NCBI GenBank assembly: GCA_001822075.1
Contig: MHPK01000006.1
Span: 58,977-122,976 of the forward strand
Origin: Candidatus Staskawiczbacteria bacterium RIFOXYB1_FULL_38_37
GTDB taxonomy: Bacteria > Patescibacteriota > Minisyncoccia > Minisyncoccales > Staskawiczbacteraceae
Reading direction: 5' to 3'
Length of the DNA stretch: 64,000 bases
Part shown: one piece after another, positions 1-64,000 of the stretch
Layout of the letters: the number at the start of each line of letters is the position of its first letter
How positions within the stretch are numbered: the first letter of the stretch is position 1
The notes under the pieces: model-generated
Seen by the model: the letters and a program-made list of their open reading frames with translations, nothing else
The model's database searches: none
What the model was told of the DNA's origin: nothing
Program-made: the position numbers and the translations under genes

Positions 1-916
1 TCAAATTATCTTTTACCATTGTTTCTTCTACGTCCACAATTGCTGAATAAGTATCTCCTTTAAAATCTGTTGAAACCAATGGCGCTTCTTCAACTCTTAA
101 AATTCCTTTAAAATTTTCAGTTTCTGATGCATCTTTAAATGCTTTATTAACCTCTTCTTTGGTTGTTGCTTTTTCAACTTCCACAATTAAATCTAAAACA
201 GAAACTGTTGGAGTGGGCACCCTCATTGCAATGCCGTCTAATTTCCCGTTTAATTCCGGCATCATTTTTCCGATGGCTTTTGCCGCTCCCGTGCTTGTGG
301 GAATTATATTCATTGCCGCCGCCCTGGCTCTTCTTAAATCTTTGTGGGGCAAATCTAAAATTTTCTGGTCATTTGTATAGCTGTGGACCGTTGTCATAAA
401 CCCTTTTACAATTTTGAAATTGTCGTTTAAAACTTTGGCTATTGGAGCCAAGCAATTGGTTGTGCAAGAACCCATATCCATTATATCAACAGAGACCGAG
501 TCAAAATTATCAGCGTTGACCCCTAAAACAAATCCCGGCGTGTCTTTTGTAGGAGCTGAAATTATAACTTTTTTAGCTCCGGCATTAATGTGTTTTTTGG
601 CGCTCTCTGCATCGGTAAACAAACCCGTGCACTCTAAAACAATATCAACTTCAAGCTCTTTCCACGGCAGTTTTTCCGGGTCCTTTTCAGCTAACGTTTT
701 ATATTCTTTACCGCCCACAGAAATACTTTGCTCTGTATAGCTCACATCTTTATCTAAAATGCCATAAACAGAATCATATTTTAAAAGATGGGCCAAAGTT
801 TTATTATCTGTAAGGTCATTAATGGCGACAACCTTTAAATTTGGGTGTTTTTCTATTATTCTCCTGAATGTCTGACGTCCGATACGGCCAAACCCGTTTA
901 TTGCAATTTTAATCAT
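1..916 (-). CDS. gap: glyceraldehyde-3-phosphate dehydrogenase, N-terminal ~305 aa (C-terminus runs off the window start)
   Basis: Minus-strand translation from ATG at 916-914 gives MIKIAINGFGRIGRQ (NAD-binding GFGRIGR) and later SCTTNCLAP (catalytic Cys motif). No stop before position 1. Confidence 0.85.
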   Translation of the reverse strand, partial: MIKIAINGFGRIGRQTFRRIIEKHPNLKVVAINDLTDNKTLAHLLKYDSVYGILDKDVSYTEQSISVGGKEYKTLAEKDPEKLPWKELEVDIVLECTGLFTDAESAKKHINAGAKKVIISAPTKDTPGFVLGVNADNFDSVSVDIMDMGSCTTNCLAPIAKVLNDNFKIVKGFMTTVHSYTNDQKILDLPHKDLRRARAAAMNIIPTSTGAAKAIGKMMPELNGKLDGIAMRVPTPTVSVLDLIVEVEKATTKEEVNKAFKDASETENFKGILRVEEAPLVSTDFKGDTYSAIVDVEETMVKDNL

Positions 917-917
917 A

Positions 918-1148
918 CTAATTAATTTTTAATAGTTTGTCTATTTTTTCTTTGTCAAAGCCAACAATAATTTCTCCATCAATATCAACCACCGGAACAC
1001 CCATCTGACCAGAATCTTTTATCATAACTTCCAATTGTTTTTCATCTTTAGAAACATCAATGACCTCAAAATCAACGCTATGTTTTTTGAGATATTCTAT
1101 TAAAGTTTTGCAATATACGCATGTAGGAGTAGTATATATTTTTACCAT
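918..1148 (-). CDS. glutaredoxin/NrdH-like small redoxin
   Basis: 76 aa. CxxC active site near the N-terminus (TPTCVYCK) and a GVPVV..DG thioredoxin-fold motif. Confidence 0.7.
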   Translation of the reverse strand: MVKIYTTPTCVYCKTLIEYLKKHSVDFEVIDVSKDEKQLEVMIKDSGQMGVPVVDIDGEIIVGFDKEKIDKLLKIN

Positions 1149-1166
1149 TTTATTTAGAATATCTTA

Positions 1167-2225
1167 TTATTGGGCTGGAGCACAATTTGCTCCGCCGGCG
1201 CCGGAATTTCCAGAACTGCCTGCTCCGGCATATGTTTCAGAAAAAGAAGAAGCCGCTGAAGCTGTGTTCAAAGTTTGTGAACAAAAACCTGGCTGGGAAT
1301 TAAACGCCGCGCACACAATTGTTTTTACTGCGTCAGATGTTCTGCCTCCAAAATTAAACTCTGCTACTTTATTATCTCCTAAAATTAATGTCGGAGAGCC
1401 TGTCACTTCATATTTTTTTTCCAAATCAAAATCTTCTTTTGCATAAGCTACTCCTCTGCTGGTATCTGACATACAGGCTGACAATTTTGCCGAATCAATT
1501 CCTGTTGATTTTTCACAACCTGCTGTGTCGCCGCTCTTCATCTGGCAGGCAACATAACTCCAATATTTGCTCGCCTGTTCATCTCTAATGCAAATCTGCC
1601 TCAAGTTTTCCTGCGCTTCTGCATCTCCGTGCATAGCTGTAATAGTATTTCCCGAAACATTGCCCATATACCTTACTTTTATATATTGCGCTAATTGAGG
1701 AGCGCTGTTTACTGCGTCAGCCATTGCCCTCTGTATTTGAAGACCAAAAGGGCATCTTGAAACAACATATGCCTCTAACATTGGATTGTCTGTTTTTTGT
1801 ATTGCAGCTGCTGCCGCTTGTATCTCTTCTTCTGTTGGCTGAGTGCTGGCTGTTGTATTTGAATTATCAGCGCCGTCATCTTCCATTTTTAAAACCGATG
1901 GAAACAAAAGCTTCCCGTCTTTGGTTGCATAAGAGTCAAACTGGTTCCCGCCGATTTCCAGCTTAATTTTTACAAGCCCGCTTTCTTCTGAAACGTTCAC
2001 CAAAGAAGCTGTAGATCCCGCCAAGCCGTTATCATTTATATAATTTATTGCCTTTTCGGCAATTTTCTGGTTTGACATGCCAAAACCTAAAAACCCAGAC
2101 ACAGAAGAAGAAAATTCCGGATTTGAGTTGGCATAAATCAAGCCTCCCACTAAAAGAACGCCTATTACGGCAATCCCTATAAAAAACGTATTTTTGTTGA
2201 TGCCTTTAATGTTAAAATTTGCCAT
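1167..2225 (-). CDS. membrane-anchored thioredoxin-fold (DsbA-like) protein, Cys-rich C-terminal half
   Basis: N-terminal TM helix, then a soluble domain with a SRCPFG motif and multiple Cys. Family assignment is tentative. Confidence 0.4.
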   Translation of the reverse strand: MANFNIKGINKNTFFIGIAVIGVLLVGGLIYANSNPEFSSSVSGFLGFGMSNQKIAEKAINYINDNGLAGSTASLVNVSEESGLVKIKLEIGGNQFDSYATKDGKLLFPSVLKMEDDGADNSNTTASTQPTEEEIQAAAAAIQKTDNPMLEAYVVSRCPFGLQIQRAMADAVNSAPQLAQYIKVRYMGNVSGNTITAMHGDAEAQENLRQICIRDEQASKYWSYVACQMKSGDTAGCEKSTGIDSAKLSACMSDTSRGVAYAKEDFDLEKKYEVTGSPTLILGDNKVAEFNFGGRTSDAVKTIVCAAFNSQPGFCSQTLNTASAASSFSETYAGAGSSGNSGAGGANCAPAQ

Positions 2226-2332
2226 TTTTTTTAAGCTGTTAACTGTTAACTTGTTAATGGTAATTCAACCTTAAACAATAAACTATTCACAGCTGTTAAA
2301 TTATATAGATTGATTATAATATATTTTTAAAT

Positions 2333-2935
2333 TTATGCAAATTTAGTGTAATTTTTGCTGTTAAAATCGTATTTCACAAGCGCGCCGAAAGGAAGCTCAA
2401 GATTAATTATATCATGGTCGGATATATTCTCAATATATTTTACTATCGCCCTTAAACTGTTATGGCTTGCAACCAATAGAACATTTTTGCCGTCTTTTAA
2501 ATCTTTTTCAACATATTTTTTAAAAAAAGGAACTGCCCTATCGCAAACATCTTCTAACGATTCTCCGCCCGGAGGTGCAATATTATAGCTTCTGCGCCAC
2601 AAATGCACTTTTTCTACGCCGTATTTTTTAATTGTTTCGTTTTTGTTCAAACCCGTAAGCTCCCCGTAATTTCTCTCGTCTAAAGCCTTATCAAAAACAA
2701 TGGGCAAGTCCTTTATATTCAAACTTTTTAAAATTAAAAAAACCGTCTCTTTATTTCTTATCAAGGGCGAAGTAAAAATTTTATCAATTTCAAAGCCTTC
2801 CAGGCCTCTTGAAATGTCTTTTGCTGAATCAATGCCTTCTTTGCATAAGGGCACGTCAGTCCAGCCTGTAAACTTATTTTCTAAATTCCACTGAGATTTT
2901 AAGTGCCTCAATAAGAATAGTTTTGACATAGTCAA
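2333..2935 (-). CDS. gpmA: 2,3-bisphosphoglycerate-dependent phosphoglycerate mutase (histidine phosphatase family)
   Basis: LFLLRHLKSQWN (RHG-type catalytic motif variant) followed by FTGWTDVPL, and length, match dPGM. Confidence 0.8.
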   Translation of the reverse strand: MTMSKLFLLRHLKSQWNLENKFTGWTDVPLCKEGIDSAKDISRGLEGFEIDKIFTSPLIRNKETVFLILKSLNIKDLPIVFDKALDERNYGELTGLNKNETIKKYGVEKVHLWRRSYNIAPPGGESLEDVCDRAVPFFKKYVEKDLKDGKNVLLVASHNSLRAIVKYIENISDHDIINLELPFGALVKYDFNSKNYTKFA

Positions 2936-3036
2936 AACAATTTTTAATTTTAAATTCTAAATTTTAAATGAAAAAACTTAATTTTTAATGTTTTAAACAT
3001 TTAGATATTTAGATTTGATTTAAAATTTAAAATTTG

Positions 3037-4287
3037 TTATTTAAAATTTTTATTTATCTCGTCTTCAATGTCCAACAACCTTTTATATTTTACCATTCTT
3101 TCTTCTTTTGCGGGAGAGCCTGATTTTATAAAATCAGCTCCTATGCCGACAGAAAAATCTGCAATAAAATCATCCATTGTTTCTCCGGACCTGTGGCTTA
3201 CAATTGTTTTCCAGCTAAATGATTTTGCAAGGTTTGAGGCTTCCACAGCTTCTGTAACACTGCCTATCTGGTTTGGCTTTATTATTACAGCATTGCAGGC
3301 TTTTTTATTATGCGCCTCTTTTATTTTTTCTGAATTAGTTGTTGTGAGGTCGTCTCCCGCCACAATAAATTCCCCACTCCTATGCGTCGGAGCGTAGGAG
3401 CGCGACAGCTTCATTATTTCTTCAAAACCCTGCCAATCGTTTTCTGCAAACGGGTCTTCTATAGAAATAATACAAAATCTCTCTGCTAAATCCTGATAAA
3501 ATTCTAAAAGTTCTGTCCTTGTCAATTCCTGGCCGTCTAAAGCATATTTGTTATCTTTATAAAATTCGGAAGCAGCGCAATCTAAAGCAATTTTTACCGG
3601 CTCATGGCTTATTGCATTTTGAAGTAAAAATAATGCCTGCTCTGTTTTAGAAATATCAGGCGCAAAACCCCCTTCATCCCCTAACTTTGCCGATTTATAA
3701 TTTTTTTCTACTAACTCTTTTAGGGCATTAAAAATTTTATTGCACAAAATCAGATTTTCTGCAAAAGTTTCTTTTTGCGGAACTGCCATAAATTCTTGAA
3801 TGGCCAATCCATTATCTGCGTGCCTGCCTCCATTTAAAATATTAAACATAGCTTTTGGAATTTTGAATTTGGAATTTGGAATTTTGAATCCAGAAAATTC
3901 TGCAATATGCTGGTATGGCGGAATTTTTTTTGCAGCAGCTCCTGCCCGGCACACAGCCATTGAAACTCCCAAAATTGCATTTGCTCCCAGCTTTGACTTA
4001 TTTTTCGTTCCATCCAACTCATTCATTATATTATCTATTTCTGCCTGATTTTGAGGGTTTAAGTTTTTTAATTTTGGCGCTATTATATTGTTTACGTTTA
4101 AAATGGCTGTTTTGACTCCTTTTCCGTCAGCATCCCGCAATTCCAGCGCCTCATTTTCACCGGTTGAAGCGCCAGAAGGAACTGAAGCTAAAAATACTCC
4201 TTTATCTGTTTCAAGTTCTACCTCAAGGGTAGGATTCCCTCTGGAATCTTTTATTCCTTTTGCGATTATGCTTTTTATCTTGCTCAT
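3037..4287 (-). CDS. eno: enolase
   Basis: MSKIKSIIAKGIKDSRGNPTLEVEL...SGASTGENEALELRD. Full-length enolase signature throughout. Confidence 0.95.
   Translation of the reverse strand: MSKIKSIIAKGIKDSRGNPTLEVELETDKGVFLASVPSGASTGENEALELRDADGKGVKTAILNVNNIIAPKLKNLNPQNQAEIDNIMNELDGTKNKSKLGANAILGVSMAVCRAGAAAKKIPPYQHIAEFSGFKIPNSKFKIPKAMFNILNGGRHADNGLAIQEFMAVPQKETFAENLILCNKIFNALKELVEKNYKSAKLGDEGGFAPDISKTEQALFLLQNAISHEPVKIALDCAASEFYKDNKYALDGQELTRTELLEFYQDLAERFCIISIEDPFAENDWQGFEEIMKLSRSYAPTHRSGEFIVAGDDLTTTNSEKIKEAHNKKACNAVIIKPNQIGSVTEAVEASNLAKSFSWKTIVSHRSGETMDDFIADFSVGIGADFIKSGSPAKEERMVKYKRLLDIEDEINKNFK
3855..3889. repeat. 5 x 7-nt tandem heptad (ttggaat/tttgaat; sense strand ATTC[AC]AA) inside eno, in frame (encodes FKIPNSKFKIPK)
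   Basis: Direct reading of ttggaattttgaatttggaatttggaattttgaat. The same heptad family recurs in gatA and in the rpsM-rpsK spacer. Confidence 0.8.
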
Positions 4288-5213
4288 TAAGGCTTTGTTT
4301 TTAAAATATAGTCGTAGGCTGACAGGGCAGCTTTTGCCCCTTCGCCGGCTGCCGCTATAATCTGCTTGTATTTTCCCTTGTTGCAGTCGCCTGCCGCAAA
4401 AATGCCCGGAGTTTTTGTGACGTATGTTTCCAAATCCGTTATAATTTCGTCTCTGTCTGAAAAATCAACAAGATTTTTTACAAAGGCTGTTGCTGGCAAA
4501 TACCCTATTTCAATAAATACTCCGCTGACATCCAATTTTTTTTCTTGGCTGGATTTTGTATCTTTATAAGTTAAAGATTTTACAAAATTATCGCCCTTAA
4601 TATTCAGAACTTTTGCGTTTGTTGTCACTTCTGCTTTTCCTAATTTTAAAACTATATCCTGGTTTTCTTTATCTGCTATCACCTTATCTGAAGATTCCAA
4701 AATATAAATTTTACTGACGTAATTGGACAAAAACGAAGCTGTCTCAAAGCCGGAATTTCCTCCTCCAATTACAGCCACTGTTTTGTTCTTAAAAACAGGA
4801 CCGTCGCACAATGCGCAATAGCTCACCCCTTTGCCGATAAATTCCTTTTCGCCCTCAACTTCAAGCGGCCTGGGGTCAGACCCCGTAGCTATAATTAAAG
4901 CTAAAGTTTCATAAGTATTGCCAGATTTTGTTGATATAAAAAATTTATTTTCTTTTTTTTCTATCTTTAGAACTTCATCTAATGCAATTTCAATTTCATT
5001 TTCCTTCAACTGTTCTTCAAAAACTTTTGCCAAATCGGGCCCTGAAATTTTTGCAAATCCCGGGTAGTTTCCAATATCAACAGCTTTTTTTGCGACTTGG
5101 CCTCCGACATCTTTTGAAATTATCAAAAAATTAAGCTTTTGCCTGGCGCTGTATATTGCAGCTGATATGCCAGCAGGGCCTGCTCCTATTATTATTAGGT
5201 CATAAATCATTTT
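4287..5213 (-). CDS. trxB: thioredoxin-disulfide reductase (FAD/NAD(P)-binding)
   Basis: IIGAGPAGISAA dinucleotide fold and a CALC redox-active disulfide motif. Start trimmed to MIYDLIIIG (track ORF extends 35 aa further upstream). Confidence 0.8.
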   Translation of the reverse strand, partial: KMIYDLIIIGAGPAGISAAIYSARQKLNFLIISKDVGGQVAKKAVDIGNYPGFAKISGPDLAKVFEEQLKENEIEIALDEVLKIEKKENKFFISTKSGNTYETLALIIATGSDPRPLEVEGEKEFIGKGVSYCALCDGPVFKNKTVAVIGGGNSGFETASFLSNYVSKIYILESSDKVIADKENQDIVLKLGKAEVTTNAKVLNIKGDNFVKSLTYKDTKSSQEKKLDVSGVFIEIGYLPATAFVKNLVDFSDRDEIITDLETYVTKTPGIFAAGDCNKGKYKQIIAAAGEGAKAALSAYDYILKTKP

Positions 5214-6091
5214 ATTGTTTTTATGTAATCTTTTAATTCTTTTGCAAATCTTGGATCGCGGAGCGCGAAGTAAAAAAAGGATTTTAGCCATTTTTCCTTG
5301 TCCCCGCACTCCAGCCATTCGCCCTTTAGCTCATAGCCATAAATCATTTTTCCATCATTAAGCATTTTATCAAAAACTTCAGCCAAAATTATCTCCCCCT
5401 TTTTTGAGGGTTTCGCATTTTTAAGATAGCCGAAAATATCCGGAGTCAAGATATATTTGCCGACAATCACAAGGTTTGAAGGAATTTTTGACGGTTCGGG
5501 CTTTTCTATAATTTTTTTGATTTTGTACAGGCGATTTGCAATTTTTTCAACTGCAACAGCTCCGTAGGCCGGAACTTTTTCTGTTGGCATAGACTTTAAA
5601 GCAAGCACTGGAGCCGAACAAGTTTTGAAAATATTGGCAAGCTGGAGCAAAGCGGGTTCTGCAGAATCAATAACGTCATCTCCAAAAGACAATGCCACAG
5701 ATTCGCCTTTTACTTTGCCGGCCGCCTGTAAAACCGCATGCCCGTCGCCCAAAGGCTCTTTTTGTATAACATAAGAAAACTTCACGCCCTCTATCATTGA
5801 TTCAAAATCTTTGTAATCTTTGAGCTGTTTTTCTTTTTTCCGCTTTATAAGAAGTTTCTCTAAGTCCGGAGCTTTTTTGAAATATTCTAAAATGGTTTTT
5901 TGGCCAGGGCTCAAAACAAAAATTATTTCCTTTATGCCGGATTTTATAACTTCTTCTGCCACATATTGGATTACTGGCTTGTCAACCAGCGGAAAAAGGT
6001 CTTTTGATAAAACCCTTGACATGGGTAAAAATCTTGTGCCGAGCCCAGCCACAGGAACAATTGCTTTTTTTATATCGCTCATACTTCGCAA
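5207..6091 (-). CDS. galU: UTP--glucose-1-phosphate uridylyltransferase
   Basis: KAIVPVAGLGTRFLP nucleotidyltransferase motif with GalU-type layout. It overlaps trxB by 7 nt. Confidence 0.8.
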   Translation of the reverse strand: MRSMSDIKKAIVPVAGLGTRFLPMSRVLSKDLFPLVDKPVIQYVAEEVIKSGIKEIIFVLSPGQKTILEYFKKAPDLEKLLIKRKKEKQLKDYKDFESMIEGVKFSYVIQKEPLGDGHAVLQAAGKVKGESVALSFGDDVIDSAEPALLQLANIFKTCSAPVLALKSMPTEKVPAYGAVAVEKIANRLYKIKKIIEKPEPSKIPSNLVIVGKYILTPDIFGYLKNAKPSKKGEIILAEVFDKMLNDGKMIYGYELKGEWLECGDKEKWLKSFFYFALRDPRFAKELKDYIKTIK

Positions 6092-6093
6092 TT

Positions 6094-6192
6094 GCGATAC
6101 TAATATACTAATTCATGCTAATTATACTAATGTGTGATACGAATTATATTTATTCGCATCATTAGTATGCATTCGCATATTGGCATCGCATT
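6094..6192. repeat. repeat family A copy 1 (~99 bp imperfect palindromic intergenic element)
   Basis: gcgatactaatatactaattcatgctaattatactaatgtgtgatacgaatt...ttcgcatcattagtatgcattcgcatattggcatcgcatta is nearly identical to 12756-12855. A 36-bp reverse-oriented fragment sits at 37902-37937. Confidence 0.85.
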
Positions 6193-7873
6193 ACTTGTTA
6201 AATTTTACTCTTCTCAAAAAAGCTGGAATTTCCCATTCTTTTTCCTGCGCCACTCTCTTTTTTTCTTCCTGTTCTTGCACTTTTTTGACGTCAAGCCCGC
6301 TCCTTCTTATGGCTTTTTTGGCGGGAGCTGAAAATTCTTCAACAATACTTAACCTTTTTTCACCAGCTGGCGACAAACCGGCTGAAACCGACGTATTGCC
6401 GAAAACAGGCGCTAAAATTTGGCCATCCTGTTTTTCTGTCGGCTTTTGGGAACTGCCGGATTTTTTTGCGCCGGGCTTTTTTGTTTTCTTTTGCTTGTTT
6501 TTCTTTTCAGCAATGCTAATTTTCTTTTTTGGCTTTTCGGGCTTTGCGGCTTCCGGCCCTGAAACTTCTTTTATAATTGGGCTCTCAAACTCGTCTTCTA
6601 TAAATTTGCCTCCGGCTGCCCTGCCTGTCATTAAAATTGTAGTTTTTATTTTATTTTTTAATTTATGGTTTTTTGAAATGCCAAAAATAATTTTGGCTGC
6701 GGGGTTTGACTCTGCAATATGCCTGCTGATTTTTTCAACTTCAAACATTGAAAGGGTGTCGGACCCTGATATATTAAACAGAATTTTTTCAGCCTGAAAT
6801 TTACTGCTCTGCAGCAAAGGATTTAACAAAACGTTTTTGCAAATTTTATCTGCCCTATCTTTGCCAGACTCTTCAATGGTGTTTAAAAAAGACATATTTC
6901 CCCTGCCCCTCAAAATCGTCCTTAAATCAGCAAAGTCTATATTTATAACTCCTGGATTATAAATCAAATTTATCAGGCTTTCCAAAGAGTCCGTAAGGCT
7001 TTTGTTTACAACAGAAAAAGCTTGGGTAATGGGAGTGTTGGCATTTATAATTTTAAATATCTTTTCGTTCGGTATTACCAATGAAACGTTTAAAAGCGGC
7101 TTTAATGCCCTTAATGCGTTTTGGGCTGTTTTATGCTTGCTTTTTCCTTCAAATTTAAAGGGCATTGTAAATATCCCAAAAGTTATTACTCCGCAATCGC
7201 GGGCAATTTCAGCAAAAACTTGCGCAGCTCCAGAACCTAATCCCCCGCCCAATGAAGCAATTAAAATTACAATATCCTGGCCTTTCAAAATGCTTTCTAC
7301 TTTTTCTTTTGCCTGCAAAGCTGCTTTTTTTCCGAGCTCTAAATTGGACCCAGTTCCCAGTCCGCGAGTTAAATTTTCTCCGAACCAAAAATATTTTAAT
7401 CCAGGCCTTTTCTTAAGAGCCCTGATGTCTGTGTCTGCCACAAGAAAGCTTGCTCTTGGCAAAGACCTTCCTATTTCAGAAACAATTGACCCTCCCCCGC
7501 CGCCAATTCCAACAACCTTAATTTTTGCCTTAAATAAAGATTCATCGCGAGAGTCGGCTAGTTTTGTCTGGGGTTGAACTATTTTTCGTTTTTCCGCAAT
7601 ACTCTTTTTAATTATTTTTTTCGTCTTTTTAGATTTTTTAACTTTTACCTGTTTTTTTACGGCTTTAGATACTTTTTTTACCCGGTTAAATAATTTCTTT
7701 TTGGAAGAAATTATCGTTTTGCGGTATTTAATCGGGTGAATCTTTTTTATGTTTTTTTTGGCCTTTGGTTTTTTAGCTAAAAACTTCCTGCTTTTTACAG
7801 GCTTTGTTTTTTTTACAGCTTTGCGATGTTTAACTGAATAAATTTTTAGTCTTGCCTTTTTTGGTTTGGCCAT
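6191..7873 (-). CDS. ftsZ: cell division protein FtsZ with ~125-aa Lys-rich N-terminal extension and long basic C-terminal linker
   Basis: VGIGGGGGS and GGGLGSGAAQVFAEIAR tubulin/FtsZ GTP-binding motifs, plus the C-terminal IPAFLRR peptide. The N-terminus is a histone-H1-like K-rich tail. Confidence 0.85.
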   Translation of the reverse strand: MAKPKKARLKIYSVKHRKAVKKTKPVKSRKFLAKKPKAKKNIKKIHPIKYRKTIISSKKKLFNRVKKVSKAVKKQVKVKKSKKTKKIIKKSIAEKRKIVQPQTKLADSRDESLFKAKIKVVGIGGGGGSIVSEIGRSLPRASFLVADTDIRALKKRPGLKYFWFGENLTRGLGTGSNLELGKKAALQAKEKVESILKGQDIVILIASLGGGLGSGAAQVFAEIARDCGVITFGIFTMPFKFEGKSKHKTAQNALRALKPLLNVSLVIPNEKIFKIINANTPITQAFSVVNKSLTDSLESLINLIYNPGVINIDFADLRTILRGRGNMSFLNTIEESGKDRADKICKNVLLNPLLQSSKFQAEKILFNISGSDTLSMFEVEKISRHIAESNPAAKIIFGISKNHKLKNKIKTTILMTGRAAGGKFIEDEFESPIIKEVSGPEAAKPEKPKKKISIAEKKNKQKKTKKPGAKKSGSSQKPTEKQDGQILAPVFGNTSVSAGLSPAGEKRLSIVEEFSAPAKKAIRRSGLDVKKVQEQEEKKRVAQEKEWEIPAFLRRVKFNK

Positions 7874-7912
7874 TATATTATGTTAACTGCTTATAGAATT
7901 AAATCAAGTGCC

Positions 7913-7947
7913 AAACAAAAAAATAGCTGTTGGACTTTCCAACAGCT
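7913..7947 (-). terminator. intrinsic terminator downstream of the pyrE-like/pyrF unit
   Basis: On the minus strand, agctgttggaaagtccaacagct hairpin followed by a T-run, just 3' of the stop at 8007. Confidence 0.6.
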
Positions 7948-8006
7948 TATATCGCTATTTTCAGCAAATGATTTGCCGTTTCTTTATTTGTTTCCTTCCC
8001 GCCGCG

Positions 8007-8831
8007 CTACGTCTCCTGGATGAAACTCAAACGGGTTAAAAATTCTTTGCCTTTGCCAAGATCAATGCGAACTGATTTTAACCCGCGTTCCTTGCAAATG
8101 GGACATTCGTCCTCCGGAAACATTTCCATATTCAGATTAAGCAAAGAAAACAATTCCGGAACCCCGAGGGTTTGGGCGGTCACTTTTCCTCCGCTTCTGT
8201 TGCAGAGACATCCAACGCCAATAACCTCGCCTTCAGCTTCCAAAACAGCATCGCGCGTTTTGGCAACAGTGAGGCCGGAGTTGATAACATCTTCAACAAT
8301 CAGGCATCGCTTGCCTTTAACAAGTTTGGCATATCCGCGTTTAATAACGCGTCGAGTGCCTATTTTTTCACGGTAGAATGCAGAGGTAAACCGGGCTACA
8401 GGATCGAGCACAATGCTTACATCACCGACAGCGCTAAACTTGAATTCCAAAAAAGATTGTATCCCCACGTCATTCCTGTTCACTTCTTTTTGCTCTAAAA
8501 CATCCTCTTCGTCAGCGCAGATAGCAAAAACTTCTATGCCTGGCGAAAGAACTTCTTCTGAAAGAGTCAGAAAATGAGCTGTCCATTGCGACAAGCTCAC
8601 AGCTCCGACCGTAGGTCCAACTACGACATCTACATGTTCATGTTTGAAGTGCTGGGCGATATCACGAGCCAGCAACCTGACAAACTTTGTGTGCGGATAA
8701 ATCGCATCTTTGTTTACATATTCTCGGCCATGATACCAGCCATCTGCTTTTTTTGCATAAACAAAATGGTCGTCCGTAATTATCGCTTCAGCTTCCGCAA
8801 AAATCTGTTTTAGCTCAATCTCGCTTAACAT
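8007..8831 (-). CDS. pyrE: phosphoribosyltransferase, orotate-PRTase-like
   Basis: PRPP-binding motif RCLIVEDVINSGLT. Adjacent to pyrF. GC content is clearly above the window average. Confidence 0.55.
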   Translation of the reverse strand: MLSEIELKQIFAEAEAIITDDHFVYAKKADGWYHGREYVNKDAIYPHTKFVRLLARDIAQHFKHEHVDVVVGPTVGAVSLSQWTAHFLTLSEEVLSPGIEVFAICADEEDVLEQKEVNRNDVGIQSFLEFKFSAVGDVSIVLDPVARFTSAFYREKIGTRRVIKRGYAKLVKGKRCLIVEDVINSGLTVAKTRDAVLEAEGEVIGVGCLCNRSGGKVTAQTLGVPELFSLLNLNMEMFPEDECPICKERGLKSVRIDLGKGKEFLTRLSFIQET

Positions 8832-8857
8832 ATTGCACCTCCTTTCAAGGTTTGCAT

Positions 8858-9751
8858 TTACAACGCAACGTTAATTGCGTCGCGCAATTCTTCGGCTTTT
8901 TTAGCCGCATCTGTCGCATAATATTCTCCCGAACCGGCAAAAATAATCTCAGACGACGAATTTATGGCGATTGAACCCGAACCGGCATATGCTGCTTTAA
9001 CGGTTTCTTTAATAAATCCTCCCTGTGTGCCAATGCCGGGAATCAAAAACCAAAGCCGGTTGCCTACAAGCTGTCTGCAGATTGTCAGATGTTCAGAATA
9101 AATATTTCCGGAGTCTTTGGGACTTTCATAGGCAGCTGCCATCACAAGCCCGGCATTTTCAACAACCTCAAGTTCACATGCCCACTGTAAAGTTCTTCTG
9201 GCAATAAATTGCCAATAAGGCATTTGAACCCCAACATATTCCACCAACACATCCTGTACTTCCCTGGCTGAAGGATTGCTTGTGTAGCAAAGCCCAACAA
9301 GCGCCCGACCCAAATGCTCTTTATCAACCAATCCTGCCATACAGGATTTTCCCATATATGGCGAAAAATTCACTCCGTCAGCACCGTTAAGGTCAAAATG
9401 CGCGATTCTGTATCTTTCCTGTGTGCGGTCAATATCCCCGCGTTTGCAGTCAAGAAAAACAGGGATGTCTGGAAACATTTGATGAATACGTCCTATTAAT
9501 CTTCTCAACGCCTCAACGCCGCCCGGAATTGCTTCCCAGTGAGCGCTTTGGGGTTTAAACATTGAAGCAAATGGCGCTGTCGCAACTGCGATATTCCCCA
9601 TCCATATTTCAATGTCTCTGGCCAAAGAATTTTTTTGGTTTTTCAGGTATTCCGGCAATTTTTCCGGAAGCGGGTCTAAACCAACGCAAACCAAAGAGCC
9701 AACTTTTTTCTGCCTTTCAGCAAGCATTTTTTTGAAATTCCTCTCAACCAT
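8858..9751 (-). CDS. pyrF: orotidine 5'-phosphate decarboxylase (long, type 2)
   Basis: VCVGLDP, LDCKRGDI and IPGIGTQGG motifs. Start trimmed to MVERNF. GC-elevated. Confidence 0.75.
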   Translation of the reverse strand: MVERNFKKMLAERQKKVGSLVCVGLDPLPEKLPEYLKNQKNSLARDIEIWMGNIAVATAPFASMFKPQSAHWEAIPGGVEALRRLIGRIHQMFPDIPVFLDCKRGDIDRTQERYRIAHFDLNGADGVNFSPYMGKSCMAGLVDKEHLGRALVGLCYTSNPSAREVQDVLVEYVGVQMPYWQFIARRTLQWACELEVVENAGLVMAAAYESPKDSGNIYSEHLTICRQLVGNRLWFLIPGIGTQGGFIKETVKAAYAGSGSIAINSSSEIIFAGSGEYYATDAAKKAEELRDAINVAL

Positions 9752-9890
9752 CTTACACCTCCAATAAGTTATCAAAGAACATCTAACGTCTCCTGCCAAC
9801 GGCCGGAAAAGACGTAGTTATATTCTACATCTTTTTATTCTCGTGTCAACGCGTTGCGCTTTTATTCCAATAACTCAACAGCCTGTTGAG

Positions 9891-10112
9891 TTATTCAACA
9901 ATCTCAATTATTTTGTTCCTTGATGTATGCCCTGAAACTATTTTAATGCAAGATGAACCTGTTTTAAAATAAACAGCTAAAGCATTCTTAATGGCGTTAT
10001 TGGCTTTTCCCCGCGCCGGCGGTTCTTTAACAAAAACAATATAATTTTGTTTGTCAATTTTTTCCACTTTTTCCTGTTTTGAATTCGGCTTTGCTTTTAT
10101 AAAAATCTTCAT
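9891..10112 (-). CDS. DUF167/YggU-family small protein
   Basis: 73 aa. The G..NNAIKNALAVYF....IKIVSGHTSRNKIIEI pattern is typical of UPF0235. Confidence 0.45.
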   Translation of the reverse strand: MKIFIKAKPNSKQEKVEKIDKQNYIVFVKEPPARGKANNAIKNALAVYFKTGSSCIKIVSGHTSRNKIIEIVE

Positions 10113-10120
10113 TAAAATTT

Positions 10121-11419
10121 TTAAATTTCAACTTTTTCTCCTTCTCCTATTAAAACCGTCTGCCTGCCTTGCACTAAAATTGCCTGCTGGTCAGTTAAAA
10201 TTTTTAATTTTCTTCTCTGCCATTTCCACGGCAATTTTTTCTTTATTATTTCTACGTGCTCTGGCTGATAATGCACAAAAATATCAAATGGCGCAAGATT
10301 TAATCCCTTTAAATTTTTAAGCTTTACCAAATTTTTATCGCCAGATTTCCAGCTTGCAGTTTTAATTGTTTTTCCCGCCGCAATGCTTCCGGCTGAAGCG
10401 CCAATATAAACCTTTCCTTGCTTTAAAAAATTATTTATAACTTTTTTAAAATTGCATTTTCTCATTGCTTTTAGCAAATAAAAAGTATTGCCGCCGGCAA
10501 CAAAAATAATGTCTTTTAGCTTAAATATCTCCGCCAGCTCTTTTTCATTTTTATCTTCAATGTCAACTTCCTGCACATTAAAACCCATTTCTTTCATTGC
10601 CTCAAAATCTTTGCTTAAATAAGAAGTATCCTCTTCGGGCTTGGCGGCAGTTGTGATAAAAGCCACTGTTATATCGTAAGCCGGCTTTTGCAACAGCTTT
10701 GCTATTTCCCCTCTCATTTCCATGCCTGCTGAAGTTAAAAGCAAAGTTTTAGCTTTATTGCGTTTTATTGCATTGCTTATTGAAGAAAAAACAGAACCTA
10801 TAATTATAAAAAATATTATCAAAACTGCAACTCCAACTATGCCGCCTATTGCAAGCGGAGTAAAGAAAAACTGCCAGACAGACGTTTCAAAAAAATTAAT
10901 TTTTAATAAAGGAATCTGCCAGAAAAGATTAAGCAAAGAAACCGCGCTAAACGATTCTTTTTCTCCTACAGCCAAAACATACCTGCCTGTGTTGTCTTGA
11001 GAAAAAACTTCTATTTTATATTTTCCAGCAAGAACGCGCTGTTTAAACTCGGGCCCTTTTAAATAATAATCTCGGCCGAACTGCTCGTAAAATTCCTGCC
11101 ATTCAAAAAACTCGCCGTTAAGAAAAGCAATTTCCTGTTCCTGCCCGTTTTTTATTAAAAAAACTTTGGCAGAATATTTAACGTCGGGGTTTGCTATTTC
11201 TGGCGCTAAAATATTAACATGCAAATCAAATTCCGCTTCAGAATAAATAAAATACCGCCTTGCCTCGCCCTTCAGCTCATCATAAAACGCCCGAGAAATT
11301 TCAGGCTTATTAATTTGTATCTCGCCTTGCTTTTGGTAAATAATCTCTGGCTGATGGGCTAAAACAGCTGTTCCTAAAGCCAAAAACGAAAAAATTGTTA
11401 AAAATAAAGTTGGTTTCAT
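10121..11419 (-). CDS. fusion protein: signal peptide + extracytoplasmic domain + TM helix + C-terminal S51 peptidase (dipeptidase E/cyanophycinase-like)
   Basis: C-terminal LLTSAGME...FVAGGNTFYLL...GASAGSIAAG (S51 catalytic Ser motif). N-terminal MKPTLFLTIFSFLALGTAVLA signal peptide. Start chosen at the ATGA overlap with the upstream stop. Confidence 0.6.
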   Translation of the reverse strand: MKPTLFLTIFSFLALGTAVLAHQPEIIYQKQGEIQINKPEISRAFYDELKGEARRYFIYSEAEFDLHVNILAPEIANPDVKYSAKVFLIKNGQEQEIAFLNGEFFEWQEFYEQFGRDYYLKGPEFKQRVLAGKYKIEVFSQDNTGRYVLAVGEKESFSAVSLLNLFWQIPLLKINFFETSVWQFFFTPLAIGGIVGVAVLIIFFIIIGSVFSSISNAIKRNKAKTLLLTSAGMEMRGEIAKLLQKPAYDITVAFITTAAKPEEDTSYLSKDFEAMKEMGFNVQEVDIEDKNEKELAEIFKLKDIIFVAGGNTFYLLKAMRKCNFKKVINNFLKQGKVYIGASAGSIAAGKTIKTASWKSGDKNLVKLKNLKGLNLAPFDIFVHYQPEHVEIIKKKLPWKWQRRKLKILTDQQAILVQGRQTVLIGEGEKVEI

Positions 11420-12171
11420 TTTCTTTTGTGGCTGCATCCGCAAAGGTCGCAGTCCAAATTGCATTCGCAGCACCTAATGCATATTGAAGGCTGGCACAAG
11501 CACCTCTCATTCTTCTGCATGGGCCTGTGGCATTTTCTGCAAAATGGCTGGGTGTCGGTTGATTTTTTTACAGGTTGCTCTTTGTCTTCCTTAAAAGGAG
11601 CTCTTACGTTCTCATACATGCCAGCATGCCCTGGCACTATCCAGTCTGCCATTCTTAAAACAAGGTGCCTGCTGTTTTCAAGTTTCTCTGGGTCTAATGC
11701 ATAAACATCATATTTAGGGTAATTTTCTTTCCAAAATACATCTCCGCAGACAGCAACAACTCCCTCATCTGTGCTAACAAAAAGGGTTATAGAAGTATAA
11801 TCGTGGCCCGGAGTTTTCAAAATTTGTATATTGGGGGTAAAATACTCGCGCCATTCTTCACACGCGTTTTTATTCCATAATCCAAAATAATCTAATGCCT
11901 TGGCATCTTTAAACATTCCTATGTTTCTGTAATGGTCTATATGCGAATGAGTTATACACACTACGTCAACGTCCTCTAATGCCAACCTCTCTTTTTTTAA
12001 AGCATCAATTAAAATTTGCTGGCTTTCTAAAACCCCCGGGTCAACCACTATTGCCAAATCTTTGTCTCTTATTAGGCTAATTGTGGCGCAGGTTTTTTCT
12101 TCACCTCTATTTTCAGCTTTTGCATCAGCTGTTGTATAACCCTCCACTAAAATTTTAACTTCGGCTGGCAT
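11416..12171 (-). CDS. MBL-fold metallo-hydrolase with Cys-rich C-terminal tail
   Basis: VVCITHSHIDHYRNIG (HxHxDH motif). The tail is CRKCHRPMQKNERCLCQPSICIRCCECNLDCDLCGC. Confidence 0.7.
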   Translation of the reverse strand: MPAEVKILVEGYTTADAKAENRGEEKTCATISLIRDKDLAIVVDPGVLESQQILIDALKKERLALEDVDVVCITHSHIDHYRNIGMFKDAKALDYFGLWNKNACEEWREYFTPNIQILKTPGHDYTSITLFVSTDEGVVAVCGDVFWKENYPKYDVYALDPEKLENSRHLVLRMADWIVPGHAGMYENVRAPFKEDKEQPVKKSTDTQPFCRKCHRPMQKNERCLCQPSICIRCCECNLDCDLCGCSHKRK

Positions 12172-12176
12172 GTTAT

Positions 12177-12560
12177 TTAGCTTATTGTAATATTTTTATT
12201 CGAAAATATCTTAACATCCATTTTTGTTTTGTCTTCTGTTTCTCCGTCAAGTTCAATATTAAACCCTAACGTCATTAAAATAAATACCTTTCCCTTTTTA
12301 GCTTCTATGCTTATGTCAGCCAGCGACACTTCAGCTAAAGCCCCCGACAAAGAACTATGCCTTTTTTCAAGCTCTTCTTGCAGGCAGGTAAAAAAATACT
12401 TTTCTGAAAATTTTTGCAGGCCTTTTAATAATTTTTTAAAAAAAGCTTCACTAACGCCCGACTTTTTAGCGAGTTTCTCAAAATTCCTGCAGTTTATAAT
12501 ATTCCTTTCTATATATATTAGGGCGTCTTCGAGGTATCCATATTTATCTATTATCTCCAT
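12177..12560 (-). CDS. hypothetical protein
   Basis: 127-aa ORF with no recognisable motif. Its position is consistent with the operon. Confidence 0.3.
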   Translation of the reverse strand: MEIIDKYGYLEDALIYIERNIINCRNFEKLAKKSGVSEAFFKKLLKGLQKFSEKYFFTCLQEELEKRHSSLSGALAEVSLADISIEAKKGKVFILMTLGFNIELDGETEDKTKMDVKIFSNKNITIS

Positions 12561-12574
12561 TATCTTATATTAAC

Positions 12575-12601
12575 AAAAAATCGCCGAAATGGCGATTTTT
12601 T
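12575..12601. terminator. bidirectional intrinsic terminator hairpin
   Basis: aaaaaatcgccgaaatggcgatttttt: GC stem flanked by A/T runs on both strands. Confidence 0.6.
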
Positions 12602-12749
12602 AATTATCTTTTTTCGACTTGTTTTTATTTCTAACGTTTACGCGCTCTAACCTTGCGGCATTGCCCCAAAACCTATTAACCGACTTATCGGCAAATAGTT
12701 TGTGCCTAAGTTTCCCTTTTTGAATGTTTCTTGCAATTTTCCTTTCCAT
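12600..12749 (-). CDS. small basic ORF (49 aa), possible small protein
   Basis: MERKIARNIQKGKLRHKLFADKSVNRFWGNAARLERVNVRNKNKSKKDN, below the track's 60-aa cutoff. Family A repeat lies upstream and a terminator lies right after its stop. No family recognised. Confidence 0.25.
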   Translation of the reverse strand: MERKIARNIQKGKLRHKLFADKSVNRFWGNAARLERVNVRNKNKSKKDN

Positions 12750-12755
12750 ATAGGT

Positions 12756-12855
12756 GCGATTCTAATATACTAATTCATGCTAATTATACTAATGTGTGAT
12801 GCGAATTTTATTTATTCGCATCATTAGTATGCATTCGCATATTGGCATCGCATTA
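12756..12855. repeat. repeat family A copy 2
   Basis: About 95% identical to 6094-6192. Confidence 0.85.
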
Positions 12856-13233
12856 ATTACAGTCTTGAGGGCAGCTTTCAGAAGTTTCAGGGCAAACGCA
12901 AGCTAAATTATTTTTAACTTTGCCGCAATCAGGATCTGTTTCCAAACAAATCCCATCTCCGCACTCATCTAAACATACAGAAAACCCCTGGCTGTCTAAA
13001 TAATTTATTTCGCCTTCAGCCTGCACTTCAACCTGAGGACTTGAATCCGTAATATTTTGGTCGTCAGTGTTCTGCTGATCTGTCTGAATTTCTGTGTTAG
13101 CGCCGCCAGTGGTGTTTTGCACTTCGATTCCTATAGTACCGATATATTTATAAAACAAAAATATGCCCAGTAAAATTACTATGAGAATTATAATGGAAGT
13201 TATTAAAATCTTCTTGTCCATTTTTGCAAACAT
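12853..13233 (-). CDS. small membrane-anchored Cys-rich protein
   Basis: N-terminal TM helix, then a Q/T/D-rich linker and a C-terminal CxxxC-rich module. Confidence 0.35.
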   Translation of the reverse strand: MFAKMDKKILITSIIILIVILLGIFLFYKYIGTIGIEVQNTTGGANTEIQTDQQNTDDQNITDSSPQVEVQAEGEINYLDSQGFSVCLDECGDGICLETDPDCGKVKNNLACVCPETSESCPQDCN

Positions 13234-13265
13234 AATTTTATTGTTTAATTCTACCTTCTTTCAAA

Positions 13266-14324
13266 TTACTGCGTCAAGGTTACTATTTTTTCCCATGGCA
13301 GATTGTCTTTGCCAAAATGCCCATAAGCTGATGTCTGGCTATAAATTGGCTGGCGCAGATTTAATCTTTCTATTATGGCTTTTGGAGTAAAATCAAAATT
13401 CTTTTTTACAATATCAACTAAACTTTCTCCTTTCTCATTTATGGCTTCCACCATTAAGGGTTCTGCTTTTCCAATTGCGTAAGCCACAGAAACAAGGCAT
13501 TTTTCAGCCAGCCCGGCAGCTACCAAATTTTTTGCGGCAAACCTGCACATATAAGCAGCTGACCTGTCTACTTTGCTGGGGTCTTTGCCAGAAAAGCATC
13601 CTCCTCCGTGCGTAATCAGCCCGCCATAAGTGTCAACCATAATTTTTCTGCCAGTAAGCCCTGCGTCTGCCTCAAACCCGCCTTGCACAAACCTGCCTGT
13701 AGGGTTTACTAAAATTTCAATTCCAGAAATATCCCCCATTGCAGGCTTTATTAATTTTTCTATAAGCTCTTTTTTAATTTCCTCTTGGCTCACATTTTCA
13801 TCGTGCTGGCAACTTACTAAAATAGTTTTTATTTTTCCGTTTTCAACTGTAATTTGAGTTTTGCCGTCTGGCTTCAGCCATTTTAAAATTCCTTGATTTC
13901 TCAAATCTTCCAAACCTTTTGCCAGCTTGTGAACCTTCACAACGGCCTCTGGCATAAATTTTTCTGTTTCGTTTGTGGCATATCCGTACATAATGCCCTG
14001 GTCCCCAGCTCCTCCTGTATCAACTCCCTGCGCAATGTCTGGAGATTGTTTTACAATGCCTGTTATAATTTTTAAATCCTGCTCGTATCCTATTTTTTTG
14101 TAAACTTCTTTTGCAATTTTTTCTGCGTCAAAATTTGCTTTTGTGGTTACCTCTCCCCCAATTACAAGCATGCCATGGTTTCCAAATGTTTCAATGCCGG
14201 CCCTTGCAAGAGGGTCTTGTTTTAAGCACTCGTCTAAAATTGCGTCTGAAATTTGGTCGCAAACTTTATCTGGATGTCCGGATGTTACGCTTTCTACTGT
14301 GTATGTTTTTGGCGTGAATATCAT
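13266..14324 (-). CDS. metK: S-adenosylmethionine synthetase
   Basis: GHPDKVCDQISDAILD signature near the N-terminus. GAGDQG motif present. Confidence 0.9.
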   Translation of the reverse strand: MIFTPKTYTVESVTSGHPDKVCDQISDAILDECLKQDPLARAGIETFGNHGMLVIGGEVTTKANFDAEKIAKEVYKKIGYEQDLKIITGIVKQSPDIAQGVDTGGAGDQGIMYGYATNETEKFMPEAVVKVHKLAKGLEDLRNQGILKWLKPDGKTQITVENGKIKTILVSCQHDENVSQEEIKKELIEKLIKPAMGDISGIEILVNPTGRFVQGGFEADAGLTGRKIMVDTYGGLITHGGGCFSGKDPSKVDRSAAYMCRFAAKNLVAAGLAEKCLVSVAYAIGKAEPLMVEAINEKGESLVDIVKKNFDFTPKAIIERLNLRQPIYSQTSAYGHFGKDNLPWEKIVTLTQ

Positions 14325-14343
14325 AGTTTTATATTTAATTGTG

Positions 14344-14415
14344 TGGGCGCGGAAGGAATCGGACCTTCGACCTCTGTCTTATCAGGACAGCGTTCTGCCA
14401 CTGAACTACGCGCCC
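14344..14415 (-). tRNA. tRNA-Ile (anticodon GAT), CCA not encoded
   Basis: Manual cloverleaf: acceptor GGGCGCG/CGCGCCC, D-arm GTTC-AGTGGCA-GAAC, anticodon stem CTGTC/GACAG with loop CTGATAA, T-stem GAAGG/CCTTC. Confidence 0.7.
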
Positions 14416-14469
14416 CGTATTAATTAACATTTTAACAAATATTTTTACTTATTGCAATAAGATTTTAGC

Positions 14470-14497
14470 AAAAAAAAGGGTCACCAGATGATGACCC
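14470..14497 (-). terminator. intrinsic terminator at the 3' end of the candidate ncRNA
   Basis: Minus strand reads gggtcatcatctggtgaccc followed by tttttttt. Confidence 0.65.
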
Positions 14498-14964
14498 TCG
14501 CGAAATGGCAGGCGCAATTTTGCTTCTGCCAAATTGCCTAGATTGTGTGCCTGCGAGTGCGCAGGCGACGTCTTATGTTGTGCCTGCGCATACGCAGGCG
14601 AGAAAAATTGTTAAAGAACGGTACGCAGGACAGTTGGCAGAGGAGATTGGAGCTGAGGATGAAAGACGTCGGGCGTCGCATCGGGGAATGCTTTTGCCGA
14701 GGACGGCCGAATCGCCTATCAAAGCCATTCAACGTGCTCTTCTCTCACAAAGCATTCTTTCTGGCCGGCGCGGCGCAAAAGAAATGCCTTGCACTGCTTT
14801 GACTACTACGATGCGAATTGCAGCGGATTAACACCGCGCATATCTCGGGATTCGAACCCGGAAGAATATCGCAGTACTCTGCCAACTGTCCGCAAAAATG
14901 AAAGCTTTTTAAAGTTTGCATTTTTGCGGACAATTAACTCTTTAAAAGTGCTATTCCTTATCTC
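14470..14964 (-). ncRNA. candidate ~500-nt GC-rich structured RNA of unknown class (promoter-to-terminator unit with no credible ORF)
   Basis: Near-consensus sigma70 promoter upstream, intrinsic terminator at the 3' end, and GC ~50% against ~35% background. A 15-bp long-range complement (14877-14891 vs 14628-14642) encloses ~260 nt. Contains a GGGTTCGAATCCCG T-arm-like hairpin, twin related hairpins at 14549-14599 and a 14-bp perfect inverted repeat at 14887-14932. Confidence 0.4.
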
Positions 14965-14970
14965 AATTTA

Positions 14971-14999
14971 ATCATACTAAAGCCACAAATCCTTGTCAA
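14971..14999 (-). promoter_or_regulatory. near-consensus sigma70 promoter (TTGACA-17 nt-TATGAT) driving the candidate ncRNA
   Basis: Minus strand: TTGACAaggatttgtggctttagTATGAT. The -35 box is at 14999-14994 and the -10 box at 14976-14971. Confidence 0.55.
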
Positions 15000-15015
15000 C
15001 CCCAAAAACTAAAAT

Positions 15016-15783
15016 TTATTGTAAATTCGTATTTTTGTCTTTGTTATAACCCTCAAATGCCCTTAAAACTTCCAGGGGCACCGCAAACACTATTGTGTTT
15101 GACTGGTCAGAACTGATGTCGTTTATTGACTGCAATGTCCTCAAATGCAAAGCTCCTTTTGCTCCGGCTAAAGTTTCAGCCGCTTTTGCCATATTATTAG
15201 CTGCCATGACTTCTCCTTCAGCTTTAATAATGATAGCCCGTTTTTCTCTTTCAGCCTCTGCCTGCTTGCCTATTACTCTTTTCATTTCTTCTGGCAAAGC
15301 AATATCTTTTAATTCAACATTGCTTACTTTAATGCCCCAGGGGTCTGTGGCAATGTCTATTATGTTTCTTATATTTTCTGAAACCCTGTCTCTTGCAGAA
15401 AGCAATTCGTCTAAATCAACCTGGCCAACAACATTTCGCATTGTTGTTTGCGCTAATTGTGAAATCGCATAAAAATAATTTTCAACTTCCAAAATAGCTT
15501 TGTCGGCATTGGCAACTTTATAATATATTACAGCATTTACTCCCACAGAAATATTATCTTTTGTAATTGCTTCCTGATTGGGAACGTCAACTGCTTTAAC
15601 TCTTAAATCCACTTTCTGGTAAGACTGCACAATCGGAAAAACCAGCCTCCATCCCGGATTCATCAGCCCGGTATATTTTCCTAAAGTAAACCTAATTCCC
15701 TTTTCATATTGGTTTATCTGCTTTATAGAAGCTAAAATAATTAAAATTACTATTGTTGAAATTATGTATGTTGAACCTGCCAT
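15016..15783 (-). CDS. SPFH/band-7 (stomatin/prohibitin/HflC-like) membrane protein
   Basis: N-terminal TM helix and an SPFH domain with a C-terminal coiled-coil region rich in AEAEREK. Confidence 0.8.
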   Translation of the reverse strand: MAGSTYIISTIVILIILASIKQINQYEKGIRFTLGKYTGLMNPGWRLVFPIVQSYQKVDLRVKAVDVPNQEAITKDNISVGVNAVIYYKVANADKAILEVENYFYAISQLAQTTMRNVVGQVDLDELLSARDRVSENIRNIIDIATDPWGIKVSNVELKDIALPEEMKRVIGKQAEAEREKRAIIIKAEGEVMAANNMAKAAETLAGAKGALHLRTLQSINDISSDQSNTIVFAVPLEVLRAFEGYNKDKNTNLQ

Positions 15784-15805
15784 GTTTTTAAAATATTAAT
15801 AATAA

Positions 15806-16069
15806 TTATTTTGAATTATATTGTTTGCTAATTATTTTTCCTGTTTGTTTATCAATATATATTAATGCATTGCCTCCCCTAAAAGATTTATTTGTCAAAA
15901 CAAACCATTTGCTTTTATCTTCTGTTTCGGTTATTGAAACATTGCTAAAATCCCAGTCAGAATCTTTGCATTCCTTTTCTGCAATTTCCAATGCTTTTTT
16001 TGATGATATATCTTGCATAATTGATAAAGATAAAATAATTGCTAACAGAAACAAAACTATTTTTTGCAT
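15806..16069 (-). CDS. small secreted hypothetical protein
   Basis: 87 aa with an N-terminal signal-peptide-like hydrophobic segment. Confidence 0.3.
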   Translation of the reverse strand: MQKIVLFLLAIILSLSIMQDISSKKALEIAEKECKDSDWDFSNVSITETEDKSKWFVLTNKSFRGGNALIYIDKQTGKIISKQYNSK

Positions 16070-16151
16070 ATATAAAATATTAAATAACTATAACAAGAAA
16101 TGCCCAAAAGCGCAACAAACGTTAATTTCCTCTAATATTTCCATAGCGTTA

Positions 16152-16175
16152 GGTAACGTTACTAGTAACGTTACC
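16152..16175. promoter_or_regulatory. 24-bp perfect palindrome GGTAACGTTACTAGTAACGTTACC (candidate operator) upstream of 15806..16069
   Basis: Exact self-complementarity read directly. A third GTTACGTTAC half-site follows. Related GTAACGTTAC/GTTACGTAAC palindromes occur at 50088-50110. Confidence 0.5.
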
Positions 16176-16196
16176 TGTTACGTTACTTGGCAAAAT

Positions 16197-16222
16197 GGGA
16201 TCCCGCTCTGGCGGGGCCATTA
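16197..16222. repeat. direct repeat DR1 (gggatcccgctctggcggggccatta) flanking the tRNA-Gln + GIY-YIG unit
   Basis: Matches 16594-16619 at 25 of 26 positions. Contains the hairpin ccccgc-tctg-gcgggg. Confidence 0.8.
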
Positions 16223-16236
16223 TCTTGTTTCCACGG

Positions 16237-16307
16237 CTGCCGGGCTTGGATTCGAACCAAGATGAAATGCTTCAGAGGCATCTATCCTACCATTAGATGA
16301 CCCGGCA
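16237..16307 (-). tRNA. tRNA-Gln (anticodon CTG), CCA not encoded
   Basis: Manual cloverleaf: U1-A72 and G73 (Gln identity), acceptor TGCCGGG/CCCGGCA, anticodon stem GATGC/GCATT with loop CTCTGAA, T-arm CTTGG-TTCGAAT-CCAAG. The acceptor complementarity extends to 11 bp. Confidence 0.7.
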
Positions 16308-16329
16308 GCCCTAGAAACAAAATTATTGA

Positions 16330-16572
16330 TTACTGATTTATAATTCTATGAAACTCGTTACCTCCTTTCAATTTTTTAAGATAATTTTCCCTTTTTCTGG
16401 CTTCTGCTCTAGTGTCGAATGACTCTGTTTTGACAATCACGAAAGGAACTCTCAACCTTGTTGATTTTACCAGACCGCGGTTATGCATATCAAGTCTCTT
16501 ATTTATGTTTTCTGCTTGACCGATATAATATCCATTGTCTTTTATGCTTTTTAAAATATATACGAAAAACAT
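16330..16572 (-). CDS. GIY-YIG domain nuclease-family protein (80 aa)
   Basis: FFVYILKS...GYYIGQAENINKRLDMHN matches the GIY-YIG core (GIY, YIG, R, H/N). Confidence 0.7.
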   Translation of the reverse strand: MFFVYILKSIKDNGYYIGQAENINKRLDMHNRGLVKSTRLRVPFVIVKTESFDTRAEARKRENYLKKLKGGNEFHRIINQ

Positions 16573-16593
16573 AGTGTCCTATCCCGCCACAGC

Positions 16594-16619
16594 GGGACCC
16601 CGCTCTGGCGGGGCCATTA
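16594..16619. repeat. direct repeat DR2 (gggaccccgctctggcggggccatta)
   Basis: Partner of 16197-16222. Preceded by a second hairpin, tcccgc-caca-gcggga. Confidence 0.8.
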
Positions 16620-16636
16620 GACGATCCCGCAATATT

Positions 16637-17551
16637 TTAAACTTTTAAATACTTTTTTACAACTATTATGCTTGAAATAATGCCAACGGCAATTCCAAAT
16701 CCTAATTGTATTAATACCAAAATCCACAAATTTGTCAAGAAATAATCAAACAAATTAAACCCTGGCATAATAACAGAAATTTTGGGAGACGTTAATAGAA
16801 CCAACGCAAATGAAATTAAGAAGCAGAAAACAAATGCTATAAACCCGTAAATTATTCCCTGGATTATAAATGGCCCGCGAATAAACCAATCAGAAGCTCC
16901 TACAATGCGCATAGTGGTAATTTCCTCTTTTGAATTATCAACTGCCAGCTTTATTGTGTTAAACACAACGGACGCTGCTATTATAATTAAAACAATTCCC
17001 AAAAAAATTCCGAACTTGTTTATGGTGCTTGTTATTTCATAAATTTTTTCAATAGTGTCTTTTTTTTCATAGAAATCAACGTTTTCTATTAAGTCTGAAA
17101 AGCTTGATGTTTGCAATGCATTTGCCACTTGTTCGTACTGCAAAGGGTCGCCATTAGTGGTAATGCTCAAAGACGGCAAAAAGGGATTGCTGCCAACTTG
17201 TTCTATGGCGCGGAATAGAACTTCATCTCCCTGGTGGTTTTCGCTAAAAATTATAAATGCCTGGTCTTGCGAAATATATTCAACTTTTTTAATTTCAGGC
17301 AAAATATTTAAAATTTCTTCTTTTACAATTAGAATATCCTGCTCGGCTGTGCCGTCCTTAAAGTAGGCTGTAATATCAATTTTGTTTTGTATCTCTTCTG
17401 TTAAATAAGAAGCCACTCCCTGAAAAAAGAAAAGCCCTGTCACTAGCAGTATTGTGATAATCAAAATAAATATTGTTGCCACAGAAACTCCTTTGTTTCT
17501 GAAAAAGTCCTGAAATGCAAATTTTGTTGCCCTAGAGATATTTGTAAACAT
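16637..17551 (-). CDS. ftsX: cell division ABC transporter permease FtsX
   Basis: Four TM segments with a large periplasmic loop, located downstream of ftsE. Confidence 0.85.
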   Translation of the reverse strand: MFTNISRATKFAFQDFFRNKGVSVATIFILIITILLVTGLFFFQGVASYLTEEIQNKIDITAYFKDGTAEQDILIVKEEILNILPEIKKVEYISQDQAFIIFSENHQGDEVLFRAIEQVGSNPFLPSLSITTNGDPLQYEQVANALQTSSFSDLIENVDFYEKKDTIEKIYEITSTINKFGIFLGIVLIIIAASVVFNTIKLAVDNSKEEITTMRIVGASDWFIRGPFIIQGIIYGFIAFVFCFLISFALVLLTSPKISVIMPGFNLFDYFLTNLWILVLIQLGFGIAVGIISSIIVVKKYLKV

Positions 17552-17553
17552 GA

Positions 17554-17626
17554 AACATCGTCGAATTACGAATTTCTTGCGAATTTACGAATTCGTATAT
17601 CCGTATTAATTCGTTATTCGTTGATG
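17554..17626. repeat. repeat family C copy 1 (~73-bp MITE-like element with ~17-bp terminal inverted repeats and a central acgaattcgt palindrome) between ftsE and ftsX
   Basis: catcgtcgaattacgaatttcttgcgaatttacgaattcgtatatccgtattaattcgttattcgttgatg. Near-identical copies at 25318-25390 and 40387-40461, a split copy at 18315-18775 and a half copy at 38042-38078. Confidence 0.85.
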
Positions 17627-17630
17627 ATAA

Positions 17631-18311
17631 TTATATTATAAATCTTCCTTCAGCTTCGTCTCTTATAATTCTGCCTCCCACCAAAGTAATAACCCTTTTG
17701 CCTAATTTATTTATTATTTCTCTGTTGTGGGTCAATAAAATTACTGTGGCTCCGGCTTTATTTATTTTTTCTAAAAGATAAATCACTTCATAGGTATTAT
17801 ACGGGTCAAGGTTTCCTGTGGGCTCGTCGGCTATTATTATTTTGGGATGTATAACCAAAGCCCTTGCTATAGCCAGCCTTTGCTGTTCTCCCCCGGAAAG
17901 CTCTTTTGGAAAATTATCTTTTTTATCTTTTAGGCCTATTAAATCTAAAACTTTTTCAACTTCTTTTTTTATTTCACCCTGAGCTGTCCCCTTTACTTCT
18001 AAAACATAAGACACGTTTTCGTATACGGTTTTTGCGGGAAGAAGCTTGTAATCTTGGTAAATGCCCCCGATGCTTCTTCTTATTTTCTGTATTTCTGAGG
18101 CGTCTGCAACCAGCATATTTTTTTCTTTAAAATAAACTTCGCCGTAAGTCGGCTCTTCTAAGCCCAATATAAGCCTTGTCAAAGTTGTTTTGCCAGCTCC
18201 CGACTTTCCAATTATAGAAACAAACTCACCCTCTTTTATTTCAAAAGTTACGTCTTTTAAAACAGCCGTGTTAGAAGGATATATTTTTGTAACTTTATCA
18301 AACTTAATCAT
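17631..18311 (-). CDS. ftsE: cell division ATP-binding protein FtsE
   Basis: GKSGAGKTT Walker A, LSGGEQQRLAIARAL ABC signature, IIADEPTGNLD Walker B. Confidence 0.9.
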   Translation of the reverse strand: MIKFDKVTKIYPSNTAVLKDVTFEIKEGEFVSIIGKSGAGKTTLTRLILGLEEPTYGEVYFKEKNMLVADASEIQKIRRSIGGIYQDYKLLPAKTVYENVSYVLEVKGTAQGEIKKEVEKVLDLIGLKDKKDNFPKELSGGEQQRLAIARALVIHPKIIIADEPTGNLDPYNTYEVIYLLEKINKAGATVILLTHNREIINKLGKRVITLVGGRIIRDEAEGRFII

Positions 18312-18314
18312 ATA

Positions 18315-18775
18315 ACATCAGCGAATTACGAATTAATACGAATTTACGAATTTAAATTAACTATTCTTTTCGAAATAACTCCTTTATTTGTAAAATTTAT
18401 TAAAATGGCTAATTTGAGATTTTCGGTTTTCAAATAATTAATAACTTGATCTATATGTCTTTTCGAAAATATGTTTCCTTTTTTTAATTCTACAATTATA
18501 TTATCATCCACTAAAAAATCTAAATATTGTTTTCCAATTATCTTGCCCTTATATTTTAAATCACAAACTTTCTGTTCTAAAAAATTTAAGCCGCTCTGTT
18601 TAAAAGATTCTGCCAATGCTCTTTGATAATATTTCTCATGGTATCCGGGTCCTATCTCGTTATATACATCAAACGCACAGCCCATAATCGCATAACTTAT
18701 ATCAGGATATAAAATGTCTTTTTTTCTTATTTTTTTATATTCGTACATTCGTAAAAAATTCGCTATTCGTTGATG
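18315..18775. mobile_element. family C element containing a GxxExxY (PD-(D/E)XK) gene: candidate autonomous version of the 73-bp repeat
   Basis: Left half catcagcgaattacgaattaatacgaatttacgaattt (18315-18356) and right half attcgtacattcgtaaaaaattcgctattcgttgatg (18738-18775) flank ORF 18344..18748. Both its start and stop codons lie inside repeat sequence. Confidence 0.6.
18344..18748 (-). CDS. GxxExxY-family protein (PD-(D/E)XK nuclease-like, PDDEXK_3-type)
   Basis: GPGYHEKYYQRALAESF...DFLVDDNIIVELKKG...LKLAILINF. Paralog of 48329..48748. Confidence 0.65.
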   Translation of the reverse strand: MYEYKKIRKKDILYPDISYAIMGCAFDVYNEIGPGYHEKYYQRALAESFKQSGLNFLEQKVCDLKYKGKIIGKQYLDFLVDDNIIVELKKGNIFSKRHIDQVINYLKTENLKLAILINFTNKGVISKRIVNLNS

Positions 18776-19855
18776 TTTTTTAGTTCTGCTTGTATAAATT
18801 CTTCTAAGTGGCCGTCTAAAACGTTTTCTGTATCAGATGTTTCATATTGGGTTCTCAAATCTTTTACCATTTTATACGGGTGCAAAACATAAGACCTTAT
18901 TTGGTTGCCCCAGCTTGCTGAAATTGCCTCGCCCTTGATTTCTTTTAATTCTTTTTCTTTTTTTTCTTCTTCTAACTGGTAAAGTTTTGCCTGCAGTATT
19001 TTCATTGCCTTGTCTTTGTTTTTGCCTTGCAGTCTTTCTGCCTGCGAAGAAACAACAATGCCTGTTGGCATATGGGTTATTCTTATAGCAGACTCTGTTT
19101 TATTTACATACTGGCCCCCGGGGCCCGAAGCCCTAAATGTATCAATTTTCAAATCCTCTGGCTTTACCCCGTTAGAGACATCGTCTCTAACGGGGTTTAT
19201 TTCGGGCAATACGTTGACTAAAACAAAAGAAGTGTGGCGGAGCTTCTGGGCTGAAAAAGGAGAAATTCTGACTAATCTGTGCACGCCGGTTTCCTTTTTC
19301 AAAAATCCGTAGGCAAATTTTCCTTTTATCTCTAATGCCAAAGATTTAGTTCCAATTCTTCCTTCTGGCCCCCCTGCATCTCCAAATGACTGATGTAAAA
19401 TTTCTGTTTTGAATCCCTTTTTTTGGCAATATCTTTCGTACATTCGCAAGAGCATTGTTGCCCAATCTTGCGCATCCTGCCCCCCTGCCCCGGAGAATAT
19501 TTCCAGTATGGCGTTATTTTTATCGTATTTTCCTGAAAGAAAAATTTTAAACTCTTGCTTTTCTATTTCTTTCATCGCCTCGCCATAGCCTTTGGCGAAG
19601 GCGGGTTCATCATTTTCTTCCTGCAAAATTTCCAAATCCTCCTCAATCTTTTTTAAACTTTCTGTTTCTTGTTTTAATTCTGAAATTTCCTGCTGGACTT
19701 TACCAGCCTTTTCAGCATTTTGCCAAAAATCAGGCTTTAATGATTCTGCTTCAAGTTTGTTTAAATTTTTTTTCTTTTCTTTTACGTCAAAGGCGCTCCA
19801 CCAAATGATGGAGCCTTTTTTTTAATTCTTCAATTTTATTGATATTATCTGCCAT
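18763..19855 (-). CDS. prfB: peptide chain release factor 2, expressed via programmed +1 frameshift
   Basis: Frame 0 reads MADNINKIEELKKRLHHLVERL then TGA at the CTT TGA C site (19792-19786). The +1 frame continues DVKEKKKNLNKL... into the track ORF, which carries the SPF and GGQ motifs. Total 363 aa. Confidence 0.9.
19786..19792 (-). promoter_or_regulatory. RF2 autoregulatory +1 frameshift site CUU UGA C with upstream SD-like GGUGGAG
   Basis: Minus strand: ggtggagcgcctttgacg. This is the canonical prfB recoding site. Confidence 0.85.
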
Positions 19856-19888
19856 GTTTATTTTAACTTATCATATTTTAACAAAATA

Positions 19889-19912
19889 AAAAAGAGGCCT
19901 TGCCTCTTGTTT
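19889..19912 (-). terminator. intrinsic terminator after tRNA-Thr
   Basis: Minus strand: aagaggcaaggcctctt hairpin followed by ttttattt. Confidence 0.6.
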
Positions 19913-19915
19913 ATG

Positions 19916-19987
19916 AGCCGGAGGTGGGATTCGAACCCACGGTCTATCGCTTACGAAGCGATTGCTTTGCCGCTAAGCTACTCCGGC
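19916..19987 (-). tRNA. tRNA-Thr (anticodon CGT)
   Basis: Acceptor GCCGGAG/CTCCGGC, D GCTT/AAGC, anticodon stem ATCGC/GCGAT with loop TTCGTAA, T-arm GTGGG-TTCGAAT-CCCAC. Confidence 0.85.
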
Positions 19988-19994
19988 GCGCTTG

Positions 19995-20068
19995 TGGAGC
20001 GGGTAACGGGAATCGAACCCGTGTCATGTCCTTGGGAAGGACAAGTTCTACCATTGAACCATACCCGC
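19995..20068 (-). tRNA. tRNA-Gly (anticodon CCC), 3' CCA encoded
   Basis: Acceptor GCGGGTA/TACCCGC, D GTTC/GAAC, anticodon stem TGTCC/GGACA with loop TTCCCAA, T-arm ACGGG-TTCGATT-CCCGT, then TCCA. Confidence 0.85.
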
Positions 20069-20087
20069 GCTTATATAATAATATATC

Positions 20088-20507
20088 CTAAAATATACTT
20101 TTAATCCAGTTCCATGACTGGCCTATCCACCCAAACCAAAAATTAGAATTCCAAACATTTTCTTTTGCGGGCTGTTCTTTTTGCTCAGAATTTTGCTCTA
20201 CAAAAGACACTACTTTTTCTCCGGGCTTTTGCATATCAGATTCCTCTCTGGCAATTTTTTCAACATAATCTGGATTATCGGAATTGGCTATTTCTTCTTT
20301 TAAAGTTTCGTTTCTGTTTTTAAGTTCTTGAATCTGATTATCATAGTTGTTAATTTGCCAGGCAAGTTCGCGCTTTTTTTTAAACATTTGGAAATTGGCA
20401 AAAATTAAAACAATAGCTGTAATCAAAAGCAAAACTCCTGCAATTTTCAAAAACAAATCTTCTGCGGAAAAACTGCTCTTTTGTTTTTTATTAAATTTTG
20501 ATACCAT
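20088..20507 (-). CDS. septum-formation initiator-like (FtsB/DivIC-type) membrane coiled-coil protein
   Basis: Single N-terminal TM helix followed by a coiled coil (NQIQELKNRNETLKEEIANS). Family assignment tentative. Confidence 0.4.
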   Translation of the reverse strand: MVSKFNKKQKSSFSAEDLFLKIAGVLLLITAIVLIFANFQMFKKKRELAWQINNYDNQIQELKNRNETLKEEIANSDNPDYVEKIAREESDMQKPGEKVVSFVEQNSEQKEQPAKENVWNSNFWFGWIGQSWNWIKSIF

Positions 20508-20605
20508 AAACTATTATGAAGAAGAAAAAAGTTTTCAAAATTATCTGGACTATTCTAATAAGCTTGGTGGCCATAAGCACCATCTTATTTTTAGTAGCTC
20601 CTATG

Positions 20606-21148
20606 CTATGAGATGCCAATGGTATTGATGGCTGACTCGTAAACGTTTAATATTCTTTTTGCCTGTTCCAAATTTAGTTTATAGTCTGGATTGTAAACTA
20701 TGGAATTTCTTAATTCGCGCGCCCTCAAAATATCATTTAAAATTGGAGAAATCAGGCGCCCTGCCTTTTTAACAGACTCTTCAAAAGTTTTTTCTTCGAA
20801 TCCGGCATCCTCTAAAACTTCGTTTAGAAAATCATCTGCCTCTATGATGGCTAATTTTAATTCTGCTTCAGAGCCAAGTTCAATCCTTTTTTTAATCTTG
20901 CCCCAGCGCCTTGTAATCTGCCTCAACCCATAAGACTGCCACGAAAAAAATTCTGTAACATCCTCTAAAAATTTATACTGCAGCCAGCTGCTGTTTAACG
21001 TAAAATAAACAACGCCCACAAGAAAAAACATCGAAAAAACAATAAAAACCAGCTTTACAGGAAAAAGCATGTCTTGTATTTGGGGAGAAGATATAAAATA
21101 AATAAAATCTCTAATTCCGAGCAAATTGTATAATTGTTCCCAGTTCAC
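20606..21148 (-). CDS. hypothetical membrane protein
   Basis: 180 aa with an N-terminal TM helix and no recognised motif. Confidence 0.3.
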   Translation of the reverse strand: MNWEQLYNLLGIRDFIYFISSPQIQDMLFPVKLVFIVFSMFFLVGVVYFTLNSSWLQYKFLEDVTEFFSWQSYGLRQITRRWGKIKKRIELGSEAELKLAIIEADDFLNEVLEDAGFEEKTFEESVKKAGRLISPILNDILRARELRNSIVYNPDYKLNLEQAKRILNVYESAINTIGIS

Positions 21149-21151
21149 TGA

Positions 21152-21250
21152 TTATAATGCAAATCTACAAATCTTATGCTAATGAATGCGAAAATGCGAA
21201 TTCGCATTTTTGTAGATTAGCATACCATTCGCATTATTTGCATTTTTGTA
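21152..21250. repeat. repeat family B, intact empty copy (~100-bp imperfect palindrome)
   Basis: ttataatgcaaatctacaaatcttatgctaatgaatgcgaaaatgcgaattcgcatttttgtagattagcataccattcgcattatttgcatttttgtaattataa. Its two halves reappear at 48276-48323 and 48725-48772 split by a GxxExxY gene. Confidence 0.85.
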
Positions 21251-21251
21251 A

Positions 21252-22667
21252 TTATAACACATTTTCCAACTCTTGAGCTATAGCCAGTATCTTATTTTCT
21301 TCAAAATGGTTTCCTATTATTTGAAGCCCTACGGGTAAGCCTCCAACATTTCCTGCAGGAAGAGACAACCCTGGCAGGCCGGCTAATTTTACGCCACAAG
21401 TGTAAATGTCAACCAAATACATAGAAAGCGGGTTGTCTGCCTTCTCTCCTATTTTAAATGCAGGGAAAGGCGCTACCGGACAAAATATCAAATCAATTTT
21501 TTCAAAAGCCTTTGTAAAATCCTGCTTTACAAGCTTGCGGACTTCTTGGGCTTTTTTATAATAAGCATCGTAATACCCAAACGACAAGCTATGAGTCCCA
21601 AGCATAATTCTTCTTTTGGGCTCCAAACCAAAACCTTCTCCCCTGCTTTTGTAATACACTTGCATTAAAGTTTTCTGCGACTGGTCTGAATATCCATATT
21701 TTATCCCGTCAAACCTTGCTAAATTTGAAGAGGCTTCTGATGGAACAATAATATAATAGCAGGCAATGCAATATTTTGTGTTAGGCAGAGAAATTTCCTC
21801 GATTTCGGCTCCCGCCTGCTCTGCTTTTTTAATTGCATTTTTTATTATTTTTTCAACTTCTTTGTCTAAACCCTCTGCAAAATATTCTTTGGGCACGCCT
21901 ATGCGTGAATTTCGAATTTCGAATTTCGAATTTTGAATTTCCGACTCGACAGATGTCGCATCCTTTTTATCTTTGCCCTTTATAACATTAAAAACTATTT
22001 TGCAGTCCTCCACGTTCTTTGTCATAGGGCCAATTTGGTCTAATGACGAAGCGTGCGCAATAAGGCCATACCTTGAAACAGACCCGTATGTTGGATTTAA
22101 CCCCACTATTCCGCAGAAGGACGCTGGCAAACGAATTGAGCCTCCGGTATCTGACCCCAGAGAAAAACAAGCTTCTTTTGCAGCAACGGCAGCAGCCGAG
22201 CCCCCAGAGCTTCCGCCAGCAACGCGCGTTTTATCGTGCGGATTTTTTACAACCCCAAAAGCTGAATTTTCTGTAGAAGCCCCCATTGTAAATTCATCGG
22301 TGTTTGTTTTTCCTAAAATAACGCTCCCCTCCTTTTTTAGCTTTTTTGTTACGGTAGCGTCATACACTGCCGTGTAATTTTTTAAAATTTTAGAAGCTGC
22401 TGTGCATTTTTGCCCCTCAACTAAAATTGCGTCTTTAATAGCGCACGGAATTCCTGTTAATTCTGAAAAATTTCCTGAAGCAATTTTTTTATCAGCAAGC
22501 TCGGCATCTGACAAAGCAGATTCCTCTGCCACAGACAAATAAGCGTTTAAATCTTTGTCTGTTTGTTTAATCTTTTTTAGATAAGCTAAAGCAAGCTCTC
22601 TTGCGGAAAATTCTTTTTTTTTAAATCCTTGGTGCGCCTGTTTAATTGTCAAATCTGTTAAGTCCAT
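21252..22667 (-). CDS. gatA: Asp/Glu-tRNA amidotransferase subunit A
   Basis: Amidase signature GGSSGGSAAAVAA and catalytic Ser region, with gatC immediately upstream. Confidence 0.9.
   Translation of the reverse strand: MDLTDLTIKQAHQGFKKKEFSARELALAYLKKIKQTDKDLNAYLSVAEESALSDAELADKKIASGNFSELTGIPCAIKDAILVEGQKCTAASKILKNYTAVYDATVTKKLKKEGSVILGKTNTDEFTMGASTENSAFGVVKNPHDKTRVAGGSSGGSAAAVAAKEACFSLGSDTGGSIRLPASFCGIVGLNPTYGSVSRYGLIAHASSLDQIGPMTKNVEDCKIVFNVIKGKDKKDATSVESEIQNSKFEIRNSRIGVPKEYFAEGLDKEVEKIIKNAIKKAEQAGAEIEEISLPNTKYCIACYYIIVPSEASSNLARFDGIKYGYSDQSQKTLMQVYYKSRGEGFGLEPKRRIMLGTHSLSFGYYDAYYKKAQEVRKLVKQDFTKAFEKIDLIFCPVAPFPAFKIGEKADNPLSMYLVDIYTCGVKLAGLPGLSLPAGNVGGLPVGLQIIGNHFEENKILAIAQELENVL
21907..21941. 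repeat. 5 x 7-nt tandem heptad (gaatttc/gaatttt) inside gatA, in frame (encodes EIQNSKFEIRNS)
   Basis: gaatttcgaatttcgaatttcgaattttgaatttc. Same ATTCNAA heptad family as the array in eno. Confidence 0.8.
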
Positions 22668-22669
22668 AA

Positions 22670-22954
22670 CTAAAGTATTGCTTTAACCTTTATATAATCA
22701 TCTTTTTTATCTGGAGCTGACCCGATAATTTCATCTGACAGCTGGCAGCGCTCTGCCTCGTCTTTTCGCAAGTTTTGGGCTTGCCCTCCTAAATTTTGTT
22801 TCTGCAAAATTTTGGAGGGCAAAGGAGCTGATTTTAACAAATCAAAATAATCTAAAATAGCAGACAAGTCTTTCTGCATTTTTTCTATTTCATTTTCTGT
22901 AAGTTCCAAACGGGCGAGCTTTGCTATATGCTCAACTTCTTTTTTGCTTATCAT
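22670..22954 (-). CDS. gatC: Asp/Glu-tRNA amidotransferase subunit C
   Basis: 94 aa, LARLELTENEIEKMQKDLSAILDYFDLL, typical GatC. Confidence 0.85.
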   Translation of the reverse strand: MISKKEVEHIAKLARLELTENEIEKMQKDLSAILDYFDLLKSAPLPSKILQKQNLGGQAQNLRKDEAERCQLSDEIIGSAPDKKDDYIKVKAIL

Positions 22955-22982
22955 AATTTGCAGGCACTAATTAAATTATTTA

Positions 22983-24047
22983 TCACACTGGCACAGCGTC
23001 TTCTTCATCTTTTGACATAACTTCTGAAAGGCTTTGAATGTTTTCTAAAGCCAAGCCAGCCCCCCTTACAACAGAAGTCAAAGGGTCGTCAATTATTCTG
23101 CATGGAACTTTTGTTTCTCTGGCAATTAAAACATCAAGCCCTTTGAGCAAAGACCCGCCTCCTGCCAAATAAATCCCGTTTGACATTACGTCAGCTAACA
23201 ATTCAGGAGGAGTTTCTTCAATTGTTGTTTTTATGGCTCCCACAATCGTTTTAACAGACCTGTCCAGCGCCCTTTGAATGTCATCATTAAAAACAACAAC
23301 TTCTTCCGGAAGCCCTGTCACCAAATTCCTTCCGCGCATTGCCATTTCTTTTTTTTCTTTCATCGGCAAAGCAGACCCAATATTTATTTTTATCAATTCA
23401 GCGGTTCTTTCGCCTATCAAAAGCTTATATTCTTTTTGGGCAAATTGCACAATATCATCATTCAGTTTGTCCCCGGCAATCCTTAAGCTCCTGGAGGCAA
23501 CTATGCCTCCCAAAGAAATTACAGCCACTTCTGTTGTCCCTCCCCCAATATCAACTATGAAATTTCCTCCCGGATCCTGTATGGGAAGCTTTGCCCCGAT
23601 AGCTGAAGCCAGCGGCTCTTCAATTAAAAAAACATTTCTTGCGCCTGCGTTTTTTGCCGCATCCCTCACTGCTTTCCTTTCAACCTCTGTGACTCCGCAG
23701 GGAATGCCGATAATAACTCTTGGCAAGTATCCGAATCCAAATAGTTTTTTTGACGTGGCAGCTGACTTTTCAATAAAATACTTTAACATCTGTTCTGTAA
23801 TTTCAAAATCTGAAATAACTCCGTTAACCAGGGGCCTTGTAGCTGATATGTAAGCTGGAGTGCGCCCCACCATTTTTCTTGCCTCTTCTCCTATAGCTAA
23901 AATCTGGCCGGTTTTGTTGTTCACGGCAACCACGGAAGGTTCGTTTATGATGATTCCCCTGTCTTTCACATAAACCAATGAGTTGGCAGTTCCCAAATCA
24001 ATTGCCATATCCATTGATAAAAAAGAAAAAGGATTTTTTATTTTCAT
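22983..24047 (-). CDS. mreB: rod-shape determining actin homolog MreB
   Basis: DLGTANSLVYV phosphate-1 motif and an actin-fold ATPase signature throughout. Confidence 0.85.
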   Translation of the reverse strand: MKIKNPFSFLSMDMAIDLGTANSLVYVKDRGIIINEPSVVAVNNKTGQILAIGEEARKMVGRTPAYISATRPLVNGVISDFEITEQMLKYFIEKSAATSKKLFGFGYLPRVIIGIPCGVTEVERKAVRDAAKNAGARNVFLIEEPLASAIGAKLPIQDPGGNFIVDIGGGTTEVAVISLGGIVASRSLRIAGDKLNDDIVQFAQKEYKLLIGERTAELIKINIGSALPMKEKKEMAMRGRNLVTGLPEEVVVFNDDIQRALDRSVKTIVGAIKTTIEETPPELLADVMSNGIYLAGGGSLLKGLDVLIARETKVPCRIIDDPLTSVVRGAGLALENIQSLSEVMSKDEEDAVPV

Positions 24048-25315
24048 TTATTTATTGTTTTTTCTATGCTATTAATTTTAACAAGCTTAAGCTGTTTTTT
24101 ATTCCTTTCTTTAATTTCAACAGAGTTGCTTTTTCGGGTATTTTCAGACACTACAATCCTGTAAGGTATGCCTATTAAATCGGCTTCCGCAAACTTTTCT
24201 CCCGCTGTTTTGTCTTGCCTATCGTCGTATAATATCTCAATATTTTTCTTTTGTAAATCTGTGTATAACTTTTTGGCAATTTTATTTATTTTTGGGGCAT
24301 TTCCAAGCTGAATCAAGTGAACCAAAAACGGAGCCACTGATTTTGGCCAAATAAGTCCCTTTTCATCGTAATTTATTTCAGCTACAGCCCCCATAAGCCT
24401 GCCCAGCCCAATGCCAAAGCACCCCATTATAACCGGCTTTTCTGAACCGTCTTTGTCTTTGAATTTTAAATCAAACGGCAAAGAATATTTATTCCCCAGT
24501 TTAAAAATATTTCCAACTTCAACTGCTTTCTTTTCGTCAAAATCAGCGCCGCCGCATTTTGGACATTTAGAATGCTCGTTTTTTATCTCTTTGTTAATCG
24601 CTAATTTACACTTTTTACAAACGTAAATTATATCTTCTCCTACGTCAGTTATTGTTTGAAACTCGTCTGAATATTTTGAAAAACTTCCGCCAGACGCCAA
24701 AGTCTGGTGCGTATTTTTACCAATTCCGCATTCGCTAAAAATATTTAAATAAACTTTTATCAATTTGTCATAATATTTATCTAAATCCTCCTGAGTTGCG
24801 TGAAAAGAATACATGTCTTTCATTAAAAATTCTCTTGTTCTTAAAATTCCCGATTTTGCCCTTAGCTCATCGCGGAATTTTGTTTGTATTTGAAAAACAG
24901 ATAAAGGCAAATCTCTATAAGAAAAAATAATTTTTTTAGCCAAAGGAGAAACAACTTCTTCATGCGTGGGGCCCAAAGCATATTCTTTGTCACCAGAACC
25001 ATTCACCTTAAAAAGAATGTCTAAACTTTGCCACCTGCCGGTTTTTTGCCAGTTTTCTTTTGGCTGCAAAACAGGCATTAAAATTTCCTGGCTGGAGACT
25101 GGAGCTGACTCCATGTTTTTTCTTATTATGTTTTCAATTTTCTGCAAAACTTTAAATCCTAAAGGCAAAAAAGTGTAAACCCCTGCCATAAGCTGGTCTA
25201 AAAATCCAGCCCTTACAAGCAATTCATTCGAAATTGCCTGACCCTCGCCCGTCAAAATGCGCGAAGCGCTTTTGTCGGGTTTTTCTGTTTTATAAAATAA
25301 TTTTGACTGCAACAT
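24044..25315 (-). CDS. proS: prolyl-tRNA synthetase (short form without editing insertion; C-terminal CxxC zinc motif)
   Basis: Class II motif 2 with the ProRS-specific QIQTKFRDELRAKSGILRTREFLMKDMYSF. Confidence 0.8.
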   Translation of the reverse strand: MLQSKLFYKTEKPDKSASRILTGEGQAISNELLVRAGFLDQLMAGVYTFLPLGFKVLQKIENIIRKNMESAPVSSQEILMPVLQPKENWQKTGRWQSLDILFKVNGSGDKEYALGPTHEEVVSPLAKKIIFSYRDLPLSVFQIQTKFRDELRAKSGILRTREFLMKDMYSFHATQEDLDKYYDKLIKVYLNIFSECGIGKNTHQTLASGGSFSKYSDEFQTITDVGEDIIYVCKKCKLAINKEIKNEHSKCPKCGGADFDEKKAVEVGNIFKLGNKYSLPFDLKFKDKDGSEKPVIMGCFGIGLGRLMGAVAEINYDEKGLIWPKSVAPFLVHLIQLGNAPKINKIAKKLYTDLQKKNIEILYDDRQDKTAGEKFAEADLIGIPYRIVVSENTRKSNSVEIKERNKKQLKLVKINSIEKTINK

Positions 25316-25317
25316 AA

Positions 25318-25390
25318 GACATCGTCGAATTACGAATTTTGTACGAATTTACGAATTCGTATATTCGCAGCAAATTCGTTATTCGTTGAT
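25318..25390. repeat. repeat family C copy 3 (between proS start and rseP stop)
   Basis: gacatcgtcgaattacgaattttgtacgaatttacgaattcgtatattcgcagcaaattcgttattcgttgatg. Confidence 0.85.
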
Positions 25391-25398
25391 GATTACTA

Positions 25399-26547
25399 TT
25401 AAAGGCCGTATTTAAAAAAATCTGTAAGCCTTGGGATGTCGAATTTAACTGTTATAAAAAGCGATAAAGCAATTAACAATATAAAGAATGTTAATGTTAT
25501 TGTTTGCTCCACTTTCACTGAAACGGGCCTGCCCTTTATTTTTTCAATAGCCAAAAATATCAGCTTTCCCCCGTCTAGAGCAGGAATTGGAAACAAGTTG
25601 AATATGGCAATAAACACAGAAATCAATCCTATAAAATAAAGGAAAAATCCCGGGCCGTAAGTGGCGGCGTTCGCCAAAAAAACCGTAATGCCCAACGGCC
25701 CCGCAAAAGACGCTCCTTCTGGCGCTCCTTTGCCAGAAAGCAAATCTGCAAAAACAAGGTACAAACCCTTCAAAGCATTAACAGTTGTGTCCCAAGTATA
25801 AACAGCCCCTTGCAATGGCGCCCTGTACCAGGCGTATTTTTCTATTAAAGTTCCCATCCGTTCTAGCGAAATGCCGACTGCTCCCTGGCCTTCAGGCGGG
25901 TTTGCTCTTGGAGACAAACTAACATCAAAAATGCCGCCTTGCCTTTTAATTTCAAGAGTTATGAGTTCGCCTGCATGAGCTGTTGTAAAATCTTGAAATT
26001 CTTTTATAGTGTTTATTTCCACAGTTTCAGAGCCAGCGCCGGCTGATTCATATGCCTGGCTTTGCGCTTGCAAAATGACGTCTTCTGCTTTTAATCCTGC
26101 CTCGCTTGCGGGAGAATTTAAAGCCACCTGAAGCACTTGCACCCTTACGTTTGTAAAACCTTCTACATTCTGGTCTGGCAAAGGCAAATCAGCTCCAATC
26201 ATAAAAACCACAGAAAAAATAATTATGGCTGCCAGCCAGAAAGCAGCCACGCCCCCTATGACTATTAAAACTCTCTGCCAAATTTTTAGTCCAGTAAAAC
26301 TCCTGTAATCGTCTACTCCGCCTTCTTCTCCGTAGATTTTTACGAAAGCTCCCAGCGGCAAAAGGTTTACAGAATAAATTGTTTCGCCTATTTTTTTCCC
26401 GAATAATCTTGGCGGATACCCTATGCCAAATTCATCAACTTTGACGCCGAATTTTTTGGCGATTATAAAATGCCCGAATTCATGTATTATCATTAAAACT
26501 ATCAGGCATAAAAACGCGAAAATAAAAGTTAAAATTGCTGATATCAT
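25399..26547 (-). CDS. rseP: site-2 (RIP) zinc metalloprotease RseP-like with PDZ domain
   Basis: HEFGHFIIAKKFGV (HExxH) in the first TM region, with a LDGG motif near the C-terminus. Confidence 0.8.
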   Translation of the reverse strand: MISAILTFIFAFLCLIVLMIIHEFGHFIIAKKFGVKVDEFGIGYPPRLFGKKIGETIYSVNLLPLGAFVKIYGEEGGVDDYRSFTGLKIWQRVLIVIGGVAAFWLAAIIIFSVVFMIGADLPLPDQNVEGFTNVRVQVLQVALNSPASEAGLKAEDVILQAQSQAYESAGAGSETVEINTIKEFQDFTTAHAGELITLEIKRQGGIFDVSLSPRANPPEGQGAVGISLERMGTLIEKYAWYRAPLQGAVYTWDTTVNALKGLYLVFADLLSGKGAPEGASFAGPLGITVFLANAATYGPGFFLYFIGLISVFIAIFNLFPIPALDGGKLIFLAIEKIKGRPVSVKVEQTITLTFFILLIALSLFITVKFDIPRLTDFFKYGL

Positions 26548-26551
26548 AATA

Positions 26552-27106
26552 TTAAGAAATTTCGTTTTTTTTCTTTTCTATTAAATTTTTAATTTTTTCG
26601 TTGTATTCGTCAATGACTTTTTGAAGCTCGTCTTTTCCCCTGAATTTATCGTCTTCTGAAATTTTCTTTTCCTTAAAAGCGTCCTGAATTGCATTCCATG
26701 CATGCTCTCTCTGGCGCCTTATTGTCTGGCGGGCCTGCTCTGATTTTTCATTCAAAATTTTGCCCAGCTGCGCCCGATATTCTTCTGTAAGCGTGGGAAG
26801 GGTCATTCTTATAATGTTTTTGTCCACAACAGCCGACATTCCAAGCCCCGACTGGGAAATCGCTTTTTCTATTGGTTCTATATAAGAAGTGTCCCAGGGC
26901 TGGATTATAATCTGGTTTGTCTGGGGGGCTGAAATTGCAGCTAATTGCTTTATGCTAAACTTCGAGCCAAAAGCATTTACTTCTATGTCCTCAACCAAAG
27001 CCGGAGACGCCCTTGAGGTGCGTATTTTTGCAATTTCCTGCTCTAAAAATTTGTATGCTTTTTCAAATTCCGGCTTTATTTTATCAATGAATTCTTTATA
27101 TGTCAT
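26552..27106 (-). CDS. frr: ribosome recycling factor
   Basis: 184 aa, RRF-typical sequence throughout. Confidence 0.9.
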   Translation of the reverse strand: MTYKEFIDKIKPEFEKAYKFLEQEIAKIRTSRASPALVEDIEVNAFGSKFSIKQLAAISAPQTNQIIIQPWDTSYIEPIEKAISQSGLGMSAVVDKNIIRMTLPTLTEEYRAQLGKILNEKSEQARQTIRRQREHAWNAIQDAFKEKKISEDDKFRGKDELQKVIDEYNEKIKNLIEKKKNEIS

Positions 27107-27109
27107 TTT

Positions 27110-27958
27110 TTATATTTCCATTAATAATATTTCTAATGCTAATTTTGGATTTGCGTTAGTAAAGGTTATTTTATTGCTTATATCCTCTGACAAATTTATA
27201 ATTTTTTTAATTTTTGAAACAGGATAATTTTCTAAAACCGGAGATAATCCAAAAAAATATTTTTGCTCTATCTGGCGCTCTATTCCTATTTTTGAGAATA
27301 AGACATATCTTAAATATTTTTGAAAAGCTTCCAATGTTTTTGCCAGCTTCTGCTGGTCGGGGTCAAGCTGTTTTACATACTTGAATTTTTCAGAAAGCGG
27401 AAGCGGAGCTGTTTTTAATAAATCCTGCAAAATCTTTTTCTCTTCTTCAGCCTCTGCCTCGTTCTGAGCGGGCTTTCCTAAAAATTTTATTTCCTGGCAC
27501 CTTGAAAAAATAGTTGGCAAAAGCATGCCGGGCTTTGAAGAAATTAAAATTAGCAAGGTTTGGCCTTTTGGCTCTTCTAGGGTTTTCAAAAAACAGCTTT
27601 GAGCCTCCAAATTCATTAAGTGCGCGTGGTCAACAATTACAATTTTGAAACCGCCGTTATAAGATTTATATGCCAAAAAATTCTGCACTTCCCTTATTTT
27701 TGAAATTGGTATCCCTGCATGGTTTGAATGCTCCCGCCCCTTTGGGGCGAGGCTCGCCTCGCCTGTTGGCGAGGCGGCAACAATCATTAAGTCGGGAAAC
27801 TTGCACCCGATAAGCTCTGCCAATTTTTTGGCAAAATCCTTTTTGCCCAGATTTTTTTCGCCAGAAAACAAATATGCATGAGAAAGCTGTTTTGAATCAA
27901 ACTTTCTTTTCAAGAAATCCCATTGTTTTTGATGCCTATCTGACATTATTTTTTCCAA
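27110..27958 (-). CDS. holB: DNA polymerase III delta-prime-like clamp-loader subunit (AAA+)
   Basis: N-terminal AAA+ region (LFSGEKNLGKKDFAKKLA) and an SRC motif (TIFSRCQ). Confidence 0.55.
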   Translation of the reverse strand: MEKIMSDRHQKQWDFLKRKFDSKQLSHAYLFSGEKNLGKKDFAKKLAELIGCKFPDLMIVAASPTGEASLAPKGREHSNHAGIPISKIREVQNFLAYKSYNGGFKIVIVDHAHLMNLEAQSCFLKTLEEPKGQTLLILISSKPGMLLPTIFSRCQEIKFLGKPAQNEAEAEEEKKILQDLLKTAPLPLSEKFKYVKQLDPDQQKLAKTLEAFQKYLRYVLFSKIGIERQIEQKYFFGLSPVLENYPVSKIKKIINLSEDISNKITFTNANPKLALEILLMEI

Positions 27959-28143
27959 TCTTTAATGTTAATTGTTTTCTCTTTCAGAGTCACAACCACT
28001 TTCTGGTGTTCCCTCCAATCTAGTTTATCCAAAAATTCAATGGGCAAGGTAATTCCCATAGTCCTGCCCTTGCCCATTTTTGTTATTTTCCTTATATTTT
28101 TTTCACTTAGATTTCTCATGTTATTTCTACTGTCACGTCTCAT
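27946..28143 (-). CDS. AbrB/MazE/SpoVT-like small DNA-binding protein (possible orphan antitoxin)
   Basis: GITLPIEFLDKLDWREHQKVVVTLKEKTINI has a swapped-hairpin-like pattern. The true start may be the internal MGKGR. Overlaps promoter-like motif D. Confidence 0.35.
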   Translation of the reverse strand: MRRDSRNNMRNLSEKNIRKITKMGKGRTMGITLPIEFLDKLDWREHQKVVVTLKEKTINIKDWKK

Positions 28144-28182
28144 GTCAAATGACAGTAAATTAAATTAATGCTTATTAACCTG
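28104..28182. promoter_or_regulatory. motif D copy 1: ~60-80-bp conserved palindrome-containing element (TTGACA -35 overlapping the palindrome actgtcaaatgacagt) plus TTAAATTAATGCTTATTAACCTG tail
   Basis: cacttagatttctcatgttatttctactgtcacgtctcatgtcaaatgacagtaaattaaattaatgcttattaacctg. Homologous copies at 30971-31022, 49940-50000 and 59258-59314. Confidence 0.55.
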
Positions 28183-28188
28183 ACCCTT

Positions 28189-29910
28189 TTATGCTACTTC
28201 TTGCTGATAACATTTCTCGCAGTAAACAATTTCCGGCCTGTCGGGAGCGTAGCTTGTCTCGAATTTATTGGTACAGCCTGGCTTCATGCACTTTCTGTGC
28301 CAGAGCTTCTGTGGATTTTTCTTTTTAAATCTTTGCATGTGCCTGCAATTAAAACATAACTTTGGAACAGGCACGCTAAGCTTTCTGTATAATTGCAATT
28401 CCTCAGGAATAATCTTAAAGGCTAATGAACAGCCCTCGTTGCATTTACCGCTATGTTCACAACCAATTACTTCATTAAGAATGGTGTCTTGGGTTTCTTC
28501 GATAATATTGGGAACATTTTCTGAAGATAGAGTAACCTTATAATTCCTTTCTTCGGGCTCTCTCCAAAAATATCCTGCCCTTTCTGCCTGCTCTTTATTT
28601 TTGGGAGAATACTCTTGAGCAGCTGTTTCATTATAGGCAAATGGTGCCAGCGAAGCTGGAAAAAAACTGCCATATTTATATTCAATACCGCTTTTGTCTG
28701 TGTATGGCTGTGAATTCATGTGCTTAATTATCTTTGGCAAGAGCTCCTCGTATTCTTCTTTTGTGTATTGTTTGTTTAAGATGCAGTATTCGGCTTTTTT
28801 GATGCCTACACAACCAAAAAGATTATTAGAATTTTCACAGTTATCGCAATATTGGCAATCATAATCATTCCAAACACAAAAACTAAACTTAACGTTGTTG
28901 AGATTTATAGCGCTTACAATTTCATAAGAAAAAGATGATTTATCAACAACAACATACCCATCATGACAATTATTTGAATTATCTCCCCAAGTTAAATATT
29001 TAGAGTCTTCTATGGCGTTAGAACCATAGCATTCAAAACTGTTTTTGGAATTAAAAACATAATCACCAACCACATTTACATTCTTAATACCGTGCATGTA
29101 TTTGGCTATGTTTTCTCCAAAAAATTTATTAGCTTTTGCTAAAACGGCGTCCATCCCTTCACGGGTTTGCAAATTTGATTCTTCAATTTTTTTAAGATAC
29201 TCTTCTTTTGTGTAGGGCTTGTTAAAAATATAATAATTTTTGTTCTTTAAATTTACGCAACCCACGCAGTCTTGGCAATTTGAACAATTTTTAGAGGCCA
29301 CAACATTCCGACAATCAGTGCAGTCTTCAGAAAATTTTGTCATGTAACACTTTTTGCAACCAATACATTCATAGCAAAGCTCGCAATCGTTTGAGGTGTG
29401 GCAATCAATAGCGTTTCTTGAGTGCATAAGCGAATAAGAATAAAGGGAATCTTCATTGTTATCGCTCACAAAAATCATGTAGCAGTTTTTATCATATGCG
29501 GCTCCGTTAACATATTCGCTGTTTGTATTCTGAAAAATAAAAGAATACAAACGTGGCACCCGAAGCTGGAGTTCTCGAAACTGATCAAAAAACGGCCTAG
29601 AAAAATCGTATTCTCTTCCAAAACTCAACGTGTCCCATTTGTCGCCGTGATAGCATTCATTGCAATAAACTGCATACGGCGATTTTGGTGAATAAATAGA
29701 AATTATATTTTTTCTACAAAGGTCGCAGGTGCGGCGATAAAGAGTTCTTTCATTCCTCCATACAACCCGCCTTATAAAACGGCACTCCGGACACCATGTT
29801 GGCGCAGGCACTTTTATTTTTTCATAGAATGCAAAGTCGTCAGGCTCTATTACAAAGTCCTTTTTGCAATTTTGGCATATTTTTGTTTCAGAATTTTTAT
29901 TCATGATCAT
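28189..29910 (-). CDS. cysteine-rich multi-zinc-ribbon protein, paralog P1 (uncharacterised family)
   Basis: 573 aa with ~60 Cys. N-terminal CQNCKKDFVIEPDDFAFYEKIKVPAPTWCPECR, internal duplicated Cys-cluster modules each ending CILNKQYTKEEY, and C-terminal SYAPDRPEIVYCEKCYQQEVA. Paralogous to 31071..32840, 50111..51772, 55188..56840 and 57529..59244. Confidence 0.6.
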   Translation of the reverse strand: MIMNKNSETKICQNCKKDFVIEPDDFAFYEKIKVPAPTWCPECRFIRRVVWRNERTLYRRTCDLCRKNIISIYSPKSPYAVYCNECYHGDKWDTLSFGREYDFSRPFFDQFRELQLRVPRLYSFIFQNTNSEYVNGAAYDKNCYMIFVSDNNEDSLYSYSLMHSRNAIDCHTSNDCELCYECIGCKKCYMTKFSEDCTDCRNVVASKNCSNCQDCVGCVNLKNKNYYIFNKPYTKEEYLKKIEESNLQTREGMDAVLAKANKFFGENIAKYMHGIKNVNVVGDYVFNSKNSFECYGSNAIEDSKYLTWGDNSNNCHDGYVVVDKSSFSYEIVSAINLNNVKFSFCVWNDYDCQYCDNCENSNNLFGCVGIKKAEYCILNKQYTKEEYEELLPKIIKHMNSQPYTDKSGIEYKYGSFFPASLAPFAYNETAAQEYSPKNKEQAERAGYFWREPEERNYKVTLSSENVPNIIEETQDTILNEVIGCEHSGKCNEGCSLAFKIIPEELQLYRKLSVPVPKLCFNCRHMQRFKKKNPQKLWHRKCMKPGCTNKFETSYAPDRPEIVYCEKCYQQEVA

Positions 29911-30376
29911 TTTTTAATAATTTAATCTGCGGATTTTTAGCCTCAATAAAACCTTCGATTGTTTTAATAAATGTTTCGGCCAAATCAATAGCTTTTTGCG
30001 CCTCGGTCATAGATATCGTAAGCCCCACTCCATAAATCAAATAGTTCCTATCTTCTCTTGTCTTATCAAATCTTCCCACCAAACTTTTATAATCATTGCC
30101 AAGTATATCCCCCACAAATTGCACTACAATTTTATGAGAGCCCGCCGCGCGCGGACGCAAATTATGTGAAAAAATAAGCGCTCGGCCGGACAAAAGCATG
30201 GCATCATAAGCCAACTGAAAGCTATTGTCGGAGTCTTCATTTTCAATTAAAAGACGGGAACTTTTTAGTTTTTTATAAGCGTTCTCTATGAGTTTTTGAA
30301 CTTTATCAAATCCAATTTCTTCCTTCTTGAGCAAACCCTTATTGACTAATTCTTCGTAATTCATTTTCGTTGCCAA
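29897..30376 (-). CDS. HEPN domain protein (toxin-like partner of the adjacent nucleotidyltransferase)
   Basis: 159 aa with R-x4-6-H motif RPRAAGSHK. Overlaps the upstream NTase gene. Confidence 0.6.
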   Translation of the reverse strand: MATKMNYEELVNKGLLKKEEIGFDKVQKLIENAYKKLKSSRLLIENEDSDNSFQLAYDAMLLSGRALIFSHNLRPRAAGSHKIVVQFVGDILGNDYKSLVGRFDKTREDRNYLIYGVGLTISMTEAQKAIDLAETFIKTIEGFIEAKNPQIKLLKNDHE

Positions 30377-30914
30377 ATATAAAAATTTTTATGTTCTTAA
30401 AAATGCTTAAAATAAAAGAGTCTTTCTCTTTTATTCTTTTCCGCCAATCTTTTTCAGAAAAAATTCGGTAATTTATTTCACGGGAAAGCTTTCTTTCTAA
30501 ATCGCTTATTTTATTAAAAAATTTATCTTCATCGGGTTCGCCAATTATCATTAAATCAATGTCTGATAAAGAGTCTTCCTCTTGTTTCGCAAACGAGCCG
30601 AATATAAAAATGATTTTCACATTCTCAACATTTTCAAATATTTCTTTCAATTTTCCCTCAGCGCCAAGTGTTTTAAAAAAAATACTCTTTACTTCATTAT
30701 ACAGCGGATACTCCTTGTTTATTTTAAAAAAACGGCTATTGGCTTTTTTATCGCTTAAAAGAATTTTATTTTTAACTAGGCTTTCTATGTCTTTCTGAAA
30801 AACACCAGGCTTTTTATTCAAAATCCGGCCAATTTGCCTGAAATAATAATCTTTCTCCGGATCTTTAAAGAAAAGTTCAAGAATCAGTGTTTGATTTTTA
30901 GTAAAGTTTAACAT
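30339..30914 (-). CDS. minimal nucleotidyltransferase (MNT/Pol-beta-like) with C-terminal extension
   Basis: GSFAKQEEDSLSDIDLMIIGE (GS...DxD motif). Confidence 0.7.
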   Translation of the reverse strand: MLNFTKNQTLILELFFKDPEKDYYFRQIGRILNKKPGVFQKDIESLVKNKILLSDKKANSRFFKINKEYPLYNEVKSIFFKTLGAEGKLKEIFENVENVKIIFIFGSFAKQEEDSLSDIDLMIIGEPDEDKFFNKISDLERKLSREINYRIFSEKDWRKRIKEKDSFILSIFKNIKIFIFGNENELRRISQ

Positions 30915-30970
30915 ATGTTCCTCACATACAATTGTATGCTGTTTACATACAATGTGTCAAACAGCTCGCG

Positions 30971-31022
30971 CCTCACGTCTCATGTCAAATGACAGTGAAT
31001 TAAGTTAACGCTTATTAACCTG
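30971..31022. promoter_or_regulatory. motif D copy 2
   Basis: cctcacgtctcatgtcaaatgacagtgaattaagttaacgcttattaacctg. Confidence 0.55.
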
Positions 31023-31035
31023 CGCTTGCTATTGC

Positions 31036-31067
31036 GACGGCTTTTTGCCGAACGGCAAAAAGCCGTC
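31036..31067. terminator. palindromic terminator hairpin (family F) immediately 3' of P2 stop
   Basis: gacggctttttgccgaacggcaaaaagccgtc. Near-identical copy at 50026-50057. Confidence 0.6.
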
Positions 31068-31070
31068 GAG

Positions 31071-32840
31071 CTACGCCACTTCCTTATTGTAGCAATTTTT
31101 ACAATAAACTATTTCAGGACGGTCTGGGGCATAGCTTGTCTCAAACTCATTCTGGCATTTTCCTTTTCCATGGGAATGATTTTCTTTATTGCACATGCAT
31201 TCCCGATGCCAAAGCCTAATAGGCGTACGCTGGGAAAGCCGGGCGAAGTGGCGACAGTTTGGGCACATTTTCGGAATCGGAATGCCCATACGTTTATAAA
31301 AATTCAAATCGCTTGTCGTAATTTTGAAAGCTTGCGTGCATTGGTGATTACATTTTCCATCGTGGGCACACCCGATTATTTCTTTTAAAATCTGATCGCT
31401 TACCTCTTCAATAGAATCTGGAATATTTTCTGCTTTTAAAGTAACAGTATAGCTCTTTACCTCTGGCTCAAGCCACCTATATCCCTGCTTTAGCGCTTCC
31501 TCTTTTGAAATTGGAAAAAGCTCCTGCGCAATGGTTTCGTTGTATGCAAACGCATGCATGTCCAGTGGGAAAGTTGAACCATAGCGATATTCTCTTCCCA
31601 AAGCGTCTTTATAAGGCATTGCATTCATGTGCTCAATAATTTTAGGAATTAGTGCTTCGTATTCTTCTTTTGTATACTGCTTATTCAAAATACAATACTG
31701 TTTTTTGCGCAAACCGACGCAGCCGAATAAATCGGACGAACTCATGCAGTTCACGCAATATTGCGCCCGAACTAACTGGTCCCAGCATTCGTTTGAGAAA
31801 AACACTTGCGAGCATTGCCTGCCAATGCTTGAACATTCATAAATCAATTCTGAATTCTTGCCCCAATATGTATAGTCCATCACATCTTTTGCATCCATGA
31901 TTCCAAAAAGATACTTGCCGTCTTCCACTCTTTCGCAATTAAAACCAACCTGCACATTCTTGCATTCATCAAGCCAGTTACCAGAAATATTTGTACTGTG
32001 ATTTTCAACAACAGCCGGCATTATCTGCTTTTTAACAAATTCCAAAAACCTGCTTTGCATGGCCTCAATCTCGCCACGTTTTTTTGGCCACAATTTTTCA
32101 ATCTGTTTCTTATATTCTTCTTTTGTAAATTGCTCGTTGAAAATGCAATATGATTTATTGCGAAGATTCACACAGCCAAAGCAGTCATTGCAATTCAAAC
32201 AATGAAACAAAAAAGAAGAGCTCACACAACTGCCGCATTCCTGCGAATACATCAAGCGACTGCATCTGTAACAATCAATACACTCAAAACACAATTCAGA
32301 CGAATGGATATTGTAATTATCCATGCTGTCTTTTGAATCCCATACCGAAGTGCCATAAGAACAATTTTCATTATTTGCGGCAGCAAAAATAAGATAGCAA
32401 TCTTTATTGTCGCTTACCCTGTTAGTGTAATCGCTGTTTACATTTATTCCTTGCTGGATAATTCCAAGCCGGGGCACCTTTAAAAACAAATCTTTAAACT
32501 GCTGGAAAAATGGTTTTGAAAAATTATAATCTTTTGCATAAGACTGGGTATCCCATTTGTCTGACCACCAACAAGAATGGCAATAAGCAGTGTAGGGGCT
32601 ATCGGGATGATAAATTAAAATTTTATCTTGACCGCACAAATTGCATTTTCTTTTATAAAGGGCCCTCTCGCCCCTCCATGCCAAACGCTTAATAAGCCGG
32701 CATTCCGGGCACCAGGTTGGCGGGGGGACTTTCATTTTTTCGTAGAACGCAAAATCATCAGGCTCGATGGTAAACTCTTTTTTACAATTCTGGCATGCCC
32801 GCACTGAGCTTGCCGAAGTGTTATTGGTTTCGCTTTGCAT
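31071..32840 (-). CDS. cysteine-rich multi-zinc-ribbon protein, paralog P2
   Basis: 589 aa. CQNCKKEFTIEPDDFAFYEKMKVPPPTWCPECR at the N-terminus and SYAPDRPEIVYCKNCYNKEVA at the C-terminus. Confidence 0.6.
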   Translation of the reverse strand: MQSETNNTSASSVRACQNCKKEFTIEPDDFAFYEKMKVPPPTWCPECRLIKRLAWRGERALYKRKCNLCGQDKILIYHPDSPYTAYCHSCWWSDKWDTQSYAKDYNFSKPFFQQFKDLFLKVPRLGIIQQGINVNSDYTNRVSDNKDCYLIFAAANNENCSYGTSVWDSKDSMDNYNIHSSELCFECIDCYRCSRLMYSQECGSCVSSSFLFHCLNCNDCFGCVNLRNKSYCIFNEQFTKEEYKKQIEKLWPKKRGEIEAMQSRFLEFVKKQIMPAVVENHSTNISGNWLDECKNVQVGFNCERVEDGKYLFGIMDAKDVMDYTYWGKNSELIYECSSIGRQCSQVFFSNECWDQLVRAQYCVNCMSSSDLFGCVGLRKKQYCILNKQYTKEEYEALIPKIIEHMNAMPYKDALGREYRYGSTFPLDMHAFAYNETIAQELFPISKEEALKQGYRWLEPEVKSYTVTLKAENIPDSIEEVSDQILKEIIGCAHDGKCNHQCTQAFKITTSDLNFYKRMGIPIPKMCPNCRHFARLSQRTPIRLWHRECMCNKENHSHGKGKCQNEFETSYAPDRPEIVYCKNCYNKEVA

Positions 32841-32983
32841 AATTTTTTTATTCTTCTATCATAACCGACTAAATTAGTCTGTTATGCATTTTTATTGCTA
32901 CTTACATATGTAAGTAAACGTGTAAATAGCAGATTCTTAGATTAACACTTATCAACCTGAATTTTCCAGCGCAAGCTCAGCTC

Positions 32984-33011
32984 TTGACAAGGCGGTAGAT
33001 GCGAGTATAAT
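32984..33011 (+). promoter_or_regulatory. consensus sigma70 promoter on the + strand (TTGACA-16 nt-TATAAT)
   Basis: cTTGACAaggcggtagatgcgagTATAAT. No + strand ORF follows. Transcript would run to the terminator at 33069-33100. Confidence 0.5.
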
Positions 33012-33017
33012 TAAAAT

Positions 33018-33100
33018 ATAAACGGCTTCGGCCCGACTCTGCCGCAAGGCAGAGGTAAAAAAACAAAAAAATTCAAGGTATCAATTCCTTGAATTTTTTT
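33018..33100 (+). ncRNA. candidate ~85-nt sRNA, antisense to the 3' end of the MazF-like gene
   Basis: Defined only by the upstream consensus promoter and the downstream hairpin + T-run terminator. Contains internal hairpin ctctgccgcaaggcagag. Confidence 0.3.
33069..33100. terminator. bidirectional intrinsic terminator
   Basis: aattcaaggtatcaattccttgaatttttttg with T/A runs on both sides. Confidence 0.6.
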
Positions 33101-33462
33101 GTTAATTTTTCAAAATCATCTGTTTTCATAACGCCTATTTTGTGATCCAAACGCCTAGCATCTATAAGTCTTATCTGAGACAGAATTGCAGCACTCTTAG
33201 CGTTATCCTGAAAAATAAACTGAAAATAAAATTTTGACTCTTTTTCGGTGCGAGTTAATGGGAATGCCAAAAAAATCTCGTTATTAAATTTTTTATAAAT
33301 AATCACTGGCCTCAAAAAATCTGTGCCCCTGCCATCCTGCTCAAAACCAACGTTTACACCCATAGCGCAATACCAAACTTCGCGCTCGTGAAAAAACGGC
33401 CTTGGTTCAATTTTGTTAATCAGTGCTTTTTTATTATGCCATTTTGTGTAATCTTTCATCAT
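33073..33462 (-). CDS. PemK/MazF-family toxin-like protein (no adjacent protein antitoxin)
   Basis: VGFEQDGRGTDFLRPVIIYKK...FLAFPLTRTEK...SQIRLIDARRLDHKIGVMKTDDFEKL matches the MazF/Kid pattern (GxEQxG, RPxlv, PxTs, IRxiDxxRL). Confidence 0.65.
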   Translation of the reverse strand: MMKDYTKWHNKKALINKIEPRPFFHEREVWYCAMGVNVGFEQDGRGTDFLRPVIIYKKFNNEIFLAFPLTRTEKESKFYFQFIFQDNAKSAAILSQIRLIDARRLDHKIGVMKTDDFEKLTKKFKELIP

Positions 33463-33465
33463 ATT

Positions 33466-34473
33466 CTATTTTTTAGACATTACCACTTTTTTGTACTCGT
33501 CTAAGTGCTCTAAAACAGTTCCAGTTCCCTTGACCACGCAAAACAATGGCTCTTCTGCAACAAAGCAAGGAACACCCGTGCTCTGAGCCACTAATTCATT
33601 AATTTTAGGAAGCAAAGCTCCGCCGCCAGCCATTATAATGCCCTTATTCATTATGTCAGCTGAAAGCTCTGGCGGAGTTTCAGACAAAACATGTTTTGTG
33701 GCCTGCATTATTTCAGCTAAAACATCTGAAATAGCTTCGCAGACTTCATTGTTTGATATTTTAATATTTCTTGGCAGGCCCAAAATCAAATCCCTGCCCT
33801 GGATTTCAAGATACTTTAACTCTTTTTGCATTAAAGCCGTGCCCACCTTAATTTTTATTTCTTCGGCTGACTGAGTGCCAATAGCCAAATTGTATTTTTT
33901 CTTAATATATTCAGCAATAGCTGTGTCTATTCTATCCCCGGCAACTCTTACAGAATGCCATGTTACAATTCCGCCTAAAGAAATTACAGCAACTTCTGAG
34001 GTGCCTCCCCCAATATCAATAATCATGTGCCCTGAACATGAATTAATGGGAATGCCAGCTCCAATGGCAGCTAAAATTGGCTCTTTGGCAACGTAGGCTG
34101 ATTTTGCCCCGGCTGAAAGCGCGGCTTCAATTACAGCTCTTCTTTCTGTGCTGGTAATTCCTGCTGGAACTGAAATCACAAGCTCTGGCTTAAAAATTTT
34201 AAATCTGCTGGCTGTTTTATTTATAAAGTATCTCATCATTGCCTGGGTCACCCTGTAGTCAGCTATAACTCCGTCTTTCAATGGTCTGTAAACCTTAATG
34301 TCGGCTGGAGTTCGGCCTATCATTTCTTTTGCCTGCTCTCCCACAGCTAAAATTCTGTTGTCGTCTAAAGAAATCGCCACCACAGAAGGCTCGTATAAAA
34401 CAATGCCCTTGCCCTGCACATACACAAGAGAGTTGCAGGTGCCTAAATCAATTGCTATTTTATTGTTAAACAT
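33466..34473 (-). CDS. mreB: MreB/Mbl actin-like protein, second paralog
   Basis: IAIDLGTCNSLVYV and full actin-fold motifs. Confidence 0.8.
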   Translation of the reverse strand: MFNNKIAIDLGTCNSLVYVQGKGIVLYEPSVVAISLDDNRILAVGEQAKEMIGRTPADIKVYRPLKDGVIADYRVTQAMMRYFINKTASRFKIFKPELVISVPAGITSTERRAVIEAALSAGAKSAYVAKEPILAAIGAGIPINSCSGHMIIDIGGGTSEVAVISLGGIVTWHSVRVAGDRIDTAIAEYIKKKYNLAIGTQSAEEIKIKVGTALMQKELKYLEIQGRDLILGLPRNIKISNNEVCEAISDVLAEIMQATKHVLSETPPELSADIMNKGIIMAGGGALLPKINELVAQSTGVPCFVAEEPLFCVVKGTGTVLEHLDEYKKVVMSKK

Positions 34474-34500
34474 GATAATTTTAATTCATTAAAAAACTCA

Positions 34501-35754
34501 CTACGTTCGCTTTATATCTGCCCCCAGCTTTTGCAATCTTTCTTCTATTTTTTCATATCCTCTGTCAATCTGATAAATATTTTCTATTGTTGTTTTTCCT
34601 TCAGCCATTAACCCTGCCACAATCAAGCTTGCTCCAGCCCTTATATCCCAGGATTCAATTGCAAGGCCCGAAAGTTCTTTTGGCCCATAAACAAATGCCC
34701 TGTGCGGATCTACTATTTCAATATCAGCTCCCATTTTACGCAGCTGCTGCACATAATTAAACCTGTTTTCATACAAGGGGTCGTGGATTAATGATTTTCC
34801 TTCAGCTTTTGCCAAAAGCGGAGCTATTATAGGAAGCAAGTCTGTGGGAAAACCAGGGTGCGGCAAAGCTTGCACTCTTACTGCTTTCAAATCCGGGGAA
34901 TAGGAGACATTAACACTGTTTTCTTTTTTCTCAAAATTAACTCCCATCTCTTCAAGTTTTGCCAAAAATAAATCTATGTCTTGCGCGTTTACGTTTTTTA
35001 CTTCAATTGACCCTGGCGCCCCAGCTCCAATGGCAATAAAAGTGCCAGCTTCTATATAATCAAAAATAATGCTGTGTTCGGCTCCCTTTAATTCTTTCAC
35101 CCCCTCTATTTCAATTGTATGAGTTCCTGCTCCCTCTATTTTAGCTCCCATTGATTTTAGCATTTTTGCTAAATCCTGCACATGAGGTTCACAAGCTGCT
35201 CCTTTTATTATCGTTTTACCTTCGGCTAAAACAGCAGCCAGCATTATATTTTCTGTGGCTGTAACCGAAAATTCCTCTAAAACAACTTCCGCTCCTTTCA
35301 GATTCTCGCAGTCAACTTTATATAAGCTCCCTTCTTTCTCAATTTTTGCCCCTAATTTTTCAAGGGCATTTATATGCACGTTTATGGGCCTTAGTCCTAT
35401 TTTATCCCCTCCCGGAGCTGATATTTTAAAATGCTTTACTCTAGCCATCAATACTCCAAAAAGCAACACAGACATTCTTGTTTTTGATATTTTTTCAAAA
35501 TCTATTTTTTCTACGTCTATTTTTTCTGCCTTTATTTTTACTTTCCGTTCTGAAATGTTTTTTATTTCAACTCCCATTAATTTAAAAACTTCCAACATAT
35601 TAGAAATGTCTTCTATCAAAGGGAGGTTATCTATTTGGCATTCTTTGTCTGTCAAAAGGCAGGCTGCCAAAATGGGGCCTGCTGCATTTTTTAAACCTCG
35701 CACTTCTATTTCTCCTGAAAGCTTTTTTTGCCCTTGAATTATAAATTTGTCCAT
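34501..35754 (-). CDS. murA: UDP-N-acetylglucosamine 1-carboxyvinyltransferase
   Basis: 417 aa, EPT-family repeats with an active-site Cys region. Confidence 0.9.
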   Translation of the reverse strand: MDKFIIQGQKKLSGEIEVRGLKNAAGPILAACLLTDKECQIDNLPLIEDISNMLEVFKLMGVEIKNISERKVKIKAEKIDVEKIDFEKISKTRMSVLLFGVLMARVKHFKISAPGGDKIGLRPINVHINALEKLGAKIEKEGSLYKVDCENLKGAEVVLEEFSVTATENIMLAAVLAEGKTIIKGAACEPHVQDLAKMLKSMGAKIEGAGTHTIEIEGVKELKGAEHSIIFDYIEAGTFIAIGAGAPGSIEVKNVNAQDIDLFLAKLEEMGVNFEKKENSVNVSYSPDLKAVRVQALPHPGFPTDLLPIIAPLLAKAEGKSLIHDPLYENRFNYVQQLRKMGADIEIVDPHRAFVYGPKELSGLAIESWDIRAGASLIVAGLMAEGKTTIENIYQIDRGYEKIEERLQKLGADIKRT

Positions 35755-35866
35755 ATTGTATGGCTTTATCTTAATCTAAAAAAACTATCTTTGCAAGTGT
35801 AATTAAATGTGATTAAAATCTGGAAAAAATACTCGGTTTGTGATAATATGACATCATACTAAAATT

Positions 35867-37198
35867 ATGAAAAAAGCAACGAGACTGACAATATTAGCTG
35901 TCTGTATTATTCTGTTTTTTATTTTTACCCCCTACATCGTGCTTTATTCTATGGGCTATAGGTTAGATTTTGCAAACATAAAAATTTTAGCTACCGGAGG
36001 AATCTATGTTAGAAGCTACCCGCAGGCTGACCAAATTATCATTGATTCAAAAATAGATGGCAAACCGGGAATGTTTTTAAATGCATTTTTTGTGCAAAAT
36101 CTGGCGCCGCAAAACCACACCTTGCTTGTAAAAAAGCCAGGCTATTTTAGCTATGGAAAAAATGTTTCTGTAATAGAAAACCATGTGACAAAGCTTGAAA
36201 ACATACTTTTGATAAAAGAAAATTTAAGCTTTGATTTGCTTGCCGAAAAAACAGATTATTTTTCGCTGTCTTCTGACAAAAAATATATCTTGGTTTCAGA
36301 ATACAGCCAGGAGTCCTTAGCTCTTGAATATTTGCAGCTGTCTTCGCCCGGCTTAAAAAAGAATTATTCCGTACTCCTGAAAAATACAGAAATTTTAGAT
36401 ACTACTTGGGCCGACAACTCAAACATCGCCTTAATAAAAATAAAAAATGCTTCCGACGTTTCATATTATATTTTTGACCCTTCTAGCGCCAAAACAGTTT
36501 TGGCTGCTGTTCCGTATTTAGATAAAAACTCAACCCAAATTTATTTTGACGGAGCCCAAATATATTATGTCGAAAACCAAACGCTTTATTATTTGAAAAA
36601 TACCAAAGTAACAGCTCTAATCAAAGATATAGCTGCCTATAAAATTTTAGATAACAAAATATTGGCGCTGTCTTCTGACGGGCTTTTATTAGAATATGAC
36701 GTTTTAGGAAAGCTTTTGCAAAATATTACAACAAAAAAGTTTTTGCTATATAAAAACAAAAGTTATAAGCTAAGTGTTGAATTCCAAAGAACCTTTTTAG
36801 AAACGAATGATTCTTTGTATCTTTTTGATCCAGACAAAGAGGCTTTTGCTGACTTTTATTCGCCCATAGAAAATTATGAAATTTTATTTGCCCCGGACGG
36901 CAAAAATTTAATTTTATCCAACAGCAATGAAATATATTTATACTCTTTTGAAGAAAAATTATATAAAAAATTATTCTCAGGAGAAAAAATAAAAAACTGC
37001 CAATGGCTAAATAACGATTATATAATTTTTGAAGATAATAAAACTATAAAAATTTCTGAAATAGATTATAGGGGGAACATAAACATAGTTTCATTGCCCC
37101 CCGATAACCCTTCTCAGATAGCCTTCAACAGGCAAGACGGCAAGCTATACGTACTTGCAGAAAAACAGCTTATTTTTTCAGAAAAAATAACCCAGTAG
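35867..37198 (+). CDS. membrane-anchored protein with PEGA-like domain and C-terminal beta-rich region (hypothetical)
   Basis: N-terminal TM helix, a PEGA-like stretch (VRSYPQADQIIIDSKIDGKPGMFLNAFFVQNLAPQNHTLLVKKPGYFSYGKNVSV), then Y/N-rich beta-strand repeats. Confidence 0.4.
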   Translation: MKKATRLTILAVCIILFFIFTPYIVLYSMGYRLDFANIKILATGGIYVRSYPQADQIIIDSKIDGKPGMFLNAFFVQNLAPQNHTLLVKKPGYFSYGKNVSVIENHVTKLENILLIKENLSFDLLAEKTDYFSLSSDKKYILVSEYSQESLALEYLQLSSPGLKKNYSVLLKNTEILDTTWADNSNIALIKIKNASDVSYYIFDPSSAKTVLAAVPYLDKNSTQIYFDGAQIYYVENQTLYYLKNTKVTALIKDIAAYKILDNKILALSSDGLLLEYDVLGKLLQNITTKKFLLYKNKSYKLSVEFQRTFLETNDSLYLFDPDKEAFADFYSPIENYEILFAPDGKNLILSNSNEIYLYSFEEKLYKKLFSGEKIKNCQWLNNDYIIFEDNKTIKISEIDYRGNINIVSLPPDNPSQIAFNRQDGKLYVLAEKQLIFSEKITQ

Positions 37199-37209
37199 GA
37201 TTATTTTTT

Positions 37210-37902
37210 TTACGAAGTTTGAGTTTCTTGTTCTGCAACTTTTTTTTTGAATTCTTCCCAGTTTAAAGCTTCCCCATTCGCCATTTTGCATATGTCTTTA
37301 AACTGGCAATAACTGCATTGCCAGTTTCTGGGATAATCTGCAAGCCTGGCTGGAACCTCATTCTTTTCTACCTGGGCTTTCAAAGAATTAAATTTATCTA
37401 AAAGAGAATTGCATAGCTGTTCATCGTAATCCACAAAAAATTCTTTCATATCCTGCTGGTCTTTGTCTATGTAAAGCAGTATGCCTTTTTTAATGTTAAA
37501 AAAATGCAGATAAAGCTGTATCTGATAAACATTCTCCTCTTTGGGAGCTGCCATTCTTTTAAAAATCATGCTGTTTATTGATTTTATATCCAGCACATAA
37601 TTTTCATTTCCAATGCATAAAATTGCGTCCGCCCTGCCTGAAATTATTTCGCTCGTCGGAATTGGAATCTCTGTTACAACTCCTAATCTCAAGCGGTATA
37701 AAATGTTAAAAATGCTTCTGTGCATGTTTTCTCCACGTTCAAAAATGCGCATTATTCTTGCGTCCATTGGCTCGCGCGGAGCATTTTTAAACTTAAAAAA
37801 AACAGCGCGCGGGCATTTACCGGCATCTGTAATATAAAACCTCGTCTGGTCTTTATTTTTTTGATTATCCAAATAAAACTGGTCTATAAGCTCTTTTAAC
37901 AT
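37210..37902 (-). CDS. Cas4-like / RecB-family PD-(D/E)XK nuclease with 4-Cys (Fe-S-type) cluster, stand-alone
   Basis: N-terminal Cys (GKCPRA), motif II-III GRADAI...VLDIKS, QhxxY (YQIQLYLHF) and C-terminal CSYCQFKDIC. No CRISPR array or cas1 nearby. Confidence 0.6.
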   Translation of the reverse strand: MLKELIDQFYLDNQKNKDQTRFYITDAGKCPRAVFFKFKNAPREPMDARIMRIFERGENMHRSIFNILYRLRLGVVTEIPIPTSEIISGRADAILCIGNENYVLDIKSINSMIFKRMAAPKEENVYQIQLYLHFFNIKKGILLYIDKDQQDMKEFFVDYDEQLCNSLLDKFNSLKAQVEKNEVPARLADYPRNWQCSYCQFKDICKMANGEALNWEEFKKKVAEQETQTS

Positions 37903-37937
37903 AATGCGATGCCAATATGCGAATGCATACTAATGAT
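37902..37937. repeat. family A repeat fragment (right arm, reverse orientation) abutting the Cas4-like start codon
   Basis: taatgcgatgccaatatgcgaatgcatactaatgat is the reverse complement of the 3' 36 bp of family A. Confidence 0.75.
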
Positions 37938-38012
37938 ACTAATAATATTTAAATGATAACAATTATAAAAAATATATGCAAATTCCGACCGCTCAAACAC
38001 GTCTGAGCGATT

Positions 38013-38039
38013 AAAAAGCCGCCTTTCGGCGGCTTTTTT
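38013..38039. terminator. bidirectional intrinsic terminator
   Basis: aaaaagccgcctttcggcggctttttt. Confidence 0.65.
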
Positions 38040-38041
38040 AA

Positions 38042-38078
38042 ATTCGTACATTCGTAACAGATTCGTAATTCGTTGATG
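38042..38078. repeat. family C repeat, right half only, directly after rpsI stop
   Basis: attcgtacattcgtaacagattcgtaattcgttgatg matches the right arm of the split copy at 18738-18775. Confidence 0.75.
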
Positions 38079-38672
38079 TTACCTCTTGCTCCATTGCGGG
38101 GCTTTTCTGGCTCTCTTCAATCCGAATTTTTTTCTTTCCCTCATTCTTTCGTCTCTTGTCAAATAGCCTGCTTTTCTTAACCTTTTTCTGAAATTATTAT
38201 TAAAATCAACCAAAACCCTTGCTGTTCCATGCCTTACAGCTTCAGCTTGGGCATGCCTGCCTCCCCCTTTTACTTTTACTGTCACCCTGAATTTATCAAG
38301 GCACTTCATTTTTTTCATTGAAGAAACAGCTGTTTCCTGGTCGTCTTCCAAAGAAAAATATTGCTTGTAAGATTTATTGTTTACTAAAAAATCTTTATCT
38401 CCTTTTGTAAAAAGGCGCACGCGGGCCACAGCTGTTTTTCTCCTTCCAATGGCTTCAAAATAGCGGTCTGGCTTTCCGGTGCTTTCTTTTATTGATTTTG
38501 CAATTTCTTCTGAAATATCTTCATCTGCCATATCAGTTGCCTCATCCTGGTCAATTAAAACCACTGGAGTTTTTTCCTCCTTCGCCTCGCCGAAGCTTTC
38601 AGCGAAGGCGGGTTTCTTTTCTTCAGCAGGTTTTTTCTCTTCTTTTGTTATTTTCTTAGTTCTTGGTGACAT
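38079..38672 (-). CDS. rpsI: 30S ribosomal protein S9 with ~65-aa N-terminal extension
   Basis: C-terminal GGGRHAQAEAVRHGTARVL...KAPQWSKR, canonical S9. Confidence 0.9.
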   Translation of the reverse strand: MSPRTKKITKEEKKPAEEKKPAFAESFGEAKEEKTPVVLIDQDEATDMADEDISEEIAKSIKESTGKPDRYFEAIGRRKTAVARVRLFTKGDKDFLVNNKSYKQYFSLEDDQETAVSSMKKMKCLDKFRVTVKVKGGGRHAQAEAVRHGTARVLVDFNNNFRKRLRKAGYLTRDERMRERKKFGLKRARKAPQWSKR

Positions 38673-38674
38673 TA

Positions 38675-39037
38675 TTATTTTTCAAATTTTAATCTTTTTA
38701 TCTGCCTTGCCCTTAATTTATTTTTACAAAGCATTCCCATCACAGCTTTTCTCAAAACTTCTTCCGGACCCCTTTTAATTAAAAATTCTTTCAATGTTGC
38801 CTGCTTCATATTTCCTAAATAGCCTGTAAAATGGAAATAATTTTTATTTTCTAATTTATTTCCTGTAAATTTCATTTTATCAATATTTTTTACAACAACA
38901 GTGTCGCCCATATCTTTGTATGGCACAAAATCTGGCTTATTTTTACCTCTTAATAAAACAGCCGCATGGACAGCCAGCCTGCCCAAAGATTTATTTTCAG
39001 CGTCTAATATATGTGTTTTTCTTTCTGCTTTTTCCAT
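38675..39037 (-). CDS. rplM: 50S ribosomal protein L13
   Basis: 120 aa, THILDAENKSLGRLA, typical L13. Confidence 0.9.
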   Translation of the reverse strand: MEKAERKTHILDAENKSLGRLAVHAAVLLRGKNKPDFVPYKDMGDTVVVKNIDKMKFTGNKLENKNYFHFTGYLGNMKQATLKEFLIKRGPEEVLRKAVMGMLCKNKLRARQIKRLKFEK

Positions 39038-39043
39038 ATCAAA

Positions 39044-39397
39044 TTATTGTTTTACAAGCTCTATAATCGCCATTTTTGCTCCGTCTGAATTCCTGGGGCT
39101 TAATCTTAAAATTCTTGTGTACCCCCCATTCCTGTCTTGATATTTGGGAGCTGTTTCTACAAATATCTTTTTTGCCATTTCCGGAATAAGGGTTCTTAAA
39201 ATCTGCCTGCGGTTTGCAACAGTGTCTTTTTTAGCTCTTGTTATCAGCTTTTCAACTATGGGCCTTAATTCTTTAGCTTTGGCTTCTGTAGTTTTAATTC
39301 TTTCGTGCAAGAAAAAATTATTGGCCAAAGACCTTAACAAAGCTTTTCTTGGCCCCTTTTTCCTTGATAATTTTCTGCCTTTGTTTAGCTTTCTCAT
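39044..39397 (-). CDS. rplQ: 50S ribosomal protein L17
   Basis: 117 aa, GYTRILRLSPRNSDGAKMAIIELV. Confidence 0.9.
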   Translation of the reverse strand: MRKLNKGRKLSRKKGPRKALLRSLANNFFLHERIKTTEAKAKELRPIVEKLITRAKKDTVANRRQILRTLIPEMAKKIFVETAPKYQDRNGGYTRILRLSPRNSDGAKMAIIELVKQ

Positions 39398-39403
39398 AAT
39401 AAT

Positions 39404-40384
39404 TTACTCTCCTGATTTTAACTCAAGCCCTAATTTTTTAATTTTTCTTTTTATTTCAGAAATAGCCTTATCCCCCATGCCTTCTAATTCCAATAAAGAC
39501 TTTTCTGATTTTTTCAAAATCCCGCCTACTGTTTTTATATTATTCTTCAGCAAAGCATTAAACGTTCTGCCTGTGAATTTTAAATCTTCAACGTTGATTT
39601 GGGTTGCATCAGAAATTTTTTCTTCTTTGGCAGATGAGCCTTTGCCATGAGCTGTTTTTTCTAAAGGCCTTATTGCTTTGCCTTCAAAAATTACATTAAA
39701 ATGCCTTATCAAAATATCACAAGCTTCAAAAAAGGCTTCTTCTGGAGTAATGGTGCCATCAGTCTCTATTTCCAGGCTCAATTTATCAAAGTCTGTCCTG
39801 TCGCCCACGCGCATATTTTCAATTTGAAAATTTACATTTTTAATGGGAGTGTAGATTGCGTCTAATGCAATTACCCCTATTTCTGATTTTTTAGATGCGC
39901 CAGAGGCCGCTTTTTCAACCTGAACTTTTCTTTGTTCTTTTGGCTCGTACCCCAGTCCTTTTTGTATATGTATTTCTATTTCAAGCTCTGTTTTTTTATC
40001 GCTTATTGTGGCAATGTGAGTTTCTGGGTTCACAAGTTCTACCTGGGAAGGAAGCTTAAAATCAGACCCTTTCACTTCTTTTTCTCCTTTTACTTTAAGC
40101 TCTATTTTGTAATCCTCTCCCTCGTGGATTTTAAATCTTAACTTTTTTAAATTCAAAAGAACCATTATCCCGTCTTCTAAAACTCCGGGGATTGTGGAAA
40201 ACTCATGGGGAGCGCCTTTTATTTTTGCCTCTGTTATGGCAACTCCCTGCAAAGAAGAAAGCAAAACTCTTCTTATGGCATTTCCAATGGTAACACCGTA
40301 TCCAGGATAAAGCCCTTCTATTTCAAAAACCGCTTGGTTATTTTTTTTATGAATTACTTTTGGGGGCAATGGAAGTGAAATCAT
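39404..40384 (-). CDS. rpoA: DNA-directed RNA polymerase subunit alpha
   Basis: 326 aa with N-terminal dimerisation domain and alpha-CTD (SLLELEGMGDKAISEIKRKIKKLGL). Confidence 0.9.
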   Translation of the reverse strand: MISLPLPPKVIHKKNNQAVFEIEGLYPGYGVTIGNAIRRVLLSSLQGVAITEAKIKGAPHEFSTIPGVLEDGIMVLLNLKKLRFKIHEGEDYKIELKVKGEKEVKGSDFKLPSQVELVNPETHIATISDKKTELEIEIHIQKGLGYEPKEQRKVQVEKAASGASKKSEIGVIALDAIYTPIKNVNFQIENMRVGDRTDFDKLSLEIETDGTITPEEAFFEACDILIRHFNVIFEGKAIRPLEKTAHGKGSSAKEEKISDATQINVEDLKFTGRTFNALLKNNIKTVGGILKKSEKSLLELEGMGDKAISEIKRKIKKLGLELKSGE

Positions 40385-40386
40385 GA

Positions 40387-40461
40387 AAAATCATCGAATT
40401 ACGAATTTTTTACGAATTTACGAATTCGTATATTCGTAGCAGATCCGTTATTCGTTGATGG
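40387..40461. repeat. repeat family C copy 4 (between rpoA start and rpsD stop)
   Basis: aaaatcatcgaattacgaattttttacgaatttacgaattcgtatattcgtagcagatccgttattcgttgatg. Confidence 0.85.
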
Positions 40462-41091
40462 TTACCTTGAATAAAATTCGAATATAGAAGAAATTTCCGC
40501 CGGAGCATTTACCTCTTCAAGGTTTGGATCTCCAACAGCTTTTCCTTCAAGTTCTTCTTTGTTTAAATTTAGCCATACCGGAGGCTCATATTTTTTAATC
40601 TGCGCTTGCAAATCTTTGAGCGCTCCTTTTTTCTTTTTATTTTCTTTTATAGAAATTATATCTCCTTTTTTTATGCTGTATGAAGGTATGTTAGCTGGCT
40701 TGCCGTTTATCAAAAAATAACCGTGAGACACCAGCTGCCTTGCTTGCGCCCTTGATTTGGCTATGCCCAAGCGAAAAATCACGTTGTCTAATCTTTTTTC
40801 TAATTTTTTTATAAATTCTTCAGCTATGTTTTCAACTTTTCCCATTTTAGCTAAAGATTCTTCTGCATATTTTTTAAACTGCCTTTCTGAAACTCCGTAC
40901 CATTTCTTCAAAGTCTGCTTTTCTTCTAAAGACTTTTTAAAAGCAGACGGAGAGCCCCCCCTTCTTTTTTTCTGGGGGCCCGGAGCATATGCTCTTTTTA
41001 CCATAGCGCATTTTTGTGAAAAGCACCTCTCTCCTTTCAAAAAGAGTTTTTGCCCCAAACGTCTGCAAGTTTTACATTGATCGTATCTCAT
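40462..41091 (-). CDS. rpsD: 30S ribosomal protein S4
   Basis: 209 aa with N-terminal Zn-ribbon-like CKTCRR...C..C and an S4 domain. Confidence 0.9.
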   Translation of the reverse strand: MRYDQCKTCRRLGQKLFLKGERCFSQKCAMVKRAYAPGPQKKRRGGSPSAFKKSLEEKQTLKKWYGVSERQFKKYAEESLAKMGKVENIAEEFIKKLEKRLDNVIFRLGIAKSRAQARQLVSHGYFLINGKPANIPSYSIKKGDIISIKENKKKKGALKDLQAQIKKYEPPVWLNLNKEELEGKAVGDPNLEEVNAPAEISSIFEFYSR

Positions 41092-41096
41092 AGTTT

Positions 41097-41552
41097 TTAT
41101 ATTCTTCTTACTTTTTTAGGCCTGCATCCGTTATGCGGAATTGGAGTAATATCCTTGATAGAGGAAATATTCAATCCCTGCGAAACTAAAGTTCTTACAG
41201 CTGACTCGCGCCCGGCTCCAATTCCTTTTATAAAAACATCTGTTTTCTCAATGCCTAATTTTTTGCATATATTTACTACGGCTTCGGCCACCTTGGAAGC
41301 CGCAAAAGACGTGGCTTTCTTGGTCCCCTTAAAACCCACAGACCCAGCTGATTTGAAAGCTAAAACTTGGCCCTTGTGGTTTGTAAGGGTTATAAGCGTG
41401 TTATTGTAAGAGGATGATACGTATATTCTTGCCTGTCGCACCCCTAAAGCTGCTGCCTTAACCTTTGTTTCCTTTTCCACTGCCTTGTCAACTTTCTCTT
41501 TTTCTTTCATCAACTCCTCTTGGTCTGCTTCTATAATATGTTTTTTCCCCAT
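41097..41552 (-). CDS. rpsK: 30S ribosomal protein S11 with short N-terminal extension
   Basis: ARIYVSSSYNNTLITLTNHKGQVLAFKSAGSVGFKG. Confidence 0.9.
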   Translation of the reverse strand: MGKKHIIEADQEELMKEKEKVDKAVEKETKVKAAALGVRQARIYVSSSYNNTLITLTNHKGQVLAFKSAGSVGFKGTKKATSFAASKVAEAVVNICKKLGIEKTDVFIKGIGAGRESAVRTLVSQGLNISSIKDITPIPHNGCRPKKVRRI

Positions 41553-41571
41553 AGCTTTTTACTTCGTAAAA

Positions 41572-41663
41572 GAAATTCGAAATTCGAATATCGAAATTCG
41601 AAACGTGTTTTGAATTTTGAATTTTAGATTTGTTTCGGATTTCGGATTTCGTGCTTCGGATTT
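41572..41663. repeat. unusually long rpsM-rpsK spacer made of short tandem repeats (gaaattc x4, ttttgaa x2, tttcggattt x3)
   Basis: gaaattcgaaattcgaatatcgaaattcgaaacg...ttttgaattttgaatttt...tttcggatttcggatttcgtgcttcggattt. Same heptad family as the in-gene arrays in eno and gatA. Confidence 0.8.
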
Positions 41664-41668
41664 TCTAA

Positions 41669-42058
41669 TTATGTTGGCGCTGCCGCCGGCTTGCGTCCTG
41701 AACCCATAGTCTTTCTTACGTTTCCCCTGACTGTTCTTGTATTTGTTTTTGTCCTCTGCCCTCTTACCGGCAATCCTTTGGCATGGCGCATGCCTCTCCA
41801 TGCTCCAATGTCTTTCAGCCTTTTAATATTAATCATTATCTGCCTTCTTAAATCTCCTTCAATTTTATAATTTTTTTCAATAAATTCTTTCAAATCATTT
41901 ACCTCTTTAGAAGTTAAATCTTTTGCCTTTTTATTTAAATCAATCTTAAGCTCTCCTAAAATTTTTTTACTCAAAGAATTGCCTATTCCGTAAATATAGG
42001 TTAAAGATATTTCTATTCTTTTGTTTTCCGGGATATTTACCCCTGCAATTCTCGGCAT
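41669..42058 (-). CDS. rpsM: 30S ribosomal protein S13
   Basis: MPRIAGVNIPENKRIEISLTYIYGIG. Confidence 0.9.
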   Translation of the reverse strand: MPRIAGVNIPENKRIEISLTYIYGIGNSLSKKILGELKIDLNKKAKDLTSKEVNDLKEFIEKNYKIEGDLRRQIMINIKRLKDIGAWRGMRHAKGLPVRGQRTKTNTRTVRGNVRKTMGSGRKPAAAPT

Positions 42059-42137
42059 TTTTCATGGAACATAGAACATGGAACATGGAACAAAAAATAA
42101 AAATTGTTTCATGTTATGTGTTTTATGTTATGTGAGA

Positions 42138-42254
42138 TTAACCTTGTCTTTGTTTGTGCTTTGGATTTTTTTTACATACAACATAAATACGACCTCCTCT
42201 TCTGACGATTTTGCAATCTTTGCACATTTTTTTAATTGCCGGCCTTACTTTCAT
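42138..42254 (-). CDS. rpmJ: 50S ribosomal protein L36 (38 aa; below track cutoff)
   Basis: Manual translation gives [38 protein letters not shown] with the C-x2-C-x12-C-x4-H zinc ribbon. Confidence 0.8.
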
Positions 42255-42303
42255 TGTATAAATAAAAAAAATCTAAAAAATTTTAGGTTTTTATATTTTT
42301 ATT

Positions 42304-42546
42304 CTATTTGAGCCGATAAACAATCCTGCCTTTTTTATCATCATACGGAGTCATTTCCACCAAAATCTTATCTCCTGGTAAAATGCTGATTCTGTTCATT
42401 CTCATTTTTCCCGAAAGAAATCCCATTATCTCATTGCCGTCATCTAATACTACCTTAAAAAAGGCGTTTGGTAAAGCCTCAGTGACCCTACCCTCCTTTT
42501 TTATAACTTTTTTATTTTGGTTATTTTTTTCCTCTTCTTGAGGCAT
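42304..42546 (-). CDS. infA: translation initiation factor IF-1
   Basis: [51 protein letters not shown]. Confidence 0.9.
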
Positions 42547-42585
42547 CTTTTATATAATAGCAAATTAGACTGCAAAGGTCAAGCC

Positions 42586-43887
42586 CTACTCAAATTTTAG
42601 CTCAACTTTAATAGCCTTTTGACTGTTAGGAGACTTTTTAACCCAGAAGGGCCACAAGTTAACTTTTACATTAGAAACCTGGTCCCCTAAATTATCTTTT
42701 ATGGTTTCCTTTATCTGATCTTTGTTTTTATTAACCAGCAAAGGTATTAAATAATTTTTATTGATGTCTTGGTAAATTCCAGATGAAAAATTTAAATTAA
42801 GGATTGTCTTTCCCTTATCAATATCTGTTTTGGAAGCCGTGCAATCCGTTTTAAATGCGCTTTCGAGCAGTGTTTCTGAATCTGGCATCTGCGAAATAAT
42901 ATAATCTTTGGCAAATTTTTCCAAATCAGATTTCTTAAACGTCAAAGCTCTTGATTTAACCTTTGCATTGTATGTAAAGCTATCAGCCGCTGTGCCGGAT
43001 TTTGTATCCGCTGAGGCAGAAATAATTTCAGAATAAATCATCTCGTCTATCAGCATATAATCTTCTGGAAGGTTGTTTCTTAAGTCTGCTTCAGCTTCAG
43101 ATATCAACTTTTTAGTCAAGCTGTCTTTTGCAAGCTCAATATCATCATCTATCACTTTTTTAACTTTGCCTGCGTATCCGCCAGACATACCATTAGAAGA
43201 TTCTGCGTAAATGCTGTAATAGTAAGCAGTCCCCGATAATTTGGGAACAGAAAAAGTGGCAGGTCCTATATTGTACCCCTCCCCGCCTTCTACGGCCTCA
43301 ACCTCAACTTCAACAGACCCCGGGGCAATCTTGCTTCCGCTTTTTTTGCCAGCTGGTATGGCAACTCTTTTCAAAGTAACAAAATATTTCCCAGAATCTG
43401 AAAGAAAATGCGTTCCCACTTTTAAAGTAACGGGCGCGGGGGGATCATATTTGTTGTAAATAGCGATTATTCCCGTAGCCTTTCCTTCGTTTGACGCGTT
43501 TCCTGTGGCTGGGAATTCCTGGCTTCCTGTTTTTTCTGCTTCAAAATATTTTGCCGGTATTATGTTTGACGCAAAATCAATTTCATCAGCTGAAGTGTCA
43601 GCTGTAACTGTCTCTTCAAAACTCAGGGTTTCTACTTTCGGCCAAATTTCAACATTGGCCTTTGGCAATTTAAAAAATAAATATACGCAGGCTAAAACAA
43701 CAATGACTCCAGCCCCAATTGCAACTTTTCTCCATGGAAAAAATCTTTCTTCCCGCGGCCCTGCTGCCCGTTTGTTTCTGGAAACAGAAGAAGAACGAGG
43801 TTTTTTTTCTTCCAAAAACTCTTTTATATTTTTTTCTGTTTTACGAGATATTTTTGGCGGTTTAACATCATATACTTTTCTTGGCAT
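42586..43887 (-). CDS. hypothetical single-pass membrane protein with large extracytoplasmic domain
   Basis: 433 aa with a basic N-terminus, one TM helix and no recognised motif. Confidence 0.3.
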   Translation of the reverse strand: MPRKVYDVKPPKISRKTEKNIKEFLEEKKPRSSSVSRNKRAAGPREERFFPWRKVAIGAGVIVVLACVYLFFKLPKANVEIWPKVETLSFEETVTADTSADEIDFASNIIPAKYFEAEKTGSQEFPATGNASNEGKATGIIAIYNKYDPPAPVTLKVGTHFLSDSGKYFVTLKRVAIPAGKKSGSKIAPGSVEVEVEAVEGGEGYNIGPATFSVPKLSGTAYYYSIYAESSNGMSGGYAGKVKKVIDDDIELAKDSLTKKLISEAEADLRNNLPEDYMLIDEMIYSEIISASADTKSGTAADSFTYNAKVKSRALTFKKSDLEKFAKDYIISQMPDSETLLESAFKTDCTASKTDIDKGKTILNLNFSSGIYQDINKNYLIPLLVNKNKDQIKETIKDNLGDQVSNVKVNLWPFWVKKSPNSQKAIKVELKFE

Positions 43888-43956
43888 AATCCTGTAAATT
43901 TTTAATTTTAAATTTTTAATTTTAATTCAATTTTCAATAACTAAATGTTTAAATTT

Positions 43957-43974
43957 AAAAACCCGGCGGGTTTT
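43957..43974 (-). terminator. intrinsic terminator after alaS
   Basis: aaaacccggcgggtttt hairpin flanked by A/T runs, 30 nt 3' of the alaS stop. Confidence 0.55.
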
Positions 43975-44001
43975 AATCATTGGAAATTGTAAATTGGTAA
44001 T

Positions 44002-45750
44002 TTACTCGAGTACTGCTTTTATTCTTCTGACTCCAGAAGAGGAGCTTTCTTCTTTTTGTATTTTAAAATGGCCTAACACTCCGGTTCTTTCAACATGCGG
44101 GCCTCCGCAAATTTCCCGGCTGGCTATATTGTCGCCGGAACCTACAGTATAAACTTTTACATTTTCGCCGTATTTTGACTCAAAAACGCCCATAGCCCCA
44201 AGCTCTTTAGCTTTTCCCAAAGTCATCTCTTCAAATGAAACTGTCAGGTCTTTTTTTATTATACCATTTACAAAATTTTCCACATCTCTTATTTGTTCAC
44301 CAGTCATCTTTTCAGAATGTAAAAAATCAAACCTTAAACGTTCTGCTGTAATGTTGCTTCCTTTCTGCACAACATTTTCGCCTAAAACTTTTCTTAATCC
44401 AGCCAGCATTAAATGAGCAGCTGTGTGTAATTTTGTGGTTTCCAAACTTGCATCAGCCAATCCCCCCTTAAACATTCCTGCCGAAGCTGTTTGCGACAAT
44501 TCCTGATGTTTTTTAAATTCTTCTTTGAATTCTTCAATATTTATTGATATACCTTTTTCTTTTGCCAGCTCTTCTGTAATTTCAATTGGAAAGCCAAATG
44601 ATTGATAAAGTAAAAAAGCATCCTTGCCGGATATTTTATCTAATTTTTCAAATTCCCTTAATCCAATTTCCAAAATTTTTTCAAATTTTTCTTCTTCTGT
44701 TTCAAATTGTTTTAAAATAAAATCTTTTTTATTTTTTATCTCATTATAAAAATCTGCGTAAATTTCTGCTACGGCCGGATAAATTTTAACAATAAAATTT
44801 TCTTTAATTCCCAACTGCTTTCCATATCTTATTGCCCTTCTTATTAATCTTCTTAAAATATATCCCCTGCCCAAATTAGACGGCTCAATTTCAGAAGCTA
44901 AAAGAAAAGCCGACGTTTTAACATGGTCGGCAATAATTCTAAATGCTTTTTTATTTTCCTCGTATTTTTTGCCTGATAATTCTTCAATTTTTTTTATAAT
45001 CGACAAAAATAAATCTGTTTCATAAACATTTTCTTTTCCGTTTAAAACAGCTATTGTTCTTTCCAGTCCCATTCCTGTATCAACATTTTTTTGTTTAGCC
45101 GGAATATATTTTCCGTCTTCTGTTTTTATGTATTGCATAAAAACATCATTCCAAATTTCAACCCAATTTTTATCTTTTGGGTCAAATTCTTCAGGAGCTG
45201 ACGTATCGTTTAATTTCCAATAAAACATTTCTGTATCCGGACCGCATGGCCCTGTTTGCCCGGCAGGCCCCCACCAGTTATCTTCTTTTGGCAAAAAAGC
45301 AATTCTTTCTTTTTTAATTCCCAAACCTTCCCAAATTTCAGCTGACTCTTTGTCTTTTGGCGCGTCGTCATCGCCGGCAAAACAAGACACAGCCAATTTT
45401 TCTGTTGAAATTTTTAATTCTTTGGTTAAAAATTCATAACTCCATTTTATTGCGTCTTCTTTCCAGTAATCTCCCAAAGACCAGTTTCCCAGCATTTCAA
45501 AAAAAGTATTATGAGTATCGTCGCCAACTTCATCAATATCTACTGTTCTTATGCATTTTTGCGCGCTTGTTAATCTTTTTCCTGAAGGATGTTTTTCGCC
45601 CAACAAAAAAGGCACCAAAGGATGCATTCCGGCTGTGGTAAATAAAACAGTCGGGTCGTTTTCTGGAATTAAAGAAGCACTAGGAATTATTTTATGCCCC
45701 TTTTTATTGAAGAATCTCAAGAATAATTTTCTTAACTCAGATGATGTCAT
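44002..45750 (-). CDS. alaS: alanyl-tRNA synthetase, truncated form (catalytic + editing domains, no C-Ala domain)
   Basis: N-terminal FFNKKGH...FTTAGM...WGPAGQTGPCGPDTE. Editing-domain HTAAHLMLAGL and CGGPHV are present. 582 aa against ~870 typical. Confidence 0.85.
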   Translation of the reverse strand: MTSSELRKLFLRFFNKKGHKIIPSASLIPENDPTVLFTTAGMHPLVPFLLGEKHPSGKRLTSAQKCIRTVDIDEVGDDTHNTFFEMLGNWSLGDYWKEDAIKWSYEFLTKELKISTEKLAVSCFAGDDDAPKDKESAEIWEGLGIKKERIAFLPKEDNWWGPAGQTGPCGPDTEMFYWKLNDTSAPEEFDPKDKNWVEIWNDVFMQYIKTEDGKYIPAKQKNVDTGMGLERTIAVLNGKENVYETDLFLSIIKKIEELSGKKYEENKKAFRIIADHVKTSAFLLASEIEPSNLGRGYILRRLIRRAIRYGKQLGIKENFIVKIYPAVAEIYADFYNEIKNKKDFILKQFETEEEKFEKILEIGLREFEKLDKISGKDAFLLYQSFGFPIEITEELAKEKGISINIEEFKEEFKKHQELSQTASAGMFKGGLADASLETTKLHTAAHLMLAGLRKVLGENVVQKGSNITAERLRFDFLHSEKMTGEQIRDVENFVNGIIKKDLTVSFEEMTLGKAKELGAMGVFESKYGENVKVYTVGSGDNIASREICGGPHVERTGVLGHFKIQKEESSSSGVRRIKAVLE

Positions 45751-45959
45751 AAAAATAGAATTATCCTTTGCTTAAAGAAATCCCTGCCTGCCGGCAGGCA
45801 GGTAAATACTTTGTCCTCAATTCTGACGACTTCATGATTTTATAATTTTACATCAAAATTTATTTTCTTGCAACACTCAAAAAACGCCGTTTTCGGCGTG
45901 TTTTAAAATTAGGATATTAAAAATTGATTTAAAATTTAAAATTTAAAATTGAAAATTCA

Positions 45960-46511
45960 TTACGTATACCTATCTGCCACAACTGATGCGGCAAATGACT
46001 GCGGTTTTATGCGCGGTTCAAATCCATTGCTTCTTATTAAGCCAACCACCTCTTTTACCATTTCTTTTGTTTTGCCGTGCTCGCCCACATCAGCATGGAT
46101 ATACTGAAATTGATAATTAAACGATGGTGTAGTATTTGCCCCTGCCTGCCGGCAGGCAGGAAATTCTTTTTCCAAAGTTTCTCTTAAAGACAATGCCAGT
46201 TCGCAAGACAAATAAACTTCCTGTAAAATCCTATTTTTCCAGTTTATGTTTGCAAACTTTTTTAAAAAGTTGTCGGGATAATGCATTTTTTTTAAAAAAA
46301 ATCTGCCGCCAAAGCCTGTTCTTAAAATCACAATAGCTATCGGAAAAAACGGCTTGTCTGATGAGGGTGAATCGCACCCCACCACAATTTCATATTGGGC
46401 ATCTGGAAATTCCTGCATATATCCAAAAATTTCTTTTTTTACCTGGTCAAAGTCTAAATTACCCTTGCTTGGGCTATAAAAATGCCCACTATTTAAAATT
46501 TCGCTACTCAT
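45960..46511 (-). CDS. hypothetical protein (possible RNase-H-like fold); contains a 20-bp palindrome within its coding sequence
   Basis: 183 aa with no firm family. cctgcctgccggcaggcagg at 46142-46161 encodes FPACRQAG. Confidence 0.3.
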   Translation of the reverse strand: MSSEILNSGHFYSPSKGNLDFDQVKKEIFGYMQEFPDAQYEIVVGCDSPSSDKPFFPIAIVILRTGFGGRFFLKKMHYPDNFLKKFANINWKNRILQEVYLSCELALSLRETLEKEFPACRQAGANTTPSFNYQFQYIHADVGEHGKTKEMVKEVVGLIRSNGFEPRIKPQSFAASVVADRYT

Positions 46512-46580
46512 AATACTTGAATATACAAAAAAATACGCTTCTGGTCAAGCCGGGCGTATTTTTGTCAACGGGCATATTTT

Positions 46581-47024
46581 CTAAAATAACTTTTGGGCCG
46601 TACCTTCTGCGTTCAGCGCTTCGTTTACGAGCCGGTCTGCTTCCCTATTTCTTTCGCGGGGTATGTGTTTAAATTTAACTGATTTGAAATCAAATTTTAA
46701 ATTCCAAATTTCTATAAAAAACTGCTGTATTTTTGGGTTTTCAAGCCGGTATTGCCCGTTTAACTGTTTTACAACCAGTTCGGAGTCTGCTCTTAGTTCA
46801 ATTTCTGTGTTTTCAGCCAGCTTTTTTCCAAACAGCGCCTTAAACTTTTTTAAAGCAAAAATAACAGCTGAATATTCGGCCTCATTGTTTGTCATATTAT
46901 CTCCCAGATATTCTCCATATTTTTTGACTTCCTGGTCTTTTTCGTTGCATATTACAACTCCAATGCCGGCTTTTCCCGGATTTCCCCTTGACCCCCCGTC
47001 TGTGTAAATAATAAATTTCTTCAC
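46581..47024 (-). CDS. rnhA: ribonuclease HI (GTG start)
   Basis: KKFIIYTDGGSRGNPGKAGIGVV with the DEDD catalytic pattern. Confidence 0.85.
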   Translation of the reverse strand: MKKFIIYTDGGSRGNPGKAGIGVVICNEKDQEVKKYGEYLGDNMTNNEAEYSAVIFALKKFKALFGKKLAENTEIELRADSELVVKQLNGQYRLENPKIQQFFIEIWNLKFDFKSVKFKHIPRERNREADRLVNEALNAEGTAQKLF

Positions 47025-47128
47025 CCCGTTAGAAGTCTGTTTTATATAGTTTTACAGCTAATTTAAACAGAACTCTGTTAGTTTAACGTCCCCCATTAGT
47101 GCAACGCCATGACTTCTAACGGGGTTCA

Positions 47129-48277
47129 TTAATTGAAGTAATCATTCAGGCATTTTTTAAATTCTTCCAGGTTTTCATTTTTGATGCGGAATCCCGATGC
47201 CTGCGCGTGCCCCCCGTAAGTTAAAAGAAAATCTGAACAGATCTTCATTGCGTCAACTGTATTTGTACCTTTCGGGCTTCTTACAGAACCGCAGGATTCC
47301 TTGTCCATTTTTCTATAAATAAAAGCTGGCTTTGAATATTCCTGTGAAATTATTGAAGCCACGGACCCCGCCAACACCAGCCTCCATGACGGATCTCCTT
47401 CAAAAATAATAGATTCCCCCTCATCTTTTTTTGAAACCCGCCTTTTTATTTCCTCAACTATGCTTTTTATAGTTTGTTGCTTATGTAAATTCTTGTCAAT
47501 TAATTTTTGGGCTATTCTCATGCACTCTTTGGCATCCGGACAAGTCAAAAGAAAATAAGATTCATTTTCAAAGTTTATGCTTTCTGCTGCGTTCAAAGCT
47601 GAAATAATTTTTCCTAAAGCGCCTTCAAAAATCGCTCCTTGGCCAATTATACCAAAAAACGCCCTTAATCCTGGCCTGAAAGTATCTTTTAAGGACCTTA
47701 ATCCCTGTTCTATAATTTTTTGGTTTTCATCAATTTGCGGGACCATATCGGCTATAGTGCCCAAAGCAGCTAACTCCAAAAAACTGTCTTCTAATTTTTT
47801 TGACATATTGTTTCCCAATATTTCTTTGCAAAGTTTAAAGGTTATGCCAACGTTAGCCATGCCTTTAAATGGAAAATCATCTATTTTCTGTTTCGGGTCA
47901 ACTATAATTGAGGCTTCCGGAGCTCCATCCAAAGTTTCGTGATGGTCTACAATTATAACCTCAAAACCCATTTTATTTGCTAATTTTACCTCTTCTATGT
48001 TTCCTATACCAAGGTCTAATGTAATAAAAAGAGCCGGCGCTTTATCTTTAAGCATATTCAAGCCGTTAAGGTTTATGCCATAGCCGTCTTTTTCTCTGTC
48101 AGGAAAAAAGGCGGAGTCAATATGCCCGCCCGAACTTTTAATCGCCTCTTCTAATATGACCACAGAAGAAATCCCATCTAAATCAGAATCTCCGTACAAA
48201 ATAATGCGCTCCTTATTCTGGACCGCTTTCTTGATCCTTTCTGCGGCTTTTTCTATGTTTTTAATTTTATGAATCAT
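47129..48277 (-). CDS. DHH-family phosphoesterase (RecJ/NrnA-like) with DHHA1 domain
   Basis: GDSDLDGISS, IIVDHHE and GGHAQASG (DHHA1 GGH motif). Confidence 0.75.
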   Translation of the reverse strand: MIHKIKNIEKAAERIKKAVQNKERIILYGDSDLDGISSVVILEEAIKSSGGHIDSAFFPDREKDGYGINLNGLNMLKDKAPALFITLDLGIGNIEEVKLANKMGFEVIIVDHHETLDGAPEASIIVDPKQKIDDFPFKGMANVGITFKLCKEILGNNMSKKLEDSFLELAALGTIADMVPQIDENQKIIEQGLRSLKDTFRPGLRAFFGIIGQGAIFEGALGKIISALNAAESINFENESYFLLTCPDAKECMRIAQKLIDKNLHKQQTIKSIVEEIKRRVSKKDEGESIIFEGDPSWRLVLAGSVASIISQEYSKPAFIYRKMDKESCGSVRSPKGTNTVDAMKICSDFLLTYGGHAQASGFRIKNENLEEFKKCLNDYFN

Positions 48278-48772
48278 AATGCAAATCTACAAATCTTATG
48301 CTAATGAATGCGAAAATGCGAATATCGGTTATTCTTTTGCTAAAGAATTTAATATCCTTTTAGGAACTATATATTTTTTTCTAAAATTGACTAAAATTCC
48401 TAGTTTTTTGTTCAAAGCAGTTAAATATCTTTTCACCTGATAATAATCTTCAGTGATGAGTAGTTTTTTAGCTTTTACTTCTAATATTATTTTATCTTCA
48501 ATTAAAAAATCGACTTTATTTCTACCTTCTGCCTCGCCTTCAAAAGCCGGAGGTAAAATTTTTTCTCTTCTGTAATTTATATTTATTTTTTTAAGATAAC
48601 TTTCTATAAGGTCGCAGTATTGTTTTTCATTAAGAAATTGACCTAACTCATTATGAACTGCGAATAGAATCCCATTAATTTTGTAAGATAAATCTGAATA
48701 AATTACTTTTTCCATAAAAATCACATTCGCATTTTTGTAGATTAGCATACCATTCGCCGTATTTGCATTTTA
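48276..48772. mobile_element. family B element split by a GxxExxY gene: candidate autonomous copy (empty copy at 21152-21250)
   Basis: Left half 48276-48323 (ataatgcaaatctacaaatcttatgctaatgaatgcgaaaatgcgaat) and right half 48725-48772 (attcgcatttttgtagattagcataccattcgccgtatttgcatttta) flank ORF 48329..48748. At 21152-21250 the same two halves are contiguous. Confidence 0.65.
48329..48748 (-). CDS. GxxExxY-family protein (PD-(D/E)XK nuclease-like), paralog of 18344..18748
   Basis: GILFAVHNELGQFLNEKQYCDLIESYL...VDFLIEDKIILEVKAKK...KLGILVNF. Confidence 0.65.
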   Translation of the reverse strand: MLIYKNANVIFMEKVIYSDLSYKINGILFAVHNELGQFLNEKQYCDLIESYLKKININYRREKILPPAFEGEAEGRNKVDFLIEDKIILEVKAKKLLITEDYYQVKRYLTALNKKLGILVNFRKKYIVPKRILNSLAKE

Positions 48773-49828
48773 GCTTAATGCTTCAATTCCCGGCAGTTCT
48801 TCTCCAGAAAGATATGCCAACATCGCTCCTCCGCCAGTTGAAATCCAGCTGAACTTATTTATCATACCTTTTTTATTTAAAAATTCAATGGTTTCCCCGC
48901 CCCCCGCAACAGAAAACGCTCTGCTTTCCATTATAGCTTTTGCCAAATCAAACGTTCCCTTTTCATATTTTTTTTCTTCAAACTTGGTAAACGGCCCGTT
49001 CCATAAAACAGTTTTTGCCTGCATTATCTTTTGGCAAAAAACTTTAACAGATTTTTCATCAAGGCCGTAGCTGTCTAAATTATCTTCAGGGCCTATTATT
49101 TTTTCAGCATGCAAAAATTCAACTTTTTTTTCAATGGCCTCTTTTTTGATAGGCCCGCTGATTATAACCCAGTCCGCAATTTCAGAAATTTTATTGATGA
49201 ACTTTACTTTTGTTTCAACTTTTTTCCCGCCAATAAGAACCACCATTGGCCTTTCCGGACTATACAAAACTTTATTCAGATTTTCTATTTCTTTTTGCAA
49301 CAAAAGCCCCGCGCAAGAAGGCAAAAGCTTTGGCAATAAAACTATTGAAACGTGATTTCTATGGCAGACTGAAAAGGCGTCATTTACATAAATGTCGCCC
49401 AAATAAGAAAGTTTTTTAGCGAATTCTTCATCGGCTTGCCCTAAACTTGTTGAATGGGTTTCTTCTTTGTGAAACCTTAAATTTTCAAGCAGTAAAACAT
49501 CTCCCCCCTTCATTGCACTACTTTGGTTTTCAATTTCAGGCCCTATGCAATCGTCAGCCATGGCAACTGGCATATTTAAATGTTCTGACAATTTCTCTGC
49601 AACTTTTCGCAAACTAAATTTAGAATCAGCAACCCCTGTGCCTTCAGGGTCTAAATGGCTCATCAAAATTGCTTTTGCCTTTTCTTTTACCAAATAATTT
49701 ATTGTGGGCAAAGATTTTACAATCCTGAAGTCATCTAAAATTTCTCCGTTGTTATCTACAGGAACATTAAAATCGCACCTCACCAAAACCCGTTTATCTA
49801 TTACGTTAATATCTTTAAGTGTTTTCAT
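48770..49828 (-). CDS. pgk: phosphoglycerate kinase (short form)
   Basis: VLVRCDFNVP...DDFRI...PTI at the N-terminus and STGGGAMLAYLSGEELPGIEAL at the C-terminus. Confidence 0.85.
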   Translation of the reverse strand: MKTLKDINVIDKRVLVRCDFNVPVDNNGEILDDFRIVKSLPTINYLVKEKAKAILMSHLDPEGTGVADSKFSLRKVAEKLSEHLNMPVAMADDCIGPEIENQSSAMKGGDVLLLENLRFHKEETHSTSLGQADEEFAKKLSYLGDIYVNDAFSVCHRNHVSIVLLPKLLPSCAGLLLQKEIENLNKVLYSPERPMVVLIGGKKVETKVKFINKISEIADWVIISGPIKKEAIEKKVEFLHAEKIIGPEDNLDSYGLDEKSVKVFCQKIMQAKTVLWNGPFTKFEEKKYEKGTFDLAKAIMESRAFSVAGGGETIEFLNKKGMINKFSWISTGGGAMLAYLSGEELPGIEALS

Positions 49829-49867
49829 ATATTAATATTATAAAATATCACATTAACTATAAAGTAA

Positions 49868-49892
49868 GTTTTTTTGGCTCGAGACAAAAAAC
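49868..49892. terminator. palindromic hairpin family E (tttttggctcgag[ac]caaaaa)
   Basis: gtttttttggctcgagacaaaaaac. Perfect-palindrome versions at 56877-56910 and 57478-57507. Confidence 0.5.
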
Positions 49893-49939
49893 AGACAATT
49901 TCATATTACTCTTGTTACTCATATTATTTCTAACTTGTG

Positions 49940-50000
49940 CTTCTACTGTCACGTCTCATGTCACGTCTACTGCCAAATGACAGTGAATGTTTTATTTTAA
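49940..50000. promoter_or_regulatory. motif D copy 3 (upstream of pgk, downstream of P3)
   Basis: cttctactgtcacgtctcatgtcacgtctactgccaaatgacagtgaatgttttattttaa. Confidence 0.5.
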
Positions 50001-50025
50001 CATATGTTATTGGCTCAGTCTCATA

Positions 50026-50057
50026 GACGGGTTTTTGCCGAACGGCAAAAACCCGTC
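50026..50057. terminator. palindromic terminator hairpin family F
   Basis: gacgggtttttgccgaacggcaaaaacccgtc, differing at one stem pair from 31036-31067. Confidence 0.6.
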
Positions 50058-50110
50058 TATCTTTATTTTTTTTAGCCTCACGTGAGGGGTAACGTTACTG
50101 GTTACGTAAC

Positions 50111-51772
50111 CTAAGCCACTTCACGCTGGTAGCATTCCATACAGGCTATTTTTTGAAATCCAAGTTCTGGACTATAATAATGTTCAATTTCTTTATTGCA
50201 ATGTGCGCAAATTCCGCACTGCAACTCAACCATATGGCTAAAGGGTTTGTAGTGCTCTTGTGTGCGCCAGTCAAAATGCCTGTTTGGAAGCGGAATACCG
50301 TGCTCTTTATAAAATGCCAGCTCGTCTTTTGTAATATTATAACTTAATTTGGTTTCAGGGCATAAAATACGCTGTTTTGTAATTTCATCTTTTACATCAT
50401 CTATACTATCTGGCAAAGTGTCGGCTGTTATAATGTTTTCGTAATGCGGCTTTGAAGCCTCTTCCCACTTGGCGCCAAACTGAAGGGCTTCTGTTTTTGT
50501 CATGGGAAACTGCATGTGAGCCAAAGAAAGGTTGTATCCGGAATATGCGGCTGAGAGCGGCCAAAGCCTTCCCCACTCTCCATTTTTTTTCATATCGCTC
50601 TTAATTTTTTCAACCAAACTCTCATATTCTTCTTTTGTATATTGTTTGTTCAAAACACAATATTTCTTTTTTCGTAAACCCACACAACCAAAACAATATT
50701 CAGATTCCTCGCAAAAGTCTAAATAGCTACTATAACGACAATTAGTAGTGTAAAGATTGCATAGGTTGCCGTACGCGAACTGGTCCGACGACCCAAAAGC
50801 GCACTTCTCGCTTTTAAGAGCGCCCACCGAATCAATGATTTCTTTATTCTGAAAACCTCTAAAAACGTAATGGCAATTTTCCGATTCTTCAAGAAAATAA
50901 CATTGATGGCAATTTTTATCATTCGTGATAAGGTTTCCTGTGGAATTCACCGTCTGAACATTATAATTCTGTCGGTGCACAGCATCCTGTTGGATATGCT
51001 TCCAAAATTCTTTTTTTAATTTTTCAACAGATGCTCGCGATTTTAGGTTATATTCTTCAAGCTTTTTCTCGTATTCTTCTTTGGAATATGGCTGGTTTAA
51101 AATATGGTATTTTTTATTTTTTAGATTCCAGCACATAAAACAGTTTTGGCAGTTTCGGCAGTCATATAAAAATAAGCTGTCAATGCAGTCGCGGGAATTA
51201 AAAGAATATTTTAGGTTGTAACTTTTGAAACAAAACAGGCAATCGTATGAACGCTCCAGGTCAAAAGAATAAGTTACATCAATACATTTTTTACAATTTG
51301 CTAAACGATATCCATAGATGATTGACTCAATGCGAAAAGCGGAGCGCGTAAGGTGTGCGTCTTTTGATTCCCACAAATCATCGGCCCAATCACAATTAGT
51401 ATTTTTTGTGCCGACTTGGTGAGGGTGCGGAACTTTCGATTGCAGCTCAACAAGCTGGTCAATAAATAAACGCGAGGCATCATAGTCTTTTCCATATGTG
51501 AGCGGGTCCCAGGCATCGGATACAAATTCGTTCCTTTCATAAATGGGGAAAGGAACTGATTCTGGCAGAACCGTTATAATTGTTTTGCCGCTCAAGGCCG
51601 ATTTGCCAATTCTAAATCTCCCAAACACCCAAAAAGCCAAAAGATATTTAAAGCGGCAACTGGGGCACATGGTGGGCATGGGCAAATCCATCTTTTTGTA
51701 AAGGGAAATATCATCTGAATAGATGACAAAATCTTGATTACACTTTTGGCATTGTTTGGTTTCGGTATGCAT
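50111..51772 (-). CDS. cysteine-rich multi-zinc-ribbon protein, paralog P3 (most divergent)
   Basis: 553 aa. N-terminus CQKCNQDFVIYSDD...CPSCR, internal CVLNKQYTKEEYE module, C-terminus IACMECYQREVA. Confidence 0.55.
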   Translation of the reverse strand: MHTETKQCQKCNQDFVIYSDDISLYKKMDLPMPTMCPSCRFKYLLAFWVFGRFRIGKSALSGKTIITVLPESVPFPIYERNEFVSDAWDPLTYGKDYDASRLFIDQLVELQSKVPHPHQVGTKNTNCDWADDLWESKDAHLTRSAFRIESIIYGYRLANCKKCIDVTYSFDLERSYDCLFCFKSYNLKYSFNSRDCIDSLFLYDCRNCQNCFMCWNLKNKKYHILNQPYSKEEYEKKLEEYNLKSRASVEKLKKEFWKHIQQDAVHRQNYNVQTVNSTGNLITNDKNCHQCYFLEESENCHYVFRGFQNKEIIDSVGALKSEKCAFGSSDQFAYGNLCNLYTTNCRYSSYLDFCEESEYCFGCVGLRKKKYCVLNKQYTKEEYESLVEKIKSDMKKNGEWGRLWPLSAAYSGYNLSLAHMQFPMTKTEALQFGAKWEEASKPHYENIITADTLPDSIDDVKDEITKQRILCPETKLSYNITKDELAFYKEHGIPLPNRHFDWRTQEHYKPFSHMVELQCGICAHCNKEIEHYYSPELGFQKIACMECYQREVA

Positions 51773-51781
51773 ATTTTTATC

Positions 51782-52108
51782 TTAAAATCGGTTTAAATTT
51801 GCGACGTAGTTAAAACAATAGAAGTAGTTATTCCATTTCTCGTCACTTGAACCATAAATATTATCAAAACAAAAATAATCTGACAATGCTTCTCGGACTC
51901 GCAAAAGTTCCTTCAATCTTTTTCTATTTTTCGGATCTTCTATTGTTAAATCAAGCAGCTCCAGCCCTCGTTCAAAAAAGGCGACGCCTTCTTTTTTGCT
52001 TTTTTTATTCCAATTTATGGCTCTGCCAATTTCAGCTCCAATATTTGCCATTTGTTCCACTAGCGAAAATTTAAACCATCTGTTTTTAAATTCTTTATTA
52101 AAAATCAT
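51782..52108 (-). CDS. hypothetical protein
   Basis: 108 aa. Overlaps the upstream gene by 4 nt, so probably translationally coupled within the ATPase operon. Confidence 0.35.
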   Translation of the reverse strand: MIFNKEFKNRWFKFSLVEQMANIGAEIGRAINWNKKSKKEGVAFFERGLELLDLTIEDPKNRKRLKELLRVREALSDYFCFDNIYGSSDEKWNNYFYCFNYVANLNRF

Positions 52109-52491
52109 TTTTGCACCAGCTTATTAATAATTTTTAATATTTTTTCTCTAATCTCGGCGCTATCGATTCCTCTTGTGCGGTTTCCAAGACCAGGCTTTAA
52201 ATTGATCATAGAATCAAATTCAACAAAATCATCTTCGGATTTTGCCGGCCATATATTGACTCCCCAAAGATTTTTTGGCTCAGAATTTTCTTTTTCAATC
52301 AAAACTTGCTCCAAATCAATGTGCATTTCCGCATCTACTGCCATAATTTCTTTTTCTATATCAACAACTGCCTTAACTAAATTTTCATACATTCTTTTTG
52401 CCATTTCTTTTAATTCCAGAATTGATATTTTATCTGCCCCGTTTTTTTCAGGGTCTTTTACAACTTTCATAAAATTTTTTGAGATAATCAA
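52105..52491 (-). CDS. hypothetical acidic protein
   Basis: 128 aa. Overlaps the ATPase stop by 4 nt. Confidence 0.35.
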   Translation of the reverse strand: MIISKNFMKVVKDPEKNGADKISILELKEMAKRMYENLVKAVVDIEKEIMAVDAEMHIDLEQVLIEKENSEPKNLWGVNIWPAKSEDDFVEFDSMINLKPGLGNRTRGIDSAEIREKILKIINKLVQK

Positions 52492-53963
52492 ATTAATGGT
52501 TCTTCGGGTTTGTCTTCCTTGCCCCCGCCTGAAGCTTCGGCATCATGGCGGGCAGGCTTTCCCTTGCCTTCAATTATGGATTTTTCATGCGAGCTTCTCA
52601 TAATTTTTGACTCTTCTTCTTCCATAAGTTTTTTTGCCGCCTCAGCTGGAATAGTGTACCTTGCGCGAGAGCGCTTTATAATTTCATCTTTAAAAGATTT
52701 GTGCTTTGGCGGCAAAACTTTAAGGGTTTCTGCTGAAAATGGGTCGTACGCTTCCCCATCAATAGTTTCTTTAATATAAAAATTCTGGACTCCCAGGTTT
52801 ACCATGTCTTTAACGCCGAATATCGGCGCCATTTCCGGTTCTAATTTAACCGCGTCTTCGCCGCCAACTCTAAACACAATAATGGTTCCTGTGTTTCCCA
52901 AAACTGCCTGCTGAACTTTTTCAAGAAGCTGGCCCATGTATTGGTGGGCTACGGTAAGGCAAAGTCCGTATTTGCGGGCTTCCGACAATAAGTTTTCAAA
53001 GGTTTCTGTCATAAGATTGTGGAACTCGTCAACATACAGATAAAAATCTTTTCTTTCAGATTCCGGCAGCGCGGCCCGCGCCATGCCTGCCTGCTTTAGC
53101 TTGGTAATAAACATTGAGCCAAAAAAACTGGAGTTTTCTTCTCCCAGCTTGCCTTTAGATAAGTTTATTAAAATAATTTTATCTTCATTCATTAATTTCT
53201 CCAAATCAACCTTATTTTCTTCCTGGCCAAAAATGCCCCTTAAAGCAGGGTCTGATAAAAACTGCGCTAACTTGTTAACCAAAGGAATAATGGCTTCGGT
53301 ATCATATTTTTCAGACCAGTCGGCAAACTCAATTGCCCAAAAACGTTTTACCATGTCGTCTTGGATGTATTCAACAACAAGCTGGCGGTAGTTTCTGTCG
53401 GTAAGCATGGAAATCATGCCCCGCATGGTGCCATGAGGATAATCTAAAAGCGCCAAACAAGTAAAGCGAAACACGTGCTCAAGCCTGGGCGTCCAATTGG
53501 CGCCAAATTGCTTTTCCAAAACTTCAATCAATCCCTGAGTCAGCTGATGCTTAAAGCCCGGGTCAATGTTAGCCAAAGGATTAAAAGAAATAGGATATTT
53601 TGAATCAGAGGGGTCAATAAGCACTACGTCGTCTATGCGCTCTTCTGGAATGAAGTGCAAAATTTCCTCTATAACGTCGCCGTGAGGGTCAATAAAACAA
53701 ACTCCGTGGCCATATCCAAGGTCTTGGCGAACAAAAAGCTCTAAAAGCTTAGACTTGCCCACTCCGGATTTACCGACAATGTACACGTGCCTGCGCCTGT
53801 CTATCCTCTTAATTCCAAAGATAAACTTTTGCTCCTGCAAAGCAGCCTCATAATTGGTTTTGCCGATAAAAGAACAATCTTCGGAGTCTACTGACCCATA
53901 AACAGGAAGCTCGGGAGGCGGAGGAGCCAATTTAAATCTACGAATTCTTTTATTATCTGCCAT
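52488..53963 (-). CDS. P-loop ATPase, VirD4/TraG/TraD-like (T4SS coupling-protein-like, FtsK/HerA superfamily), no TM segment; copy 1
   Basis: Walker A VGKSGVGKS, Walker B-like FYLYVDEFHN, VAHQYMGQL (TQSxxQL-like). Paralog of 59378..61408. Confidence 0.55.
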   Translation of the reverse strand: MADNKRIRRFKLAPPPPELPVYGSVDSEDCSFIGKTNYEAALQEQKFIFGIKRIDRRRHVYIVGKSGVGKSKLLELFVRQDLGYGHGVCFIDPHGDVIEEILHFIPEERIDDVVLIDPSDSKYPISFNPLANIDPGFKHQLTQGLIEVLEKQFGANWTPRLEHVFRFTCLALLDYPHGTMRGMISMLTDRNYRQLVVEYIQDDMVKRFWAIEFADWSEKYDTEAIIPLVNKLAQFLSDPALRGIFGQEENKVDLEKLMNEDKIILINLSKGKLGEENSSFFGSMFITKLKQAGMARAALPESERKDFYLYVDEFHNLMTETFENLLSEARKYGLCLTVAHQYMGQLLEKVQQAVLGNTGTIIVFRVGGEDAVKLEPEMAPIFGVKDMVNLGVQNFYIKETIDGEAYDPFSAETLKVLPPKHKSFKDEIIKRSRARYTIPAEAAKKLMEEEESKIMRSSHEKSIIEGKGKPARHDAEASGGGKEDKPEEPLI

Positions 53964-54059
53964 GTTTTTGTAACTTAAAATTATTAGCTTATCATAGCTT
54001 TTTTACGCCTCTTTATCAAGTTAAACAACTAAAAAGCCGTTCGGGACGGCTAGTATTTT

Positions 54060-54386
54060 TTATTTTAAATAATCTTCAATTTTATCAATTAAGTCAGGGA
54101 TATCCATTTGCATGGTATTCCAAATCTGGACTAAATCAATGTCAAAATATTCGTGAACAGCCATATTGCGAAAACCCATAATCATACGCCACGGCAAATC
54201 AATTGCTAATTTTATTTCTTCGGGCAGCTTTTTTGCTTCTTCTCCAATCACAATCAATTTCATAATAACCGCGCTTTGAGTTTTATTGTCAGCCAAAAAA
54301 TCTTTCTTCGACATTTTGTCACAATATCCAATCGCCTCATTTGCCTTATCAACAATATTTTTTAAATATATATTGCTATCTTTCAT
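54060..54386 (-). CDS. HEPN/DUF86-family protein (toxin-like)
   Basis: 108 aa, RNMAVHEY (Rx4-6H). Confidence 0.65.
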   Translation of the reverse strand: MKDSNIYLKNIVDKANEAIGYCDKMSKKDFLADNKTQSAVIMKLIVIGEEAKKLPEEIKLAIDLPWRMIMGFRNMAVHEYFDIDLVQIWNTMQMDIPDLIDKIEDYLK

Positions 54387-54720
54387 AAATTAAAGTTAGG
54401 TCTTTTTCAATGTATGGCTTAATATATTTATTTATCGCTCTGTCAGAAACCAGGTCAACATTTTTTCCCAAAGCGTCTTCCAAGTCATACTTAAGGCCGA
54501 TAAATTTATAGACCCCCATTTCGTCGCCCAAACGGACTAAAAAATCAATATCACTATCCGGCCCGTTCTCCCCTCTGGCGGCGCTGCCAAAAACCGCGGC
54601 AGATTGAATGCCATATTTTTTAAAGACAGGAGCAGATTTTTTTTTGATAATTTCTATATCCATTTTTTTGACGCCTCGCGGACACATTTTTAATATAACA
54701 TAAAATTTATAAAATTTCAA
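54376..54720 (-). CDS. minimal nucleotidyltransferase (MNT; antitoxin-like partner of the HEPN protein)
   Basis: FGSAARGENGPDSDIDFLV. Confidence 0.7.
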   Translation of the reverse strand: MKFYKFYVILKMCPRGVKKMDIEIIKKKSAPVFKKYGIQSAAVFGSAARGENGPDSDIDFLVRLGDEMGVYKFIGLKYDLEDALGKNVDLVSDRAINKYIKPYIEKDLTLIYER

Positions 54721-54775
54721 TTACTTTAAGTCCGACGGCTGGCGACCGCCAGCATTTGAGAAAAAATTGCTTTTA

Positions 54776-55099
54776 TTAACTGGTGGCGGCAATCAGCCAG
54801 TCTTTGAAATCCCTATTCAGACGATACAGCGAAATAGTTGCCATGCAGGGAACACCACCCTGGTAATACTCTCTGACAATATCCTCTATGCCTTGGACAT
54901 GCTTGTCTATGGTCATAATAATCATAGTTGCCCCCGGAGCCTCCACAACTCCGCCTGCCTGCGCAGACAGGCCGTTGTCCCGAGAAACTGAATTGGTGAG
55001 CATAATGTCCACTTTGCCCGCCATTCTTTTTTCCACCAAAATTTTGGCAATAATTTTGGCCGTATCCAAATTCTGACACGGCACATAAATAAATATCAT
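54776..55099 (-). CDS. cutA: CutA1-like divalent-cation tolerance protein (GC-elevated)
   Basis: 107 aa. MIFIYVPC...A..IAK.L....A and the C-terminal YQGGVPCMATISLYRLNRDFKDWL fit the CutA pattern. Confidence 0.5.
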   Translation of the reverse strand: MIFIYVPCQNLDTAKIIAKILVEKRMAGKVDIMLTNSVSRDNGLSAQAGGVVEAPGATMIIMTIDKHVQGIEDIVREYYQGGVPCMATISLYRLNRDFKDWLIAATS

Positions 55100-55142
55100 T
55101 TACCCTGGCCTTATGAAGGCCTATATTAAATCGACCTTTACC

Positions 55143-55185
55143 CCGTTAGAAATTACGCTGTATGAGCTATTTCTAACGGGGTTTA
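55143..55185. repeat. inverted repeat hairpin (ccccgttagaaat / atttctaacgggg) immediately 3' of P4
   Basis: accccgttagaaattacgctgtatgagctatttctaacggggt. Related arms ccccgttagaagt / acttctaacgggg at 47027-47123. Confidence 0.6.
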
Positions 55186-55187
55186 TT

Positions 55188-56840
55188 TTACGCTACTTCT
55201 TGATTGTAGCAACTTTTGCATAAAATATCTTTTACTTCCTCTTCAGGATAGTGGGTTTGAAATTCAGCGCCGCATTTAGAGCAGGTTCTCTTGTACAGCC
55301 TCAACTGCTTAACCCAACGATTAAACTTTTCTTGAATACGGCAGAATGGACATTTTCTTGGCAAAGGAAAATTCATATTTCTCAAAAAATTCAACTCTGC
55401 TTTTATAATTTTAAATCCCTTTTTGCAATTTTGACATTCTATTACTTCGTTCAAAATCTCGTCAGAAGCATCTTTTATATGGTCTGGCAAATCGCTGGGT
55501 TTTTTTGTAATTTGATATTGCGCGATTTTTATTTCTGTTCGGTTTTGTGGATAAAAACTCTGAGCAATTGTGTCATTATATGCAAACGGACTTAAATTTA
55601 TCGGAAAAAATTCTCCATACTCTTTTCTTTCCTTCATCTGTTCAATAATTTTTGCCTTTAAGGTATTATAATCTTCTTCTGAATAACGCTTGTTAAGAAT
55701 GCAATAACTTCCACTTTTAATTGACATACAACCAAAAAGATGAGAGGTGCGACCATAACAAGAAACAGAATATTCAATATCGCGCGCTCCATGTCCGCCA
55801 CTAAGGCAGAACTTTAATTCAGATGCCCCCTCGCCGCACGAACAACATTCATAACACAAAGAAACATTGTTGCCCCAAGCTGTAAAATCATATGTGTCTT
55901 TAATCGGCGAAAGATAAGCCAAAGAAATATATTTTGAATTCTCAGCTCCCTCTACCTCAAAACATTGCTGGCAATTTTTGGATTGAAAAACATAACTGCC
56001 CAGGCAATTAACCGAAAAATCGTCATACGCGGGGCGGGGCGGAAATTTTTTCCAGTGTTCCTCTGCTCGCCTTTTAATTTCCTGATATGTTGCGTATGAA
56101 CCCAAATCCCATTTTTTAATTTCCTCAAAATAAGTTTCTTTGGTATAAGGTTTATTAAAAATATAATATTTTTTGTTTCTTAAATTCGCGGAAGCAAAAC
56201 AGTCTTGGCAATTATCTGAATCCCTTAGAAAAAAACAATTCAGCGACTCTGTAACGTTTCCCTTTGTGCCAGCGCATCGGTTGCATCTGAACAAATTAGT
56301 TGCGTCAAAACAAAAATCTGACTGCATTGCCATTGAAACATCAAGCAAAGATTTGTTCTTTAAAAGATAATGGCCATACATGCAGTCTTCGTTGAAGTCG
56401 CCAAAAAAAATCAAATAACAATTTTTAAGATGTCCAACTTGATTAGTGTAGTCTGAATTCTCTAATGTAGCATAATCAGCATCAAGACCCAGCTGGGGTA
56501 CCTGATGCCAAAACTCATTAAATTGGTCAAAAAATGGCCTGGAAAAATCATAATCTCGGCCATACGAAAACGGGTCCCAATCGTCAGACCACCAACATTT
56601 TGCGCAGTACACTTTATATGGTGAATCCGCAGAATGAGCTAAAATCAGTTCCTTCTGACAAAAATCACACTTGCGCTTGTAAAGTTTAAACATATTATAA
56701 AACGCCATGCGTCTTTGCCTCCTGCACTCTGGGCAAAAAGTCGGCGGCGGAACTTTTATCTTTTCGTAGAATGCAAAATCATCGGCTTCAATTACAAAGT
56801 CCTTTTTGCAGTTCTGGCATTGTTTGGTTTCGGAATTCAT
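55188..56840 (-). CDS. cysteine-rich multi-zinc-ribbon protein, paralog P4
   Basis: 550 aa. CQNCKKDFVIEADDFAFYEKIKVPPPTFCPECR at the N-terminus and CKSCYNQEVA at the C-terminus. Confidence 0.6.
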   Translation of the reverse strand: MNSETKQCQNCKKDFVIEADDFAFYEKIKVPPPTFCPECRRQRRMAFYNMFKLYKRKCDFCQKELILAHSADSPYKVYCAKCWWSDDWDPFSYGRDYDFSRPFFDQFNEFWHQVPQLGLDADYATLENSDYTNQVGHLKNCYLIFFGDFNEDCMYGHYLLKNKSLLDVSMAMQSDFCFDATNLFRCNRCAGTKGNVTESLNCFFLRDSDNCQDCFASANLRNKKYYIFNKPYTKETYFEEIKKWDLGSYATYQEIKRRAEEHWKKFPPRPAYDDFSVNCLGSYVFQSKNCQQCFEVEGAENSKYISLAYLSPIKDTYDFTAWGNNVSLCYECCSCGEGASELKFCLSGGHGARDIEYSVSCYGRTSHLFGCMSIKSGSYCILNKRYSEEDYNTLKAKIIEQMKERKEYGEFFPINLSPFAYNDTIAQSFYPQNRTEIKIAQYQITKKPSDLPDHIKDASDEILNEVIECQNCKKGFKIIKAELNFLRNMNFPLPRKCPFCRIQEKFNRWVKQLRLYKRTCSKCGAEFQTHYPEEEVKDILCKSCYNQEVA

Positions 56841-56876
56841 AATTAAAAAATATCAGATTAAACAGATTAAACAGAA

Positions 56877-56910
56877 AGTTAGTTTTTTGGCTCGAGCCAA
56901 AAAACTAACT
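56877..56910. terminator. perfect 34-bp palindrome, family E hairpin
   Basis: agttagttttttggctcgagccaaaaaactaact. Confidence 0.55.
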
Positions 56911-57444
56911 CAACTTATATCTTAGTTTGATTTTTTCTTGATTATCAATAAAATTAAGCAATCCAAACCGGATATATTTTTCCAAATTAAACAGTCTGGC
57001 AAAATCATCAATTTCTTTCTTGCAATCATACGGATGCAGAAATAGGCTTTCCTGCAACTCATAAAATCCTCCCATTTTTAATCTGTATCGCAATGCATTT
57101 CTGTCTTTTCTATGAGAATTAGGAATATCAAAAGCCACCATTCTCCATTTTCCATCCCATTTCCCTTTTTTATGACCCAATCGCCTAAATCTAAAATTTA
57201 TAACTCGCAGAATTCCTTTTTCAGTAAGAGAAACTAAAATTGATCCTTCGTAATTTTTCTTTTTTTCCAATAGCTTTTGTTTTTTGAGATCTGTCACTGC
57301 AGAAATTAACTGTTTTGATGTAAAACCATGAATGCCTTTTATTGCGTCGTTTAGTAAAATAAGCCGAGCGTCTCCATGGCGACCAACTTTTTCGCTGCTT
57401 GCGTAATATATTCTCCATAATATTTCTTCAACAATTTTATTCAT
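56905..57444 (-). CDS. PaaX-like protein: N-terminal winged-helix + C-terminal Cas2/VapD-like domain
   Basis: WRMVAFDIPNSHRKDRNALRYRLKMGGFYELQESLFLHPYD resembles the Cas2-type beta-alpha core. N-terminal HTH-like region. Confidence 0.4.
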   Translation of the reverse strand: MNKIVEEILWRIYYASSEKVGRHGDARLILLNDAIKGIHGFTSKQLISAVTDLKKQKLLEKKKNYEGSILVSLTEKGILRVINFRFRRLGHKKGKWDGKWRMVAFDIPNSHRKDRNALRYRLKMGGFYELQESLFLHPYDCKKEIDDFARLFNLEKYIRFGLLNFIDNQEKIKLRYKLS

Positions 57445-57477
57445 GCTTCCATTATATAAAACAGATATGAAATAGTA

Positions 57478-57507
57478 AACTTTTTGGCTCGAGCCAAAAA
57501 ACTAACC
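57478..57507. terminator. family E palindromic hairpin (second copy flanking the PaaX-like gene)
   Basis: aaactttttggctcgagccaaaaaactaacc. Confidence 0.55.
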
Positions 57508-57528
57508 TAATTATTACCTACATTTTAT

Positions 57529-59244
57529 TTAAGCTACTTCGGCGTTGTAACAGCTTTCGCAATAAATAATCTCCGGCCTGTCCGGAGCATATGAGGTTTT
57601 TATTTCTTTTCCGCATTTGGCGCATTGGCGGTCCCAAAGCTTAAATGGCGTGCGCTGGGCAAGCCTTCTATAATGCCTACAGTTAGAGCATAGCCTTGGC
57701 AAAGCAAGATTCATTTTTCTGTAAAATTCAAGCTCAGAGAGAATAATTTTGAATGCACCCATACATTGTTCGTTGCAATTACCCTGATGTTCGCACTCTA
57801 TTACCTGATTTAAAATATTGTCTTTTACGTTTTTTATGTGGTCTGGCAAGTCAGCAGCTTTAAGCGTGATGGAATAATTTTTTATGTCAGGCTCTCTCCA
57901 CTTGTACCCTTTTTCCAAAATTTCTGATTTTGTTTTTGGGTAATATTCCTGGGCGATCGTTTCGTTGTAAGCAAAAGGCGATATTTCAGATGGAAAAAAT
58001 TCTCCGTATTTATACACTCTTCCCTTTTTATCTACATAAGGCATGTCATTCATATGAGCAATTACTTTAGGAACAAGTTCTTCATATTCTTCTTTGGTGT
58101 AATGTTTGTTTAAGATACAATATTTTTTGCTGCGAAGCCCCACGCATCCAAACAAATTTGCTGAATTTTTGCACGCATAAGTATAATTTGTATTTTGACA
58201 AGAATGAGTAAAAACGGCAAAAAAATTGCGAGTAGCGTTATCTCCAGTATCCATAACTTCATAAGAATTGTCGTGGGTTGCGCCTACGCCCGGACCGCCA
58301 TCATAAATATCATGCAAAGGCCCCACAGCATGCAATATGTACTTACAACCTTCAGCTCCCCCGAATATATCAAACCCCATATAAACGTTTTTAGAATTAA
58401 GAATATTATTTCCAATGCAATTCACTGATTTATAAATAAATCCGTAGCGCCTTGGATATTGCATTATAAATTCGGCTAATTTTTTTCTGAAATCAGTAAG
58501 CCCTTTATAACTTCCAAAGTCATATTTATTCCGCTCTTTTGCATATTCTTCTTTTGTGTATTGCTGGTTAAAAATACAGTTTGACTTGTTTCGCAAATTT
58601 ATACAACCCAAAGAATCTATCATATTTTTGCATGCATGCAAAAATGCGCAGTTAACACTTTCGTCACTATCATAAGAAAAGTAAATTCGATTTAAATCTC
58701 CGCACGCAGTATTATCGTAACATTGCATCTGATTAAAAGCTAAATATAAATCAAGAGAATTTTTACAATTTACGGCTCCGCGAGAATAACTTAAATCTTC
58801 ATCTGTCATAGAGGCATATACAAGATAGCAATTTTTCATATCAAGGTTATGATTTCCGTATTCAGAATTTACTACATTAGAATTAGCGAGATTAGGAAGA
58901 GGAGCTTTTTTGAACAGTTCATGAAATTGCTGAAAAAACGGTTTTGAAAAATCATAATCCATTCCAGACTCAAGCTGATCCCATTTGTCTGACCACCAAT
59001 AATCTCTTTCATAAACCAAGAGTGGCTGTTCTGGAGAAAACATCGTAATAATATCTTTGCCGGTGGCATTACACTTTCTATGATATAGAGTTCGCTCGTT
59101 TCTCCAACTCATTCGCCGTACAATCCTGCACTCTGGACAAAATGTCGGCGGCGGGACTTTTATCTTTTCATAGAACGCAAAGTCATCGGGCTCGATAATA
59201 AACTCGTTATGGCAGTTTTGACATTGTCTAGTCTCTGATTGCAT
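57529..59244 (-). CDS. cysteine-rich multi-zinc-ribbon protein, paralog P5
   Basis: 571 aa. CQNCHNEFIIEPDDFAFYEKIKVPPPTFCPECR at the N-terminus and SYAPDRPEIIYCESCYNAEVA at the C-terminus. Confidence 0.6.
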   Translation of the reverse strand: MQSETRQCQNCHNEFIIEPDDFAFYEKIKVPPPTFCPECRIVRRMSWRNERTLYHRKCNATGKDIITMFSPEQPLLVYERDYWWSDKWDQLESGMDYDFSKPFFQQFHELFKKAPLPNLANSNVVNSEYGNHNLDMKNCYLVYASMTDEDLSYSRGAVNCKNSLDLYLAFNQMQCYDNTACGDLNRIYFSYDSDESVNCAFLHACKNMIDSLGCINLRNKSNCIFNQQYTKEEYAKERNKYDFGSYKGLTDFRKKLAEFIMQYPRRYGFIYKSVNCIGNNILNSKNVYMGFDIFGGAEGCKYILHAVGPLHDIYDGGPGVGATHDNSYEVMDTGDNATRNFFAVFTHSCQNTNYTYACKNSANLFGCVGLRSKKYCILNKHYTKEEYEELVPKVIAHMNDMPYVDKKGRVYKYGEFFPSEISPFAYNETIAQEYYPKTKSEILEKGYKWREPDIKNYSITLKAADLPDHIKNVKDNILNQVIECEHQGNCNEQCMGAFKIILSELEFYRKMNLALPRLCSNCRHYRRLAQRTPFKLWDRQCAKCGKEIKTSYAPDRPEIIYCESCYNAEVA

Positions 59245-59257
59245 ATTTATTTTGTTT

Positions 59258-59314
59258 CACTTAGATTTCTCATGTCATTTCTACTGTCAAATGACAGTGA
59301 ATGTTTTATTTTAA
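59258..59314. promoter_or_regulatory. motif D copy 4, directly upstream of P5 (best-preserved; 16-bp perfect palindrome ACTGTCAAATGACAGT)
   Basis: cacttagatttctcatgtcatttctactgtcaaatgacagtgaatgttttattttaa. Minus strand gives TTGACA overlapping the palindrome, 60 nt upstream of the ATG. Confidence 0.55.
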
Positions 59315-59377
59315 TATATCAAAAAACCCCGAAATCCGCCAGCTGGCGGAAACGGGGCCAAATCACAAATTACAAAA

Positions 59378-61408
59378 TTATAGTTTGACAGACTCGCCTG
59401 GCTTTAGGGGCTTCTTGTCCGCCTGATTGCCCGCACTTTCGGCGGGCTTTCCCGAGCCCTTAAACTTGTCTTCTGCTGCCATTTTATCTTCATATTTTTC
59501 CTGTTCAATCCTGTCTTTTAATTCTTCCTCTGGCGTTTTTTCGTTTTGTTCTTCTGAGATTTTTGTGTTGGTTGCAGCTAATGATTCTTCCAATGCCTTT
59601 TTTAAATCAGATAAATTAATTTCTTTTCTTTGCTTTGACGGGGCATTGCCCTGCTTTGGCGAAGGCGAAGTAAAACCTGAATGCTGGCCATCTTTTGTTT
59701 TTGGCTTGTGAAATGGAACGTTCTCTAATTTAGCTTCCTCGCCAGAAAAATTCTGATTAGAACGGGAAGGAGCGCCAAATTCTATACCCAAATCTGCCAA
59801 AGCGCTATCCCCTTTTGTCCTGTTTGTCTCCCGGCGAGCTGACGCGCCCGCCTGCACAGGCAGGTTAAACGCCCCCTTATATGCTGCCGGTGATTTTAAT
59901 TTTTCTTCCTGTATTTTTTTCAGGCAGGCTTTGCAATAAACAGCTCTGCCGGGTTCTGGCGGAAAAATAACTTTTGTTGACTTGCCACAGTTGGAACATA
60001 CAGCATCATACAGCTTGGTAGAATTAGGATTAGAAGAGCGGGAGCTGTTGGATTGGTACATGGGTTTGGTAGATTTCTGGGGATTAGAAAGGTCGGAAGC
60101 ATTGGAAACAGGAATATCCCTATTAGCTGCCCAGCGGTTAATTTCTTCTTCTACGGCTTTTACGTTGCGGGCGTACTTTAACCTGGACGTATTAATTATT
60201 TCATCTCTCTTTTTATCGTCTTTAGCAATGGGCGCCAATGTAATGGTTCTGGCAGAAAACGGCCTGGAAGTAATGCCGTCTATCATAAGTTTCATATAAA
60301 CATTGCGGTTATCCAGGCGGATTAAATCGGTTTGCTCAAATTCCGGCGTGAATTCCTGCTCTAAAAATTCGGCATCAGCTGCGCCCACTCTAAAAGAAAG
60401 CATAGTTCCCACGTTGCCAAAAACAGCATCTCTAACAGCAGTGCTCTCTCCTGTAACCAGCTGGCCGACATATTGATGGGCAATAACCAGATCCAAGCGG
60501 TATTTGCGCGCCTCTGACAAAATGTTCACGAAAGAATCTGTGGCAAAATTTTGGAACTCGTCAACATACAGATAAAAATCTTTTCTTTCGTCTTCGGGGA
60601 TTCTAACGCGCTCCATGGCCGAGAGCTGTATTTTTGTAATAAGCATGGCTCCCAAGATGGCTGAATTATCTTCGCCAATTCTCCCTTTAGAAACATTGAC
60701 CAAAAGAATTTTTTGATTATTCATTATATCTTCAATATCAATGGTATTTTTAGCTTGCCCCACAATATTTCTGACAAAAGAAACATTCAAAAACTGCCCA
60801 ACTTTATTTTGAACTGGGGCTATGGCTTCGTTGCGATATCTAGAGTCCCATTCTTCGTATTCGTTCACCCAAAATGATTTTACAACCGGGTCATTGAGAT
60901 TATTGATAATTTTTTGCCGGTAGTCTCTGTCAACAAGCATTCTTGGTATGCCAAGCAATGTGGTGCCTGGAGTATCCAGCAAAGCTAAAATGCAATTGGC
61001 AAGAATGTATTCCATGCGGGCTGACCACACGTTGGCCCAAATTTTGGTAAAAATGCCAATCAATCCCGATGCAATCAGGTGCTTATATCTTGGATCTGCC
61101 ACATCCATAATATTAAAGCTAACGGGATGCTGCATATCCACTGGATTAAAATAAACCACATCCTTTATTCTGTGCGAAGGGATGCTTTCTAAAATTTCTT
61201 CAACAAACTCGCCATGAGGGTCAATAATAGCAAGCCCTTCCCCGTTATCAATATCCTGCAGGGCCATATTTTTTAAAAAGCCTGTTTTACCAACTCCGGT
61301 TTTTCCAATCACATACATGTGCTGGCGCCTATCGTTCCTTTTAATTCCAAACTTTTGTTCAGCTCCGCGGAAGTTTGTTTGGGCAATATAAGTTAAATCT
61401 TTAGACAT
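59378..61408 (-). CDS. P-loop ATPase, VirD4/TraG/TraD-like, copy 2, with long low-complexity C-terminal tail containing a CxxC...CxxC zinc ribbon
   Basis: IGKTGVGKTG Walker A, FYLYVDEFQN, IAHQYVGQL. C-terminal CSNCGKSTKVIFPPEPGRAVYCKAC. Confidence 0.55.
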   Translation of the reverse strand: MSKDLTYIAQTNFRGAEQKFGIKRNDRRQHMYVIGKTGVGKTGFLKNMALQDIDNGEGLAIIDPHGEFVEEILESIPSHRIKDVVYFNPVDMQHPVSFNIMDVADPRYKHLIASGLIGIFTKIWANVWSARMEYILANCILALLDTPGTTLLGIPRMLVDRDYRQKIINNLNDPVVKSFWVNEYEEWDSRYRNEAIAPVQNKVGQFLNVSFVRNIVGQAKNTIDIEDIMNNQKILLVNVSKGRIGEDNSAILGAMLITKIQLSAMERVRIPEDERKDFYLYVDEFQNFATDSFVNILSEARKYRLDLVIAHQYVGQLVTGESTAVRDAVFGNVGTMLSFRVGAADAEFLEQEFTPEFEQTDLIRLDNRNVYMKLMIDGITSRPFSARTITLAPIAKDDKKRDEIINTSRLKYARNVKAVEEEINRWAANRDIPVSNASDLSNPQKSTKPMYQSNSSRSSNPNSTKLYDAVCSNCGKSTKVIFPPEPGRAVYCKACLKKIQEEKLKSPAAYKGAFNLPVQAGASARRETNRTKGDSALADLGIEFGAPSRSNQNFSGEEAKLENVPFHKPKTKDGQHSGFTSPSPKQGNAPSKQRKEINLSDLKKALEESLAATNTKISEEQNEKTPEEELKDRIEQEKYEDKMAAEDKFKGSGKPAESAGNQADKKPLKPGESVKL

Positions 61409-61431
61409 AACATAATACTAATATGCTAATT

Positions 61432-62823
61432 TTATATTGGTAAATTAGGTGGAGGGCCTCCTTTTTTTGATTCAATTGTTGTTAAAGCAGGGGCCAACAT
61501 TCCTTTTGTTGACAGCGGGAAGTGGAACATGGTAGCCATTTCTTCTGAGCTTAATATGGGGCATGACTCGCGCCTGTCCGGAAACAAAGGCTGATACCTT
61601 AAAACAGCATTCCTAAACATTTTTCTTGACCTCAAAAATCCCCTTCTTTGCCTCCAGAAAAAATGAACTTTTGGACGAGATTTTCTTACAAACCCAAAAC
61701 TATTCAAGTTATCTGTAAGAAAATGGCCCATATAAGACCTCATCAAAACTCTGTTAGAAGCATTCCACGAATCTCTTTTAGCAACATAAAGCCCTCTTAT
61801 ATTTGTTCGCCATGCGGGCTTTTTCAATTTATTTTCAACTTCTGTTATAACTTCTCTTTCGCCTGGAGTCAGCGATATCTTCAGCTCGCCTGTTTCTTCG
61901 TCCTCTTCTATTCGCTCCCAAGAATATTTTGCAGATTCCCCAGAGCCTTCTTTTTCAGGGCCCAAAACAACTTGCCTTGCCACATACCACAAATCTTCCA
62001 AAAACGTTGTTTCTTTTTTTTCAGGGCGCCTTGCTATTTTGTTAACTATTTTTTGGCCTTCTTGTCTATAGTTTGGCTCATCACGATCCGAAACAGGAAT
62101 TGAAGTAAACTGCACCCAATAATGCTCGCCTGGCCCCAGTTTTGACATTCCTTCCAACAAACTAATTATTGGGTCTAATCTTTTTTCTTCTGCTTGTATT
62201 CTTTCTCCCTGCGGTTCAAAAAACTTCTCGTATGTTTTTATAGGATATTGATCGGTTTTTCTTAGCTCCCAATCTTCTCCATAGGCATCCCATTCTTCGT
62301 TTGGAACTGTTTGGGGAACCAGCTTTGTATAATCTGGCGCTTCATTAATTTCTATATCAGGATAATGGCCAAAAAGCGCAGATTCAAAGGCTGTTCTGTG
62401 GTGCTGACCAACTCTTAAATAATAGTGTATTTTGCCCTCTATGCTAGCTATTTCCCATGAGCACCACTCAGGACCATAAGACAATTCCCCTTCGCACCAA
62501 ATTTCACGAAAGTTTGCTCCGTCAATAATAGGCCAAACAGAAGAAATCACGTCTTCCATAGCTTTGAAGGGAGCTAGCACTTCTTTTGGCGGAGTTATTT
62601 CCAAAAGCACCCATTTTCTTTTAGCAATAAAAAAATCCCAGCCAGCCCACCACAAATAAACTGCTTTTAACTGGGCTTGCAGCATTATGGGCAAAAACAC
62701 CCACCACCAAACTCTTAAAAACGGAACCCATAAAATAATCAAAAATAAAATCAGCCACCAAAAAGGGTCCAAAATCATTTTTTTAGCCCATTCTAACCAA
62801 AATAGCCACTCTGGTAATTTCAT
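61432..62823 (-). CDS. polytopic membrane protein (2-3 N-terminal TM helices + large soluble domain); possibly the split-off membrane module of the downstream ATPase
   Basis: W-rich TM segments (FWWLILFLIILWVPFLRVWWWVFLPIML). C-terminal ILSSEEMATMFHFP motif. Its stop lies 24 nt from the ATPase start. Confidence 0.4.
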   Translation of the reverse strand: MKLPEWLFWLEWAKKMILDPFWWLILFLIILWVPFLRVWWWVFLPIMLQAQLKAVYLWWAGWDFFIAKRKWVLLEITPPKEVLAPFKAMEDVISSVWPIIDGANFREIWCEGELSYGPEWCSWEIASIEGKIHYYLRVGQHHRTAFESALFGHYPDIEINEAPDYTKLVPQTVPNEEWDAYGEDWELRKTDQYPIKTYEKFFEPQGERIQAEEKRLDPIISLLEGMSKLGPGEHYWVQFTSIPVSDRDEPNYRQEGQKIVNKIARRPEKKETTFLEDLWYVARQVVLGPEKEGSGESAKYSWERIEEDEETGELKISLTPGEREVITEVENKLKKPAWRTNIRGLYVAKRDSWNASNRVLMRSYMGHFLTDNLNSFGFVRKSRPKVHFFWRQRRGFLRSRKMFRNAVLRYQPLFPDRRESCPILSSEEMATMFHFPLSTKGMLAPALTTIESKKGGPPPNLPI

Positions 62824-62826
62824 AAA

Positions 62827-63048
62827 TTAAAAAATAGAATTAATAAAATAAGGCAAATAATTTACAACAAGAGCTATAATTGCAACTATTAAAAATCCTA
62901 TTGCAAAAAATTCAAAAGTAAAAATCGCCGGCACAACAATAAAAGTAACTTTTTTCAAATGCCAGTAATAAATAAAAGAAAAGAAAATTATAAAAAATAT
63001 CGCTGTCGCTATAAATAAAATAACAAGCAGTATGCTAAAAATATCCAT
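62827..63048 (-). CDS. small integral membrane protein (2 TM)
   Basis: 73 aa, almost entirely hydrophobic. Stop is 4 nt from the next gene. Confidence 0.35.
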   Translation of the reverse strand: MDIFSILLVILFIATAIFFIIFFSFIYYWHLKKVTFIVVPAIFTFEFFAIGFLIVAIIALVVNYLPYFINSIF

Positions 63049-63229
63049 AGAAGTATTTTTATTACTTTATTATAAAACAATAAAAAATTACAATCAATAT
63101 TACAAATTATGCACATTATACAACAGAAATGCACTCGCCCAATGACTATCGCTTTTATTAAAACAATATTATTTCCTTTTAGCCCATAAAAACTTGGAAA
63201 GTCGTTTTATTATATGATAGGATAAAATC

Positions 63230-64000
63230 ATGAAAAAACATAACCTGCTTCAGCGCACAATAAAAGGCGAAAACTCCTTGCCATCGGCCAAAAATCAAAT
63301 CACTATATTAAAGCTCGGCGGAAGCATAATCACTGAAAAATTAAACAGGCAGCCGCGGATCAGAAAAGCAGTGGTCAAACAATTGGCTAAAGAATTAAAA
63401 CTATTTATTAAACGTTTCCCTAAGACTAGAATAATTCTTTTGCATGGCGCCGGCTCTTTTGGCCATCCGTTGGTTTACCGTTACAAACTGCTTGAACGAC
63501 CATTAACCGGCTCCCGTCTTTTAAATTTTTCCGAAACCGTACGTTCTATGCGCCAAATGGCCAACCTTTTAACAGGGATTTTTCTAAGTTCCGGGTTGCC
63601 GGTTTTGCCACTTCAGGCCAGTGCGGTTTTAAACGAGAAAAATAGTGTAATGTTTCTTTCTAATCTAAATCAACTGAAACAAATAATAGATATTGGCTTC
63701 ATTCCGCTGTTGGGCGGCGACATGAGCCTTATTAAAAAAAATCAAACTGCTGTTGTATCAGCCGATAAATTAGCCGTACTTTTAACTAAAACGTTTCCCG
63801 ATTCCAGAATAATTTTTGCAACTGATGTCAATGGTGTTTTTAATGAATTTCCCGCTCCAGACAATGCAAAACCGATTGCTCTTCTCTGTCGAAAAGAAAT
63901 TGAGTCTATGCTAAAAAAAATGGGCGGGCAAAAAACCCGCTACGACATAACCGGCGCTATGGCAGGAAAACTACGGACAATGCTCTCCCTGCAGAAGAAA
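63230..64000 (+). CDS. amino-acid-kinase family protein, isopentenyl phosphate kinase-like (3' end beyond window)
   Basis: ILKLGGSIITEK and LHGAGSFGH motifs of the IPK/aspartokinase fold. The ORF is open to the window end. Confidence 0.55.
   Translation, partial: MKKHNLLQRTIKGENSLPSAKNQITILKLGGSIITEKLNRQPRIRKAVVKQLAKELKLFIKRFPKTRIILLHGAGSFGHPLVYRYKLLERPLTGSRLLNFSETVRSMRQMANLLTGIFLSSGLPVLPLQASAVLNEKNSVMFLSNLNQLKQIIDIGFIPLLGGDMSLIKKNQTAVVSADKLAVLLTKTFPDSRIIFATDVNGVFNEFPAPDNAKPIALLCRKEIESMLKKMGGQKTRYDITGAMAGKLRTMLSLQKK

Follow-up and report, generated by a model that had tools for sequence, protein, structure and literature searches.

The locus analyzed here raises the question of what kind of RNA is produced from the minus strand immediately upstream of the tRNA-Ile(GAU) and metK genes, in a 64-kb stretch of DNA (hereafter the window, meaning the whole stretch that was analyzed). 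A sigma-70 promoter is located at 14971..14999 (-), with TTGACA at 14994-14999, a spacer of 17 nt and TATGAT at 14971-14976, matching 11 of the 12 consensus positions, and the predicted RNA start lies at approximately 14964. An intrinsic terminator was found at 14470..14499 (-), in which a hairpin with a 10-bp stem (14499-14476) is followed by T8 (U8 in the RNA). The predicted transcript (14468-14964) is approximately 497 nt long and has 49% GC; over 14500-14899 the GC content is 0.51-0.54, as compared to 0.37 for the 64-kb window, in which the RNA segment is single-copy. The whole RNA is predicted to fold with -198.9 kcal/mol, against -146.6 +/- 7.1 kcal/mol for dinucleotide-shuffled sequences (z-score of -7.4), and none of the 100 shuffles was as stable as the RNA in the window. 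Directly downstream, tRNA-Ile(GAU) is found at 14343-14415 (-), as identified by both Rfam and ARAGORN, and it is served by an extended -10 promoter at 14429..14457 (-) (TTGCAA-17-TAAAAT, with a preceding TG), with metK (13266-14324) lying beyond the tRNA; the gene upstream of the RNA encodes an SPFH/Band-7 protein. The SPFH and metK proteins assign the window to Candidatus Staskawiczbacteria (Parcubacteria/CPR), pointing to contig MHPQ01000004.1 of GCA_001822135.1. A preliminary description of this region had reported the near-consensus sigma-70 promoter on the minus strand, the strong intrinsic terminator, the GC-rich interval and the tRNA-Ile and metK neighbors, all of which were recovered in the present analysis.

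Concerning its assignment to known families, a search of the whole window against Rfam 15 at gathering scores returned four tRNAs only, and relaxing the threshold to E <= 10 over positions 14300-15150 yielded nothing but noise, leaving the RNA unmatched. No match was obtained at E <= 10 for the related locus L004 either, and at E <= 1 the eight relatives of this RNA (see below) gave no RNA-family match besides a sub-threshold hit to Bacilli-1 (RF02931) in L131. No covariance-model match was thus obtained to tmRNA, RNase P, SRP, 6S, GOLLD, ROOL, HEARO, OLE, raiA, Y RNA, introns or riboswitches, and ARAGORN detected no tmRNA in the window, in agreement with the preliminary description, which had set aside tmRNA, RNase P, SRP and 6S and had proposed the Rfam search. 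The Bacilli-1 hit in L131 comprises a hairpin and a single-stranded GCUUnGCAnAGCUAnAAAnUG, scoring 26.6 bits; however, this is below the gathering score of 55.6 bits, the window has no such match, and the L131 segment belongs to the variable 3' extension, which is missing from most lineages. ROOL, GOLLD, raiA and OLE are large structured bacterial non-coding RNAs of unknown function, often encoded near tRNAs. The RNA in the window resembles them in being a GC-rich, structured, promoter-to-terminator RNA of hundreds of nucleotides, adjacent to a tRNA in an AT-rich genome, but it has no covariance-model match to any of them, and its interior is unconserved, whereas theirs have conserved cores. 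Regarding coding potential, the ORFs within the RNA interval had no match in Pfam, including an antisense ORF of 108 amino acids that is called as a gene in public annotations and whose low-complexity translation is rich in Arg and Ala. Short ORFs of odd composition had been noticed before; as they are Pfam-negative, and as interior lengths and frames are unconserved, a protein-coding gene was rejected. The earlier proposal of an independently transcribed, structured, non-coding RNA of unassigned class therefore holds, given the lack of an Rfam family, the Pfam-negative ORFs and the covarying helices presented below.

The RNA is organized according to a plan that comprises, from 5' to 3', an optional leader, a 5' hairpin, the 5' strand of a closing helix (P1), a core and the 3' strand of P1; these are followed by a linker of 4-9 nt, a conserved single-stranded block, a hairpin, a variable extension and the terminator. 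In the window, where all of these features lie on the minus strand, the 5' leader (14936..14964) is purine-rich, starting with GAGAUAAGGAAUAG..., and the 5' hairpin (14884..14935) is formed by strands 14919-14935 and 14884-14900. This hairpin corresponds to a 25-nt inverted repeat near the 5' end, the presence of which was confirmed. The first 8 nt of the P1 5' strand (GGACAGUUGGCAGAG, 14877..14891 (-)) are also part of the 3' strand of the hairpin. The P1 5' strand pairs over a long range with the P1 3' strand (CUCUGCCAACUGUCC, 14628..14642 (-)) to form a perfect 15-bp helix, also present as first described. Inside P1 there is a GC-rich core (14643..14876 (-); in the window, the P1-to-P1 span has 54% GC), containing the P2 helix (14868-14876 with 14804-14812), a T-loop-like hairpin with GGGUUCGAAUCCCG (14844-14861) and a GUGCAA motif (14787-14798). 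Single-stranded between P1 and the next hairpin is a boxA-type element, GUUCUUUAACAAUUUUUCUC (14600..14619 (-)), after which come the post-boxA hairpin GCCUGCGUAUGCGCAGGC (14582..14599 (-)) and a 3' extension (14500..14581 (-)) that varies among lineages and here holds a second, twin hairpin (14549-14566). An additional helix between the 5' leader and boxA (P0) was considered and dismissed, as its pairing is no stronger than that of shuffled leaders (z-scores from -0.02 to -0.5) and specific pairing is unsupported.

Homologues of the RNA could be recognized via this architecture and a tail motif only, and not by whole-RNA sequence searches: nhmmer run with the complete RNA over 83 loci matched only identical copies and none of the 80 metK-linked loci of other species, failing to detect even L004. 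The latter is the closest of the metK-linked loci (its metK is 83% identical) and shows an equivalent arrangement just before tRNA-Ile(GAU), in which a TTGACA-17-TAATAT promoter is followed by a GC-rich RNA with GGGCAGCUGGUAGGA...UCCUACCAGCUGUCC as its closing strands, by a pyrimidine-rich tail in common with the window and by a terminator; the fold z-score of this RNA is -6.3. The tail motif was extracted as the sole sequence common to the window and L004, before it was recognized as a boxA. When used to scan metagenomes, it retrieved 47 loci, three of which were genuine, namely L095 and L120 (L004-like) and L100 (a third lineage), the other hits being regarded as chance; it was not found in viral contigs. 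Moreover, contigs with metK homologues 78-91% identical added L131, L132, L134, L135, L136 and L137, so that the RNA is present in eight other Staskawiczbacteria-like lineages, or nine including that of the window.

In all nine lineages, the RNA directly precedes a tRNA-Ile(GAU) gene of the same orientation and has a TTGAC(A/G/C)-17-TAnnAT promoter at the equivalent site and a GC-rich terminator hairpin and U-tract whose stem sequences differ, a separate extended -10 promoter (TG-TAnnAT) being located before the tRNA. The genes further upstream vary by lineage (SPFH, response regulator, GIY-YIG/tRNA-Gln, gatCA), indicating that the conserved pair consists of the RNA and tRNA-Ile. In relatives, metK is preceded by a SAM-I riboswitch of its own; this riboswitch has been lost in the window and in L137, where metK is located approximately 20 nt after tRNA-Ile. 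The RNA is absent at the equivalent site of L141 (mreB-gatC-gatA-tRNA-Ile-SAM-metK), which shares its gene order with L135-L137 and has just 33 nt before tRNA-Ile, suggesting that the element is dispensable or lost, or that it has moved. A GC-rich gap in L141 was examined as a possible relocated copy and discarded, given that it has no motifs in common with the RNA, no Rfam match and a weak fold z-score. Other identities did not withstand these comparisons. A riboswitch or attenuator is at odds with a core that varies widely, with the conserved promoter that tRNA-Ile has of its own and with the separate SAM-I before metK in relatives. A retron msr-msd would have a P1-like inverted repeat, as is present here, but the neighbors in the window are SPFH, tRNA-Ile and metK, and no reverse transcriptase is found beside any homologue. 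A mobile element or MITE was likewise rejected on account of the single copy in the window and of a location that is constant, before tRNA-Ile, in nine lineages.

Comparison with the related loci, which had been proposed as a check in the preliminary description, showed that P1 and the 5' hairpin both covary. For P1, 96% of the cells are paired, 5 of the 15 pairs have double-sided changes and none of 500 shuffles attained the covariation score; for the 17-bp 5' hairpin, 94% of the cells are paired, five pairs are doubly changed and the covariation score was again attained by none of 500 shuffles. Each of these counts comes from seven distinct rows of related sequences (covering nine lineages for P1, the strands of which were registered manually with N in place of a single-base deletion, and eight lineages for the 5' hairpin), and they are therefore supportive rather than conclusive. 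In control alignments in which the partner strand of P1 was moved by 1-3 columns, pairing fell to 23-47%. The 5' hairpin is absent in L004, where the transcript begins at P1, and present in the other eight lineages. As both the 5' hairpin (in its 3' strand) and P1 (in its 5' strand) use GGACAGUU, these conserved helices exclude each other, which implies either an ordered folding, in which the hairpin forms first and is displaced once the distal strand appears, or a switch.

As to the interior of the RNA, the P1-to-P1 span ranges from 156 to 348 nt (P1 strands included) and from 46 to 58% GC, and is unalignable between subgroups, with indels and, in L131, a tandem triplication. The stability of the core is kept, at -0.33 to -0.46 kcal/mol per nt. 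An alignment of the 5' half of the core is possible within one subgroup (the window, L131 and L132), and there compensatory changes preserve the stems of the hairpins while the loops differ. The counterparts of the 'T-arm' of the window, GGGUUCGAAUCCC, are GGGGUUUUAAUCCC and GGGAUUUAAAUCCC in L131 and L132. Thus, the hairpin previously described as T-arm-like does exist, but its T-loop-like loop is unconserved in relatives, and a T-arm or tRNA-like module was rejected. In the same manner, the twin hairpins of the preliminary description are both there, but the second (14549-14566) is a duplicate of the post-boxA hairpin found in the window lineage only. A GOLLD- or ROOL-like identity had been suggested, the T-arm-like hairpin and the twin hairpins being argued as 'ornate'; these are unconserved, and that identity is left unsupported. 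The position of the post-boxA hairpin is occupied in eight of the nine lineages by a hairpin, with differing sequences, the terminator of L100 being directly 3' of boxA. A resemblance of this hairpin to the E. coli boxC (UGUGUGGGC) is seen in L131 only, and was taken as chance. In addition, a further boxA-like motif, AUAGUUCCUUAACAUUUC, is found at the start of the transcripts of L135, L136 and L137, adjoining the 5' hairpin on its 5' side.

We then turned our attention to the block that follows P1. This rrn-type boxA is the most informative element of the RNA, and it had been overlooked in the earlier reading of the region. The conserved single-stranded block right after P1, G(U/C)UCUUUnnCAAUUUUCUC, reads G(U/C)UC(U/C)UUnnCA(A/U)UUUUCUC across lineages, and its core motif, G-Y-U-C-Y-U-U-n-n-C-A, is found in nine of nine, with G, U, C, U, U and C, A invariant; the block is among the most conserved of the shell alignment, holding 7 of its 14 invariant columns. 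In the window, GUUCUUUAACAAUUUUUC shares 16 of 18 positions, the flanking AAUUU among them, with the boxA of the E. coli rrnH leader, GCUCUUUAACAAUUUAUC. The region compared is GYUCUUUAACAAUUUWUC, in the context ...ACCGUUCUUUAACAAUUUUUCUC... in the window and ...ACUGCUCUUUAACAAUUUAUCAG... in E. coli rrnH, where it is found a few nt past a stem, just downstream of promoter P2. The E. coli rrn boxA reference sequence used for the motif test was UGCUCUUUAACAA, and the full boxA motif is unique in the 64-kb window (one match, 0 mismatches); shorter boxA-like 12-mers detected in other fetched Parcubacteria loci are inside genes and were attributed to chance. It has been reported that NusB-NusE read approximately 8 nt of boxA, with key contacts at G2, C5 and C6/U6 and with C6U being tolerated (PMC3177189), and the conserved G2, C5 and Y6 of the block coincide with those contacts. 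The predicted NusB-S10 target segment in the RNA would be GUUCUUUAACAA.

The surroundings of boxA also recall an rRNA operon. P1 is followed by the element after 8 nt in the window and after 4-9 nt in relatives, and the order promoter, P1-closed domain, 4-9 nt, boxA and hairpin is kept in eight of the nine lineages. In rRNA operons, boxB, boxA and boxC follow promoter P2 in this order, boxA being necessary and sufficient for the rrn antitermination complex (PMC10250234). Moreover, E. coli has a second boxA, GCUCUUUAAAAAUC, in the 16S-23S spacer, and tRNA-Ile(GAU) is the first spacer gene in the operon order rrsH-ileV-alaV-rrlH. An rrn-type boxA directly after a long-range helix ties this RNA to rRNA-operon leaders, and the order promoter, stem, boxA and helix, together with a long-range covarying helix around a stable RNA and a spacer tRNA, amounts to the control shell of an rRNA operon from which the rRNA itself is missing.

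Altogether, these data establish a real, conserved and unannotated family of structured RNAs in a CPR lineage and, as it has no Rfam family yet contains an rrn boxA, the RNA looks like an rRNA-operon leader surviving as its own gene. We give roughly even odds (a probability of about 0.5) to the reading that the locus encodes a stand-alone RNA with the architecture of an rRNA-operon leader, the boxA of which would load NusB-S10. The closest known kind is the boxA leader of rrn operons, which is defined by preceding rRNA, and this RNA precedes none. Indeed, no rRNA gene was found by Rfam within the 64-kb window, nor beside any of the eight homologues, which speaks against the leader-type reading, as does the missing element in L141; NusB, S10 and NusG were not among the 29 window ORFs scanned (9 + 20), and for NusB this also counts against it. 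Since it has been reported that the rRNA genes of Patescibacteria are commonly unlinked (bioRxiv 10.1101/705046), the most economical origin would be an rRNA-operon leader or spacer, probably left beside the spacer tRNA-Ile upon unlinking of the rRNA and since kept under selection.

According to the proposed stand-alone leader model, the strong sigma-70 promoter would drive the non-coding transcript of approximately 500 nt, the 5' hairpin of which would form first. After transcription of the variable GC-rich core, CUCUGCCAACUGUCC would capture GGACAGUU from the 5' hairpin, giving rise to the 15-bp closing helix P1, which may be the analogue of the rRNA leader-trailer helix or of boxB. NusB-S10 could then be recruited to the elongating polymerase by the single-stranded boxA and bring in NusA and NusG, in the manner of the antitermination complexes of rrn operons. 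Finally, the polymerase would pass the small hairpin and stop at the strong intrinsic terminator, tRNA-Ile(GAU) being presumably transcribed from its own promoter.

When compared to the E. coli rrn leader, the RNA has in common the strong promoter, the stem, the single-stranded boxA matching that of rrnH in the window and the further helix, as well as a long-range helix that closes a stable RNA and an adjoining tRNA-Ile(GAU). On the other hand, units of the type found in the window have no downstream rRNA and end at an intrinsic terminator after approximately 300-600 nt, what would be the boxB position is taken by a variable domain of 156-348 nt, and the closing helix has a competitor in the conserved 5' hairpin; in addition, Nus binding is here a prediction. 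As a candidate counterpart of the rRNA leader-trailer (processing) helix, which is cut by RNase III, P1 is long-range and covaries, but it is 15 bp long and surrounds a non-rRNA core. It has been shown that boxA is re-used outside rRNA operons, e.g., before CRISPR arrays, and that its consensus drifts with phylogenetic distance (PMC7665894). Similarly to the boxA of these CRISPR leaders and of the suhB 5' UTR, where Nus factors are recruited ahead of long untranslated or regulated transcripts, the boxA described here would be a re-used one; however, in those cases it precedes the RNA that is protected, whereas the present RNA is short and self-contained and has its boxA close to the 3' end.

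In fact, boxA is reached only after most of the RNA, approximately 100-250 nt ahead of a strong terminator, and purely cis antitermination would therefore have little to act on. This bears on the possibility that the RNA is a cis-acting leader for tRNA-Ile (and metK), in which a boxA-modified polymerase reads through the terminator and the strong upstream promoter feeds the downstream genes. Such a role would account for the shared strand and invariable adjacency of the RNA and tRNA-Ile, for the placement of boxA upstream of the terminator, and for a metK gene that, in the window and L137, has no SAM riboswitch of its own and follows tRNA-Ile by approximately 20 nt. Nevertheless, we regard it as unlikely, as in every lineage a strong GC-rich hairpin with a U-tract is kept and tRNA-Ile has a conserved extended -10 promoter of its own, and L141 expresses tRNA-Ile without the element. 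Moreover, bypass of strong intrinsic terminators is not known for rrn-type complexes, which are known mainly to counter Rho-dependent termination and not intrinsic terminators. Having a boxA with almost no cis target would rather fit a stable RNA acting in trans, either by titrating NusB-S10 as a decoy or reservoir, so that rRNA antitermination is tuned, or as a detached pre-rRNA leader acting on an unlinked 16S. In nine of nine lineages, the RNA forms a discrete unit, delimited by a conserved promoter and a strong terminator of its own; hairpins protect both of its ends, boxA is held single-stranded between two helices, and the core is stable with unconstrained sequence, as a scaffold would be. 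Still, a single boxA per RNA (two in L135-L137) would make a poor sponge unless the RNA were very abundant, and the RNA is missing at the equivalent L141 site, so that a trans-acting role is doubtful in our opinion.

It could also be argued that the RNA is an unrelated, lineage-specific structured non-coding RNA, whose pyrimidine-rich tail merely looks like a boxA and is a base-pairing seed or the site of another protein. The boxA consensus is short and AT-rich, as is the genome, single-stranded U/C-rich tails before terminators are common among regulatory sRNAs, and the RNA belongs to no Rfam family. A coincidence of this kind would, however, have to explain the 16 of 18 identities to the E. 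coli rrn boxA with its AAUUU, invariant positions that are those contacted by NusB-NusE, a promoter-stem-boxA-hairpin order and a tRNA-Ile neighbor that agree with the rrn leader, and a full motif that is unique in the window, and it seems improbable to us. Accordingly, the decoy or guide in trans, the read-through into tRNA-Ile and metK, and the look-alike tail were all rated lower than the stand-alone leader-type RNA. That the RNA is a relic in decay and without function, or an insertion of foreign or mobile DNA, is disfavored and very improbable: the widely varying interior, with its indels and the tandem triplication in L131, and the absence of the RNA in L141 could be read in that way, but compensatory changes maintain two helices, the promoter, boxA and terminator persist amid unalignable intergenic DNA, and the RNA is single-copy in the window, at a fixed position, and has a GC content far above the background of a 37% GC genome.

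Returning to the stand-alone leader, a bolder and decidedly improbable extension is that bacteria with unlinked rRNA genes keep the detached rRNA leader as a free, stable RNA that works in trans. Its cellular function might then be that of a boxA decoy or reservoir that sets NusB-S10 availability (a '6S-like' regulator of antitermination), or that of a guide for pre-rRNA folding or processing, like the eukaryotic U3. If a surviving leader is indeed what this locus encodes, a boxA/Nus signal would be carried by a self-contained small RNA gene, instead of heading an rRNA operon, a CRISPR array or an mRNA. This would show the fate of rRNA-operon control elements once the operon is dismantled, as is common in CPR bacteria, and would offer a natural test case for boxA RNAs acting outside cis antitermination. 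Whatever its mechanism, the family adds to a poorly known phylum an unannotated structured RNA with two conserved, mutually exclusive helices, in a region that gene callers now mislabel as a hypothetical protein of 108 amino acids.

Public gene calls have been placed opposite the boxA RNA, the structured non-coding RNA gene directly 5' of tRNA-Ile(GAU), both in the window, where a 108-aa hypothetical protein is called at 14505-14831 (+), and at the homologous locus L134, where a 198-aa hypothetical protein is called antisense to the RNA at 1493-2089 (-). Both calls are most likely annotation artefacts arising from local GC-richness. The L134 call also spans a GC-rich series of several hairpins (1580-1790), located between tRNA-Gln and the boxA RNA promoter, with loops of the CUCUGG type, similar to the tRNA-Gln anticodon arm; this run of hairpins had no match in Rfam. 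At L135 (2114-2145) and L136 (2163-2194), a 5' fragment of tRNA-Ile (reading …TAGTTCAG, then CTTGCCCCGTTAGACTT) immediately precedes the intact tRNA-Ile gene, and looks like a recombination scar at the tRNA gene.

At L131, the Rfam family Bacilli-1 RNA gave a sub-threshold match at 1812-1862, scoring 26.6 bits where the gathering cut-off is 55.6. What drives this match is a hairpin and, after it, the single-stranded motif GCUUnGCAnAGCUAnAAAnUG, both within the variable 3' extension between the post-boxA hairpin and the terminator; a weak counterpart lies at 14517-14537 of the window. CGCGACAUUC occurs three times in tandem at L131:1750-1790, inside the variable core enclosed by closing helix P1, indicating that the core of the RNA changes by local duplication.

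Regarding the metK leader, Rfam places a SAM-I riboswitch before metK in L004, L132, L134, L135 and L136; in L131 the match is sub-threshold only, and in L138, L141 and L142 the element was recognised by eye only. No SAM-I riboswitch precedes metK in the window organism (14324-14343) or in L137 (2478-2501). In these two, the gap from tRNA-Ile to the metK start is approximately 20 nt, and both genes are presumably co-transcribed.

In L141, a relative lacking the boxA RNA before tRNA-Ile, a GC-rich non-coding gap of 580 nt separates mreB from gatC (1378-1957), whereas the same spacing in L137 is 34 nt. The gap had no Rfam match, shares no motifs with the boxA RNA, and its fold z-scores are weak (-0.5 on the + strand and -2.05 on the - strand).

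The minus strand carries almost all genes of the window and every one of its four tRNAs (1-64000), GC skew is negative throughout (1-64000), and the boxA RNA gene has this same orientation. The density of toxin-antitoxin or nuclease-type genes is high for 64 kb of a small genome, the set comprising two HEPN/HepT-nucleotidyltransferase pairs, a MazF-like toxin, two PDDEXK_3 nucleases and a small GIY-YIG protein (jointly, 29897-30914, 54060-54720, 33073-33462, 18344-18748, 48329-48748 and 16330-16572).

Follow-up and report, generated by a model that had tools for sequence, protein, structure and literature searches.

The junction between prfB and ftsE in this candidate-phyla-radiation genome raises the question of how a small gene with a predicted nuclease fold comes to lie within a palindromic repeat that recurs, without a gene, elsewhere in the window (the whole 64-kb stretch of DNA analysed here), and whether gene and repeat belong together. 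The preliminary description of this locus had proposed a small transposon or homing-type element with MITE progeny. PF13366/TIGR04256 proteins, among which the gene product falls, are widespread, and relatives from many phyla were recovered in this work. A full-text search of the literature returned no function assigned to these proteins, and in the literature on GxxExxY, PDDEXK_3, PF13366, TIGR04256, the arms, the Bacteroides units and the palindromes of candidate-phyla-radiation genomes, we found no description of an association between gene and palindrome. Based on the data presented below, we give about even chances to the view that the feature is a selfish, promoter-less, hairpin-bounded nuclease-gene cassette with gene-less derivatives.

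A GxxExxY gene lies at the dyad of a family C palindrome

All features whose coordinates are given here lie on the minus strand. The element between prfB and ftsE is 460 nt long and consists of one ORF and two 36-nt arms, which are the halves of a palindrome of the family referred to as family C. The upstream (5') arm (18739 to 18775; CATCAACGAATAGCGAATTTTTTACGAATGTACGAAT) encodes the end of prfB (its last four codons and TAG stop) and also holds the ATG of the GxxExxY gene (18748 to 18746) together with codons 2 to 4, the first residues being MYEY. The ORF (18344 to 18748; 405 nt, 134 amino acids) ends within the downstream (3') arm (18316 to 18351; ATTCGTAAATTCGTATTAATTCGTAATTCGCTGATG), which encodes its last two codons and the TAA (NS*) and stops 4 nt short of the ftsE ATG. 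Read base by base, the split point is the dyad of the palindrome, with ...TACGAAT/TCGTA... in the intact copies versus ...TACGAAT[insert]ATTCGTA... in the filled copy. The preliminary description had placed a 405-nt GxxExxY/PDDEXK_3 ORF between family C arms at 18315 to 18775 and had stated that its start and stop codons are built from repeat sequence; the ORF coordinates and profile matches agree with the former, and the base-by-base reading places both codons in the arms.

The encoded protein matched the PF13366 (PDDEXK_3) profile with an E value of 4e-33 and 114.7 bits (cut-off, 22) and the TIGR04256 (GxxExxY) profile with an E value of 3e-33 and 114.5 bits (cut-off, 35). It carries the G-x-x-E-x-x-Y motif and a D...E-x-K signature on a restriction-endonuclease-like fold, which makes it a member of the GxxExxY family, and residues D77, E87, and K89 as well as G35, E38, and Y41 were invariant among 26 homologs. 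An AlphaFold2 model (pLDDT 88) has a predicted PD-(D/E)XK fold resembling those of Cas4, restriction endonucleases, and Hjc. Taken together, the sequence and the model suggest that the product is a nuclease. A sequence search for solved or characterised relatives found none, and the Pfam and NCBIfam profiles identified only PDDEXK_3/GxxExxY in the ORF and no DDE, HUH, serine, or tyrosine transposase; an HUH Y1 transposase related to the TnpA of IS200/IS605 was likewise absent from the element. As a candidate defence-system gene it gave only a marginal Cas4b match in PADLOC (E value, 0.008), and searches of the phage collection and of viral contigs gave no match and hence no sign of phage carriage.

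The family C repeat itself spans 73 nt and is an almost perfect palindrome, in which four CGAAT units make up each of the roughly 36-nt arms. Previously, it had been described as having terminal inverted repeats of about 17 bp around a small central palindrome; the repeat family is real, but it is a single palindrome with longer arms. With up to three mismatches allowed, the 64-kb window contains its arm motif, ATTCGTTATTCGTTGATG, 9 times, compared with 0.05 occurrences expected by chance. Besides the gene-split copy, the window contains three intact, gene-less 73-nt copies, located at the ftsE-ftsX junction (17554 to 17626), between an M50 protease gene and proS (25318 to 25391), and between rpsD and rpoA (40387 to 40460), as well as a solo upstream-type arm (38041 to 38078); the motif scan thus found the three empty copies and the half copy already noted. 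Gene-less copies therefore outnumber the gene-filled one, and the three intact copies resemble each other more than they resemble the arms of the filled copy, as expected of MITE-like derivatives. No Shine-Dalgarno sequence follows the arms, which is uninformative because only 8 of the 62 genes in the window have one.

A second paralog splits a second palindrome

A second GxxExxY/PDDEXK_3 ORF, overlooked in the preliminary description, lies at 48329 to 48748 (PF13366 E value, 4e-24; 85.6 bits). Its true start is likely the ATG at 48715. The two proteins share 36% identity, and each gene has its own arm family. The second gene is flanked by arms of family B, the upstream one (48725 to 48770) being composed of TGC[G/A/T]AAT units and the downstream one (48278 to 48323) being abutted by the ATG of the next gene. 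An intact, gene-less counterpart centred on GCGAAT/TCGC is present at 21156 to 21245, so that both arm families of the window have an intact version elsewhere in it; filled and intact family B arms are identical at 45 of 45 nt (downstream) and 44 of 46 nt. Both GxxExxY genes split their own palindrome exactly at the dyad, and both dyads are CGAATTCG.

In this respect, the locus is reminiscent of free-standing homing genes, including the one for the PD-(D/E)XK enzyme I-Ssp6803I, since a gene for a nuclease-fold protein interrupts a palindromic site that is intact elsewhere, here in two families. It is conceivable that a dimeric nuclease cuts the intact dyad (CGA-AT-TCG) and that the gene is copied into the break with the arms serving as homology; the palindromes would then be targets and not progeny, and would be spread or kept by other means. 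PD-(D/E)XK homodimers typically cut palindromic sites, and filled copies have full units on each side (CGAAT...ATTCG) where intact copies share the central AT, which resembles a filled-in 2-nt staggered cut. The near identity of the family B arms could likewise be read as recent conversion, and palindromes without a loop and with CGAATTCG at their centre recur across many genomes. However, we consider this scenario unlikely. Intact palindromes with nearly identical arms persist beside an intact nuclease gene in the same genome, the presumed target is a dispersed multicopy repeat and not a conserved host gene, and at no locus was a population found to have both a filled and an intact-palindrome allele. 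In addition, it leaves the arrival of gene-less palindromes at new junctions without explanation, and it accounts neither for conservation along the whole 36-nt arm nor for the many palindromes that have loops of 12 to 15 nt.

Gene and arms are associated across phyla

We collected 80 GxxExxY loci through the protein alone, 72 of which were nonredundant. In at least 52 of these 72 metagenome loci, the gene lies between inverted ACGAAT-type arms, counting those whose flank complementarity exceeded that of every shuffle; further cases are visible by eye. The arm consensus on either side is ATCAACGAAT(A/T)ACGAAT-N5-6-TACGAAT(A/T)TACGAAT. A converse scan with the DNA pattern yielded at least 120 loci with arms in Patescibacteria, Bacteroidota, Omnitrophota, and other phyla, and each of the gene-filled copies among them (in L029 and L051, and adjacent in L077) held a GxxExxY gene. 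The transposon proposal had been made to depend on a preferential flanking of GxxExxY genes by arms, and this is what the metagenome loci, the pattern-found copies, and the two of two genes in the window reveal.

The association extends to the sequence of the units. Cognate arm pairs scored 43 on average, compared with 32 for noncognate and 20 for shuffled pairs, and the unit variants ACAAAT, ACTAAT, ACGAAA, and ACGGAT switch together across all units of both arms. Across phyla and paralogs, the unit sequence follows the encoded protein and not the host. Distant members in cultured isolates lie between inverted repeats of other units (CAGAGGA in Bacteroides finegoldii; also in Treponema), and the architecture is present on complete plasmids of cultured isolates as well. 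Some GxxExxY genes have a downstream arm only, and in one plasmid copy the flanking repeats are direct, not inverted. The density of additional ACGAAT arms is 1.6 per 10 kb on contigs with a GxxExxY gene and 1.7 per 10 kb in the window, compared with no arm at all in 47 kb of the relatives' loci that lack the cassette. The arms directly adjoin stop and start codons, and the neighbouring genes are co-directional in nearly all cases (38:2 upstream and 41:2 downstream), as expected if the cassette is expressed by read-through.

The existence of a solo arm in the window, and the fact that most of the data come from metagenome-assembled genomes, could raise the concern that an unrelated ORF was placed between two half repeats by chance or that the arrangement is an assembly artefact. 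This is refuted, to the point that we assign it practically no probability, by the excess of the motif over the chance expectation, the recovery of the identical prfB-ftsE locus in more than 20 independent assemblies, the recurrence of the architecture in at least 52 loci and on complete plasmids, and the second case within the window.

The elements are gains at operon junctions

The closest relative (FtsE 96% and RpoA 92% identical) lacks the gene as well as the palindromes at the prfB-ftsE, ftsE-ftsX, and rpsD-rpoA junctions, where its spacers measure 3, 14, and 26 nt, and in more distant relatives the genes at these junctions overlap or are tightly spaced. The elements were absent in L215 (the closest relative, which lacks the ftsE-ftsX copy), L223 (which lacks the rpsD-rpoA copy), L213, L214, L216, and L217. 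Since close relatives lack them at the same operon junctions, the elements are gains. Other palindrome families are found at the same junctions in related genomes, for instance, an ACTAAT-type variant at rpsD-rpoA in L234. The states seen at these junctions were thus no element, another element, or a filled one, with no intact family C palindrome at prfB-ftsE. Occupancy hence varies, as had been anticipated, but this is variation among relatives at the species level; no difference was seen at 99.96% strain identity, and the empty and filled sites sought across strains were not seen, the L222 strain having no indel over 20.7 kb. Among ten contigs encoding the identical protein, the differences considered as candidate strain polymorphisms proved to be a run of N (L001) and a rearrangement or chimera (L003).

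The gains bear on the transposon proposal. Similar to MITEs and their autonomous partners with terminal inverted repeats (Correia elements, Rickettsia palindromic elements, and the cyanobacterial Nezha), coding and noncoding copies here share terminal inverted repeats, the noncoding copies are many and the coding copy is rarer, and presence or absence varies at orthologous sites between relatives. The shared ends, the gene-less majority, the likeness of the intact copies to each other, and the variable occupancy all stand. In contrast, the label of a transposon is not supported. A target-site duplication, which had been suggested as a check, is missing at the outer ends, and comparison of the sequences bordering the four family C copies revealed no common direct repeat; at the three junctions, the relative's spacer is replaced by the element and not interrupted. 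Moreover, the gene-bearing copy is single per type, where several near-identical autonomous copies would be typical, and the search for an identical gene-bearing copy in another context was negative (the widespread GxxExxY protein P0061 had a single context in all 24 of the contigs read). Recognised transposase chemistry is absent, cassettes built in this way also occur with PF05635 as cargo (see below), and the strict position at stop/start junctions and the sense orientation also set the elements apart from this group.

Arm sequences are conserved beyond pairing

Between elements, the arms are 72 to 73% identical, a figure that is somewhat inflated by the loose anchor with which the arm set was picked, compared with 37% at fourfold synonymous sites of the same pairs (saturated) and a flank baseline of 51%. 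Arm identity far above both suggests selection on the primary sequence beyond pairing. Position by position, the outer box scored higher than the inner box, a difference that we disregard because the alignment was anchored on the outer box and hence biased toward it. In the minimum-free-energy fold of the full 491-nt transcript, the two arms are paired with each other, and the palindromes fold stably (z-scores of -3.2 to -5.4), either strand folding equally well. Mismatches between arms were G.U in 67 cases and A.C in 68; this absence of a G.U excess gives no positive sign of selection for an RNA stem. A known RNA family was considered as a candidate, and Rfam, run at the gathering threshold on the window (where it found only tRNAs) and at an E-value threshold on four palindrome loci, returned besides tRNAs only spurious microRNA hairpins and, in L034, a truncated group II intron match below threshold and outside the palindromes.

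These folds are relevant to the idea that the palindromes are host-side, REP-like RNA or DNA elements, such as RNase III sites, mRNA stabilisers, or couplers of translation, and that GxxExxY, with an unrelated role (e.g., in repair or defence), only exploits or tolerates the loop. Unit-built palindromes of many families indeed occupy about a third (~30%) of the operon junctions in the window, different families are found at the same junctions in related genomes, and the arms adjoin stop and start codons. Nevertheless, we regard a host function of this kind as quite unlikely, as the unit sequence follows the protein and not the host, the primary sequence is kept beyond what pairing needs, the strands fold equally well with no G.U excess, no Rfam family matches, and relatives manage without such elements where this genome has them.

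Among known systems, the ORF-bearing rRNA intervening sequence (IVS) comes closest, a comparison that was absent from the considerations of the preliminary description. The 23S rRNA IVSs of Coxiella burnetii and Leptospira are also elements of about 0.45 kb with a single small ORF as the loop of a stem formed by terminal inverted repeats, lie in sense orientation within a host transcript, occur sporadically, and have an unexplained origin and mobility; the IVS of Coxiella has 428 to 444 nt and a 28-bp terminal stem and is cut by RNase III (PMC4990558). The present element falls within the 0.4- to 0.75-kb range of an IVS and has the stem around one ORF. Unlike in an IVS, the ORF encodes a PF13366 protein and not the S23p/PF05635 four-helix bundle, the site is a stop/start junction of a protein operon and not a 23S or 16S rRNA helix, each arm repeats a conserved 6-nt unit common to several phyla, and the same genome has gene-less palindromes scattered through it. 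However, PF05635 cassettes of the same architecture, with unit-built arms, were found in L111, L133, L168, L188, and L211, in the last of these at the identical prfB-ftsE junction. Nothing obvious marks PF05635 as a nuclease, so this architecture can exist without one in cis.

The similar size and stem, the PF05635 cassettes, and the strong bias toward sense orientation would all be accommodated if the cassette were an RNA-level intervening sequence that RNase III of the host, or GxxExxY itself as an RNA endonuclease, cuts out of the operon transcript at the stem, with rare and incidental spread at the DNA level. We consider this very unlikely. The invariant D-E-K residues form a metal-site signature typical of DNases, the arms are conserved although RNase III needs no fixed primary sequence, a G.U excess is missing, and the spread of gene-less copies is not accounted for.

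A model for the cassette and its derivatives

We return to the hairpin-bounded nuclease cassette, in which the GxxExxY gene occupies the loop of a long inverted repeat whose arms each consist of four short units, here of the ACGAAT type. The nuclease would take the arrays of units in its flanking arms for cis-acting ends and might cut the DNA at these sites; copying or movement of the hairpin-bounded unit into the stop/start junctions of co-directional operons would follow. After loss of the gene, a copy (an intact or looped palindrome or a solo arm) would retain the ends and could spread in trans, and we propose that such copies outnumber the gene-bearing one for this reason. In the operon transcript, the arms may pair into a long stem resembling that of an rRNA IVS, joining the upstream stop to the downstream start and keeping the insertion tolerable for the host operon.

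Several observations count against this explanation: the lack of a target-site duplication, of an identical gene copy in a second context, and of polymorphism between near-identical strains, the replacement of the relative's spacer at three junctions, and the use of PF05635 as alternative cargo. To these may be added the missing G.U excess, the genes with a downstream arm only, and the plasmid copy with direct repeats. To our knowledge, a stand-alone PD-(D/E)XK nuclease has no strand-transfer chemistry, which also speaks against it.

Two further groups of repeats are similar in part. In REP/RAYT systems (REPtrons), a single gene has on either side, in inverted orientation, copies of a short palindromic repeat that is otherwise dispersed between genes without it, and particular pairs of gene and repeat change together from genome to genome. 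RAYTs belong to the HUH/Y1 transposases, are relatives of the TnpA of IS200/IS605, and lie between separate REPs, whereas here a PD-(D/E)XK family gene lies at the exact dyad of one repeat. The STRR heptamers of heterocystous cyanobacteria are intergenic arrays of a 7-nt unit, often in inverted arrangement and unexplained in function; we know of no link between them and GxxExxY or PF05635 genes.

It is possible, and we hold this more tentatively, at somewhat less than even chances, that GxxExxY proteins, which form a very large PD-(D/E)XK family, are the mobilising enzymes of an unrecognised class of prokaryotic mobile elements. Such elements would be hairpin-bounded cassettes with nuclease-read unit arrays as ends and non-autonomous, gene-less progeny, located at operon stop/start junctions in Patescibacteria, Bacteroidota, and other phyla, with the PF05635 IVSs and many unexplained intergenic unit palindromes as sister forms. 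The architecture shared with PF05635 cassettes links these elements to the origin and movement of rRNA intervening sequences, a question that is more than 25 years old (PMC4990558).

The association also hints at the source of the dense unit-built palindromes in this genome. By tying GxxExxY to a specific, conserved DNA partner, it provides a candidate substrate and with it a direct biochemical hypothesis. If the nuclease reads short units, it would be a compact (~130 amino acids), sequence-specific DNA-recognition module, for which ACGAAT, ACAAAT, ACTAAT, ACGAAA, TGCGAAT, and CAGAGGA would represent natural specificity variants. With respect to gene-less derivatives, the solo arm at 38041 to 38078 is 89% identical to the arm of the filled copy, retains the ATG-bearing unit ACGAATGTACGAAT of that copy, and is followed by a GC hairpin terminator; it is probably the remnant of another gene-filled copy.

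A GxxExxY gene within a family C palindrome

The window derives from a genome of Candidatus Staskawiczbacteria (Patescibacteria/CPR). Its GC content is 37%, and nearly all of its genes are encoded by the minus strand, with very little space between them. On this strand, the local gene order is prfB, a GxxExxY ORF (18344 to 18748), ftsE, and ftsX, and the same protein and gene order recur in >20 independent assemblies (GCA_003518025.1 and GCA_001820555.1 among them). The ORF product matches PF13366 (PDDEXK_3; E value, 4e-33) and TIGR04256 (GxxExxY; E value, 3e-33). Sequence searches found no solved relative, a defense-system library gave a marginal Cas4b match alone (E value, 0.008), no phage copy of the gene was found, and full-text searches returned no literature on the function of the family. 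The prfB gene is called as two pieces (19636 to 19830), and a CTTTGAC sequence 5′ of the 290-amino-acid ORF resembles the usual site of programmed +1 frameshifting in release factor 2.

The arm motif of family C, a palindrome of ACGAAT-type units, occurs nine times in the window versus 0.05 times expected by chance. The matches make up three intact 73-nt palindromes (17554 to 17626, 25318 to 25391, and 40387 to 40460), a solo arm (38041 to 38078), and a split copy with arms at 18316 to 18351 and 18739 to 18775. Each arm of ∼36 nt holds four CGAAT units, an outer and an inner pair separated by a variable spacer of 5 to 6 nt, and the intact copies are predicted to fold stably on both strands (−23 to −30 kcal/mol; z-scores of −3.2 to −5.4). 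A base-by-base comparison shows the gene-bearing copy to be the intact palindrome opened at its dyad, with TACGAAT/TCGTA in the intact copies and TACGAAT-insert-ATTCGTA in the filled one. The innermost units of the arms contain the ATG and stop codon of the ORF, and the upstream arm, at its outer edge, also provides the last four prfB codons and the prfB stop. The preliminary description of a gene nested in a 73-bp repeat with terminal inverted repeats was thus correct as to the nesting, which we can now place at the dyad; its outline of the repeat has to be redrawn, as all 73 nt form one palindrome.

A second paralog with its own arms

A second PDDEXK_3 gene (48329 to 48748; PF13366 E value, 4e-24; likely start at 48715), spotted through the annotation of a 99.96%-identical strain, shares 36% identity with the first. 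It is surrounded by arms of family B (48725 to 48770 and 48278 to 48323) with TGC(G/A/T)AAT units, which are identical to an intact 90-nt counterpart (21156 to 21245) at 45 of 45 nt downstream and 44 of 46 nt upstream; the palindrome around the gene is likewise split at its dyad (GCGAAT/TCGC). Since two paralogs and two arm families share one geometry, coincidence is untenable, and each gene is therefore accompanied by its own arms. In a Saccharibacteria MAG, of another CPR class, family B-type arms with TGCAAAT/TGCGAAT units surround a GC-rich noncoding loop of ∼120 nt (L057, 1340 to 1550), so the second arm family is also not restricted to the window genome.

The best-supported reading, to which we give an even chance, is that these are selfish, hairpin-bounded cassettes, in which the encoded nuclease would read its own arms as cis-acting ends and the gene-less palindromes and solo arms would be nonautonomous derivatives. 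Homing, in which the nuclease would cut the intact dyad and the gene would then be copied in, would explain why the split is exactly central, why 2 nt (AT) appear to be duplicated, and why the family B arms are nearly identical. However, it leaves the persistence of intact targets unaccounted for and offers gene-less copies no route to new junctions, and we consider it unlikely.

Gene-arm pairing across phyla

A DNA arm-pattern scan of one genome per species yielded at least 120 loci, with those listed falling in Patescibacteria (many classes), Bacteroidota, Omnitrophota, Anaerolineae, gammaproteobacterial MAGs, and one Pacearchaeota MAG. Among the matches listed, 64 of 145 arms were in compact gene-less palindromes and ∼68 were solo, and the only arm pairs 450 to 550 nt apart, in L029 (Chryseobacterium; frameshifted) and L051, both enclose GxxExxY; in L077, a GxxExxY gene adjoins an arm. 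Gene-less palindromes fall into two classes, loop-less and with loops of 12 to 15 nt, and the gene-bearing form appears as a single copy. Conversely, in nearly all of 80 metagenome loci retrieved through the protein alone (47 to 67% identity to the window protein), the upstream arm continues into the ATG, and the stop codon is either overlapped by the downstream arm or located ahead of it. Flank complementarity went beyond every shuffle in 52 of 72 nonredundant loci, with several more recognizable by eye, and some GxxExxY genes have a downstream arm only.

Cognate arms resemble each other more than they resemble noncognate ones (mean score of 43, versus 32 for arms of other elements and 20 for shuffled ones), and in the unit variants ACAAAT, ACTAAT, ACGAAA, and ACGGAT all units of both arms are altered jointly. 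Between elements, arm identity is 72 to 73%, somewhat inflated by the loose sequence anchor used to pick the arm set, with four-fold synonymous sites in these same element pairs saturated (37%) and a flank baseline of 51%. A purely host-side structural role of the palindromes is disfavored and quite improbable, because the unit sequence goes with the gene and not with the host. More distant members of the family (26 to 36% identical), carried by plasmids from cultured isolates, also lie between repeats, here of other sequence; the Bacteroides finegoldii GxxExxY gene has CAGAGGA units, and that of Treponema saccharophilum has another inverted repeat. Since such repeat-bounded copies occur on plasmids of cultured isolates, a MAG artifact is ruled out.

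On a plasmid of Fusobacteria bacterium ZRK30 (L219, 1100 to 1700), a distant GxxExxY gene lies between direct, not inverted, repeats of ∼50 nt with CAGATTTAATCCGTGTACCTAT. The cassette of P0061, a widespread GxxExxY protein, is always directly 5′ of prgI and virB4/traC-like type IV secretion genes (L224 to L233, 2501 to 2902), a cluster that could provide a route for horizontal transfer. Two near-identical contigs (L151 and L152) differ by one AAACGAAT unit in the upstream arm; unit arrays therefore grow and shrink like tandem repeats.

Orthologous junctions and genomic context

Orthologous junctions were located through FtsE and RpoA relatives. Two contigs of sample SRR27458548 (L215, FtsE 96%; L223, RpoA 92%) have plain spacers of 3 nt (prfB-ftsE), 14 nt (ftsE-ftsX), and 26 nt (rpsD-rpoA). 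In L213, L214, L216, and L217 (FtsE 84 to 87%), the genes overlap or are closely spaced; in L211 and L212 (FtsE 89 to 90%), these junctions carry unit palindromes of other families, and L234 (RpoA 82%) has ACTAAT-type palindromes at rpsD-rpoA and rpsK-rpsD. These comparisons show that the family C elements in the window are gains. The relative's spacer was replaced, not interrupted, in all three comparisons, and no target-site duplication was seen between the window and relatives at the three junctions. No ACGAAT arms were present in 47 kb of these relatives' loci; in the window, as in GxxExxY-bearing contigs outside the cassette itself, they reach 1.6 to 1.7 per 10 kb.

Neighboring genes were mostly codirectional (38 versus 2 upstream and 41 versus 2 downstream), which fits a promoter-less gene relying on read-through transcription. 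No more than ∼20 nt separates the arms from the upstream stop or the downstream start, a tight abutment due to insertion into very short spacers. Shine-Dalgarno sequences are rare in this genome (8 of 62 genes), and their absence after the arms is therefore uninformative.

Relationship to intervening sequences

When ORFs between complementary flanks were sought without any sequence pattern, 45 GxxExxY genes emerged, along with four that Pfam places in PF05635, the family of the ORF in classical intervening sequences (IVSs) of 23S rRNA. These four intact genes (L111, 5248 to 5607; L133, 4308 to 4679; L168, 3320 to 3685; and L188, 3748 to 4095), each flanked by inverted arms of A/T-only units, are IVS-type cassettes outside rRNA, among protein-coding genes. 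In L211 (3095 to 3500; FtsE 90%), a frameshifted PF05635 gene with inverted TTAGCTTA-unit arms occupies the prfB-ftsE junction, the same site as the window GxxExxY cassette with other cargo and other arms. The Coxiella IVS, whose origin is unexplained, is 428 to 444 nt long with a 28-bp terminal stem and is cut by RNase III (PMC4990558). With a length of 460 nt and arms of 36 nt, the GxxExxY cassette shares this architecture, but its sites are mRNA operon junctions. When the RNA of the entire element is folded in silico, the arms pair over a 400-nt loop; however, arm mismatches show no G·U excess (67 versus 68) and hence no positive sign of selection on an RNA stem. An RNA-level, IVS-like life cycle is a slim possibility.

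No account of the GxxExxY-palindrome association came up in full-text searches for the family names, the arm sequences, and related terms. We rate the GxxExxY cassette as kin to IVS-like and MITE-like elements, with the enzyme family and host context being new. Should the nuclease prove to be the mobilizing enzyme, the cassette could be a class of its own.

Other repeats in the window

Other palindromes, built of repeated 7- to 8-nt units, occupy roughly one in three operon junctions of the window (2936 to 3051, 6093 to 6196, 12755 to 12858, 37902 to 37945, 41553 to 41668, 42200 to 42303, 43888 to 44001, and 45751 to 45959), with units of, for example, the AAATTTA, GCGAAT/GCAT, CGAAAT, and CATGTTC types. 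Those of A/T only resemble the arms around PF05635 genes of other loci and may be gene-less forms of such cassettes. Repeat families D1 to D6 reflect five paralogous genes of ∼550 to 590 amino acids (28189 to 29910, 31071 to 32840, 50111 to 51772, 55188 to 56840, and 57529 to 59244), three of which have a conserved noncoding motif, TCTCATGTCACGTCTACTGCCAAATGACAGTGAATG, shortly upstream or downstream; in L003, the segment between one such paralog and proS appears to have been lost. A gene for a PaaX_M/Cas2-like domain protein (56905 to 57444) lies between two copies of a GC-centered palindrome, GTTAGTTTTTTGGCTCGAGCCAAAAAACTAAC (56878 to 56910 and 57474 to 57506).

Follow-up and report, generated by a model that had tools for sequence, protein, structure and literature searches.

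The window, by which we mean the whole 64-kb stretch of DNA that was analyzed, carries 37 of its 39 open reading frames (ORFs) of at least 200 amino acids on the minus strand, and its GC skew is negative throughout. On the plus strand, a sigma-70 promoter sequence, TTGACA-16 nt-TATAAT at 32984 to 33011, matches the consensus at 12 of 12 positions; neither strand of the 64 kb has a second perfect match, and 0.01 would be expected by chance. The promoter is followed by a predicted structured RNA, the 3′ end of which converges on a minus-strand gene for a PemK/MazF-like endoribonuclease. The initial annotation had called the promoter the best in the window, had described the plus strand there as otherwise empty, and had noted a hairpin with a T7 terminator overlapping the last codons of the PemK/MazF-like gene. 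All three observations hold, and the hairpin, at 33062 to 33103, also contains the stop codon of that gene within its stem. The features of the locus are as follows.

32984 to 32989, plus strand: −35 hexamer TTGACA, identical to the family consensus, the spacing being kept across 125 distinct loci
33006 to 33011, plus strand: −10 hexamer TATAAT; the family consensus, TGcTATACT, is an extended −10 element
33018 to 33023, plus strand: AUAAAC, an unpaired 5′ leader that begins at the predicted start (A33018); ACAAAU/C in the family consensus, 80 to 99% conserved
33018 to 33101, plus strand: whole predicted small RNA (sRNA), about 83 nt; placed at 33017 to 33101 by covariance model R1 (98 bits, E = 8e-23)
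33024 to 33033, plus strand: hairpin 1, GGC-UUCG-GCC, with a cUUCGg tetraloop; nearly invariant in all subtypes
33034 to 33036, plus strand: 3-nt linker CGA; at least 90% conserved in the 35-sequence alignment A2
33037 to 33054, plus strand: hairpin 2, CUCUGCC-GCAA-GGCAGAG, 7 bp with a GNRA loop; outer CUC/GAG fixed, inner pairs covarying
33055 to 33071, plus strand: G(U/A) and A-rich linker; read on the other strand, the U-tract that follows the terminator hairpin of the mazF-like mRNA
33062 to 33103, both strands: bidirectional intrinsic terminator with a 17-bp hairpin; core stem 33072 to 33078 and 33087 to 33093, T7 at 33094 to 33100
33073 to 33101, both strands: antisense overlap of the sRNA 3′ end with the last 9 codons and the stop codon of mazF-like
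33073 to 33462, minus strand: PemK/MazF-like endoribonuclease gene, 129 amino acids; Pfam PemK_toxin (PF02452), E = 6.8e-8

Relatives were sampled at about 200 loci of uncultivated Patescibacteria, comprising 80 genome loci found via the protein and 119 metagenome loci found via the RNA; groundwater of the Hainich wells was the source of many loci. Over 125 distinct loci, the promoter consensus was TTGACA-N16/17-TGcTATACT, and 87 of these matched the sigma-70 consensus at 10 or more of 12 positions. The distance from the end of the −10 element to the first G of hairpin 1 was exactly 12 nt in 103 of the 125, and this fixed spacing places the predicted transcriptional start at the A of ACAAA, which here is A33018, 7 nt past the −10 element. 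The initial annotation had also considered that the promoter-like sequence might be part of a terminator or UP element of the neighboring gene, a suggestion contradicted by the relatives, as the neighbor differs in nearly every one of them and the promoter stays with the RNA. The RNA has a promoter of its own that is kept in sequence and position, as expected of an sRNA gene. Moreover, a consensus promoter that faces an operon-terminal gene predicts, as far as sequence can indicate, far more RNA than protein.

Structure and strand of the predicted sRNA

The predicted sRNA folds far more stably than its composition would give. The fold of 33018 to 33103 (86 nt) has an energy of −37.1 kcal/mol versus −14.4 ± 2.8 kcal/mol for shuffled sequences (z = −8.1), and covariance model R1 indicated a single copy of the RNA in the window. 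Thirty-five sequences were aligned with MAFFT (alignment A2), pairs were counted in that alignment, and the RNAalifold consensus contained three helices. Within A2, 98.2% of cells were paired, compared to 32 to 59% in slid controls; compensatory changes on both sides occurred in 14 of 23 base pairs (75 doubly changed cells), and none of 500 shuffles reached any observed pairing measure. Hairpin 2 contributed compensatory changes in 5 of its 7 pairs, with 99.6% of cells paired, and the terminator contributed them in 8 of 13 pairs. Hairpin 1 is almost invariant, and thus covariation there says little, its variants being one compensatory U-A pair in L057 and a GUCC/GGAC stem in L067. The A-run at 33062 to 33071 doubles as the lower 5′ arm of an extended terminator stem. 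We note that neither hairpin 1 nor hairpin 2 appeared in the initial description of the transcript.

To which strand the structure belongs can be read from its G-U pairs. When the core helices are read as the plus strand, they contain 12 G-U pairs and one mismatch, whereas when they are read as the minus strand, the same 12 become A-C mismatches and the number of G-U pairs falls to 0. The terminator has 37 G-U pairs and is 97.1% paired in the sRNA sense and has 1 G-U pair and is 89.1% paired in the mRNA sense. The G-U asymmetry, together with the promoter, fixes the RNA on the plus strand, convergent with mazF-like. Conservation of the RNA is highest over the 5′ leader and the two hairpins (33018 to 33056), a stretch outside the overlap with the mRNA. 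Pairwise identity was 86% for the core versus 64% at the nucleotide level and 58% at the amino acid level for the coding sequence, figures that carry an ascertainment bias because the comparison loci were selected for core similarity. Two further features expected of an sRNA gene, a structure with compensatory changes specific to one strand and an intrinsic terminator at the 3′ end, are both present. We conclude that a real, conserved sRNA gene very likely exists at this locus.

The MazF-like protein

Within Pfam, the 129-amino-acid protein matched PemK_toxin only, and NCBIfam gave no match for the family. An identical protein is annotated in a Candidatus Staskawiczbacteria metagenome-assembled genome. 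Homologs are abundant in Patescibacteria (57 to 84% identity, mostly 128 to 134 amino acids), and when a profile was run against 1.84 billion cluster representatives, 1,691 clusters, counted at 50% identity, gave full-length matches at an E value of ≤1e-10. The sequence relation to MazF proteins of solved structure is distant (B. subtilis EndoA, E = 0.002). In a search with an AF2 model (pLDDT of 78), all of the first 50 Foldseek matches were MazF or PemK proteins, with TM scores of 0.6 to 0.7. The family has G-x-E...R-P and P-L-T motifs in which residues G39, E41, R51, P52, and T70 are completely or almost completely conserved. In MazF-Da, residues G18, E20, R25, and P26 are important for activity (PMC8634880), and the motif residues of the MazF-like family correspond to the residues needed there. 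Particular to the family are a 27-residue N-terminal extension with the motif KDFxKWHxKK and a longer β1-β2 loop. We conclude that the protein, as modeled, adopts a MazF fold and retains the catalytic residues. In its MazF/PemK fold and its catalytic Arg and Thr, it resembles a type II toxin; it is not the small hydrophobic peptide of type I systems but instead a soluble MazF-fold protein of 129 amino acids.

MazF and PemK are textbook type II toxins that are neutralized by protein antitoxins. In the window, mreB ends 3 nt upstream of the mazF-like ORF, a gap that leaves no room for an antitoxin gene, and no recurrent small ORF was found upstream of mazF-like across 138 to 147 loci. The adjacent, cotranscribed protein antitoxin gene of a type II system is thus absent. 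The upstream genes fell into 94 clusters among 147 loci and included those for ATP synthase subunits, PolA, PheS, and EF-G, and in 185 loci the adjacent gene was mreB in 2, murA in 1, and a gene for a 589-amino-acid protein in 2. As neighbors are almost never shared, the RNA-gene pair is the only conserved unit. The mazF-like gene is often the last cistron of a housekeeping operon; of 118 loci, 96 have their nearest large ORF on the same strand as mazF-like, and in 33 the gap is at most 30 nt. Viral contigs gave 0 matches to the module and PADLOC gave none, and in this respect the module resembles a lineage core gene more than a mobile addiction or defense module.

Shared terminator and antisense overlap

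The sRNA and the mazF-like mRNA share a terminator that works in both directions, its core TTCAAGG/CCTTGAA spanning 33072 to 33093 and its minus-strand tail being T7GT7. The stop codon of mazF-like within the stem reads as TCA on the plus strand at 33073 to 33075. In the mRNA sense, the terminator reads AAA AAA TTC AAG GAA TTG ATA CCT TGA, such that the conserved KKFK codons provide the U-tract of the sRNA and one arm of the stem, the proline and stop codons provide the other arm, and the U-tract of the mRNA terminator is the A-rich linker of the sRNA read on the opposite strand. The RNA is complementary to the mazF-like mRNA, as antitoxin RNAs are to toxin mRNAs in type I systems, and the overlap is perfect; about 15 nt more of the mazF-like 3′ untranslated region (UTR) is also covered by the sRNA. 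The register of the overlap was 29 nt in 13 of 14 hand-checked loci and 26 nt in the other, L062. Moreover, the stop codon was TGA in 119 of 133 family members versus 6 of 39 long ORFs in the window, and third-position information was raised in codons 122 to 125 of the family. The fixation of TGA and the third-position constraint in the stem codons show that the overlap is under selection at the level of RNA. The locus is a clean case of dual coding: the same 40 nt encode the KKFK..LP-stop C terminus of the protein, form a bidirectional terminator, and supply the 3′ end of the sRNA.

Linkage of the RNA and the gene in relatives

At the 80 genome loci, the MazF-like protein is 50 to 67% identical to that of the window. 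The 34-nt core CGGCTTCGGCCCGACTCTGCCGCAAGGCAGAGGT recurs with at most 8 mismatches in 37 of the 80, located just past the stop codon on the opposite strand, and the flanks repeat the whole layout of −35 and −10 elements, ACAAA leader, hairpin 1, CGA, hairpin 2, A-rich linker, and terminator. Covariance model R1 located the RNA at 73 genome loci (E ≤ 8e-9), facing the 3′ end of the gene, and inspection found variant RNAs in the remaining 7, such that promoter, core, and terminator lie opposite the MazF-like gene in 80 of 80. The variants keep hairpin 1 and have another GNRA hairpin, for example CUCCCC-GCAA-GGGG or GAAACACCC-GCAA-GGGUGUUUC. At L071, an insertion of about 230 nt parts the RNA from the gene. 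A gene lacking the RNA was never seen among the 80 genome loci.

In the reverse test, metagenomes were searched with the RNA core pattern alone, which gave the 119 metagenome loci. A convergent MazF-like ORF lay within 150 nt in 104 of them, and 7 had no room for the gene. That left about 112 loci with room, 8 of which (about 7%) had no intact gene and an intact promoter and core. At L130, L161, and L194, N- and C-terminal remnants of the gene flank an internal deletion, and at L139 the gene is truncated; an unrelated gene for a protein of 287 to 309 amino acids occupies the MazF-like position at L087 and L110, and other neighbors do so at L141, L083, and L184. The RNA can therefore outlive the gene, and its retention at gene-less loci suggests that its role may extend beyond the gene in cis. 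Some contigs end at the RNA (L003, L016, L112, and others), and such ends are assembly breaks at a cross-genome repeat and say nothing about where the RNA itself ends.

Three loci (L006, L055, and L030) have a second PemK-like gene upstream, about 40% identical and with the same N-terminal motif. Each paralog is likewise faced by a convergent RNA of its own, which has a TTGACA promoter and GGC-UUCG-GCC as hairpin 1 and differs in hairpin 2. Further variation was seen in the RNAs of L057, L110, and L141, which have an extra CCCC-GNAA-GGGG hairpin, and in that of L037, in which hairpin 2 is duplicated. We conclude that the sRNA is probably coupled functionally to the MazF-like gene.

Candidate identities of the RNA

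Searches of Rfam 15 at the gathering threshold on the window and at an E value of ≤10 on the region gave only noise and no family, RF02913 included, and searches with an E-value threshold at the RNA of seven diverse relatives likewise gave noise alone. ARAGORN reported neither a tRNA nor a tmRNA at the locus. A dispersed repeat or MITE was rejected since the core occurs once in the window even with 3 mismatches allowed, and a type III-like array was rejected since no tandem or direct repeats were found. The RNA could in principle encode a peptide, "MASARLC...", that starts from the AAAUGGC present in 23 of the 35 aligned sequences. The start is ACG in the other 12, including the window, the compensatory changes in hairpin 2 would be nonconservative in the protein, and the length of the linker is not a multiple of 3, and this candidate was rejected too. 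Finally, a minus-strand micro-ORF at 32952 to 33047 (31 amino acids, TTG start, "RQSRAEA") is the reverse complement of the core, and it was rejected because it continues across the nonconserved promoter spacer.

Pairing of the core with the translation start or coding sequence of mazF-like was not special, at −29.6 kcal/mol versus −27.0 ± 3.4 kcal/mol for shuffles. Since the core does not pair specifically with the remainder of the mRNA, whatever recognizes it cannot be the mRNA. That the conserved (U)ACAAA leader could be a MazF cleavage site, as in MazF-Da (PMC8634880), is speculation; counts of TACAAA in the window show no depletion (73 observed versus 63 ± 8.5), and the leader in the window reads UAUAAA. 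In the literature that was searched, neither the RNA nor an RNA-partnered MazF was described, an absence that is no proof of novelty.

Possible functions of the RNA

The initial annotation had proposed a plus-strand antisense sRNA over the 3′ end of a MazF-like toxin gene that has no protein antitoxin. A dedicated plus-strand sRNA gene is borne out by promoter, structure, and terminator, which are conserved, covarying, and strand specific in about 200 loci, and a protein antitoxin was found neither here nor across the family. The cis-antisense explanation survives in part. The 3′ overlap is indeed perfect, but the explanation is incomplete, as the overlap does not include the conserved core, which pairs with the mRNA no better than shuffles do, and as the RNA survives in about 7% of loci in which the gene has been lost or deleted.

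The reading that we tentatively prefer, drawn from sequence comparison, is that the RNA may be a dual-mode antidote or regulator of the convergent MazF-fold nuclease, combining a protein-binding core with 3′ antisense pairing. Transcribed in excess from its consensus promoter, the sRNA would be an antidote or negative regulator of the nuclease. The 5′ two-hairpin core would be bound by protein, in the simplest case by the MazF-like dimer or its N-terminal extension, and this binding would constitute type III-like neutralization. The 3′ end of the sRNA, about 45 nt, would pair perfectly with the 3′ end of the mRNA in the manner of par or RatA antisense RNAs, and the duplex would either expose the mRNA to RNase III or strip it of its stop codon and its terminator, the protective hairpin. 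The invariant leader, UUCG loop, CGA linker, and CUC/GAG base are unexplained by plain antisense pairing, which argues for a protein-binding platform, and the MazF-like protein is the only partner that covaries in presence, which argues for type III-like logic. The promoter, the RNA structure, the two-way linkage, the RNAs of the paralogs, the MazF fold, and the fixation of TGA all count for an RNA-MazF module. Three observations count against an antidote. One is the stability predicted from two hyperstable tetraloop hairpins and a long terminator, classical antitoxins being labile. Another is the setting of the module, which often lies at the ends of housekeeping operons, was absent from viral contigs, and lacks type III repeats. 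The third is the persistence of the RNA at 8 of about 112 loci that have no intact gene.

In a purely type I-like, cis-antisense arrangement, the 3′ overlap alone would matter and the 5′ hairpins would protect the RNA against 5′ exonucleases. Such an arrangement would fit the 29-nt register, which is fixed in most members checked, the overlap kept even in subtypes with a different terminator, and the constrained choice of stop codon, and the layout equals that of par RNA I/RNA II with its shared bidirectional terminator (PMC7472228). We nonetheless consider it unlikely, as a stabilizing hairpin needs no invariant loop, linker, or leader, and as the core is more conserved than the protein, albeit among loci picked by core similarity. 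Moreover, the RNA of L071 lies about 230 nt from the stop codon with no overlap at all, very stable and perfectly complementary hairpins pair slowly, and the RNA is retained after loss of the gene. Survival without the gene is what would be expected if the RNA were instead a lineage-specific housekeeping or trans-acting RNA and the MazF-like protein were its processing, turnover, or partner enzyme, or if the terminator were merely shared. The RNA is the more conserved partner, the gene was not seen without it at the 80 genome loci, the RNA is predicted to be stable, and the family is spread over Patescibacteria classes and tends to end housekeeping operons, all of which would suit a housekeeping role. 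We regard such a role as improbable because adjacency is near obligate despite the loss of all other synteny, because paralogs with RNA variants of their own argue for a specific functional coupling, and because neither a candidate trans target nor a match to a known RNA family was found. A further view, to which we give distinctly little weight, joins the two partners differently: the MazF-fold nuclease would have the sRNA as its obligate subunit, specificity factor, or guide, and the two would form a ribonucleoprotein that is constitutive and serves a housekeeping role in Paceibacteria and other Patescibacteria. Such a particle might, for example, process rRNA or mRNA in reduced genomes, with the N-terminal KDFxKW extension docking the invariant UUCG hairpin.

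The remaining explanations concern what the structure does for transcription. With an intrinsic terminator behind a conserved 5′ structure, the RNA is laid out like a transcription-terminating riboswitch, and any read-through would be antisense to mazF-like; the RNA could therefore be a small riboswitch or attenuator in which the 5′ hairpins sense, the terminator is the expression platform, and read-through gives a long antisense RNA. This is very improbable, given that no conserved antiterminator pairing was found, that neither the length nor the sequence of the linker from hairpin 2 to the terminator is constant, that hairpins with UUCG and GNRA tetraloops offer no obvious ligand pocket, and that there was no match to an Rfam riboswitch. 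Finally, the terminator and hairpins also work or fold on the minus strand, and one could suppose that there is no plus-strand RNA, that the hairpins are the 3′-UTR and terminator of the mazF-like mRNA, and that the promoter is fortuitous. We find this scarcely credible, since the sequence and exact position of the promoter are conserved in 125 loci, since 12 of 12 G-U pairs in the core and 37 of 38 in the terminator become A-C mismatches on that strand, and since the hairpins lie past the minus-strand U-tract and hence outside that mRNA.

Comparison with known systems

Taken together, the sequences suggest that the structured sRNA family, which has no Rfam match, is new and that an RNA-partnered MazF may be an unusual toxin class for RNA control. 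A large MazF subfamily (about 1,700 clusters in many Patescibacteria lineages) has no protein partner and is tied to a structured sRNA. To our knowledge, there is almost no experimental genetics in the candidate phyla radiation.

The par system (Fst/RNA II) of Enterococcus pAD1 has convergent promoters for a toxin mRNA and a small RNA, and a shared bidirectional terminator gives the two their complementarity (PMC7472228). Like par, the convergent pair described here shares a bidirectional terminator as its complementary region. Unlike par, in which the toxin is a hydrophobic peptide of about 33 amino acids, the putative toxin here is a 129-amino-acid MazF-fold nuclease; the DRa/DRb repeats that provide 5′ complementarity are missing as well, and the structured core is unrelated to the mRNA. 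In txpA/RatA and bsrG/SR4 of B. subtilis, about 75 to 120 nt of antitoxin RNA lie antisense to the 3′ end of the toxin mRNA, the duplex is a target of RNase III, and the toxins are small membrane peptides; we know of no report of a conserved, nonoverlapping structured domain in these systems. The sRNA described here also overlaps the 3′ end of its mRNA, and the overlap is shorter. SymE/SymR is a precedent for a cis-antisense RNA that controls an RNA-cleaving protein toxin and not a membrane peptide; there, SymR covers the start codon and the 5′ end, and SymE has an AbrB fold. The present system differs from it in that the overlap is at the 3′ end of the gene and the putative toxin has a MazF fold. 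The pemK RNA motif of Rfam (RF02913) is a structured RNA associated with pemK genes in Firmicutes and lies upstream of pemK, whereas the RNA here is downstream of the gene on the opposite strand and does not match that covariance model.

In type III systems (ToxIN, CptIN, and TenpIN), an endoribonuclease with a MazF/Kid-like fold is neutralized by a structured RNA that binds it, and the antitoxin RNA is in excess, the ratio being set by a terminator (PMC5086642). Type III antitoxins consist of tandem 34- to 36-nt repeats that lie upstream of the toxin on the same strand and are processed by it (PMC5086642). The RNA described here is instead single copy, nonrepetitive, and convergent and has its own promoter, with no repeat array, and the protein is PemK/MazF by sequence and fold rather than ToxN/AbiQ, CptN, or TenpN. 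With type II MazEF and PemIK, the module shares the toxin fold and the catalytic motif (G-x-E...R-P and T), and it differs from them in the missing MazE/PemI-type gene, in the 27-residue N-terminal extension, and in the longer β1-β2 loop. If the RNA neutralizes or regulates the nuclease, the module would bridge the logic of type I, type II, and type III toxin-antitoxin systems, would add a new RNA family, and would provide the candidate phyla radiation with one more of its small number of known conserved regulatory RNAs.

Variation in the MazF-like gene and its convergent sRNA

An identical internal deletion in the MazF-like gene was found on three contigs among the related Patescibacteria loci (L130, L161, and L194; L-numbered loci carry their own coordinates), reducing the gene to an N-terminal KDFWKWH and the C-terminal codons, and the sRNA promoter, core, and terminator were intact beside it. 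In L062, an additional orphan RNA copy (the same copy as in L086) was located directly upstream of the MazF-like gene and had no cognate gene of its own; the loop of its hairpin 2 was a variant one, and its terminator also differed.

L062 2895-2978 (L086 3084-3167), - strand, orphan RNA copy

Structural variants of the RNA were detected in L057 (about 3448-3500, - strand), L110, L141, L037, and L172 (1387-1437), and the changes included an inserted CCCC-GNAA-GGGG hairpin, duplication of hairpin 2, and partial tandem duplication of the 5′ core. In three loci, a second, divergent PemK-like paralogue was arranged in tandem with the main MazF-like gene, and each paralogue was accompanied by its own convergent variant sRNA, in which the UUCG hairpin was unchanged and the GNRA hairpin differed.

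L006 2389-2821, PemK-like paralogue
L055 2231-2714, PemK-like paralogue
L030 2348-2830, PemK-like paralogue

We note that on a Yanofskybacteria contig, L058, a tmRNA gene (2230-2584, + strand; 135 bits) was found directly upstream of the PemK-like paralogue.

Numerous metagenome or MAG contigs stop at or inside the RNA core (L003, L016, L112, L146, L166, L182, and L198). Conservation of the core among species that occur together is high enough for it to behave as a repeat that breaks assemblies, and the module may be underrepresented in MAGs because contigs break there.

Neighboring genes

The neighborhood of the module in the window contained the following features.

30339-30914, - strand, nucleotidyltransferase gene (Polbeta/NTP_transf_2)
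ORF start near 30364, - strand, HEPN-domain gene
31071-32840, - strand, very cysteine-rich 589-aa protein gene
32860-32886, near-perfect palindrome CATAACCGACTAA-T-TTAGTCTGTTATG
about 32899-32914, near-perfect palindrome CTTACATATGTAAG

The 589-aa protein has numerous CxxC pairs and returned no match in a Pfam search, and homologues of its gene adjoined the module in only 2 of the 185 related loci. Both palindromes lie directly upstream of the 589-aa gene and are possible operator sites; they bear no relation to the sRNA. Approximately 2 kb from the MazF-like module, the HEPN-domain gene overlaps the 3′ end of the nucleotidyltransferase gene, and together the two look like an MNT/HEPN toxin-antitoxin-like pair.
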